From NCBI GenBank assembly GCA_002269645.1, contig NIVC01000056.1, forward strand, positions 1,054,001 to 1,118,000: 64,000 bases of DNA. Reading direction: 5' to 3'. Position numbers and translations under genes: made by a program. Below the pieces are notes generated by a model. It had not been told where the DNA came from. It ran no database searches and saw only the letters and a list, made by a program, of their open reading frames with translations. Every line of letters begins with the position of its first letter. The stretch's first letter is position 1. The stretch comes from Macrostomum lignano. Taxonomy: Eukaryota. Below are positions 1 to 64,000 of the stretch, in pieces.

Positions 1-729
1 TTAGGAGTGCAAAATAGCGCTATACCTACTTGTGCATAGAATACGCCCTTACTCCAGCAAAATTGACGACCTCTCTCAGATTGGGGGAAGGACGGGGGAT
101 GAAACTTCCCACGCTTCACTACCCGAAGCCCGAAGGGACTAGATCTTGACTTTGGCCGGTACAAGGACCACTATGAGCACTTCGTTATAATCTAGTGTAG
201 TAGTCCTTGGGCCGGTATTTCGGTATAGTCACTATAAGACCCGGTAAAAGTTGTTAGACACCACAGTTAACGGACAGTCTGACGATTTTTAATTTACGTG
301 CATATGGAGTTGCTCGCGACATGCTTACAATCCCTTGAAGCCGTTGGTTGTCCTCACCGATTCGTCCTAAGAGATCTGACGTCATGTAATACCTGTTGCT
401 AAAAATAGAAATGACGCCTGAAAAAATGAAGTTTCGGAGGGATGCCCAAGAACAGGGATGTTACGCGAGAATGCAGGAGGGGCCGGCCGAGGTGGAGAGG
501 GGGGTGATGTATGCTGTATGCAAATTATAAAGTGGCTTAGAATATAATATGTTAAATTATAGATTCTTCCGGTCAATTTGCAAAATCGACTATTTACAAT
601 ACGTTTTAACCACAACAAAATACACGTCGTCAGGTCAAGTGACAACCAGCCAAATCAAGTTGAGTATTGTCAACTCAGAGTCATCAAAAGACCAACAAGC
701 TCTTCACAATCTCAAAACTTCACAAGCTC

Positions 730-2560
730 GACAATTATCAAGCTCGGAACTTCCCAAGCAGTCAGCTGGAGTCGCCGACGGCGCAACAGTTCGCTGCGAT
801 GGAACAGGCCGGTGCAGCGATAGAGTGCCGCATTGGTGACTCGCTCGTAGCCGATCTTGAAGGCGGCGCGCAGCAGGCCAGCGTGCGCTGCATCGACCTG
901 CTATTCGAGTGATTTCATCAGCGTCCTGATTCAAGACAGCCCTCACAGAACGGAAGGCAGCCCAGGGAAGTCTACGGCGACGTCGCAGATCCTTGCGAAC
1001 GTCCGGCACCAAACCGCCGAGGTAGACAAACTGCTGACAGCGCGGAAACTTCGTCAACTGCCAGTCTGCAGCGCCTCGGCACAAAATTTCAGCCTCGATG
1101 TCATCCAGCACGCGGTCAAGGAGCACGACGGTCTTCTGCGTGTTGACCACCAGGACGACGCTCGCCGCAACGCTTACCAGCCGGTCCAGCTTGCTGTCCT
1201 CAAAGGTCGAGGGCAGCAAGGCGAGATCGTCGGCGTCGACCGAGCAAGGCGTCGACCCACGCGTCGCTGCAGCAGGAAGCCGTCGTCGTTAGAATGGAGA
1301 ACAGTCCGCAGCACCCAGTCAAGCACTAGGACGAACAGGACGATCAAGCACCAGGTGTATCTCCCTGAAGTACCCAAGAGGATGTCTCAAAGAAATCCGA
1401 CAGGCCGTCCGGTGTTACGCTCATAGCACAGCAGCGTTCGCGCCATGATACACCATGACAGCGGAAATCAGCTGCTCTGACACATTATACCCACGAAACA
1501 CCATTGGGAGCACGACCCTCACGACCGAGTCGAAAGCCTTCCTGAAGTCAATAAAGGGAGCAATCAGGCTCGACTTGTGGGTCCGCGGTTCCCCGATGAT
1601 TCGCCGAAGAGCCAGGATCTGCACCACCGTGCCGCGATGGGGCCGGAACCCGTTCTGCTCAGGCCGCAAATACGGGTCCAGCACGGCCTGCAACCGCGAT
1701 AGCAGCATCCGGTAAACAGCTTCTCAGCGCAGGACTGCAGGCAGATATCTCGGTATTCGTCAAGCCGTGTGGGTCCCGCGGCTTCTTCGGAATAGCGACT
1801 ATGTGTGCGGTGGTCCATTCATTGGGTGCCGCCTCACCAAAAAGCACGCGGTTCATCACACTGGCGACCTCGCTGGCCACACAGTGGAGTCGCAGTGCCT
1901 CGATGGGCACCTCGTCCGGACCCAGCGCTTTGCCGCCCGGAGTATTCTGGGCGAGAATCACAACGTCGGCTGTGCTGACTGGTGCTACGTTGAAACTCTC
2001 CTCTGCCGACAACCACGTCCCTGGCGGCAGCCTCAGATCGTTTGGTAGAGGGGCGGCAGCGCGTTGACGATGCCGGCGAAAAACTCGCGCAGCTCATTTT
2101 CTGGGCTCATCCGGAGTGTCGTCAGCCAGGTTGAGCGGGATGTGCCGCTTCCGCCCGATCAGAGCATTGATGGTGGCCCCGGCAACGCCGCGCCCTTTGG
2201 CGTCGGTTTCAGCGGCGGTGACGGCCTGGATGGCGTCGTCAACAGCGGCCTGTTGGCCGCTACAGGTAGACAGCCGCCAGAGTCTCCTCCACCTCGCGAG
2301 TTGGCCGCCTACTCAGACGGAGCCTCTCCGGCTTTGCCCTCGCTTGCCGAATCGCAGGGTCAACCTGCCAGACCGGCTGCCTACGTTGGGCCGGTTGCAT
2401 CAGCAGGAATGCTTGCCCGCACCGAAGGCGCTAGCGAAATGGCGACGGGCCTGGGGGTCTACTTTGAGCGCACGATAAGAGACGTTGCCTTCAAGCTATT
2501 GGCATTGTGCAGAGGAAAGCTCAGCGGCACTCTAGGAATTGTCTTACTATTCGCGTCCAT
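730..2560 (-). mobile_element. Decayed non-LTR retrotransposon (RTE-like LINE); reverse transcriptase region broken by frameshifts and stops
   Basis: Consecutive minus-strand fragments read KALGPDEVPIEAL...IVAIPKKP (1659-2012), LRPEQNGFRPHRGT...FIDFRKAFDSV (1421-1708), LFVLVLDWVLRT (1174-1377), DADDLALL (degenerate YADD, ~1220-1245), QQFVYLGG...WAAF (704-1219) and DAAHAGLLRAAFKIGYERVTNAALY (~800-900). These are RT domain motifs in the correct order but in different frames. Clade assignment is from memory of RTE-type sequences. Confidence 0.9.
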
Positions 2561-3955
2561 TACGATCTAGAAGCAACGCAATGGAGGACAGTGAAGATGC
2601 TAAAATCTCACTGTAAATTGTACATGCACGTTGCTTTCTCACAGTGCATAATACATATGTTTCACTTTCTTTCACTTACTATATGTAATGCATCTGCTGT
2701 TCTACTATATTCAATACGTCTGCTGCTTTGTTTCTGCAAATAAAATATTCGGCGAATAAAAAATTGGCATAAATGTCTACTGTCTACTGAGTATGCTACT
2801 TAGCATTTTAATTTGGCATCACAACCCAACATTGACAAGACAATTTTGAGCTTTCTGTAGATTTCTGTGATTTTCTGGTTTAAAATATTGGCTGTACGTA
2901 CATTAGTTAGGTATAAACTACCGTTCAAATAAGCACAAGCAGACAGCGGACAAAGTCAATGTCAACTTCAGCCAAAAAATCTGTAGTTTCCCAAGTCCCA
3001 AGTCCCGAGTTTCCAGTTCATAAGTATTGAGTTCGAAGACAGCTACATAGGACCTTTCACTGCTCGATCGTTTTCGCAAAGGTTCACACAGCGCCGCCCT
3101 TCTGAGAACGCTGATGGAAAGAACCTATAGGTGACTTTGGAAACTATCGACCTTTTTTGTCTTCCTTTCACCTTTCACCTTGCGAATCTCCATTGTCTGC
3201 GCCGCAGACATAAAAAGCGCTTGTCCGGGCTCTCTGTTTCTCTCTGACAATGACAGACTGCAACCAGAGACAGGATGAGATCGATTCTGTGTCCTCTTCT
3301 GCACATCTTGCTTGGATTAAATTCAGTGTGTGCGATTCCAACTTTGGGCTGCAAAATGCTATGTTAGTGCTTACTGCTATAGTTACTGGGTATTATTTTT
3401 GGGTATCGACTTTCACAAATAATCTTTCAGTGTCAATGGCCCAAACTCTAGCAAAATGCAGCAACCTTTTCAGCCCCATCACGCTTAAAATAACAATTGA
3501 AATTCTGTTTTATACCGAAGATGGGGCCCTTAAGAGAAAAATATTTTCGCCAATCTCGAGAGGTGTTTACTAATTCCATGGATGAAAATATTATTCTGCG
3601 GGGAAAAAGTCGCACCATGTGGCTGTTGATCGTCGCCCTCTCCATTCTGGCACATTGTGGCACACTGAGCTGCTCGAGTTTGGGGCGGATCATCTCTTCT
3701 ACTAGCTCATTAGGTACTGTAGGAGCAGCAATGCTTCGAGTATTCTAAAATACTGTTTTGTGCCTCGCGCAGAAGAGAACAATAGGACACTCGGGTGAAA
3801 ATAGAACTTGTTGAACCTAAACCTAAACCTAGAAACCTAGATGAAGAAGGTGATAACAAAATATTGACAGAATTTTTTACATAATTATTTTCCTAGGACT
3901 ACTAATTTAAGAGACAGCATCTGGATTGGACTTTACACTCGCAGTTTACTCAAGC

Positions 3956-4653
3956 AGTGTGCAATCTCTCTCAGTCCTTAACAGGATTAGAATTTTCTGG
4001 ACACCCGGTCACAGCAATATCCTGGGCAACGAGCTCGCAGACTTTCTCACCAAGGAGGGCAGCAACCCAGATGGCAACCACCGTCTGATGAGGCTACCTA
4101 TTTCTAGGTCACAAGTCACCCGCCATATCAACAGGTGGCTCCACCAGCAACACCAGCTCCATTGGAACAGCTGCACCGACTACAGACAGACCCGCTCCTA
4201 ACCTAACAAGAAAGTCTCTGAATATCTGATCTCACTTAACAGAACCGACCTCAGGGAGATGTCCATGGTCCTAACCGGCTCGAGACATATCTCGTTGCAA
4301 ACCGGTTGCCCTCCCACCTGTCCTTTCTGTGGCATGGGAGAGGAGACCGCGGAGCATCACGTCACCTTCTGCCCTCACTTCAACAAGGCGCGGTACAAAT
4401 ACCTCGGCCATCCCCAGCGGATGGACGAGCTGACCAACCCCTGGACAATATCCGTGACCCTCGCGCCTTCGTCCGAGATACCGGCCGGATGAGGGTCGCC
4501 GATGCCTCCTCTAAAAACCTGCCGACTACTGGCTGGGGCTGGCCGCACCCCCAAGCTTAAGCCCTGGTCTCTTTTACCTTGGGGGGTTGCGATAGGGCCT
4601 CACGGTCTATTCGCGGCGCCTTCGGCTCTCGTCAGTAGTAGTAAGTAAGTAAG
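3956..4653 (+). mobile_element. 5'-truncated non-LTR retrotransposon (I/LOA/Tad1-group): RNase H C-terminus, CCHC knuckle, 3' UTR and (TAAG)n tail
   Basis: FWTPGHSNILGNELADFLTKEG matches the RNase H motif WxPGHxGIxGNExAD. [19 protein letters not shown] is a CCHC zinc knuckle. There is an in-frame TAA at ~4199. The tail AGTAGTAGTAAGTAAGTAAG lies at ~4634-4653. The element is flanked by the direct repeat TACTCAAGC at 3947-3955 and 4654-4662 (TSD). Confidence 0.9.
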
Positions 4654-5155
4654 TACTCAAGCCATTCCCACGATTCACTACGATTGTACGCCCTTCTGTA
4701 TGTTCGGGCCTGCTCGATGTTCATGTATGCACTGAGAGAGTAAAAAGTTGAGTTCAGTATATTTTGGGAAACATCGAAGTCAGGTATTTTCAAGTTTTCT
4801 CGATAACCAAAAAACGGAGCTGGACGATGCTAATTTCAAAGATTCACTGGTGTCAAAACCACAACAGGTTCTGCCGTGTGTTTTCGTCGAGCGAGACAAT
4901 GAAAATAAAATACCCGAGCTGGTTTGACCTCTAAAAAAATAAGGCTGCTAATTTTAGCCGTTTCTTAGACCAGTAAATACACGATTTTCTTTTCTGTTAT
5001 TGTCATGTTTTTACCATCTGAAGCCTCTCTGTTCCTCGGTTGAACCAAACAAGTTGTTGATAGAAACGATTTAGCTGGTAAATATTATTCAAGAACAATG
5101 CAAAACTGAGCAGGGATGAGTTTAGGCTGCAAAACATCAAAATACAGGACGGCTC

Positions 5156-5163
5156 TATAAATA
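5156..5163 (+). promoter_or_regulatory. Candidate TATA box of the vWA gene
   Basis: TATAAATA about 125 nt upstream of the ATG at 5288. Supported by motif and position only. Confidence 0.45.
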
Positions 5164-5287
5164 CGAGAGCTGCACAGCTAGAAATGACCGCTCTATAAGC
5201 CGACTTGAAGCTGCTGCATAAGCATTAAGTAGTTTGCTTCAATTAAGCTCCAAGCCCTTGACACTACTAGCGCTCGAGTTGCTAGAC

Positions 5288-8200
5288 ATGAAGGCATACG
5301 AGACTCTGCTGCTCCCGCTAGCAGCCGTTCTACTCGTCGGAGTGTCTGGTCGTGTTGGTGAGTTTTGACATCTGTTTATCAGCGCTCACTTTTCCTAGGT
5401 TCTACCATAGCTCTGTTTAAGAATGTTTAAAAATGCGCAACATTTCCAAACCTACAGTCCTGGTAGATCCTGTTTGCAAAGACTGCCCGTCGAAGAACTG
5501 CACCTACGACGAGAAGTTGAGATGCTCCTGCGTCGGGTTGAATCGCACAATCGAGATTGTCAATCCCGGAGATCGCGAATACGCTAACGTATCGCTGGGA
5601 TTCGCCATCGACCGAAGCGGAAGCATGCGAACCGAAATCTCCTCCGTGAAGTCAAGCATCCAGGCTGTTGTCAGTGAGTGCTGTATTTTCAATTTGCTTT
5701 TTTATTTAGCCATAGCTAAGAGCTGGTGAATCAGGTGGCGAATCTTCGATTGAAATCTTCAGCAGAACTCTAACCAAACTGGTTTGCCTTCATTGGTTTA
5801 AGCAATTCTAAGACAGACACAAATAAACAAATTATGAACTTATTATTTATTAATTGCAGCCGCCACATCCGGAATTTTCGACAAGTACGTGATCGGCACG
5901 TTCAGCGATCCATACACATCACATGTCGTCGAATCCGATGATGTGGCGACCATCAACACGTTCGTCAGCGGCATCTCCGCCTCCGCTGGCGGCGACTGTC
6001 CGGAAATGGCGCTTCAGGGCATCCGTGAAGTGGCCCAGCGAGTTAGCGAAGGCTCCGTAATCTTTGTCTTTACCGATGCCAGCTCCAAAGACCTGCACCT
6101 GGAGTCCAGCGTGCAAGATTTGCTGCTGTCGAAGAACATAAGGCTGAATGTCATGGCCACTGGATCACTGTGCGGTAAAGGCGAGGAGTTCACCAGACTG
6201 ACGGACGCCACTAGTGGCACAATTTACAAAACGCCCAACAAAGCTGATGTTGATTACGTCATGAACTATATTAAGAATTTTGCCAAGTACGGAATCCGCT
6301 TCATCCGAGGCATGCCAACCACTCTGATTGATCTGAAGGAGATCGCCAACGGAAGTAAGTACCTGCGCTGAAGCTTTATAGGCTCGATAGGCTGCTCATA
6401 AATTATTTAATATGCACATTCTCACTTGTCTCCCTTTTTCAGCCTGCTCGTGCCGGTCCATTGTGGAGAACCTCGTCTGCATTCCACCAGACGAAGATGA
6501 GTGCCCGTGCCCCGAAGGCTACGAGAGAGTTGAAGTGAGAAAGAAAGTCTGTCGACTGTGCCGGCCGCCGCCGCCGCCGCCGCCACCGCGGCCGAAGTTC
6601 GGCTCTCTTGGCTTCGTAATTGATCACTCCGGATCGATGGGCAGCGAGATCAGCGCAGTTAAGGCGAGCATCAAAGCCATTCTCGCTGCCAACAAGCTGT
6701 TCAAAGACTACGTAATCGGCAAGTTCAATGATCCCTACAAGAAAAGTGTGATCCGATCCAGCAACAAAGGCACCATCGTCAGCTTCTTGAACGCGATCAC
6801 TGCCACGGGTGGAGCGGACTGTCCCGAGTACTCGATGTCGGGCCTGCGGGACGCCGTGAAACTCGCCAAGAAGAGGTCGGTCATCATTATGTTTACCGAC
6901 GCGTCGGCCAAGGATGCCGGTATGAAGAATATGGTAGCCTCGCTATTCAAAGCCAAAAAATCCAGGCTGTTTGTTGTTGCGACCGGCAACCTTTGTGGAC
7001 GACGGTACTCCAAAGAGTACCACTATGTGGCTAAGGAGTCGGGCGGTGCCGTCATATCCTTGTCTAGCAAGTCGTTTGTGTCTGATGTGAGTTATTAATT
7101 TTTTGTCCAAAAATTTGCTTTTTTCTTTGTGAAGATTAAAAACTATTCAGAAAGAAACCTACCTAAAATTATTCAAGGTTTTGTCCTTCATCAAGAAGGC
7201 TGCCGCTGGAGACGTGTCTTTCGACGAGTTCCCCAAAGATGAGCACGAACTAACGACTCCGAAACCAATACGTAAGTTGTGCTTCAAGATTGCTAGCATT
7301 TTCCATTGTTTTGAATATCCTTTTTCGTACCTGAAATAACAATGAGATCGTTTTTTCCATATTACAGACTGCTGCAGCATCACTGTAGTACGACGGTGTA
7401 AAAAGGTGAAACGTAAGTCAATTCTTTGATAGAATTTATTGCCACTTTAGCAAGGCATGTCATTTCTTCTAGTGCGAACACCATCGCAAACCGAATTGTT
7501 TCAGTGCCCTGCCCACCCGGCTATAGTCGAGTGGTGATGCGGCAGAAAGTGTGTCCGATGCTACCGCAGTGCCCGGTGAGACGGGCCGGCTCCTTAGGCT
7601 TCATCATCGATGACAGCGGCTCGATGGGAGCGGAGATTTTCGCCGTCAAATCGCAAATCACCAGCATCATCAGCAAAAACGTGCGCTTTTTTGACTACGT
7701 TATGGGCAGATTCGGCGACCCCTACGTGAAAAACGTGATCCGATCAGCTGATGAGTCGGAGATCCTGGACTTCCTGGGCGACATCACCCCTTCAGGCGGA
7801 GCCGATTGTCCAGAGTTCGCCATGTCGGCGCTCGAGGATGCCGCTATGCTGGCTCGAGATTACTCGATTTTCATCCTCTTCACTGACGCCGCCGCCAAGG
7901 ACTCCCACAAGCTGTTGTCAGTAGCCGCTCTTTTGAATTCGAAGAACATCAAACTGTTCGTGGTTGCTACTGGGACTCTGTGCGGTCCGAAAGTCTATTC
8001 CGAAGAATTTCACGACCTGGCCAGTCGGACAGGCGGCGCTGTGATGACGTTAACAGCCAAGACGTCCATCAGCGAGGTTGGCACTACTTTTATCACTTCG
8101 TGCTAAACCAGATCCAATAAGACATTCCATTAGTAACTATTTGATACTTAACATTTTTCAGGTTCTCGAATTTATCGGCATGGCCGCTTCAGGGGAAGCA

Positions 8201-8883
8201 TCGTTCCATCACTTTCCGGAGTCTTTGTCCGAACTGAGAAAGTTGAAATGTAAGCCTTTTTGACACCTATATATTATAGTTATCTAGTTATATCTAGTTT
8301 AGCTCTTCGATCATTACTCTGCTCGAATAGACACGCTAGAAATACGAGCTATAAATGATTGCCTTAGTGATTTGTTTTGGTGTATATACGAACCGTATAC
8401 CTCATGTCTTTTATAGGCAAGAAGTGCTGGGTACAGGAGGTCTCGACCTGCTGTTGCCACGGCATCGGCGATGGCTGCCACTTCCATCACGGACACCATC
8501 ACCATCACCCTCACCATCATCACGACCACGGCCACGGCTGCGGCTGCGGCCACGGACACGGCCATGGCTACGGCTACGGACACGGACACGGCCACGGCTG
8601 CGGCTGCGGCCACGGCCACGGCTACGGCTACGGCCACGGCTATGGCTACGGCCACGGACACGGCCACGGCCACGGCTGCGGCTGCGGCCACCACCACGGC
8701 CACGGCCACGGCCACGACCACGGCCACGGCCACGGCCACGGCCACGGCCACGGCCACGGCCACGGCCACGGCCACGGCCACGGCCACGGCCACGGCCACG
8801 GCTACGAACACGGCCACGGCTACGAACACGAACACGGCTACGAACACGATCACCATGGCCCGCCTTACCCTTACAAAGGCTAA
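5288..8883 (+). CDS. Secreted protein (~893 aa): signal peptide, three hemicentin/VWA7-type vWA domains with Cys-rich linkers, and a C-terminal His/Gly(Tyr,Cys)-rich tail
   Basis: Exons 5288-5357, 5467(or 5458)-5673, 5860-6354, 6443-7086, 7178-7271, 7368-7412, 7505-8076, 8162-8249, 8417-8883. All introns are GT-AG, all phases are compatible, and the total is 2682 nt. Signal peptide MKAYETLLLPLAAVLLVGVSG. MIDAS motifs DRSGS, DHSGS and DDSGS are each followed by GG(A)DCPE and F/MFTDA, as in the hemicentin-1 N-terminal vWA domain. The last exon encodes ...CCCHGIGDGCHFHHGHHHHHPHHHHDHGHGCGCGHGHGHGYGYG...(HG)n...YEHDHHGPPYPYKG*. Confidence 0.9.
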
Positions 8884-9236
8884 AACAGTTTTGCTAAAGA
8901 AATCATTGTATGACTTACGCTGCTCGCGACTGAAGCCTATCGAACATCAACGTACTCGTAATTAATTAATGTAAATTTTACAATTAATGAGTCCATACCA
9001 AAAATTGTCACGACGAAATGACAGCGCTTGACACAAGCCAAGTATTTTTATTTTCTAACTATTAGTGCATCGACCATACTTTCTTTGCTTTGGCAAAAAA
9101 ATATCAACATGTTTTCACATTGCCTGGGCCAAGACCTGTTGAAACTTTGTGTGTAAATAAACAGCTGCGCCTCGACTGTTTATCGTACTTATTGAAACAC
9201 CAATAAGAAACCGAATTAGCTTGCTACTTTCTATTT

Positions 9237-9394
<158 letters not shown>

Positions 9395-9892
9395 GTCTGT
9401 AAGTATGTATCCCAGATCAGCATTGGGTAAAGAATAAGTGTTCCAAGCTACACACTGACAGAATAGTGGCTCAATTGTATGACAAGTCGAATTGTTTGTC
9501 ACTTATTATTTACAAGTGACATCCTATATTTGATGAGGATCCAAAATGCACCAACATCAAAACCAAAGACAGTAAAAAATCTGCTAGACCAAGTATTCTT
9601 CTATGAAAAAATTGGCGTTGCGTTTGAAAAAGAATTTGATTCATTGCGCTTTTCCATGTTTCAATATATTATGAAGAATAAGTTAGTTCGTTCAAATAAA
9701 ATCATAAATTATAAAATTCTGTACCTTCAACTGCATGCTTTAGCAAAATAAGTTTCAATAAAACAATGTGATTGTTTTGAAGTTTCTGAGCACATTCAGC
9801 ATTTCTGGTTATTGAAGTTAATGCCCTGTGCGATTTTCTATATTATTTTTTGAAAATTTTGAGAATGTTGCGTGCCATATTTTAGAATATAT

Positions 9893-10300
9893 GAAGCCAA
9901 TCAAAGCCACTGCCACAGAACTACACTCGGCCATAGACAATAAAGCCAATCAAAGTCACAGCCACAGAACTGCACTCGGCCATAGACAATAAAGCCAATC
10001 AAAGTCACAGCCACAGAACTACACTCGGCCATAGACAATAAAGCCAATCAAAGCCACAGCCACAGAACTGCACTCGGCCATAGACAATAAAGCCAATCAA
10101 AGCCACAGCCACAGAACTGCACTCGGCCATAGACAATCAAGCCAATCAAAGCCACAGCCACAGAACTGCACTCGGCCATAGACAATAAAGCCAATCAAAG
10201 CCACACTGCCACAGAACTGCACTCGGCCATAGACAATCAAGCCAATCAAAGCCACACTGCCACAGAACTGCACTCGGCCATAGACAATATAGCCAACCAA
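9893..10300. repeat. ~49-bp minisatellite
   Basis: About 8 tandem copies of AAAGCCAATCAAAGCCACAGCCACAGAACTGCACTCGGCCATAGACAAT. Confidence 0.95.
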
Positions 10301-10829
10301 GCAGACAGCTGGCAATTCCAAGCCTGCACTCTCCTACCAGCTCTCCCAGCCAGCTTTTCAAGGCTCTGCGCTTTGGTTAAAAGACAATCACGTAGAGAAT
10401 TTCAACTTGACTGACTTTTTGGATCAGTGCGGTTTGCATGTTTATGTTCACTGTACATCCTACTTGTTTACTTGTTTAGCTTCTGAATCTGACAGTAGTA
10501 TATGGAGAGCATTTATCGATATGATTGAATAACTAGTTTTAAGGATTTATAGGCAGATAAATCAGTAGGCAGTATAGGCAGTATTCTTACTAGCAATCTA
10601 GTGCGGCCCCCCTTCGGGGCGCCCAATAAGCAAGGAGCAAAAATAGTTCATGGAAAACAATTAAAGAAGAACATTTTCTTAAAAGCACATTCCACTTTTA
10701 AAAATCACCTTATTCATGTAAAATTGTCACGGACAATGATATTTGCTATGAATCTCTTTTTTTCTAAAATTAACAAACAGGCAACAAAATATAGCTTTCA
10801 CAAAGATAACAGACATTCCCCCTAAATAG

Positions 10830-11925
10830 AAAATATTCCCAAGACAGCAAGCATCCCCCCCAGATAGCAAGCACCCCCCTCCAAAAGTAAGCAACCGCAA
10901 ATAGCAAGCATCCCCTAATACTCGTAGCAAGCATCCACCCAGATAGCAAGCATCACCCCAGATAGCAAGCATCCTGCAGATAGAAGCATCCACCCAGATA
11001 GGCTGAGATAGCAAGCATCCTGCAGATAGCAAGCATCCACCCAGATAGGCTGAGATAGCAAGCATCCTGCAGATAGAAGCATCCACCCAGATAGGCTGAG
11101 ATAGCAAGCATCCTGCAGATAGCAAGCATCACCCCAGATAGCAAGCATCCTGCAGATAGAAGCATCCACCCAGATAGGCTGAGATAGCAAGCATCCTGCA
11201 GATAGCAAGCATCCACCCAGATAGGCTGAGATAGCAAGCATCCTGCAGATAGCAAGCATCCACCCAGATAGCAAGCATCCTGCAGATAGCAAGCATCCCC
11301 TAATACTCGTAGCAAGCATCTACCCAGATAGCAAGCATCACCCCAGATAGCAAGCATCCTGCAGATAGCAAGCATCCTGCAGATAGCAAGCACCCCCCTC
11401 CAAAAGTAAGCAACCGCAAATAGCAAGCATCCCCTAATACTCGTAGCAAGCATCTACCCAGATAGCAAGCATCACCCCAGATAGCAAGCATCCTGCAGAT
11501 AGAAGCATCCACCCAGATAGGCTGAGATAGCAAGCATCCTGCAGATAGCAAGCATCACCCCAGATAGGCTGAGATAGCAAGCATCCTGCAGATAGCAAGC
11601 ATCACCCCAGATAGCAAGCATCCTGCAGATAGAAGCATCCACCCAGATAGGCTGAGATAGCAAGCATCCTGCAGATAGCAAGCATCCACCCAGATAGGCT
11701 GAGATAGCAAGCATCCTGCAGATAGCAAGCATCCACCCAGATAGCAAGCATCCTGCAGATAGCAAGCATCCCCTAATACTCGTAGCAAGCATCTACCCAG
11801 ATAGCAAGCATCCCCTAATACTCGTAGCAAGCATCTACCCAGATAGCAAGCATCACCCCAGATAGCAAGCATCCTGCAGATAGCAAGCATCCTGCAGATA
11901 GCAAGCATCCCCCAGATAGAAGCAT
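10830..11925. repeat. Complex minisatellite built on GATAGCAAGCATC modules
   Basis: Mixed units such as GATAGCAAGCATCCTGCA, GATAGCAAGCATCCACCCA and GATAGGCTGA with higher-order recurrence. Confidence 0.95.
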
Positions 11926-13134
11926 CAATAAAACATACAAACCTTAGAGATTTAGTATATTTAGATAATTCACAAAAAATTTATCAGTTGACAAATTTTC
12001 AATTGGAATTTTGAAATTAAAGAAGCAGTTGAACTGAGTATATTTGTCACAACATTAGTAACTTCAAAATTACAAGAGAAATACAGTATCTGTTACAAGG
12101 GAATCAGCTTGAAACTCTGTGCCCAGCTTGTGGGTTAAAAAAATTGTAAGTTATACTATAATTTTACTTGGGGTGCTTAAATTCACAGATTCGACCTTTT
12201 AAAAGGACAAGCAGCAAACATCAATTAGGTCAATTAATCAAAGTATTGAATTTCATTTACACTCGTAGACCTATTCACAGATACGAAGAGTCAAGGACTA
12301 CCTTGCGAAGAGTAAATACGAGTAGACATGCCACTCGCAATGATAGTTGTGAAAAAACGTCTACTCTTTTTCAGTAGTTTGTCTGCGCATTGTCACTTGA
12401 ATTCAATGTGGCAGCTACAATTTGCTTTCCTTCCTCTCAGTTATGGGGTTAAGAATGAACAACAAGCATTTATTTAGACGTACACAAGTGAACGTAAGAC
12501 GGATGAAACTCAGCCTAGGGGGGGCAGGCCCAATCTAGCTCAGCCAATCAGAGAGAAGTAAGGAGAGAGGGTTAAAGTCAGACGGACGAAATTCAGCCTA
12601 GGACAGCCCCAATCTAGCTCAGCCAATGGGAGAGCAGTAAGGAGAGAGGCAAATTCAGACACAAGCGGGCAAGAGGAAAGCCAAACTGTTTATTGGTTTG
12701 GCAGGGGGGCTAAGGGCGCCACCCCTTTTCTCGCAATGCTATACACACGCACGTACTGGGTTTGAATTCTTAAGTTTTATGGCAATCTTCAAAGTTAGCT
12801 AAATTTAATTTTTTATTTAATTTTGAGCCTGAAACAGTCTGTACATGTAATCGATAAAACATGATGAAGATGTTAATGTAATGGGGCTGCTTGCAGAAAG
12901 CCACTAGGCGATTGTTCCAGGTTCAAAAACATTTTTGGTGCCTTTCCAAATTTATTGGGTTTTTTAATAGTACGAGCTGTGAAGCCAAAAAACGCTAATT
13001 TTGCTACTGAAAAGAGTAGATACAGGATTTTTTGCAAGCAGCAGATTTAGCTATTAGTGTATCTGTAGCCTTGTTACGGTATTATAAAATTACTATCAAA
13101 TTTTTCTTACACTTTCTCAATCCACCCCACCAGC

Positions 13135-14539
<1,405 letters not shown>

Positions 14540-14734
14540 TAGGGCTCTCAGTCTGACAATGGAAATAAATACTTGAGCTTATGAGCTTCTATAAAGTTTG
14601 ATAAAAGTTCAAGTGGCCTCTTAAACTCAATAGGCCTTTTATAATCGGTATAAGATAAATAGAAGGGCTTAACACCAAGACGGTCTGTAACCTTTTGTGA
14701 GCTTTGAAATTTTATACTTCAAAGACAGTCTCAC

Positions 14735-14880
14735 TGAGATGAACTTTAATCTTCCCAGATCTTCAATGAGACCTCACTAAGATGCACTTTTATCTTCCAA
14801 GACCTTCAATGAGATCTCACTGAAATTCACTTTTATCTTCAAGGACCTTCAATGAGATCTCACTCAAATGCACTTTAATC
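14735..14880. repeat. Degenerate ~43-bp tandem repeat
   Basis: 3-4 copies of CACTTTTATCTTCxAxGACCTTCAATGAGATCTCACTxAAATx. Confidence 0.8.
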
Positions 14881-15539
14881 ATCTCAGTTTTTCTCACAAA
14901 AATTATAATTTAAAACTCCCGGGAAAGCACTTTTGAAAACGTATTAGAACTTCAGAGCTCCAAAAGAGTGAGAACATTTTTGTAAAACAAGGTTGAAACA
15001 TCTACAAGTTTACAAGGAAAAACACAGATTTAGCGGGGGAAAATTCCACGCTGATGGAAACGAGAGCCGGAGAGGAAGAGGGGGAGTGGGGAGACTAAGT
15101 GAGAAGTCGCAGCCGCCCCACTTCAGTCCCTGATGGAGAGAGCTGCCTCTTAAAGAGTTTGAAATATCGGTCACTTCACCTGGACGAGAGTGGCTCCCCA
15201 ATAATGCGGTCCCCAGCTACCCCTGCCTCACTTCAAACGGGTCGTACTTCTGAATCCATTTTGTCTCCCTAAGCTCGCAGGCCCAGGAAATCTCTCTTGC
15301 TGTCTGTCTCTCTCTGACAGGAAGGCTTCTCTATAAAACTCGATTTACATTATTTTAATGTTCAGCGATTACTTATACGCCAGATTAGAGCATTACCGTA
15401 GTACTGTGTGCGTGTAAACGATCGTTTAAACTTTTCTGGTAAATTATTCTATTCTACAATTAAATAATAAGCAAATCGAATATGAACGCCGCCTGATTTA
15501 CAGCTCAGATTCAGCTTGAGACTCCGTGTTCTTATCAGC

Positions 15540-15970
15540 CCCACTGCCCTCAACTCCCACTGCCCTCAACCCCCACTGCCCCTCAAGCCCCCCCCCAACC
15601 CCGACTGCCCCTTAACCCCCACTGCCCTCAACCCCCTGCCCCTCAACTCCCACTGCCCTCAACCCCCACAGCCCCTCAACCCCCACAGCCATCAACCCCC
15701 ACTGCCCCTCAACCCCCACAGCCATCAACCCCACTGCCCTCAACCCAGCCCTCAACCCCCACTGCCCCTCAACCCCTACTGCCCCTCAACCCAGCCCTCA
15801 ACCCCACTGCCCCTCAACCCCTACTGCCCCTCAACCCAGCCCTCAACCCCCACTGCCCCTCAACCCCCACTGCCCCTCAACCCCCACTGCCCCTCAAGCC
15901 ACACTGCCCCTCAACCCCACTGCCCTCAACCCCCACTGCCCCCAACCCCCCACTTCCCCTCAACCCCACT
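15540..15970. repeat. C-rich minisatellite (CCCCACTGCCCTCAA-like)
   Basis: Tandem degenerate ~15-17 bp units. Confidence 0.92.
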
Positions 15971-16454
15971 ACCGCAGCACACTTGCAGCCTCGCTAAAAC
16001 CCTGAGAATCTTTACTGAAGCCGTCCCTTTAGCCCAAGGGGTCTGTCTGCACACTGTATTTTAAACTTAAACGCAGCCCACCAAGCCCAACAGTACGCAA
16101 TTTTCTCTAATGTACACCAAAAAATTGGCCCAAAAACTGCGACAGCAAAGCGGAAGTATCTAATTATTTCTCTGAGTTGCACTAGTTTCGGCTCAAAAAG
16201 TAATGAGCTTGAAAAAAATGCAAAAAAGCTTTACAAAAACCGCAAAATTTATAATGCAAAATCTACTGTATGGACATAGCTGGATTCAAATAAATATGTT
16301 TTTCTCTGGATTCAAAACACGTGACACAATCTGCCTATTTGATTCCGATGTGAGCTGAGGCAGGATAATTACAGAATACAGCGTGTTGAAGAAGAGAAGC
16401 ACTCTTCTTCTATATCGTTCTTAGATATAGAATGCTGTTGATGGAAGGATTCTG

Positions 16455-16785
16455 CACAACTTTGGCACCACTTATTATCCAACTTTGGCGCCACTTATCA
16501 CCCGACTCTGGCGCGAAATATGACTCACTTTGGCGCCACTTAGGACACCAACTTTGGCGCCACTTATCACCCAACTTTGGCTCCACTTAGGACACCAACT
16601 TTGGCGCCACTTACCACCCGACTCTGGCGCGAAAAATGACTCACTTTGGCGCCACTTATCACCCAACTTTGGCGCCACTTAGGACACCAACTTTGGCGCC
16701 ACTTATCACCCAACTTTGGCGCTACTTATCACCCAAATTTGGCGCCACTTATCACTCAACTTTGGCGCCACTTATCACCCGACTA
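16455..16785. repeat. ~23-bp minisatellite
   Basis: Tandem CCCAACTTTGGCGCCACTTATCA and variants. Confidence 0.93.
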
Positions 16786-17084
16786 AGCAAAAAAGATTTT
16801 TACGCTTTTTAGCTTTACGCATTTATATTATTTGTCACAATTAATCAGAATATAAGGCGCTAGACAAGAGGAACTAAAAAAACTCACTTGGGTATTCGAA
16901 GGTCGCTGCGGAGTCGCTACGATCTGTCAATTCCCAGCAGCAATTCAGAGCAACCAAGTTTCCCATATACGTGAGAGCGCATTGGCAACCCAACTGCCAA
17001 TCGCCATAAATAACCAATCGGCATCAGCTGCCCAGTTACTGAGAATTGCGCTGCTGTTTGATACTGTATACAGCTGCCCCCGAA

Positions 17085-17700
17085 TAACAGGTTAATACTG
17101 CTCTATAACCGGTAGTGTCCCTATCTAACAGGTGAATACTGCTCTATAACCGGTAGTGTCCCTATCTAACAGGTGAATACTGCTCTATAACCGGTAGTGT
17201 CCCTATCTAACAGGTGAATACTGCTCTATAACCGGTAGTGTCCCTATCTAACAGGTGAATACTGCTCTATAACCGGTAGTGTCCCTATCTAACAGATGAA
17301 TACTGCTCTATAACCGGTAGTGTCCCTATCTAACAGGTGAATACTGATCTATAACCGGTAGTGTCCCTATCTAACAGGTAAATACTGCTCTATAACCGGT
17401 AGTGTCCCTATCTAACAGGTGAATACTGCTCTATAACAGGTAGAGTTCCTATCTAACAGGTGAATACTGCTCTATAACAGGTAGTGTTCCTATCTAACAG
17501 GTAAATACTGCTCTATAACAGGTAGTGTTCCTATCTAACAGGTAAATACTGCTCTATAACCGGTAGTGTTCCTATCTAACAGGTAAATACTGATCTATAA
17601 CCGGTATTGTCTCTATCTAGCAGGTAAAACATCAATGTATAACAACAGGTGACAGCCTCATCTAACAGGTAAAACAGTACTGTATAACAACGGGTGAATG
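17085..17700. repeat. 41-bp minisatellite
   Basis: Tandem AACAGGTGAATACTGCTCTATAACCGGTAGTGTCCCTATCT, degenerating toward the right end. Confidence 0.95.
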
Positions 17701-18158
17701 GCCCATCTAACTCCCACAGATGTATTTCCTCCAAGTTCATCAAGTTAATTGCACTCGTCAATGTTAAAGTTAACTGCCCAAGAAATTCTTGATTCCTACT
17801 TGATTCCTACTTGATTCCATGAAGTATTTGCATAGATGAAGCTTTAACTCAGCTCAAAGCCTAAAGCCTAAAACTACTGAGCACAAATTAATGATATATA
17901 TCAGGCGGTCGGCAGACCACCCAGATAACTACAGGAGCGGCGAATACGTATCCTAGGAGGCTGAATACATTCTCGTGCACGCACGGAGCTGCACAGAGAT
18001 GAGGAAGACACTCGATACTTATCTCACTTCAGTCTCCGACTTGTCTCTAGGGGGGGGGGGGGCTGGAGGAAAAGGATCTAGGATAGGGAGGAAAGGTTGA
18101 GGCTCCTTTGGCTTCAAAGGCAATTCGAAACTAAAATAGCGAAATAGCTGGAGAGATG

Positions 18159-18160
<2 letters not shown>

Positions 18161-18213
<53 letters not shown>

Positions 18214-18665
18214 CAAGTCGTAGAAAAGGAAAAGTTGCAGTCAGAGTGTATAGAAGGAGGGGTGTCTCACTTTTAACCCAGATGGATCTTCCCCAGAGTA
18301 AAAAAGTGTTGTACGTCAGTTCTCGAGCTGCGGCCGTTTCATGAGCTCCGAAACTTTATAAGCTCCGAAACTTCATAAGCTCCGAAACTTCATAAGCTCC
18401 GAAACTTCATAAGCTCCGAAACTTCATAAGCTCCGAAACTTCATAAGCTCCGAAACTTCTCCCTCCCTCTCTCTCTCTCTCCCTCCCTCCCTCCCTCTCT
18501 CTCTGTCTCCCTCTCCCTCGTCCCTCCCTCTCTCTCTCTCTGTCTCCCTCCCCCCCCTCCCTCTCTCTGTCTCCCTCTCCCTCCCTCCCTCTCTCTCTCT
18601 CTCTCCCCTCTTTCTCTCCCTCTGTCTGTCTCCCTCTCTCTTCTCTCTGTCTCTCTCTCCTCCCT

Positions 18666-18704
<39 letters not shown>

Positions 18705-18812
18705 TCCCCTGTCTCTCTCTCTCTCTCTCTCCTCTCTCCCTCTGTTCTGTGTCTCCTCTGTCTCTCTCTCTCCATCTCTCTTTCTCTCTTTCCCTCTCTC
18801 TCGCCTCTCTCT
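18161..18812. repeat. Cluster of (GA)n (18161-18209), a 17-bp repeat CTCCGAAACTTCATAAG (18345-18458) and a CT-rich low-complexity tract (18459-18812)
   Basis: Read directly from the sequence. Confidence 0.93.
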
Positions 18813-19254
18813 TCGAACATGCTGCACGCGATGCAAGAGCTCGAATGAGACTCTATGAGGAGGCGCAGGTTTTATTTTACCAAACCCGGCTACAAGTATG
18901 ACTCCCCGAGCATGACACTAGCTGGGAGTCTGGAGCCCAACATATGCTGCAAAGTAGCTCTACCCTCTCACTCTCATCTCATCGACACTTCTTTCATTGC
19001 ACGAGGCTTTGCTTCCGTTTTGGCAACGATCACGCAAGGTGGTGAAGTACACAAAGCGTAGGAAGTGTATGCGATCTGCGCAGTGTATGACAGACAAGTG
19101 TGCTGTGCATAGAGATTAGCTGTATACACTTGTATCGATATAGACTTGCTATATCTAGAATTTTTTTGGGACTGCGTAACTAACTTAATCCCATCTATAG
19201 TACTTGCCGCCATTTAGCCGTCAGCAATAATCCACTTTTGCTGTTACAGGGAGA

Positions 19255-19700
19255 GACGAACTCAATGTTGTGTTAGCTCGTCTCTAATTTCGTTGGATTA
19301 GAGACGAATCTCAATGATGGATGAGAACGAATCTCAATGTTGGATGAGAGACGAATCTCAATGTTGGTTTAGAGACGAATCTAATAATGGATTACAGACG
19401 AATCTCAATGTTGGATGAGAAGACGAATCTCAATGTTGGATGAGAGACGAAACTCAATGTTGGATGAGAGACGAATCTAATAATGGATTACAGACGAATC
19501 TCAATGTTGGATTAAAGACGAATCTCAATGTTGGATGTGAGACGAGTCTCAATGTTGGATGAGAGACGAATCTCAATGTTGGATGAGAGACGAATCTCAA
19601 TGTTGGATGTGAGACGAGTCTCAATGTTGGATGAGAGACGAATCTCAATGTTGGATGAGAGACGAATCTCAATGTTAGATGAGAGACGAATCTCAATGTT
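19255..19700. repeat. 24-bp minisatellite
   Basis: Tandem GAGACGAATCTCAATGTTGGATGA. Confidence 0.95.
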
Positions 19701-20598
19701 GTCCAATAGAAGAACACAGCGTGGTGACTAGCTGCAGAAATGCGAAATTCATGCATTGCTTATTTATACTGAGTTTAATTAGTCTGCTCAGTGACCCTCT
19801 GAATTGCAAGGGAGGGGTCATGACCCTCTGAATGAATTCCACCGCTGAAATCAAAGGGGAGGGCTATGACCCCATCCACGAATTACAGGGGGCAATGACC
19901 CCGCCCACGAATTACAGGGGGCAACGACCCCCAACCCAACGAATTATAGAGGATGGCAATGACTAACAGGTAGAATATATTTTTAGATAGAAAAACGAAG
20001 CCTACACACATTAAGGAAAAGGCGAACTCGGGGGCGTCAGGTTCCGCCTGGCTGAGCAATCTAATCATCCATGCATTTAGAATTTCGTCGTCGTCAAGAT
20101 TTTAATCAGACGTGTTTAATAATAATGTTTCCGTGAATGAAGCGTGTCTTTTATCGCGTTAAAAAAGTATACACACAGTAGCAGCAGCAGCATTTTCAGA
20201 AGACAAATTTTTATTACTTTCCTACTTTCGTCTTCCTTGTCCCTTCCTGCTCTAGCCTAACCCCTCGCCTCGTGCAGCCCAAAATCTCTACAGCCAACCT
20301 GCAGCTGCGTCACCCTCAACCCCCATCCCCTCCCTGGCTTTGACTGCCACGGATGGCCAGAGATAATCTGGCGCAGTCAGGAAATAATTAAGAGAGTCAA
20401 GCAAGCGCAGATGCTGCGAGTAGACTAAGGAGAAACAGAGCGGACAGGGAGACAGAAAAAGAGAAGACGGACACGGAGCGGGGGTGGCGGGTGGAGTCGC
20501 AAGCGAAGATGGAGCGACTGATGAAATATCAGGGCATGAAAAATTGATAATCACAGGGCTTGAAGCCAGATAAGCACAGTTGGTCCGGCATGCTGGGC

Positions 20599-20628
20599 TA
20601 GACAGACAGACAGACAGACTGACAGACT

Positions 20629-20664
<36 letters not shown>

Positions 20665-20665
20665 C

Positions 20666-20703
<38 letters not shown>

Positions 20704-20761
20704 TGACAGACAGACAGACGGACAGACAGACAGACACACAGACAGACAGACACACAGACAG

Positions 20762-20792
<31 letters not shown>

Positions 20793-20902
20793 CAGACAGA
20801 CAGACAGACAGACACACAGACAGACAGACAGACAGACACACAGACAGACAGACAGACTGAAAGACAGACAGACAGACAGACACACAGACAGACAGACAGA
20901 CT

Positions 20903-20950
<48 letters not shown>

Positions 20951-20952
20951 CA
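20599..20952. repeat. (AGAC)n microsatellite
   Basis: Imperfect tetranucleotide run. Confidence 0.96.
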
Positions 20953-21454
20953 GAGAGTGAATCCCCGCCCCCAAATCTCCGCCCGGAGTCTCCACCCTCT
21001 AGTCCTCACCACCCTCATAAATATCCACCCCACTCAAATATCCGCCCCTATCTGTCATCCCCTTAGTCTCCGTCCCAAGCAGCTCCAGCAGCCCTCCGCT
21101 AGCATGCAGATGTACATGAAACAAAAAATGGACTGCATCTTGACCGTATCGATGTCAAAGCTTTGATACCATTCAGCCAACGCGACCGATCGTGCATTCG
21201 CTGAGTGCTGGGAATTCCGATTGGGAATTCTGATTTGGGATTTCAGGTAGCTCGATATTCTTGTTATGGAATTTAGGGTTATTTCATCATATACAGTCTC
21301 TTTTAGGGACATGCGCATGCAAATTCAACGAAATTAAATAATTAAATATTCTAAATAAAACCTTGCATACACATATTATACTACTGCTGGCTAAGGGTTG
21401 TTGAGCAGTAGGCTAGCAAGAACTCACCAGCCAGTGTCTAAACAGTCGACATAT

Positions 21455-21770
21455 TTAAATCTACTCAGATCTAGTCTATCTGCCATATCAAAATCTACTC
21501 AGATCTAGTCTATCTGCCATATCTAAATCTACTCAGATCTAGTCTATCTGCCATATCGAAATCTACTCAGATCTAGTCTATCTGCCATATCGAAATCTAC
21601 TCAGATCTAGTCTATCTGCCATATCGAAATCTACTCAGATCTAGTCTATCTGCCATATCGAAATCTACTCAGATCTAGTCTATCTGCCATATCTAAATCT
21701 ACCAAGATTTAGTCTATCTGCTATGTAAAAATTTATAATACCAAGATCTAGTCTATCTGCAATATTAAAT
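21455..21770. repeat. 34-bp minisatellite
   Basis: Tandem AAATCTACTCAGATCTAGTCTATCTGCCATATCG. Confidence 0.95.
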
Positions 21771-22154
21771 CTACCTACGAGTACTTAATTCTTCCTACTT
21801 TTTTCGTTGTATGCCTATCGTCATTGGCCTATGTTTGGGCTAAACACCTACATTAACATCCCGTGTAGAATTCGTGACCCACCTGAAGCAGTGGGGGATT
21901 AATGGTTTAATTTCTCGCCCCATCACCCTTGGCTTTGGGAGTCGCTCCCATAGGCAGCCTCAATGAAGGACCCATTGGTCCATGGCGAAGTCTGGGTCAA
22001 TAAATTAGTGTTTGGGAGCCTCTGGCTCTTGCCATGGCTTGAACCTCATGGCAAGTCACTCCGTAACATGCGCAAGTCACGCTTCGTGTGTGGTGTAAGG
22101 GTGACGCTGCGTTGTTAGTCTTGGCCTCGTGACTTCCCTGTTAGCTGGGACACA

Positions 22155-22520
22155 TCTTAGTGTCTTAGTACCTTATTCTCTAATTGTCTTAGTGTCTTAA
22201 GTGTTTTGGTGTATTGGTGTCTTAGTTTCTTAGTGTCTTGGTGTATTGGTGTATTGGTGTCTTAGTGTCTTAGTGTCTTGGTGTATTGGTATATCGTAGT
22301 GTCTTGGTGACTTAGTGTTGTTGTCGTATTGTCTGATTGTCTTGGTGTCTTAGTATCTTTGTGTCTTAATGTCTTAGTGTCTTATTGTCTTAGTGCATTG
22401 GTGTCTTAGTGTCTTGGTGTCTTGGTGTCTTAGTGTCGTCTTATTGTCTGATTGTCTTAGTTTCAGTATCTTATAGTGTCTTATGTTTTAGTGTCTTACT
22501 GTCTTAGTGTCTTGGTGCCT
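22155..22520. repeat. Degenerate 9-bp repeat (GTGTCTTAG/GTGTCTTG)
   Basis: Low-complexity tandem tract. Confidence 0.85.
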
Positions 22521-23379
22521 TAGTGCCAGTCTGTTAATTGCTGTTTGTCAAAAAGCTACGCAAGTTTCTGAGTCATACTTTCCTACCCTGATCCTCTTCA
22601 CGTAACACCAAAGCTCTGCAATCCCTCTTTCTGCACCACTAGAATGTTTGCTGTTGAGTTGCCGGTAGCAACTGAAACAATGGCTTACAATCGGTGTGGA
22701 ACAGACCGAGGGCTACAGGTAAGGCTCAGCTGCTTCTCATTGAATCAAGAAGCTTCTCAAAAGCTTAGCAGGTAGGGCTCAGAAAAAATCGATCGGTGCT
22801 ACAGCCTTCCAGCCGTACACCGTGGAGATGGAGAAAAACTGTGGGCGTCAGAGCTGCTCAGGTCCACTCTCTGGGATTGATGGAGCGTATCGAACGCAGT
22901 TATGACCTGCTGCTGCTCAGCTCCAATATCGACCATTTTTCTGGCTTAAAAGTTAAATAACCCATGCAGTTATGAAGACTGCAAGAGCTGCTGAATCAAC
23001 AAGTCTGTCTACGAGGTCTGCTTTCTAAGCATTGTGAGTTGAATTTTAATTTTTTGCCTTGGACAACTAAAGTATAAGGACTCTACCATCCAAAATTGTG
23101 CAAATATGGTATTGCCATTTTTCACCCCGAATCTCGCCTTGTAAAAGAAGTAGATATGTATCTTCTGTCCAAGGCAATTGAAGCCTATGAAATGCAACGA
23201 AGGATCGTCCACACTGAGGCGAAACGTTCCCCAACTTATAAGTGTGAAAAACTGAAAGTTATTTTCTTGCTATAATGACCCTGGAGCAACAAAATCCGAA
23301 CCACTAGCAAGATAGGCTTGCGATTGGCAAGTGTTTGTGTCCTTCTACTTCAGTCATCCGTGATGTCTACGTCAGAGGG

Positions 23380-23600
23380 GGGTTGTAGCCTAGTTGTTAG
23401 ACAGTCGGCGGTTCGATTCTCGACCCACTCGGAACAATTTGTGTCCTTGAGAAAGACAATTGCTTCAGTTCACCCAGCTGGGGTAATTTAGGGTGTGTGG
23501 TGACCCCCCCCCCCAAGTGCTTGGACTGAACAGCCGTACGCAGCCCTCAGATGCGCCGCGCAATAGCTGCGGCTGAGCTGTCGGTTGCACATCTGATGCA
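23380..23600 (+). mobile_element. tRNA-derived SINE, family A (CORE-like), copy 1 (internally deleted)
   Basis: A-box-like GTAGCCTAGTTG and B box GGTTCGATTC. It is colinear with the copy at 56042-56295, sharing GGAACAATTTG, TTGCTTCAGTTCACCCAGCTG, CTTGGACTGAACAGCC and GGCTGAGCTGTCGGTTGC. Confidence 0.85.
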
Positions 23601-23675
23601 TTAATTATGATGTCTACACTATCAAGCACTTTCAATCAAAGGATCCGTGCATATTTTTCAGCTCAGCCCATAAGC

Positions 23676-24125
23676 ATGCAGTCCCAAGCTGTGCACCCAG
23701 TGACGGCCCAGCCGCAGTCGCAGCAGGTTCCATCTTACCCGATGCACGCCCCTGGCGCGGTGGTCACTGGGCAACCAGCGCTGGCGCATCCGCCTCAGCA
23801 GCGCGAATGGAACTCCGGAATCATGGCCTGCTGCGAGGACGTGGGCGGCTGCTGCCTGACCTTCTTCTGCGGCCCGTACGAGCTCTGCTGCGGTCTGTCG
23901 CAGCGAATGGGCGAAAGCTGCTGCACCCCGATCTGTCTCGGCTGCGTTGGCAGCTCCGTGACCCTCATGACTTACCGGGTGAAACTGAGGGCCAGGTACA
24001 ACATTAAAGGCAGCATTCTGAGCGATTGCTGCACTACGATCTGCTGCGCGAGCTGCGTACAGTGCCAGCTAAAGAGGGAGCTCGACTACATTGAGAACAG
24101 CCTGGGTCTCCGGCCAGCCTTCTGA
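23676..24125 (+). CDS. PLAC8: PLAC8/cornifelin-family Cys-rich protein, 149 aa, intronless CDS
   Basis: Pro/Gln-rich N-terminus (VTAQP, VVTGQP), then WNSGIMACCEDVGGCCLTFFCGP, RVKLRARYNIKGSILSDCCTTICCASCVQCQLKREL, the canonical PLAC8 domain pattern. A splice acceptor TTTTTCAG ends at 23661, just 5' of the ATG. The symbol is family-level only. Confidence 0.92.
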   Translation: MQSQAVHPVTAQPQSQQVPSYPMHAPGAVVTGQPALAHPPQQREWNSGIMACCEDVGGCCLTFFCGPYELCCGLSQRMGESCCTPICLGCVGSSVTLMTYRVKLRARYNIKGSILSDCCTTICCASCVQCQLKRELDYIENSLGLRPAF

Positions 24126-24540
24126 CTTGCCCACTTGATGGGTCGATTTTATTGGACGAATTCTATGAGACTCGTGATTCAAATAACTTTTATTTTTCTC
24201 TTTTTAGATTCCTAATCACGAAAGCTATCATATTTACTGAATATATATTTTTTTCTGAAGTGCCTCTGGTGTTAAAGCTTTATTTCACCTTCTGTGATAT
24301 TTTCTCGACCTACTTGGCACAACTTTACAAATTCGAATACAATTAATTCGCTTCTGAGCAATTCTTCAGAAAGAAAAAATGGTTTTTCGTTAACATCGAG
24401 ACAAATAAACTGTTTCTTTTACTGTCAATTTGTTTTGCTATATCTTAAAATGCATGCACAATCTTGCGAACATATCTTCGTGTCGGTGCAGCACAATCGC
24501 AAAATCGTAGGCCTGCTCTATAAGGCTGAAAGAACTGTTC

Positions 24541-26408
<1,868 letters not shown>

Positions 26409-26576
26409 TGCTTATTTATCACATCGAAAAGAAACAGACACGCAAAGTATTTCATTATCTGTTTTATTTTAAGTCTCGATAACAGTTTTCGCGTCTGCTG
26501 TGTGAATTGAACTCGATAATGGTGCAACAATTTGAATGCTGCGTGATGGAAATTCCTATAAGCCGAACTGCGCACT

Positions 26577-29500
26577 CTACACCGAGTTCTTGCTGGTCAT
26601 CAAGTAGGGCCGCTCCTGAATAACAAAATTTGTAGTGAAAAACGTTGCTTCAGTAGATTTTAATAAGTAGCAAGGAACAGATATTTAAAGCTTAAATTAG
26701 GATTACCTGAGTTGGACAGGAGAAGCTACCAGCAGGATCCCAGTTGGTGGTCTTCTGGCCCACTGGTTCCAGCTGAAGTTTTGGTTTGGTTTTTGTTTCC
26801 GTTAGAATTTAATTTATTCAGTTAGACTTTGACACCGGTTACACCATCAATATCACAGTTACAGCATCAATATCACAGATTACAGCATCAATATCACAGA
26901 TTACAGCATCAATATCACAGTTACAGCATCAATATCACAGATTACAGCATCAATATCACAGATTACAGCATCAATATCACAGATTACAGCATCAATATCA
27001 CAGATTACAGCATCAATATCACAGATTACAGCATCAATATCACAGATTACAGCATCAATATCACAGATTACAGCATCAATATCACAGATTACAGCATCAA
27101 TATCACAGATTACAGCATCAATATCACAGTCGATTACAGCATCAATATTACAGATTACAGCATCAATATCACAGATTACAGCATCAATATTACAGATTAC
27201 AGCATCAATATCACAGTCGATTACAGCATCAATATGACAGATTACAGCATCAATATCACAGTCGATTACAGCATCAATATCACAGATTACAGCATCAATA
27301 TCACAGATTACAGCATCAATATGACAGATTACAGCATCAATATCACAGTCGATTACAGCATCAATATCACAGATTACAGCATCAATATCACAGATTGCAG
27401 CATCAATATCACAGATCACAGCATCAATATCACAGATTACAGCATCAATATCACAGATTACAGCATCAGTATCACAGATTACAGCATCAATATCACAGAT
27501 TACAGCATCAATATCACAGATTACAGCATCAATATCACAGATTACAGCATCAATATCACAGTCGATTACAGCATCAATATGACAGATTACAGCATCAATA
27601 TCACAGTCGATTACAGCATCAATATGACAGATTACAGCATCAATATCACAGTCGATTACAGCATCAATATCACAGATTACAGCATCAATATCACAGATTA
27701 CAGCATCAATATCACAGATTACAGCATCAATATCACAGATTACAGCATCAATATCACAGTCGATTACAGCATCAATATCACAGATTACAGCATCAATATC
27801 ACAGATTACAGCATCAATATCACAGTCGATTACAGCATCAATATTACAGATTACAGCATCAATATCACAGATTACAGCATCAATATTACAGATTACAGCA
27901 TCAATATCACAGTCGATTACAGCATCAATATGACAGATTACAGCATCAATATCACAGTCGATTACAGCATCAATATCACAGATTACAGCATCAATAACAC
28001 AGATTACAGCATCAATATCACAGATTACAGCATCAATATCACAGATTACAGCATCAATATCACAGATTAGAGCATCAATACCACAGATTGCAGCATCAGT
28101 ATCACAGATTGCAGCATCAATATCACAGATTGCAGCATCGATATCACAGTCGATTACAGCATCAATATCACAGATTACAGCATCAGTATCACAGATTACA
28201 GCATCAATATCACAGTCGATTACAGCATCAATATCACAGTCGATTACAGCATCAATATCACAGTCGATTACAGCATCAATATCACAGATTATAGCATCGA
28301 TATCACAGTCGATTACAGCATCAATATTACAGTCGATTACAGCATCAATATCACAGTCGATTACAGTATCAATATCACAGATTACAGCATCAATATCACA
28401 GATTGCAGCATCAATATCACAGATTACAGCATCAATATCACAGATTACAGCATCAATATCACAGATTACAGCATCAATATCACAGTCGATTACAGCATCA
28501 ATATTACAGATTACAGCATCAATATCACAGATTACAGCATCAATATTACAGATTACAGCATCAATATCACAGTCGATTACAGCATCAATATGACAGATTA
28601 CAGCATCAATATCACAGTCGATTACAGCATCAATATCACAGATTACAGCATCAATATCACAGATTACAGCATCAATATCACAGATTACAGCATCAATATC
28701 ACAGTCGATTACAGCATCAATATCACAGATTACAGCATCAATATCACAGATTGCAGCATCAATATCACAGATCACAGCATCAATATCACAGATTACAGCA
28801 TCAATATCACAGTCGATTGATGCTGTAATCAATATTAATATTACAGATTAATATTACAGATCAAGATCAGTATTACAGATTACAGCATCAATATCACAGA
28901 TTACAGCATCAATATCACAGTCGATTACAGCATCAATATTACAGATTACAGCATCAATATCACAGATTAGAGCATCAATACCACAGATTGCAGCATCAGT
29001 AACACAGATTGCAGCATTAATATCACAGATTACAGCATCAATATCACAGATTACAGCATCAATATCACAGATTACAGCATCAATATCACAGATTACAGCA
29101 TCAATATTACAGATTACAGCATCAATATCACAGATTAGAGCATCAATACTACAGATTGCAGCATCAGTATCACAGATTGCAGCATCAATATCACAGATTA
29201 CAGCATCAATATCACAGATTACAGCATCAATATCACAGATTACAGCATCAATATCACAGATTACAGCATCAATTTCACAGATTACAGCATCAATATCACA
29301 GATTACAGCATCAATATCACAGATTGCAGCATCAATATCACAGATTGCAGCATCATATCACAGATTACAGCATCAATATCACAGATTACAGCATCAATAT
29401 CACAGATTACAGCATCAATATCACAGATTACAGCATCAATATCACAGATTGCAGCATCAATATCACAGATTGCAGCATCAATATCACAGATTACAGCATC

Positions 29501-32500
29501 AATATCACAGATTACAGCATCAATATCACAGATTACAGCATCAATATCACAATCGATTACAGCATCAATATCACAGATTACAGCATCAATATCACAGTCG
29601 ATTACAGCATCAATATCACAGTCGATTACAGCATCAATATCACAGATTACAGCATCAATATCACAGTCGATTACAGCATCAATATGACAGATTACAGCAT
29701 CAATATCACAGTCGATTACAGCATCAATATCACAGATTACAGCATCAATAACACAGATTACAGCATCAATATCACAGATTACAGCATCAATATCACAGAT
29801 TACAGCATCAATATCACAGATTAGAGCATCAATACCACAGATTGCAGCATCAGTATCACAGATTGCAGCATCAATATCACAGATTGCAGCATCGATATCA
29901 CAGTCGATTACAGCATCAATATCACAGATTACAGCATCAGTATCACAGATTACAGCATCAATATCACAGTCGATTACAGCATCAATATCACAGTCGATTA
30001 CAGCATCAATATCACAGTCGATTACAGCATCAATATCACAGATTATAGCATCGATATCACAGTCGATTACAGCATCAATATTACAGTCGATTACAGCATC
30101 AATATCACAGTCGATTACAGTATCAATATCACAGATTACAGCATCAATATCACAGATTGCAGCATCAATATCACAGATTACAGCATCAATATCACAGATT
30201 ACAGCATCAATATCACAGATTACAGCATCAATATCACAGTCGATTACAGCATCAATATTACAGATTACAGCATCAATATCACAGATTACAGCATCAATAT
30301 TACAGATTACAGCATCAATATCACAGTCGATTACAGCATCAATATGACAGATTACAGCATCAATATCACAGTCGATTACAGCATCAATATCACAGATTAC
30401 AGCATCAATATCACAGATTACAGCATCAATATCACAGATTACAGCATCAATATCACAGTCGATTACAGCATCAATATCACAGATTACAGCATCAATATCA
30501 CAGATTGCAGCATCAATATCACAGATCACAGCATCAATATCACAGATTACAGCATCAATATCACAGATTACAGCATCAATATCATAGGTTACAGCATCAA
30601 TATCACAGATTACAGCATCAATATCACAGTCGATTACAGCATCAATATCACAGATTACAGCATCAATATCACAGATTACAGTATCAATGCCGCAGATTAC
30701 AGCACCAAAACCGCAGACTACGTCACCTTGCATTAAAAGGGCTGCATTCAGTGTTGCTCATCATCTCACCATATTGTTCCACAGTCCTTTGCCTGCGGCG
30801 CTGTGACCCCGCACACCAAAGTGGAAACAGTCTGGCGCAAAGAAGTCGAAGTCGATTTCTCCGTTGATCCTTGGCGGCTGGCTGTCGCGCAGGAACGGCT
30901 GGTTCACCACAGTGAAGTCGTCGCGGGTGTCGTAACGACGAGAGTCAATCAGCTCGTTGAGCAGCCGCTGATAGTCCTTCTGCAGGTTGGCGATCTCTTG
31001 CTCCTAGTAGATTTGTTTGATTGAATTTGAGGTGAAGGTGCTCAAAGCTTCATTTTAGTTCTGGATTTTGAGGAGTTATGAGCTCATACGATAATTCACA
31101 AGCACATGCAGTTTCTAGCTGTCAAGTTACGAGTTTGGAAACGATACCTGTTCCTCGCTCTCAGGAAAAGCTGGACACTTGCAGAGCATTGAACCCAGCA
31201 GCACAGAGCAGGTGGGGCTGCCGTCCTTTAGCTCCTTCACTAGAGTGACATCCAAAACTTCGACAACGTTGACAAAGGCTCGAGGCACATTATCGTGCAG
31301 ATAGTCTAGCGCGTTGCGAATATGCCGGATGTAGTTCTCGGGGCTGAAAATTTCCTAGAAAATGATCAACCAGTTAAAAAGATTTTGCTATTACGTTGTT
31401 AGTGTTCCACAACCGAGTTTCGACCAGTGTAAATCGTCTTGTTGTCTTTTCAACAAACCTTATCCTTGCAGTAGTCACAGATGTCGTTTCCGCCAACGAA
31501 TATAGTTATCAACTTCCAATCGTTGTTAAAGTCCACTTTAGAGTCGGATTTTAACTTTCTGACCAACGACTCGGCTTGGCTTGGCATATCGCTGAAATTC
31601 AGACATCAGATCAGACATCGTCACACAACCAGCGCTGGGGTAATTCTGCCCATTCCGCTGACTCCTGAGTACATACAAGCGCGCCAATACTGTGTGCAGG
31701 TGCGCGCTCATGCACACGCTCACACAGGGTGTACAGCTGCTCTTTGGCTTTCTAATCGTCAGGAATGTACACCCAGCCAGTTTTGATGTACAAGTCTCAA
31801 ATTAATGTAACTAACAGGTGAGCACTGTAACTAACAGGTGAGCACTGTAACTAACGGGTGAGCACTGTAACTAACGGGTGAGCACTGTAACTAACAGGTG
31901 AGCACTGTAACTAACAGGTGAGCACTGTAACTAACAGGTGAGCACTGTAACTAACAGGTGAGCACTGTAACTAACAGGTGAGCACTGTAACTAACAGGTG
32001 AGCACTGTAACTAACAGGTGAGCACTGTAACTAACGGGTGAGCACTGTAACTAACAGGTGAGCACTGTAACTAACAGGTGAGCACTGTAACTAACAGGTG
32101 AGCACTGTAACTAACAGGTGAGCACTGTAACTAACAGGTGAGCACTGTAACTAACAGGTGAGCACTGTAACTAACAGGTGAGCACTGTAACTAACAGGTG
32201 AGCACTGTAACTAACAGGTGAGCACTGTAACTAACAGGTGAGCACTGTAACTAACAGGTGAGCACTGTAACTAACAGGTGAGCACTGTAACTAACAGGTG
32301 AGCACTGTAACTAACAGGTGAGCACTGTAACTATCAGGTGAGCATCATAACAAACAAGTGAGCACAGCGTCCCAAACAACCCCAAACAAAATCCCAGCAG
32401 CAGCTCACGAAGCAAGTTTTCCCGGCTCAGCAACGTTCAGCCTGGCAACCGAAGAAATCACATTCCCGTTGCCAGTCGAATAACCATAAAGATTTGTCTG

Positions 32501-34069
32501 CTTGTGACGAATAATGTCTGGAATAAAATAAACACTTTGTTGAAATTCAATCGATGCTGTGATAGTCAACTATAGTTCAAATTTGAGTAAGGCTTACTAG
32601 GAAGAGTTGAGTGCTCCTCAGGAGTTGGTTCGCCACCGATACTAAAACCGGTATGCAAAAAATCACATTAAATACTAAACATACATGAAACTGTAACCAT
32701 CAATATCTTCTGATTATGAAAAAGTGTAGTGAAGAAGAGATGCAAGATCTGGAATTCAGGGAGTTGATGCTCAGGATGCAGGAAAGGGAAGTTCAGGATG
32801 CAGGGAGGGGAATCTCAGGATGTAGGGAGGGGAATCTCAGGATGCAGGGAGGGGAATCTTAGGATGAAGGGATGGGAATCCCAGGATGCAGGGAGGGGAA
32901 TCTTAGGATGAAGGGATGGGAATCTCAGGATGCAAGGAGGGGAATCTTAGGATGAAGGGATGGGAATCTCAGGATGCAGGGAGGGGAATCTTAGGATGAA
33001 GGGATGGGAATCTCAGGATGCAGGGAGGGGAATCTTAGGATGAAGGGATGCGAATCTCAGGATGCAGGGAGGGGAATCTTAGGATGAAGGGATGGGAATC
33101 TCAGGATGCAGGGAGGGGAATCTCAGGATGCAGGGAGGGGAATCTCAGGATGCAGGGAGGGGAATCTCAGGATGCAGGGAGGGGAATCTCAGGATGCAAG
33201 GAGGGGAATCTCAGGATGCAGGGAGGGGAATCTCAGGATGCAGGGAGCGGAATCTCCTACCTCCAAGCGTAGCCCCTGTACTCAATGAGCAGACCAACAA
33301 TTCCAGTGGCCCGAGCTCCGCTGCCGGCAGTCAGCGAATCGCCCATCGCTGCGACAACGTCAATATCGGCTGGTCGAAGTCGATGCACGGAGGTTGGTGG
33401 CTCTGTCGATCGTTGCAGGTCGCAGGGGAAATCCAATTTTGGAGTGGATTGCCTACTAGATCGGCGGCTGGCTCTGACCATCTGATCCTGAACAGCCCAG
33501 CGATGGTACACCGGGTGCGACTGCACCGCGGTGACTGCCTGCAGCAGACGACTGCTCCAGTCGGTGGTGCTGCGGTCGCTCACTCGGCTGCTGACGTACT
33601 CGATGGCTGAGTGGATCTCTGCTTTGGAAGGCTGGCTGACTGAAATTTTGCGGAAAGGCGGAGTTATATTTTTTACAGAGTGAATTCTCAGTAGTTACAG
33701 GAGTGCCTTTGGTTCAGAGAGTGACTTTGTTTGTCCAGAGAGTGAATTTCATCAAGTCTAGCAAAGGAATTTTGTTTAATCGAAAGGTGACTTTTGTCTA
33801 GTCCAGAGAGTGCCTTTTGTTTAGACTAGAGAGCGACTTTTGACTAGCCTAGAGAGTGACTTTTGACTAGCCTATAGAGAGTGACTTTTGACTAGCTTAG
33901 AGAGTGACTTCTGTCTAGTCCAGAGAGTGACCTTTTCGATGCAAGTGTGCTTCAAGAATTACATCGGGAAATGCAGTTTAATTAAACAAAAAATGAGCAA
34001 CTCAAACTCACATGAGGAATCGACAGCAGAAATTCCAACCAGCAAAAGCAGCGACAGAACAGTCGACAT
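26577..34069 (-). CDS. PLB1: Secreted phospholipase B1-like GDSL/SGNH lipase with a single catalytic domain, 422 aa
   Basis: Exons (minus strand) 34012-34069, 33261-33639, 32598-32641, 32409-32517, 31459-31591, 31148-31354, 30770-31003, 26707-26772, 26577-26615 are all GT-AG and phase-consistent (1269 nt). Signal peptide MSTVLSLLLLVGISA. Motifs: PTSVHRLRPADIDVVAAMGDSLTAG, EYRGYAWSIGG, LNVAEPG, WKLITIFVGGNDICDYC, RYDTRDDFTVVNQPF, FFAPDCFHF, LWNNMLEPVG, CPTQERPYL. Confidence 0.95.
26835..30705. repeat. ~3.9-kb 21/24-bp satellite filling a PLB1-like intron
   Basis: Unit CAGCATCAATATCACAGATTA, with a common +3 variant (CACAGTCGATTA). Confidence 0.98.
31620..31780 (-). mobile_element. SINE family B, partial inverted copy
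   Basis: The reverse complement matches the central part of the copies at 34640, 37747 and 55210 (GTGTACA...ACGAT...CTGTACAC.CTGTGTGAG...GAGTCAGCGGAATGGGCAG). Confidence 0.7.
31808..32365. repeat. 20-bp minisatellite in a PLB1-like intron
   Basis: Highly homogeneous GAGCACTGTAACTAACAGGT copies. Confidence 0.98.
32755..33250. repeat. 22-bp minisatellite in a PLB1-like intron, abutting the donor site at 33260
   Basis: AATCTCAGGATGCAGGGAGGGG alternating with the variant AATCTTAGGATGAAGGGATGGG. Confidence 0.96.
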
Positions 34070-34639
34070 GATCAGAAACGGATTACCACCCTGACAGAGC
34101 GCTTTCGGTGTTGTTTTACTGAAGTTACACGACTGTTTTCTTATGAAAAGAAAGAACAAACTAGCCAGAATCTAAGCTGTGTGCTGCAAGACTAATTTTT
34201 ATTAACCCGTGGCAATTAAAAATCGGTTATTAAATTGTTGCCAATTGGTAATATTCAGTTTTTTTCAAAGCAGCAATCCTTGAGAAAACCGACACCTGGA
34301 ACCGGTGACGCCTGGAGAAGAGTCACAAAGGAAGGTCTCTCCCTGTTCACTGTGTGGCGTGATAAAAGCCAGGGTTCAGCTACTAACAGAAAATGACTTT
34401 CCGAACTAAAAATTGCCCAATGAAGCTTAATCTCAACTGTGAATTGAAAGATTTACTACATGTTATACTACTCACTAATTAGTAGCTTTAAATAGTTGTT
34501 GGTTCTAAATTACGATATTCGATTATGTTAGATAATTTATTATACGAGTGCTATAGTATTATAGTCTATATTACGTCCTTTTTACGTCCTTTTAAACGCA
34601 AATCATGCAATTTACACTGGAAGCGTGTTTTTTCGCACA

Positions 34640-34960
34640 AATTGGAATCTCGGCTTGGCTCTGCTCGTGCAATTAACGCCCAGCTTGAGGGCCAACCCCC
34701 AAGGCACAGTGAAGTGTACATGCCTAACGATAAACAAAGTTAAGGCCACTGTACACTCCTGTGTGAGTGTGTGCCTGCGTACGTATCCGCGCGCTTGTGT
34801 GCCTGCTCAGGGGAGTCAGCGGAATAAGGGCAGTAATGCCTCTCACTGGTTGTGCGACAATGTCGCTTAAAGTGCACCAGGGTGCACACAGCCCTCCCCC
34901 TCTAATAAAAATTCTCTTTACGTCTTTTGAGCGAATTTGTCTATGGCCAAACCCCATTAG
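34640..34960 (+). mobile_element. SINE family B, 5'-truncated copy
   Basis: Near-identical to 37815-38075 and 55258-55587 (AATTGGAATCTCGGCTTGGCTCTGCTCGTGCAAT...CAAGGCACAGTGAAGTGTACATGCCTAACGAT...). Confidence 0.85.
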
Positions 34961-35863
34961 GCGATGTGAAAAAAGCAACTTTGGCAAAATCCGTTTAGAA
35001 AATAAAAACGTCTGCATTTCGAGCGTCGCCACTCGCCAAAAATACTACTACTTTTTCTAAACTTTTTTCTCAATAAACTTGTTTGTGCACCTCAGACAAA
35101 GCCTATATTCGTTAATGCATTTTGCACCGAAAACGTCAGCCTCCAACGAACTTTAACTGCAAGTGCAGCGTCCTACGAGTATTTTAGCTGTCCATTCATC
35201 AAACAAGGCAAGTAAACATGGTACGCAATAAAATAAGGTGAGCAAAAATCAATGGCTGGGCTAGAAGACGTTGGCCTATGTAGGGCAGAGTAACACACGA
35301 GACAAACCCAGCCAACACAGGTGCAGATTGGTGACAAATAGTTCGCTTCTCTTGTCAACCTTCTAAAGTGGCGAGGCTTGGAAGTTCTGAGAGGGGTGGC
35401 TGGCGTGGGGGTTGGGGTTTTGGGGGGGGGTTGGGTCCGGAGGTCTTATTCGGAAGTCATTGATTCACTCCATTCATTTTGGTCTGGCGTGGTTGTGGTG
35501 GAATGAGGGAGAGAGAGGAGTGTAGTAGGCAGAGATAAGGCAAGAACGATTGTGTGTGCCTGCGTGTAGGGGCCTATTACGCAATCTCTGCCCCGCCACC
35601 CCACTAGCACACACCCCCTGCCGCGTTGAACCGTTGAACTGAACTGTACATTTACACCCTAAAACCCCCCTCCATTGTGCGCACAATGACTGCCGCAACA
35701 CCCCAGCATGCGTGGAGGAAAACCAAGCCCCGGTTTTATGCATGCGTGGCCAAGAAGACAGTGAGCCGGGCCCCGGAGAGAACACAACGCAGAGAGAAAG
35801 GCAGCGGGAACGGGAGAACAACCCAAGTCAAAACAACAACTGTTGCCACCGTCACTGCCCAGC

Positions 35864-38695
35864 ATGCACCGCTATCAACTGTCGCCTATTCACCGACATC
35901 AGAGAAGTCTAGCGGCCGCATCTTCCAGTCGGAATGCCCGGCCGCAGGGTCTGCCTCAGCCGCCGCCCGCCGTAAAATTCTGCCTCGCTTTGGGAGAATC
36001 TCCTAGTCCCAACGCATCGGCTTTCTCGTTGTCTTCCCTGTCCGCTGCTGACGAAGCGCCAGCGACTATGCCGCGGCAGCCGTTGAAACGCTTTCTCGAG
36101 CCGCCGCGTCCCGTTACCATGACAACTTGTTGCCAGGCCGAGTGCAAAACCGGAGAAGGTTCCTCGCAGAATGGACTGTCTCAGGCTGACAATCGGCAGA
36201 AGCAGCAACAGCAGCTCCGGTTAGTCTACTGTGAGAACAGCTTGTCCAGGTTCCGGCCGCCGCCTCGGCGAACTCTGTCCTTCCCGCCGCCCATTGCGTG
36301 CTCAACTCGAGCCCTGCCGATTCTTGTTCAACCGCTGGAGTGTCTGGCAGCGGCAAGCCCTGACCAGGCCGACACCGCCAAGTTCACCGCCTCTCCAACT
36401 CCGTCGCCGATTGTCCTAACCGAGTCGCCGACTCATGCCGGCTGTCGTCGCCGTGCCGACCGACGCAGGCGTAGAGTTCGGTTTGCCGACGCGCTGGGCT
36501 TTGAGCTGACGAATGTACGCGTCGTGGTCTGCGATCCGGAGGAGCCGCCGGTTATTCCTGGCCACGTGCTGTAAGCTCTTCGACGCCAAATGTCGCTTAG
36601 GGCGGCCGGGGCGAACTACGAACGACAATGGGACGATGACTATGGATTCGGGTTCGAGGAGGGCGCGGTCGCTGAGCGTGCGGGTGAGTTACTACAATAC
36701 AATCGGAAATTTCCAGGATGCACCCAGACTCCCTCCTCGAGGAGGTACACCCAACACGAGTTTATTTCCCCCTAGATTCTTCCCCAAACCTCCCCTAATT
36801 CCCCCAAGATTCTTCTCCTAATCTCTTGAGATTCTTCCCTGAAATCCTCCCAAGATTCTTCCCCAAACCTTCTACGAGTTCTTCCCCAAAATTCTCCTGA
36901 TATTCTTCCCCATAATTCCCCCGAGATTCTTCCTCAAACTTTGCTCGAGATTCTTGCCAAATCCCCCCCAGATTCTTCCCATAATTTTCTAAAACTCTTC
37001 ATCAAATCTCACCTGAGCTTCTAAGCCCTGGGAATCTTGTAAAAATCGATGTCAATCAAAGTTTCTCCCCATCAATCCCATCTTAGCCGGAGTCGACAAG
37101 CCACCAAAGCCGGCGCCACTGGGCTACTCAACCTGCTGGAGGCCTCTGTTCTCAACGCAACCACCGACCGATGCTGTGGAGAGACGCGTTGCTGATGAGA
37201 AAATCGCGATGGAGTCGGTCAGGCTGGAGACAATGGCACTGGAGGCCAGTGTGCAAGTGCAAAACCTTGGACCAGTGAAACAGGTTTGTCAAGACTGGTT
37301 GGGGACTATTCTCAAATTTCGTAGTATTCGCGTTGTATAATAAAGATTTTTTAAATGCATTATAGGAATATAAATCTACAATTTACTTTATAAGTTACTA
37401 AAAAGGTAACGCTTGTAATAGAGAATTAAAAAACTTCTCAAATCAATCAGACTTGGAAGCATGCCCTTTGCTGCCAGAAACCCGATTTAGTGTACAGCTC
37501 AGCCTACTGACAGTAGGCTTGTTAGAATTCTAATTCAACATGTCCAACTAGTTGGTTGGAATCAGTTAGAGTCATTTAACCTACGAACGTAAAGTTCATA
37601 GATTAAAAAAATAACAAATAACAATCAAGGAAAATTTTTGTGACTTTTCGGGAGCGAGGTGGCTTCGCCAGTTTGTCAATTTAAAATCAGATAAAATTTG
37701 TTATTAGAAACTATCCAAATTGAAGCAAATTTCGAGTTTTAGTAACGGGCCGTAGCCTAGAGGTCCAGCGGCCCAGGCTCGATTCCAAGTGCAGTCGCAT
37801 TGATTTGGGGCTGAATTGGAATCTCGGCTTGGCTCTGCTCGTGCAATTAACGCCCAGCTTGAGGGCCAACCCCCAAGGCACAGTGAAGTGTACATGCCTA
37901 ACGATAAATAAAGTTAGGGCCGCTGTACACTCCTGTGTGAGTGTGTGCCTGTGCGTATGACTGCGTACGTATCCGCGCGCTTGTGTGCCTGCTCAGGGGA
38001 GTCGGCGGAATGGGGGCAGCAATGCCTCTCGCCAGTCGCTTAAAGTGCGCCAGGGTGCACACAGAACCCTGCCTCTAACTAAACTAAACAGGGCCGCTAT
38101 TCACCCTTTGGGAGTGTGTGCCTGCGCACATTGTGGGTGTGCATTCTCAGAGGTCAGCGAAATGGTTGACTGTCGCCTGAGTGTTGTGGCTCATGGGGAT
38201 AATTTTTGAGATGTCGAGGCTCATTGGGGGGGGGGGCAAAGCTCAAAGGTGATCTGATAGCTGTCTCTCAGGGCGGATGATTTTTGCTTTATGCATTGTC
38301 TTCCTTCAGAGCCCAAAAATAATGACTGTACAAGGTCAAAACCTACGTGTAATTTAATTTTTTGCCTCCATAACGGGGGAGGGCATGGATTGCTAGTTTT
38401 TCACCTGTAGCTGCCTAATTCCACACAGGTATGGTTGCGACTTACCGACAGTTCGTGGCGGCATCACACTGACTTGCATCTGCAGTTCGCCAATCAGCTA
38501 GACGATGGCGCGGTGGACAGGTTCACCCTTCGCACCTGCCTACCAATTAGCGCTTTTGAATCGCAACGATTGGAATTCGCTCTGGGATTTCGAGTTGAAG
38601 GCGTCGAAGGCGAGTTCTGGGACAACAATAGCGGTTTTAACTACGCATTCGAACGGCTGCCACAGCTGCATAGGGCCTCGTGCGCTTGCTATTGA
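35864..38695 (+). CDS. PPP1R3: Protein phosphatase 1 glycogen-targeting regulatory subunit (PPP1R3 family, RVxF + CBM21); exon 1 contains an in-frame TAA at 36572-36574
   Basis: Exons ~35864-36683, 37087-37283 and 38429-38695 are phase-consistent. RRRVRFADALGFELTNV is the RVxF/PP1-binding motif. FSTQPP...KIAMESV...VQVQNLGPVKQVWLRLTDSSW...DRFTL...LEFAL...WDNNSGFNY is CBM21. The start codon is uncertain (alternative ATG at 36068), and the gene may be non-functional as written. Confidence 0.85.
36770..37020. repeat. Degenerate CCCCAAGATTCTTC-like repeat in PPP1R3 intron 1
   Basis: Repeated xCCCxAGATTCTTCC motifs. Confidence 0.75.
37747..38075 (+). mobile_element. tRNA-derived SINE family B, most complete copy
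   Basis: The head GGGCCGTAGCCTAGAGG (A-box-like) is followed by GGCTCGATTCC (B box with one mismatch). The body is shared with 34640-34960 and 55210-55587. Confidence 0.75.
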
Positions 38696-40873
38696 CTGAC
38701 CTGACGTGATTTGACACACCTAGCCTTATTTAGAGCAGCTGAAACACTGGCTTAGCAATTTACCTTTGTCTATAGCTGTCTCAGTGAATGAAAAGTCGTG
38801 TCTTAAACGTTTTTGCTAATCTTTTTTGCGTTTATTGGCTTTTTATCGTCCCCATTCAATTGGCTTCCGCTGTGTGCTCAGAAAATTAAATCATCTAAAT
38901 TAGCAAACAACTCAGTAGTAACTCTGGTGATTCTAGGTAGACTCTGGTGACTTTTTAGCGACTCGAACGATTGCAATGCGACGGAGAGGCGACTGTTGAG
39001 TCACGAACGCATCACATGAGTTGCTGAATCGTAAAAGTCACGAAAAGTCGCCCCAAGAGTCGTGTTAGCGCTTAACTTTCTACTAACTCAAGTAGACTCA
39101 ATAGAGTTGTAAATCCGAAATGCGAAATCATATAGTGACGCAGATGCGCTTTCGACTCAACTCAGCGATTCTACAACGACTCTGGGCACGCCTCAGATAC
39201 GACTCTGCGGCCACTGAGTCACTTGTGTCACCCCCAGATTCGTTTCAAAGTCGCAGGCAATAAAACGTGTCAAATTGACTCTCAGGGAAGTCTTTGACGA
39301 CTTTTTGGCGACTTGTATCAAGCAATGCCGTCAATTTATAGCTTCTTTCCTATTTTACCTGTCATCTGCATGCATCGACTCTGAAACGATTCTTTGACGA
39401 TGTGACACTGGGTCGCTTCTTGACCTAGGTTACCGTTTTCTCTGGCGTTTTTATAGTCCCAATAAACCCTGACGTTTGTTTGGCTTTTAGAGCTTATATA
39501 AAATGCCAAACTTCTCGATTTACGAGTCTATGTTTTATGAATATTTTTCCCCGGTTTTTAATGTCTCTATGCTGCATAGTTAATTCAATAAAAGTTCAAA
39601 TGATATTTCATACTGAAAACTGACTACTGACTCATATTTTTGTATTTGACTGTTTAAACAAATATGATTTATTACTGTGCTTAGTTTTACCAAGGTTACT
39701 TGTAAATTTTACTAATTTGAATTAATTGTTAGCCCGTAGGCCCCGTACAGTCCTCTTGGTGTCCTGTAGTTTCCCTTTGATCTGTTATTTTGAATCTGTC
39801 TCGATACTCAAGTACGCTCGTATATCTCAATACAGCTTAATTTACTGGGTTGAGTCAAGTTTGACTCAATAGAATCTAAATTAGAAATAAAATTTTGTTT
39901 TAACTTATGCTTACCCGTGCGCTACATGAATAGCCCGTGTGCTTTTATATATGTTCGACCTTGCAACTTTGCTTGGTCGATTAAAACAACAATAAAATTC
40001 GTGTTGACACTGATGAAAAGTTCATCCCTTAATTAACAAGCTTGCACTGAGCAGCATTTTAAGCTATTCAGTTACGGAAAGGGTTCTAGTTTATCTGAAC
40101 TTTATGCAACACTTGAGCAGAGTCCAGTAAGTCTTCAAATCTGGATATCTGGACCAAAGCGAGACCATGCAGCGCGCGCACTTTTGAGTGGCAGAGCACA
40201 ATGCATTCGCGGTATAATGAAAGTCGCACAATGGCACTCATTTTTTAGAATCCTAGTAATCATTATTTCAGCTACCGAATTAACCCTTTCGAGACCTACG
40301 AGTATCTACGTGTATCAACTCTGTCTTACAGTGCACTGTTGTCTGTCACACCTTTTAATCACACCTTCAACTTTTTCAAATGTATTAACTGGCTAGAATT
40401 GGACTTAGCTATCGCATTGCTTAGCAAAGGTGAGATAAGCTACAGGCAATACAGAAGCCAACTTGACCTTCGCCACCCAGCAAGCCAGTGCAATATGCCT
40501 TTGATACCGAACTGGACCCACTGTTCTGACGCACGCGGTGCCAAGGTGAACTCTGCGACTGACCCCCCCCCCCGAGTCTCATGGCCCCGATAAGACTCAG
40601 CAGAATTGGACAGCGCGGCGGTATTTGAGTTCTGCAATAAATCTGTAATCAGCCAGCGAGGCCGGTTATTTTATTCAAAGTGAGAGCACAATATCGTCGA
40701 ATGGTCAGTCTCGATAAGCGCATGAAGTCGAGCGGGAATAGTTGACCCCAACTGTCAATCAGCATTGTAGGCCTGCGCGTGTATCTCAATAACGAAATCT
40801 ATTTATCGAACTATACCCAAGCCTATACCCAGGAAAATTTTATCATCCAAGCACGTCCGTTGAACTTCAAAAA

Positions 40874-43068
40874 ATGACCGCCGGCAAGACAGCGATAGAC
40901 ATCTCGCTCGAGGCTCTGACCGAAGTTGATGAACGCCAGAAACTACCGCCGCCGCCGAGGGACACACTTCGCCTGGTGTACATCGCATTTTTGCTTCACG
41001 GTGTGGGCATTCTGCTACCCTGGAATCTATTCATCAATGCCAAGGAGTACTTTGAGAACTACAAGCTCAACACGAACATCTCGCGCGAGGCGGACTACAG
41101 GCACAACTTTATGAACTACATCGGCCTCGGGTCTCAGCTGCCCAACATGCTCATGCTGGCTTGCAACGTCTTCTTTCAGCCGTTGACGACCAGCGAAGGA
41201 CAGGAAAAAACTGCCAGCAAAAATGCCGCACGTCGCATTATGCTAGTGATCCTGATCGAAGTTTGCATCTGCGCTACCACCGTCATCATGGCCTTGGTGG
41301 ACACGAGCGAATGCCCGCGATTGTTCTTCGATGTCACGCTAATCAGTGTCATTGTGCTCAACTGTTGCACCGGCGTCTATCAGTCCTCAGCGTTCGGCAT
41401 GGCGGGTGTGCTGCCCATGACCTACTCCAGTGCGATCGTACTGGGTAAGGCGTCTATCGTCATGCTCCTCGTGCGTGTCGTAGGAATCAGGGGCGTCGCC
41501 ATCCATGGCCAGACCCCACGGTGACAGGGAGATATTAGTTTATTAGCTAGTCACAGAAAAGCTTTACATAAATGCGCTGCTACTAAAAAGACCAAAGTCT
41601 TCAGTGGACTAGTACGTCTAGTAGTCTTTGCCATTATTTCCTGAGCACACAAACGCGACACCGCTCACACAGGATGCACGAATACTAGCACTGACTTTTT
41701 ATCGCTAGGCATCTCCAGGCATTCAATTAATGGGGTCCTGCGCAGAACCAATCCACTAATCCAAATCTCCGAGTATCTCTCAGGAGCCGGCACAGATATG
41801 GGGTGACGGAGACCCACAAATTTAGCAAACTTTTGCTCATCACTTTCCCCAGCAAGCTTAAATATGCCACTTAAAATTCAAGTAACTTTATTGTGGTTCA
41901 CACCGCCGCTGTACCAAACCACTTCGAAAAGTATTTATACAGTTATAAACATGTTCAATTTAAGGTACCTAATTTCACTTGAAGTACTGAAGCATTTTAA
42001 CGTCGTTTTACGCAACACAGGTAACAACATCTGCGGAACAGTTGTTGCCATTGTGAACATTGTTAGTCGGCTGGCATCCTCGCAGAATCTGCAAATGACC
42101 GCTGTTGGCTATTTCTCATTCTCTGTCGTATTGCTACTCATCTGCTTCTCCTCGCTCCTCATATTGCCGAAGCTGCCGTTCTATCGGCACTACCAGCAGC
42201 CGCCGTCGCAACCGCATTCGTCTGAGAGGACCTGCGACACAACGCAAGGCGGCGCTAAGAACCGACTGCTCAATGAGCAGACGTCTTTCGAATCGGACGA
42301 CTCAACTGAAACTGTAAAGGGATGCTGCGATGAGAATCTGGAAACTGTCAGGGCTTGCTGTGCTTTGTGCTGTATCCGCAAGGGACCTGTGGCTGCGTGC
42401 TCCAGGTGAGCCGGCCAATTTTTTTAAGAGTTGCCGATTTCCAAGCCAATTGAATTTCGGTAAAAAAGCTGTGTTTCGTCAAAGTTGAATTCATAACTTT
42501 GAACCACAATTTCAGGTACTGGCAGAGATACCTGGCTGCCTTCAAAGAGTGCTGGGTTCACTGCCTCAGCGTCTGGTCGACATTCTTCTGCACTTTGGCC
42601 TGCTTTCCAGCCGTTCAATCGGCCATTCGTCCGGTCCAGCTGCTGTCCATAGAGGCCTGGTTCACCGACATCTTCGTGTTCCTCGGCTTCAACCTGTTCG
42701 CCATGCTGGGCAGTCTGGCGTCAAATTTTGTACAATTCCCAAAACCACGCTGGCTGGCACTGGTCGTGTGGATTCGTACCCTAATCTTCATACCGTTCTT
42801 CATCATGTGCAACTGTTTCCCGGACAACCGGGCCCCGGCATTCCCGGTGGTCATCGCTAATGACTACGTGTTCGCGGCTGGCATGGTGTTGTTCGCTTTC
42901 ACCGGCGGCTACTTCAGCGCCCTCTGCATGATGTACGCGCCAAGGGACGTGAAGAATCCAAAGCACGCGGCATTGGCTGGCATGGTGTCGTCATTCTTCC
43001 TGGTCTCCGGCATCTTCTGCGGAGTGGCCTTCGGTGGAGTGCTGTTCAATGTGGTGCAGGCGCATTAG
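40874..43068 (+). CDS. SLC29A: Equilibrative nucleoside transporter (SLC29/ENT), ~502 aa
   Basis: Exons 40874-41444, 42021-42405 and 42516-43068 total 1509 nt and are phase-consistent. Motifs: LVYIAFLLHGVGILLPWNLFINAKEYF, GVYQSSAFGMAGVLPMTYSSAIVLGNNICGT, FFCTLACFP, FNLFAMLGS, RTLIFIPFFIMCN, FAFTGGYFSALCMMYAP. The symbol is family-level only. Confidence 0.96.
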
Positions 43069-44589
43069 GCCGCTTACGAGCGTAATTACAGGTGGAAAAT
43101 TCCAAATATATCAACTTATGGATGGAGCAAATAGTCAAGGACTACTCAAGCAGAAGGACGGGAAAGTACGTTTCTTGTAACATTTTTAGAAAGCAGTGTT
43201 TACCAAAAAATACATTGCAAATGTAGAAGGTTTAAATTTTTTCATCACAAAAATTGTTATTGCTTTTGATAGAACGGATCGAGGCCAATGTTCATCTTCT
43301 CATATTTCTTGCCTTTCTTATAGCTCTATTCATATTCATAAAGCTTTAAGTTCATAAAATTAGGACTCTATGTTCATTTTAGATCGCCTGTACATTTAGT
43401 TTCATGAATCTATTTTATCATTCTGTTACATTTATCGTTGCACAGTCAGCTAAGAATGATAAAACAGATTGATAAAACCAATGAGCTGAGCTGCGCCATT
43501 TTTATGATTTTTAGGCGCTGGACATGTGCGTTGGATATAAAATTAACGTACAATCCGAAATTTCTCAACGAAAAGGTCTTGAATATCAATAGAGCTATGA
43601 GTAAGGCAAGACATATCAAAATAGGAATATTGGTTCTGCCTCGTATCAAAAGCAATAAATTTTTTTGAGCTGAAAAGAGGCAAAACCTTCATGTATTTTT
43701 TTCTGTAAAAACCAGCCTCATAAAAAGTCCCACGTGGCTGCATAAAGCTCGTCACTCTCAAGCAATGTTCAAGCAATGAATTCCAAATAAATATGTTAAT
43801 TTTTCTAGAGCAGCTAGCTGACGTATTTCTATAGTACAATTTCTAGTTCTACGCTCGTATAAGCTCAGATATAACTTTGTTATAGTGCGTCATAATTTCC
43901 GGTGTTGCAGTCGTTGATCTCTGGCTAGAGACAGATTATAACAAGTTAGTAAGACCGCTTTAAATCAAATTGCTATTCGATTATACGCTCCAGTACTTTC
44001 TGGGTGACCCTATTTGTCATTGACGTTGGCTAATTTTATAGCTTCAATTTTTGGCCTCCATCTAGCTAGTTGAGTTTTGTCACGTCAACGAAGAAAACTT
44101 ATTTGCAGTTCAATTTTTGCGTCTCTGTCACTCTTTTGGGTGCATTTTTTGTTAAATTAAATTATATTTAGGCTGTAAGCTATCATGATAAAACTCATAA
44201 CTCAGTACTTCAATACTACTAGTTCAATTAATTTTAATTTGAGAATTATAATACTTTACCAAATATTTCTACTGATTCTGGTTGCTGAATTTTGAAAGTC
44301 TGAGAAACCCTATAGATCAAACATTAGCTACTTAATAAGTAGTATAAGCATGATTCAATTTTGATTTGTCAGTTGCGTTAAAATATACTGATATTCATAG
44401 TCCTCTATATGTGCTATTCATATTGTTGAAGTAAGTAAGTAAAGCGTTTTTTTTATTTAATGACTTTCAAATCCACATTGATATGACACTTGCATGCATT
44501 ACTCCTCAGTTCACGTCCGCCAGCACTGCAAGTTAAGCCGAGTTGCTCCTGGTTAGTGCACACAGTTAAAGTTGCTATGCTTGTATCAG

Positions 44590-44850
44590 CCTTGTAGCAG
44601 CCAGACACGCTGATCTGCAGACTATCACGCGACAGGCCAGCTGTGTCCAGGGAGTCTGTCAGCGACCACGTTTCGGCGTTCGACCACTGCCTCCTAGAAC
44701 AAAGCCGCCCTCTGGCGGTTATAATAATTGGACATACAGGACCGCTTTTACAGCAGGAAACACGACGTACAGCTTATGCAAGCTCTTATCAACGTTGCGG
44801 ACGTCAAGAACCGGACCGCCGAGGTAGACGAACTGCTGGTGCCATGAGAA
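44590..44850 (-). mobile_element. Short decayed RTE-like LINE fragment related to the 730-2560 element
   Basis: Plus-strand ACCGCCGAGGTAGACGAACTGCTG parallels ACCGCCGAGGTAGACAAACTGCTG at ~1012-1036. The minus strand translates as QQFVYLGG..., with RQRAALF*EAVVE in a shifted frame. Confidence 0.75.
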
Positions 44851-45249
44851 TCTCGCACCTGGAGAATCTCTCATCTGAAGAAGCTGCCTTAAAATTCATC
44901 ATTTAAACGAATTTGCAAGGCTTTCTAAGAACAGCCGAACAACAGAATTAAAAATGTAATAAACTTTAATAAATTAGATTTAATTAACAAAGCCAATTGC
45001 GCAAGCTGTGAAATTGTTACAAAGATTGACACTTCTTGTTTACTGTAATTAATTGTTCGGAAAATTGTTTCAATTTTAATGCTCCCATCGCTCTGAGTCC
45101 GACGGTAATTATCGAGCAACAGGTGTTTTGAAGTCGCATGACCTCAGTTATGTAATTCCGTTTTATTTAAATAAATAACCTCTGAGACGGCTAAAAGCTT
45201 TAAAAATGATTTCATTAAGCTCGACACCTGCTAGCCACCTGTTTCTAGA

Positions 45250-53690
<8,441 letters not shown>

Positions 53691-53745
53691 CTTTTATAAA
53701 TTTAACTAACTTTACAAAACAGTTTAAAATCTTAACAATATAAAT

Positions 53746-54048
53746 CAGTTGTCGGCAAACTTTTTACTCAAGGGCCAAATATAAAAGAGTATTGATGATT
53801 GCTGCGGGCAAGATGAGAAGCAGAAAGGAGATGGAATGTGGGAGAGAGAAGAGATTAGATAAAAGATAAGAGAGAGAAGAAAGGTGAGGAGATAAGAGAT
53901 GAGAGGAGAGAACTGAGAAGAGACACAAACCTTGAGCGGGCTGGATTACTATAGTGAAGTTTCAAAGGATCAAAGGAAGTTTCAAAGGCCGGATAGAGAG
54001 GCTTTGAGGGCCGCATGTGGCCCGCAAGCCGGAGTGTGCCGACCCCTG
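53746..54048. mobile_element. hAT (Charlie-like) non-autonomous element, ~300 bp
   Basis: Imperfect TIRs CAGTTGTCGGCAAAC ... GTGTGCCGACCCCTG resemble the hAT-Charlie-type end CAGGGGTCGGCAAAC. A subterminal palindrome GGGCCGCATGTGGCCC is present. No intact 8-bp TSD is visible. Confidence 0.6.
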
Positions 54049-55209
54049 AATTGTAAATACATATTTCAGTATATATATTTCAGGTGAAAGTACCCCTACA
54101 CTTCTACGGTAAAGTTACCCTTGTACTATTAATTGTAACGGTTTTAACTGGTCTGTAGCAAAATAAACTTTACGACTGTCCTGCACTATAAGCCTCCATG
54201 GTGGATAAAAAGAATATAGATCAAGTGACAGAACAATAATATTTCTGTGATATCTTTGTCGAGCAAATTCTACCGACTTCTGCTATCCGATTCTACTGTA
54301 TTATTACAGTTTTGCACTTAACTCGTTACTATCACAAAAACGAAAAATAAATCCGATAAAATCATTCACAAAAGTAGGTAAACTTCGTTAACAGAAAATG
54401 TTCAATTTTTTTTCCAAACAAAAACCTGAAGTGAATTATAACAAAATAATAGATATTTGTTAATGGTTTGGAATGTTTAAAACAATCTTTGAGATAAAAT
54501 CGGTCTGGAATTTATTGAAACCGGCATAAAAAACTGAGCTTGGAAATTATAGTGTTTATTAAATACTTAGACAGTATAATTATAGTTTGAAAGATATAAG
54601 AAGCATATTACATGGTAATATATATACTACGCAAAAAGTGAGTAAGATAAGCAGTGAAAGAAGCAGGTTAGCATAATTGCGCATCATATTTACGAGCTAC
54701 TTCAAAACGAGTGAAAGAAATAAATAATTCCGGAAAAAGTTACTAATTAACCTGCTAATTATTTCGGTTGAAAGGAGATTCAATGTGACAACAGCTTGCG
54801 GGTCAATAAGAAGATTGGTGAAGAGTAAAAACACAACAGATGTGCGAATGTTTGCAACATTTTTTAATTTGAAGGCACACATAAAGGAAGAAGTAATCAA
54901 GTTTTAAATTATGAGCAACAATACGCGATAGAAAGCTGCTATGCTTGCACAATATTAATATTGAGATTGCAAATAGAATTTCTGTATATATTATTACAGA
55001 TAGTGCACCTGAATATTGCAAAAATAAATTATTGAACAGGGCTCTAAAAACTGCAGTTTTTATAAATACGAAATTATTACAAGCAAAAATTTGAAGAAAT
55101 GTTTAACTTGCTTAAAACAGCGATTTTTTGGTATATTTTTTTTGTTAAATTGGCTTAGCTCAAATTGCTCATCAATAAGTTCTTACCAATTTTGACTCTC
55201 TGATGTGCA

Positions 55210-55587
55210 AGCGGCCCAGGCTCGATTCCAAGTGCAGTCGCATTAATTTGGAGCTGAATTGGAATCTCGGCTTGGCTCTGCTCGTGCAATCAACGCCCAG
55301 CTTGAGGCCCAACCCCCAAGGCACAGTGAAGTGTACATGCCTAACGATAAATAAAGTTAGGGCCGCTGTACACTCCTGTGTGAGTGTGTGCCTGTGCTTC
55401 TGACTGCGTACGTATCCGCGCGCTTGTGTGCCTGCACAGGGGAGTCGGCGGAATGGGCAGCAATGCCTCTCGCCGGTTGTGTGACAATGTCGCTTAAAGT
55501 GCGCCAGGGTGCACACAGCCCCCTGCCTCTAATAAAAAATCTCTTCAGTGCATTTTTCAAGCGAATTGTCTATGGCCCAACCCCACT
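55210..55587 (+). mobile_element. SINE family B copy
   Basis: Colinear with 37765-38075 and 34640-34960. Confidence 0.85.
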
Positions 55588-55597
55588 GAGCTGTCAC

Positions 55598-58500
55598 TCA
55601 GTTTGACCCCAGCGAGGCGGCAGATTTTGGCCTCGGCAGCCGACTGGCAGAAATCGATCGAAATTTTCTAGCAACAGCACCGGAGCTTTGCCGCTGCTCA
55701 GTTTGAGACGCCGGCATAGGCCAGTAGTTGCGGCGCCGATTGGCATGTTGCCGATGTTGCTGCTTTTGCACCAGCTGGAGCCGGTCAAGAAGACTGCATA
55801 GGCGGGCTAACGAATTCGAACTGGTAGGTGTGCCCTGTCTCAGCAGGGCTAGCGGGCGATAGTGACGCTTGAGTAGGTCGGTGTTTGAGCACAGGTGCTT
55901 TAGCCAGGCAGACAAGAAACCAGCACTGCAGATAAAGTTTGTTTTTTTTACTTTAGTCATTGAATTTGAGCACAAATACTAGGAAAGCAAATCCCATTAA
56001 TCTCTTACAATCTAATCAAAACACTTATTGACAAACCACTAGGGTTGTAGCCTCCTCAAGACTCACGACTGAAAGGTCAGGGGTTCGATTCCCGATCCCA
56101 CTGGAACAATTTGCGACCTTGAGCAAGACACTTAACTCTGCATTGCTTCAGTTCACCCAGCTGTAAAATGGGTGCCAGCATTAGCTGGGGTAATTGAGGG
56201 TGTGTGTGGCAACCCCCCCCCCCAGTCCTTGGACTGAACAGCCTGACAGGCTGACTGTAACAGGCTGAGCTGTCGGTTGCGCATCTGCCTATTATGACAG
56301 GTGTAATCTATTAACTATGCCTTTGTCCTAAACCTCCCATTCCTAAATGCAAACAATCTCAATCAAAGCCAATTTGCACTCACTTCAAACAGGCAACGAT
56401 AAAGGCGTCGAACTGGCCCTGTTCGCCATTTGATTCGCTTTTCGATGCATTTATTTGACGCACAATGGCCGACAGCTTTGGACCAATCGGTACTGCGGAA
56501 ATGCAATGTTTCGTTCCACATGAAACGGCACTTAGGCTAAGTCGTCAAAGAGTCGCCCAACAACAACAACAACAACAACAACTTGTGACGCAAAGCAATC
56601 GAATCCTCCCCCCCCCTCGTTCGTGGGTTCTGAGACTCACCGCAACTGGCACAAGACTCTTCAACCAGCAGACACAGCGGCGAAGCCATCAGTCTGCTTT
56701 TCTTTAACAGCAGATTTCTCTGTTGAACAGTTCTAGCCTTGCTAACATTGCCGCCAAATTGATTGACAAATTCGGCTGTGGACCAAGCGCTGGACATTGC
56801 TAAACCGTTGCTAACTAAACTGTACAATGAGCGGCACAGTAAACCTACAATAACAGATGAAGATTGACCGTTGCTAGGCAAACTGCAGATCGATATCAGC
56901 TGTTCGACCGCAGACGCGGCTTGAGCAGACAATCGATTGAGTTGGCGAGTAGGCGATTCGGGTACTGGAAGGCGAGATGGTGCAGCAGTTTGAGCCGGTT
57001 CGCTGGACACAGGCGAGCCGCAGAATTCCAACGGCGGGCTGTCCTCGTCGTCGCCATAGAGACCGACTGACTGGGGTATTACCTGGTCTCGGGAAATATT
57101 GTTGAGCACGGATTGATTGGTTAATTAGTCTTCAGGATGTTAAGTTAGTCTATAGGAAGCTATATCTATCTTTGGAATTTTTCAGTTAGCCAGTAGGAAA
57201 TACGGGGAATTTTGTTAAAATTTTGGGGAACTTTTTAAGAATTAGTCAGTGAGACTCATGGGAATTTTTAAGAATTAGTCAGTGAGACTCATGGGAATTT
57301 TTAAGAATTAGTCAGTGAGACTCATGGGAATTTTTAAGAATTAGTCAGTGAGACTCATGGGGAACTTTTTTAGAATTAGCCAGACGGAATCATGGGGAAT
57401 TTTTTAGAATTAGTCAAAGGGAATCATGGGGAACTTTTTTAGAATTAGCCAATGGGAATCATGGGGAATTTTTTAGAATTAGCCAATGGGAATCATGGGG
57501 AATTTTTTAGAATTAGCCAGTCGGAATCATGGGGAATTTTTTAGAATTAGTCAAAGGGAATCATGGGGAACTTTTTTAGAATTAGCCAATGGGAATCATG
57601 GGGAATTTTTTAGAATTAGCCAATGGGAATCATGGGGAATTTTTTAGAATTAGCCAGTCGGAATCATGGGAAGTTTTTTAGAATTAGCCAATGGGAATCA
57701 TGGGGAAGTTTTTTAGAATTAGCCAATGGGAATCATGGGGAATTTTTTAGAATTAGCCAATGGGAATCATGGGGAAGTTTTTTAGAATTAGCCAATGGGA
57801 ATCATGGGGAATTTTTTAGAATTAGTCAAAGGGAATCATGGGGAACTTTTTTAGAATTAGCCAATGGGAATCATGGGGAATTTTTTAGAATTAGCCAATG
57901 GGAATCATGGGGAATTTTTTAGAATTAGCCAGTCGGAATCATGGGAAGTTTTTTAGAATTAGCCAATGGGAATCATGGGGAAGTTTTTTAGAATTAGCCA
58001 ATGGGAATCATGGGGAATTTTTTAGAATTAGCCAATGGGAATCATGGGGAAGTTTTTTAGAATTAGCCAATGGGAATCATGGGGAAGTTTTTTAGAATTA
58101 GCCAATGGGAATCATGGGAAATTTTTTAGAATTAGCCAATAGGAATCATGGAGAAGTTTTTTAGAATTAGCCAGTGAGACTCATGGGAATTTTTTAGAAT
58201 TAGCCAATAGGAATCATGGAGAAGTCTTTTTTAAATTAGCCAGTGGGAATCATGGGGATGGGGAATTTTTCAGAATTAGTCAAAGGGAATCATGGGGAAT
58301 TTTTTTAGAATTAGCCAGTGGGAATCATGGAGAAGTTTTTTAGAATTAGCCAGTGGGAATCATGGGGATGGGGAATTTTTCAGAATTAGTCAAAGGGAAT
58401 CATGGGGAATTTTTTAGAATTAGCCAGTGGGAATCATGGAGAAGTTTTTTAGAATTAGCCAGTGGGAATCATGGGGATGGGGAATTTTTTAGAATTAGCC

Positions 58501-60150
58501 AGTGGGAATCATGGGGATGGGGAATTTTTTAGAATTAGCCAGTGGGAATCATGGAGAAGTTTTTTAGAATTAGCAAGTGGGAATCATGGGGAACTGTTTT
58601 AGAATTAGTCAGTGAGACTCATGGGAATTTTTTAGAATTAGCCAATGGGAATCATGGGGATTTTTTTAGAATTAGCCAATAGGAATCATGGGGAAGTTTT
58701 TAAGAATTAGTCAAAGGGAATCATGGGGAATTTTTTTAGAATTAGCCAGTGGGAATCATGGGGATGGGGAATTTTTTAGAATTAGCCAGTGGGAATCATG
58801 GGGATGGGGAATTTTTTAGAATTAGCCAGTGGGAACCATGGGGAATTTTTTTAGAATTAGCCAGTGGGAATCATGGGGAACTTTTTTAGAATTAGTCAGT
58901 GAGACTCATGGGAATTTTTTAGAATTAGCCAATGGGAATCATGGGGAATTTTTTAGAATTAGCCAATAGGAATCATGGGGAAGTTTTTAAGAATTAGCCA
59001 ATGGGAATCATGGGGAATTTTTTAGAATTAGCCAATAGGAATCATGGAGAAGTTTTTTAGAATTAGCCAATGGGAATCATGGGGAATTTTAATTAGTGGG
59101 ACATACATGCGCAACCTTGGGAATCACCCGGCCGTTTCTATTGGCAACACACACATGTAAGTCGCTATTGGCTGAGAGCAGTCACGTGACCAATATTCTG
59201 TCCAATAGCGACTTACATGTGTGTGTTGCCAATAGAAACGGCCGGGTGAATCCCTAGTTTGCGCCCAAGCATGAGTGGGAACTATAGAGAATTTTTCTAG
59301 TTAATAAGAAGGAATTATTTAGCCCGCGAGAATGATGGAGAATGTATGTATGATCAGGGATACTGAAAGCAAGGTTCAAAGCCAGCTCAGAATAATAATT
59401 CTCACGTGGAAGTCTTGCCCGATCAGGGAGAGCTTGGCCGGTGGCAGAGACAAGCACCTGCTAGCAGCATGATCGTCGCAGCTTGTGCAGCGAACTTTCT
59501 GACGCCTCCTGCTGCGTCCGCGACTTGATCTGGGAGCAGCAGCAGCAGCAGCCGGAGCATCTGCACTAGAAGCAGAGACGGCGCCAATTCCTCCGCTAGG
59601 TGGCCTTCGTCTCCGCCTCGAACAGCGACTGCTTGGATTGCTGCTACTAGAGGAGTCAGGCAGATTGGTGGATACGCCAGCCGGCAATTCTTGGCGTAGA
59701 AATGCCAGATCTGGCAAATTCGAACAGCTGACAGCTGATCGAAGTAGTTGGTTGGATTCCAGCTTTTGATCGCTACTATTATTATTATCATTATGCCGAA
59801 CTAATAACGATTGTGGATGTTGAAGAATTCTCAGATTTGAAGGCCGACGATCGGATTTCAGGCCGCGCCAAGTTGTACGCCGGGAGCAAGGCGGGGCGGC
59901 CTGTCTGGTCTGGCAAGGGCTGCTACGAGTTGCCTGCTGACTTGCCTGATTGGCAGTGCTGCTGTCGCGACGTTGGCGAGCCACTGCAGCCCAGGTGGTG
60001 CCTCTCTGTCGCTGCAGCTGCTGATGCTGTTGAGTCCGCGTTCTCTCACACTGCTCAGGCTGAGTAGGACTAGATAAACAGAAGTCGCTTTGCCAAGCTA
60101 CTGTGCCTACTGCTGCGTTGCTGTTAGTAACAGATTTCCTACTATCGTAC
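55598..60150 (-). CDS. Probable RUN-domain protein gene, 3' part; exon structure only partly resolved
   Basis: The exon ending at 59406 (CAC|GTGAG, phase 0) joins the acceptor at 57082 (CCAG|GTA, phase 0). That exon contains LLCRSLYSLVSNGL...W (RUN N-terminal block). The last exon (~55598-55925) has LSAWLKHLCSNTDLLKRHYRPLALLR...LCSLLDRLQ (RUN C-terminal block). Phase does not match between the 56641 donor and the 55925 acceptor, and the 5' end is not defined. Confidence 0.55.
56042..56295 (+). mobile_element. tRNA-derived SINE family A with a MIR/CORE-like central segment, copy 2
   Basis: B box GGTTCGATTCC at 56082-56092. 56113-56173 reads GCGACCTTGAGCAAGACACTTAACTCTGCATTGCTTCAGTTCACCCAGCTGTAAAATGGGT, which parallels the remembered MIR CORE consensus (GTGACCTTGGGCAAGTCACTTAAC...CTCAGTTTCCTCATCTGTAAAATGGG). 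Confidence 0.85.
57200..59090. repeat. ~36-bp satellite in the RUN-gene intron
   Basis: Tandem TTAGAATTAGCCAATGGGAATCATGGGGAATTTTT and variants. Confidence 0.97.
59102..59273. mobile_element. 172-bp hairpin MITE-like insertion with a 7-bp target-site duplication
   Basis: Perfect 48-bp inverted arms at 59124-59171 and 59202-59249, extending imperfectly outward to CAT...ATG ends. Flanked by AGTGGGA at 59095-59101 and 59274-59280. Confidence 0.75.
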
Positions 60151-60257
60151 ACTTGACGCTCTTCTTGCAGCGACTGGGCAATGGTTGGCCGGTCTGCGGG
60201 CGGTTGGAGATAAATTGTATATCAGGGGTAATAAAATTGTGGTTTGGGAGGCTGGCC

Positions 60258-60810
60258 CAGCAACTGATGATCTGGGAGGCTGGCCCAGCAACTGAGGATC
60301 TGGGAGGCTGGCCTAGCAACTGAGGATCTGGGAGGCTGACCCAGCAACTGCGGATCTGGGAGGCTGGCCCAGCAACTGACACTCTGGGAGGCTGGCCCAC
60401 CAACTGAGGATCTGGACGCTGACCCAGCAACTGAGGATCTGGGAGGCTGGCCCAGCAACTAAGGATCTGGGAAGGTGGCCCAGCAACTGAGGATCTGGGA
60501 CGCTGACCCAGCAACTGAGGATCTGGGAGGCTGGCCCAGCAACTGAGGATCTGGGAGGCTGGCCCAGCAACTGAGGATCTGGGAGGCTGGCCCAGCAACT
60601 GAGGATCTGGACGCTGACCCAGCAACTGAGGATCTGGGAGGCTGGCCCAGCAACTGAGGATCTGGGAGGCTGGCCCAGCAACTGAGGATCTGGACGCTGA
60701 CCCAGCAACTAAGGATCTGGGAGGCTGGCCCAGCAACTGAGGATCTGGGAGGCTGGCCCAGCAATTAAGGATCTGGGAGGCTGGCCCAGCAACTAAGGAT
60801 CTGGGAAGGT
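60258..60810. repeat. 28-bp minisatellite
   Basis: Tandem CTGAGGATCTGGGAGGCTGGCCCAGCAA. Confidence 0.96.
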
Positions 60811-61249
60811 GGTTGGTTAATTACCTTCAAGTGTTTAACCAACGTTTGGGTTTTCATGCTGGTATAACAAGAGATATATTGACAAAAAACATTTAAAGCA
60901 TAACTTACAAGCAACAATGGGCTCAAATGGTTGCATAAATTCCTCATCAAAAGCCAGATCTAAGCCAGCTTGCAGTAAAGAGTCTTGCAGACCATATGAG
61001 TAGCTAGATGATCGATTTAGATTACCATTAGTGCCAGAGAATCCCATAGTATCAGTTGACTAGAAATATAAAGAAAAATATTTAATTTTCAACTGTATAA
61101 TTTTTAACTTCAGAAACATTTTCAAGTATCAAATCGAAGTTACTTACAAAATCAAGCCAAGTAGGACAGGTCATCTTGAATAAAAACTGAAATAAAAATT
61201 GAAATAGTGTGTGTAATCATTTAGCAATATAAAGAAGTAATCCAATATA

Positions 61250-61886
61250 CACTCAGCAACAGTCAAAACTGCCACCCCACCAAGAGAGGTGACTTCTCTC
61301 TCACCTCAACTGCAAGTGATGCAACTTGCGCCATGGTGTGGCTAAAGCTTGGTGAGAGTGAATGCAGGAGAGGGCAATCAAGGGATGCAGGGGATGCCCC
61401 ATCTGCTTCTTTCACCCCACATTAGATAGAGCAGGGTGGCTAGTGCAGTCGGAGTTCGCCTGACAATCTGCAGCAGACATTGATTTGCCCTGGCTATTGA
61501 GCTGCGGAGATCATGGCACTGGCTGCCTATGGCTGCGTGCTGAACATTACTTAGTATCTTGGGACTTCATTAACAGCACTTGAATTGTTGAATGTGATCA
61601 GCCAAATTGGCAAGCAACTGCGCTGATGGATACACCAGCTTCTAGCATGCCAACAACAACAATGCACTATCATTCAGCATCTGTCATATGCCTGACCTGA
61701 CCATTGTCACGTCCACATGTACTGTAGCACCCCTAACCCTAACCCTAGTCCCTTTTGTACTCTCACCCTGGAATTCACTCTTACCTAGCTTTAGCCATGC
61801 CATGGCGCAAGTTACGTTACTTGCAGTTGAGGTGAGAGAGAAGTCGCCTCTCTTGGTAGGGTGGCAGTTTTGACTATTGCTGAGTA
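61250..61886. mobile_element. ~637-bp MITE with ~130-bp imperfect TIRs and a TA target-site duplication (Tc1/mariner-type)
   Basis: The left end TA|CACTCAGCAACAGTCAAAACTGCCACCCCACCAAGAGAGGTGACTTCTCTCTCACCTCAACTGCAAGT... is the reverse complement of the right end ...ACTTGCAGTTGAGGTGAGAGAGAAGTCGCCTCTCTTGGTAGGGTGGCAGTTTTGACTATTGCTGAGTA|TA. No internal ORF. Confidence 0.88.
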
Positions 61887-64000
61887 TAAGTTAGTTAAGT
61901 AGTTAAGCATTTTTTGAAAATTATGCTATAAATTAGTTAGGCCTAATTTTTATAACTTAAGTCATAAGATAATAAATCTATGGTTCTTAAGGATTTAAAT
62001 AGGCCTAGGTTTAGTAATTGTTTACTTTTAAAGTTAATACTAAGGATAAGGTAATTTTAAGTGGCTTTACAATATAAGAAATCTTAATAAAAAAAATTTA
62101 AAATTTAAAAAATTAAGCAATGAAAAAATATTTTATTGCTAATGCCTTTGTTCCTTAGTAAACCTCTAGGCTCTAGCTAGGCCTAGGCTATAAGCCTATT
62201 TATACATAGCTTAAACCAATAGGCTTATATCAATACAATAGCCTATTGTTAAGTTAAACATCAATAGACCATGATTCATAGACGATTATATAAGGGTTTG
62301 AATTTTAAAAACTAGCTAGACTATTGAATTAACAAGGCATACACCTAATAGTTAACAGAACAAACAAAAACAAAGCAAGCGAAACATATAAATGGCAGCT
62401 AAAAGGCAATAACTAGCTCGTATGCCTTAGGCAGTATGGCTATAGCCTGTAGTCATTACCAATTACCATAGCATAGGAAAATTTTTAGGGATCGAAAAAT
62501 TAATCCGCTTTTTACACAATGAATGATAACAGACAACAATAAAATAAAGTTAAACGTATTTATAAGCCTATTTTTATTTTCCAATATACTAAAAATTCTT
62601 AACTGTAAATATTGGCATAAATTAATTATACAATACGGTCTGGATATTTAATTTATAGTCACCCGAACCGCAAAAATTAACTTCGTGCGACTTACTAAAC
62701 TGTTATTAATAAACAAAGCGAATGCGTATATCGAAAGGTAATCTTCTAGTAAAAAGTCCACGCATGTAAATAACAGTTTTTGTTTTTAAAAAAAGGCACA
62801 TAACTGTTGATTTTATCTGTTTTCCTGACTATCGCGCTATGTCTGTTAAGAGTCAAATCAGAGTTGCTTGAATTAATTTATTTCATTTAGGGCAGGATGG
62901 GTAGCAGAACATATGTTATTTGTGGCTAATAGTGTAATAGTGTAATAAGAATTTAGTCTCCACTGAACGCCAATATCGGTCCGTCTGACTATGGTACGTG
63001 GCTATTCATAGGTAAGATGATACATGGAGCAACAGAAAAATGTTTTGCATGTAACAACCCGTCAAGCAGATAAAATAGGAAATACATATGTATTTACACC
63101 TTTATGGCTTAAAATGTACAATCCAAAGTCTATAGTGGCCTAAACAGAACCCACAAGCTACGAGAGACAGCTAGCCTGACCATGATTAGATGGATTCACA
63201 TAAATAATTATTGTCCCTTGCTTATCGGGCGGCCCCATTTGGGGAGCACTACATTGGCAGTAAAAATCCTAAAAACCCCATATACTAACAGACTGCAATA
63301 CTTTTTTTTCAGATCTCTAAGTATTATACAAGCTCAATTACTCCACTGCACTGCTTCCAGCTGTGCATAAAAACTTTCACAGACCAGAAATTTAAGTACG
63401 AGAGTGTATGAAAGATTACTATCTAGCAGTTTAGTTTCACACTGTAAAAGATAGAGAAAATATTAAAAATATAAGTCACGCCTCGTATATGAAGTATTAT
63501 AAATTTATGCTATTGTGTGGATCACTATTATTTAAAAAATGAACAGACAGTTTATTTTTACGATTTTAAATTCACAGGTGAAACACTTGTTCGTCATGTG
63601 CGTTAAAATTCAATACCAAATGTTTTTGTCAACACAAGTACTAAAATAATGCCAAGTTAGAACAATATTAACAATCTATTCTAACAGAAACACTAAGAAG
63701 TGGATCTAATTAACATCAAGTTATATTCTTTGCGATAGAATTTTCAAGACTACTTATAGTAAGCGTTCACGGGTCATTAACGACAGTTCGCTAAAAGGGT
63801 TAATACGATATCCAAAAATAAGCAAATAGGAAAAAATACTTGCAAAATTTGGGCAGACTAAACCTCAGAAATCCATCTGTTCAACCTACTTAACGAAAGA
63901 TCAACATTTTTGCTGGATTCATGAAAGAATTAACCGCATAAATGTCTACTAAAAGTTCATTTCTGTTTAAATCGTTTCGTAGCATTATGGAATATAGCTG

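What the first reader, a model, noticed from the sequence alone, without database searches (positions are those of the whole stretch)
5288..8883. Secreted triple-vWA protein with a (His-Gly)n tail: candidate metal-crosslinked structural or adhesive matrix protein
Seen in sequence: a clean 9-exon model encodes a signal peptide, three tandem hemicentin-type vWA domains with intact DxSGS MIDAS motifs, Cys-rich linkers (one with a poly-Pro run) and a ~150-aa C-terminal tail dominated by His and Gly. Established knowledge: hemicentin carries a single such vWA followed by Ig repeats. His/Gly-rich proteins harden invertebrate biomaterials through Zn/Cu coordination (Nereis jaw Nvjp-1, Glycera jaw protein, squid beak His-rich proteins, mussel preCol termini), and Gly/Tyr/His-rich proteins occur in flatworm eggshells. 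Inference: this fusion could be a modular scaffold in which the vWA domains bind matrix partners and the tail cures by metal or Tyr/Cys cross-linking, for example in an eggshell, copulatory stylet, rhabdite or glue. I do not recognise this architecture as a named protein.
Basis: partly seen in the sequence, partly recalled or inferred. Interest (0 to 1): 0.8.

Follow-up and report, generated by a model that had tools for sequence, protein, structure and literature searches.

The report
Secreted flatworm triple-vWA protein, His-Gly tail
This is a real, intact Macrostomum lignano gene for a secreted protein with three binding (vWA) domains and an unannotated tail of about 136 residues made mostly of histidine and glycine. 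Its relatives occur in the material the worm leaves on surfaces, so it is a good but untested candidate for a pH- or metal-curing biomaterial protein.

Summary
Nine GT..AG exons (5288-8883, + strand) give an open 2691-nt CDS of 896 aa. It encodes a signal peptide, three VWA_4 (hemicentin/VWA7-type) domains (Pfam E 2.4e-100), Cys-rich linkers, a Pro8 run, and a tail. The tail is 40% His, 37.5% Gly, 8% Tyr and 5% Cys, encoded by an in-frame (CACGGC)n array.

The organism is Macrostomum lignano. UniProt holds only uncharacterised 678-aa fragments (99% identical). They cross every junction from exon 3 to exon 9 but stop 33 residues into exon 9. No protein recovered in my searches contains the His-Gly tail.

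The gene belongs to a tandem-VWA_4 family that my searches found almost only in M. lignano. The closest paralog (60% identical, colinear, no tail) and a basic two-domain paralog were detected by mass spectrometry in worm footprints (Wunderer et al. 2019, Dataset S2). Peptides specific to this gene were not found in the stored parts of those datasets.

The tail's composition matches the Nereis and Glycera jaw proteins. Its calculated charge goes from +44 at pH 5 to -7 at pH 8.1.

The function (a pH/metal/quinone-curing matrix protein) is inference only; no expression data were found. The main rival is a young, neutral coding-microsatellite expansion, since at least 33% of this window is tandem repeat.

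Verdict: a new variant of known kinds, of moderate interest.

The parts
5156..5161 (+). TATAAA box, 132 nt upstream of the start codon. An in-frame stop lies between it and the ATG.
   Evidence: pattern scan and translation of the upstream region; consensus match only
5288..5357 (+). Exon 1: start codon and signal peptide (aa 1-21 = 5288-5350)
   Evidence: colinear with the N-terminus of paralog P0004
5458..5673 (+). Exon 2: N-terminal Cys-rich module (5475-5531) and start of vWA1, with DRSGS at 5610-5624
5860..6354 (+). Exon 3: remainder of vWA1 (the domain spans 5592-6323)
   Evidence: P0002 begins exactly at this exon boundary
6443..7086 (+). Exon 4: Cys-rich linker 1 (6445-6561), Pro8 run (6565-6588), and most of vWA2 with DHSGS at 6622-6636
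7178..7271 (+). Exon 5: last helix of vWA2 and an acidic spacer
   Evidence: junctions confirmed by P0002
7368..7412 (+). Exon 6: first half of Cys-rich linker 2 (HCCSITVVRRCKKVK)
   Evidence: P0002; conserved in P0004
7505..8076 (+). Exon 7: second half of linker 2 and most of vWA3, with DDSGS at 7609-7623. The donor is GTTGGC.
   Evidence: junction confirmed by P0002
8162..8249 (+). Exon 8: last helix of vWA3 and a spacer
   Evidence: P0002
8417..8883 (+). Exon 9: C-terminal Cys motif CKKCWVQEVSTCCC, the His/Gly tail, and stop TAA at 8881-8883
   Evidence: P0002 covers its first 33 codons. The Cys motif is conserved in P0004.
8473..8880 (+). His/Gly/Tyr/Cys tail, aa 761-896. In order: a poly-His stretch (8479-8523), CGCG / YGYG / (HG)n blocks, (HG)14, YEH repeats, and the end ...GPPYPYKG.
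8521..8842 (+). (CACGGC)n hexanucleotide array that encodes the tail. The perfect 14-unit core lies at 8719-8802.
9156..9161 (+). AATAAA, a candidate polyadenylation signal 273 nt after the stop codon
   Evidence: consensus match only

Best explanation
Window 5288-8883 (+) is an intact Macrostomum lignano gene for an 896-aa secreted protein.

**Architecture.** It has a signal peptide and three VWA_4 domains. Each domain carries a DxSGS...GG(x)D...TD metal site and one conserved Cys pair, and each is preceded by a small Cys-rich module. A 136-aa His/Gly/Tyr/Cys tail sits at the C-terminus.

**Family.** The gene belongs to a family of secreted tandem-VWA_4 proteins that my searches found almost only in M. 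lignano. Other members of that family are deposited outside the animal, in footprints.

**Proposed mechanism.** The vWA domains act as metal-ion-dependent protein-binding or multimerising modules of an extracellular material. The tail acts as a switchable condensing and cross-linking module. At the acidic pH of a secretory granule the tail is strongly cationic (calculated +35 to +44) and should stay soluble. At seawater pH it becomes uncharged to slightly negative. The imidazoles are then free to coordinate Zn, Cu or Ni between chains, or to be attacked by DOPA-quinones. The YGY motifs and CGCG pairs could add covalent cross-links.

**Shown here:** gene structure, domains, predicted secretion, family membership, and extracellular deposition of paralogs.

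**Inferred:** that the tail is translated in full, what the tail does, what the vWA domains bind, and in which structure the protein sits. My preferred candidates are the eggshell or shell/cement secretions and surface secretions. The stylet is the least likely.
For: - Gene model and open frame. Junctions from exon 3 to exon 9 are confirmed by independent UniProt models.
- Three VWA_4 domains, E 2.4e-100. The vWA fold is seen in the AlphaFold2 model, with cores at about pLDDT 80.
- Foldseek top hits are mussel byssus PTMP1 (two tandem vWA domains, Zn in the MIDAS; E 1e-13) and collagen VI, followed by integrin I domains.
- Signal peptide present and no TM segment.
- The gene is colinear with paralog P0004 at 60% identity, with the Cys framework and metal-site residues conserved. 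This argues for purifying selection.
- P0004 peptides (10 and 13 peptides in two experiments) and P0007 peptides (7) occur in footprint mass spectrometry. P0007 and P0027 occur in the PNA pull-down, and P0027 in tails (PMC6410801 Datasets S1-S3).
- Tail composition is H 39.7 / G 37.5 / Y 8.1 / C 5.1%. For comparison, Nvjp-1 is His 27 / Gly 36 / Tyr 7.3% with [GH]n and GYGHG motifs, and shows Zn- and pH-triggered assembly. Glycera MTP is Gly 49 / His 40% and shows Cu-triggered phase separation. Squid beak proteins have GHGxY repeats (PMC9999432).
- Calculated tail charge runs from +44 at pH 5 to -7 at pH 8.1.
- His is a known nucleophile in flatworm eggshell quinone tanning, and Tyr-X-Tyr motifs are cross-linking sites (PMC11727788).
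- The proximal His-rich stretch mixes CAT and CAC codons. The repeat shows no indels over 322 nt, and its variants are confined to C, Y, D and E.
Against: - There is no transcript or peptide evidence for codons beyond the first 33 of exon 9.
- Twelve peptides specific to this gene are absent from the stored (truncated) footprint, tail and pull-down tables.
- No expression or localisation data were found in any paper or supplement searched.
- The closest paralog manages without any tail, and has no CACGGC within 10 kb downstream.
- The perfect (CACGGC)14 core shows very recent slippage. At least 32.6% of the window is tandem repeat, so a neutral expansion is credible.
- No tail-bearing orthologue was found, so conservation of the tail is untested.
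Confidence: 0.45

Rival explanations
1. The gene is real, but the His-Gly tail is a young, essentially neutral coding-microsatellite expansion at the 3' end of the CDS. On this view the protein does whatever its tail-less paralog does, as a component of surface secretions or footprints, and the tail is dispensable and probably length-polymorphic.
For: - Perfect (CACGGC)14 core.
- At least 32.6% of the window is tandem repeat, including a 21-mer array that creates artefactual ORFs over 600 aa long.
- Paralog P0004 ends six residues after the shared Cys motif and has no such repeat downstream.
- No homologous tail was found anywhere.
- All three frames are open through the repeat.
Against: - The array is in frame, has no indels, and ends in a non-repeat coding end (GPPYPYKG, stop).
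- The older proximal part has diversified only to Cys, Tyr, Asp and Glu, in ordered blocks (CGCG three times, YGYG three times, YEH three times).
- His-richness begins in a non-hexamer CAT/CAC stretch.
- The resulting composition coincides with proven functional His/Gly materials.
Confidence: 0.3
2. The tail serves metal handling or defence rather than mechanics. It could be an extracellular Zn/Cu/Ni buffer or sequestration domain. Alternatively it could be the precursor of Gly/His-rich antimicrobial peptides released by cleavage near the KK site at aa 743-744.
For: - About 54 His in 136 residues, plus three CGCG pairs.
- The (HX)n motif is a classic metal-binding motif in ZIP and CDF transporters, and Gly/His-rich antimicrobial peptides exist (shepherins, holotricin). 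Both points are from my own knowledge and were not checked here.
- The protein is predicted to be secreted.
Against: - No processing evidence exists.
- Three large vWA domains are not needed for a buffer or for an AMP precursor.
- Family members are found in deposited material rather than in body fluids.
Confidence: 0.1
3. The tail is not part of the mature product. The true transcript would end or splice elsewhere within exon 9, or the repeat length and frame in this assembly would be an artefact. The protein would then be a plain triple-vWA paralog.
For: - Existing database models stop at HFHHGHHHHHHR, or lose the frame there (P0002; P0006 reads 'HFHHGTTITIT').
- No annotated protein with the tail is present in 5.8 billion clusters.
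Against: - P0002 reads into the His-rich region in the same frame.
- No stop codon occurs before 8881, and no alternative terminal exon is evident.
- The truncated models are typical of repeat-collapsed draft assemblies.
- An AATAAA lies 273 nt after the predicted stop.
Confidence: 0.1

Closest known systems
M. lignano paralog BOX15_Mlig027525g6 (P0004; the UniProt 'VWFA domain-containing protein' group)
   Same: 60% identity, colinear over 757 aa. It has the same signal peptide position, the same three VWA_4 domains, the same Cys-rich linkers and the same C-terminal CWxExSTCxC motif. It is a real, externally deposited protein, seen as 10-13 peptides in footprint mass spectrometry.
   Different: It ends six residues after the Cys motif. 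It has no His/Gly tail, no Pro8 run, and DxTGS instead of DxSGS. It has fewer and shorter introns.
Nereis jaw protein Nvjp-1, Glycera jaw multi-tasking protein (MTP) and squid histidine-rich beak proteins
   Same: They are secreted. They have a similar Gly+His-dominated composition with Tyr, and the same [GH]n and GYGHG-type motifs. Their known behaviour is pH- and Zn/Cu-triggered condensation and hardening (PMC9999432). These properties are compared with the tail only.
   Different: Those proteins are low-complexity throughout (30-40 kDa) and have no globular domains. Here a 14-kDa tail hangs on an 80-kDa triple-vWA body. The tail contains Cys pairs and a long perfect (HG)14, whereas MTP has no long runs. 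No sequence homology is detectable. No metal or tissue data exist for this protein.
Mussel byssus proximal thread matrix protein 1 (PTMP1; PDB 4CN8/4CN9/4CNB) and collagen VI
   Same: They are secreted matrix proteins built of tandem vWA domains. PTMP1 is the best Foldseek match (E 1e-13), and one of its entries has Zn in the MIDAS. In the byssus, vWA proteins work alongside His-rich preCol termini.
   Different: Only 13-14% identity, and the vWA subfamily differs. The rank partly reflects the tandem arrangement rather than specific kinship. There is no sequence-level hit to any PDB chain. PTMP1 has no His-rich tail.
Hemicentin-1 and VWA7
   Same: They share the VWA_4 (PF25106) type of vWA domain, including GGxDxPE in place of the MIDAS Thr.
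   Different: Hemicentin has one vWA domain followed by Ig, TSP1, EGF and fibulin modules. VWA7-like proteins carry VWA7_N, GBD_Hemicentin and Ig_VWA7. None of these modules is present here. Hits outside Macrostomum cover only about 20% of the query, at E about 1e-20.
M. lignano adhesive proteins Mlig-ap1 and Mlig-ap2
   Same: Same animal. They are secreted and found in the same footprint datasets. Mlig-ap1 relies on a highly cationic low-complexity region for cohesion, which is conceptually like a protonated His tail (PMC6410801).
   Different: ap1 and ap2 are 5,407 and 14,794 aa long, with vWD/C8/TIL, EGF, lectin and TSP1 domains and K/R-rich repeats. They have no VWA_4 domains and no His/Gly region. 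This gene is not one of them.
Flatworm eggshell precursor proteins (trematode vitelline proteins)
   Same: They are secreted Tyr-rich proteins cured by quinone tanning, with DOPA-Lys/His adducts or metal-catechol bridges. C-terminal Cys/Tyr-rich extensions with Tyr-X-Tyr motifs occur in them (PMC11727788).
   Different: This gene has no TES domain, and those proteins have no vWA domains. No ovary or oocyte expression evidence was found for this gene.

Membership tests
VWA_4 domain family (Pfam PF25106, hemicentin/VWA7-type vWA) | Score above the curated Pfam cut-off | tested here: met
   333.5 bits against a cut-off of 27, E 2.4e-100, three stretches
VWA_4 domain family (Pfam PF25106, hemicentin/VWA7-type vWA) | Metal-site residues: DxSxS, an acidic residue or Thr in the GG-x loop, and TD on strand beta4 | tested here: met
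   DRSGS, DHSGS and DDSGS are present. An invariant D in GG(x)DCPE aligns with the T of ITIH4 'GGT'. FTDA is invariant. This is a sequence-level test; metal binding itself was not tested.
VWA_4 domain family (Pfam PF25106, hemicentin/VWA7-type vWA) | vWA alpha/beta fold | tested here: met
   The AlphaFold2 model of the 99%-identical P0002 has alternating strand and helix, with cores at about pLDDT 80. Foldseek matches vWA and integrin I domains with TM (target) 0.6-0.65. The linkers have low confidence.
Hemicentin (fibulin-6) orthologue | A single N-terminal vWA domain followed by Ig arrays, TSP1, nidogen G2F, EGF and a fibulin module | tested here: not met
   Pfam finds only vWA families in the 896 aa
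VWA7-like proteins | VWA7_N (PF25107), GBD_Hemicentin (PF23560) and Ig_VWA7 (PF23619) around one VWA_4 domain | tested here: not met
   These modules are present in the outside hits P0009-P0022 and P0032, but absent here
M. lignano secreted tandem-VWA_4 family (P0004, P0007, P0023-P0027, the N-terminus of P0024, P0168) | Signal peptide, at least two VWA_4 domains, and CPxGY..V...KVC-type Cys linkers | tested here: met
   60% colinear identity to P0004. E-values of 1e-98 to 1e-133 to the others. Cys residues and motifs are invariant.
M. lignano secreted tandem-VWA_4 family (P0004, P0007, P0023-P0027, the N-terminus of P0024, P0168) | Protein detected outside the animal (in footprints) | tested here: inconclusive
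   The paralogs are detected. Twelve peptides specific to this gene were not found in the stored tables, which are truncated.
His/Gly-rich metal- or pH-cured biomaterial proteins (Nvjp-1, Glycera MTP, squid HBPs) | Secreted, with Gly+His as the dominant residues and GH/GYGHG-type repeats | tested here: met
   This holds for the tail only: H 39.7%, G 37.5%, Y 8.1%, against the values in PMC9999432.
His/Gly-rich metal- or pH-cured biomaterial proteins (Nvjp-1, Glycera MTP, squid HBPs) | The whole protein is low-complexity and is the bulk matrix of a hardened, metal-loaded tissue | tested here: not met
   85% of the mature protein is globular vWA plus linkers. The tissue and metal content cannot be tested here.
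His/Gly-rich metal- or pH-cured biomaterial proteins (Nvjp-1, Glycera MTP, squid HBPs) | Binds Zn/Cu and condenses on a rise in pH or on metal addition | not testable with these tools
   Only a calculated charge switch is available: +44 at pH 5 to -7 at pH 8.1
Mlig-ap1 / Mlig-ap2 adhesive proteins | vWD-C8-TIL, EGF or TSP1 arrays, K/R-rich or 221-255-aa repeats, and adhesive-gland expression | tested here: not met
   Domain description from PMC6410801, compared with the Pfam result

The most novel reading that the evidence does not exclude
This would be the first platyhelminth example of a His/Gly-rich, metal- or pH-cured structural protein, and an architecture not seen before. It would be a single polypeptide that joins MIDAS-type vWA binding modules (as in byssal PTMP1 or collagen VI) to an Nvjp-1/MTP-like curing tail. 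Within its family, the usual fixed K/R cationic charge would be replaced by a pH-switchable His charge. M. lignano has RNAi and transgenesis, so it would offer a genetically tractable model for how His-rich materials are stored, triggered and hardened.
Probability: 0.25. Interest if true: 0.75.

Novelty: new variant of a known kind. Interest (0 to 1): 0.5.

Why it matters
His/Gly-rich curing proteins have so far been studied in worms' jaws, squid beaks and byssus, animals in which genetics is impractical. If this tail really works that way, M. lignano would allow direct in vivo tests of storage, triggering and metal loading, because it has RNAi, transgenesis and a transparent body.

It would also show how a new material property can arise by microsatellite expansion at the end of an existing binding protein.

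More immediately, the full-length product is missing from current annotations. It is therefore also missing from the proteomics search databases used for this animal.

Tried and rejected
1. I used the 99%-identical P0002 instead.
2. **Homologue searches.** Three searches (full protein, protein without tail, tail plus C-terminus) found no tail-bearing protein. The tail search gave only weak low-complexity hits.
3. **PDB sequence searches.** Neither the single sequence nor a domain profile gave any significant hit.
4. **Literature.** Searches combining Macrostomum with von Willebrand, histidine-rich, hemicentin, stylet, eggshell, tyrosinase or single-cell turned up nothing on this gene.
5. **Supplements.** Arbore 2015, Weber 2018, Wudarski 2017 and Grudniewska 2018 hold no entry for this family. 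Lengerer 2018 (Dev Biol), the tail in situ screen, is not held.
6. **RNA815_13.** This shell/cement-gland transcript, with collagen VI/VII-type vWA domains, was considered. I rejected it because its top hits (collagen VII, 1e-114) indicate classical VWA, not VWA_4.
7. **Mlig-ap1/ap2 identity.** Rejected on domain content.
8. **Neighbouring ORFs.** The large ORFs at 26.9-30.7 kb, checked as possible genes, are artefacts of a 21-bp satellite.
9. **Genomic clustering.** There is no second family member in the window.


Full report
**1. What is in the sequence**

I read 4800-9400 and assembled the exons by hand. Nine exons on the + strand are joined by GT..AG introns: 5288-5357, 5458-5673, 5860-6354, 6443-7086, 7178-7271, 7368-7412, 7505-8076, 8162-8249 and 8417-8883. 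They give a 2691-nt open frame of 896 codons ending in TAA at 8881-8883. Eight of the nine donors are GTGAGT or GTAAG-type; exon 7 has GTTGGC.

Signals around the gene fit a transcription unit of about 3 kb:
- A TATAAA box lies at 5156, 132 nt upstream of the ATG.
- An in-frame stop precedes the ATG.
- An AATAAA lies at 9156, 273 nt after the stop codon.

These are consensus matches only.

**2. Independent support for the model**

The organism is Macrostomum lignano. UniProt A0A1I8I2M0 and A0A1I8I0P7 (P0002/P0169) are 678 aa and 99% identical to this protein. They begin exactly at the exon 3 boundary and read across every junction from exon 3 to exon 9. They end 33 residues into exon 9, at ...CKKCWVQEVSTCCCHGIGDGCHFHHGHHHHHHR. 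A third model, P0006, is the same gene with frame errors.

Exons 1-2 are colinear with the N-terminus of the paralog P0004.

No protein among the 5.8 billion clusters searched carries the rest of the tail. The full-length product is therefore unannotated. The part beyond about 8520 rests on continuity of the frame rather than on transcript evidence.

**3. Domains**

- Pfam finds three VWA_4 (PF25106) stretches with E 2.4e-100, and nothing else of note.
- Each domain has DxSGS, GG(x)DCPE and FTDA, plus one conserved Cys pair 58 residues apart.
- Alignment to ITIH4 shows that the usual MIDAS Thr ('GGT') is an invariant Asp here. This is a family-typical variant site.
- Each domain is preceded by a small Cys-rich module (C.C...C...CP.GY.RV...KVC). 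Linker 1 also carries Pro8.
- The only hydrophobic segment is the N-terminal signal peptide.
- An AlphaFold2 model of P0002 has mean pLDDT 69.5, with vWA cores near 80 and linkers below 50. It has the vWA fold.
- Foldseek ranks mussel byssus PTMP1 first (two tandem vWA domains; E 1e-13; 13-14% identity). Collagen VI and integrin I domains follow. The ranking partly reflects the tandem arrangement.
- No PDB chain matches by sequence.

**4. The tail**

Residues 761-896 are 39.7% His, 37.5% Gly, 8.1% Tyr and 5.1% Cys. The order of elements is as follows:
- a poly-His stretch written in mixed CAT/CAC codons;
- three CGCG pairs alternating with YGYG and (HG)n blocks;
- a perfect (HG)14;
- three YEH units;
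- a non-repeat end, GPPYPYKG.

At the DNA level the tail is (CACGGC)x53.7 at 8521-8842, with 84% matches and no indels. The perfect 14-unit core lies at 8719-8802.

The frame is set by the motif CW[VI]xE[VI]STCxC, which is shared with the paralog. All three forward frames are open through the repeat, so openness alone is not evidence.

The calculated net charge of the tail is +44 at pH 5, +35 at pH 5.5 and -7 at pH 8.1.

**5. Family and context**

An exhaustive HMMER search with P0002 found 11 proteins at E<1e-30. Most are from M. lignano; two are unnamed Logan/ENA fragments and one is a hagfish protein. The M. lignano relatives are:

| Protein | Description |
|---|---|
| P0004 (BOX15_Mlig027525g6) | Triple-vWA paralog without tail |
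| P0007, P0023, P0025, P0027 | Very basic two-domain proteins, pI above 11 |
| P0024 (BOX15_Mlig022224g1) | 4112-aa protein: two VWA_4 domains, a vWD domain and K/R/C-rich repeats |
| P0033/P0168 | SUEL-lectin plus VWA_4 plus K/R-rich region |

Weaker hits, such as scallop 'hemicentin-1' and VWA7-like proteins, match one domain at a time and carry VWA7_N, GBD or Ig modules that are absent here. The VWA7-like group matches at about E 1e-20.

P0004 ends six residues after the shared Cys motif, and 10 kb downstream of it holds no CACGGC repeat. The window contains no second family member.

**6. Evidence from the literature**

No paper names this gene. The mass-spectrometry tables of Wunderer et al. 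2019 (PMC6410801) do contain the family:
- **Dataset S2 (worm footprints).** A 2949-nt transcript annotated 'similar to hemicentin' has 10 peptides in one experiment and 13 in another. All belong to P0004. One of them, SSIQAVVTATSGIFDK, is shared with this gene.
- **P0007** is in footprints (7 peptides) and in the PNA pull-down.
- **P0027-type peptides** are in the pull-down and in tails.

The same footprint tables contain tubulins and a mucin-like protein, so they sample general surface secretions and debris, not only glue.

Twelve tryptic peptides specific to this gene are absent from the stored parts of all three tables, which were cut when stored. The tail has no internal K or R, so it would be invisible to trypsin.

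Mlig-ap1 and Mlig-ap2 are different proteins. RNA815_13, a shell/cement-gland vWA transcript, is of collagen VI/VII type and not of this family.

**7. How it most likely works**

Family-level evidence points to a secreted component of an extracellular material.

The tail's composition and motifs match Nvjp-1 (His 27, Gly 36, Tyr 7.3%; [GH]n and GYGHG motifs; pH- and Zn-triggered assembly), Glycera MTP (Gly 49, His 40%; Cu-triggered phase separation) and the squid GHGxY proteins (PMC9999432).

I therefore propose a storage-and-curing switch:
- In acidic granules the tail is cationic and soluble.
- At seawater pH it becomes neutral and able to bind metal or react with quinones.
- The vWA domains tie the protein to partners.

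Flatworm eggshells are cured by DOPA-quinone attack on Lys and His, and Tyr-X-Tyr motifs can cross-link (PMC11727788). An eggshell or shell-gland role is therefore as plausible as an adhesive or mucus role.

Within the family, His may be a switchable replacement for the fixed K/R charge of the basic paralogs. All of this section is inference.

**8. Rivals**

The strongest rival is a neutral, recent coding-microsatellite expansion. It is supported by the perfect (CACGGC)14 core, the tail-less paralog, the lack of any orthologous tail, and a window that is at least 32.6% tandem repeat. One 21-bp satellite in the window even generates 643-aa pseudo-ORFs.

Against it stand four points:
- the array is in frame and free of indels;
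- it has ordered Cys/Tyr/acidic variants;
- a non-hexamer His stretch lies at its start;
- it ends in a proper coding end.

Lesser rivals are a metal-buffer or antimicrobial role, and a transcript that does not include the tail.

**9. Verdict**

It combines two known kinds, tandem-vWA matrix proteins and His/Gly curing sequences, in a way I could not find elsewhere.

The functional reading is reasonable but untested. The neutral-repeat alternative is live. Interest is moderate (0.5), and the step from here to a decisive test is short: RNA-seq mapping and a re-search of PXD012626.

Noticed in passing
window 9240-9400, 9894-10300, 10838-11926, 13492-13848, 15539-15967, 17085-17711, 24539-26407, 26839-30708, 49404-53228, 57224-59090 and others: The window is extremely rich in tandem repeats, which cover at least 32.6% of the 64 kb. 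Examples are (TCTG)x467, a 21-mer x179, a 25-mer x152 and a 34/35-mer x53. This matters for judging the coding (CACGGC)n array.
   Followed up: partly
window 26901-28832 (-) and 29303-30733 (-): The longest ORFs in the window (643 and 476 aa) are artefacts of the 21-bp satellite. They translate as 'CDIDAVI' repeats, and their Baculo_PEP_C Pfam hits are spurious.
   Followed up: yes
window 40874-41524 (+): This ORF has a sub-threshold match to Nucleoside_tran (PF01733; 27.1 bits against a cut-off of 29.8). It is probably an exon of an ENT-type nucleoside transporter gene. The gene model was not built.
   Followed up: no
P0024 (BOX15_Mlig022224g1, PAA86075.1), not in the window: This is a 4112-aa M. 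lignano protein with a signal peptide, two VWA_4 domains 43% identical to this gene, a vWD domain, and thousands of residues of K/R/C-rich repeats (pI 10.2). It resembles the cohesive glue protein Mlig-ap1 in style but is a different gene. I could not find a description of it.
   Followed up: partly
PMC6410801 Datasets S1-S3 (supplementary files 2-4): Several tandem-VWA_4 family members are present in the footprint, pull-down and tail proteomes but are not discussed in the paper. They are the P0004, P0007 and P0027 types, plus RNA1310_3126.1 (1242 aa, pI 11.75) and RNA1310_17919 (584 aa, pI 10.5).
   Followed up: partly
window 6565-6588: A Pro8 run (CCG/CCA codons) lies in linker 1. It is an insertion relative to the paralog, and so a second low-complexity gain in this gene copy.
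   Followed up: no
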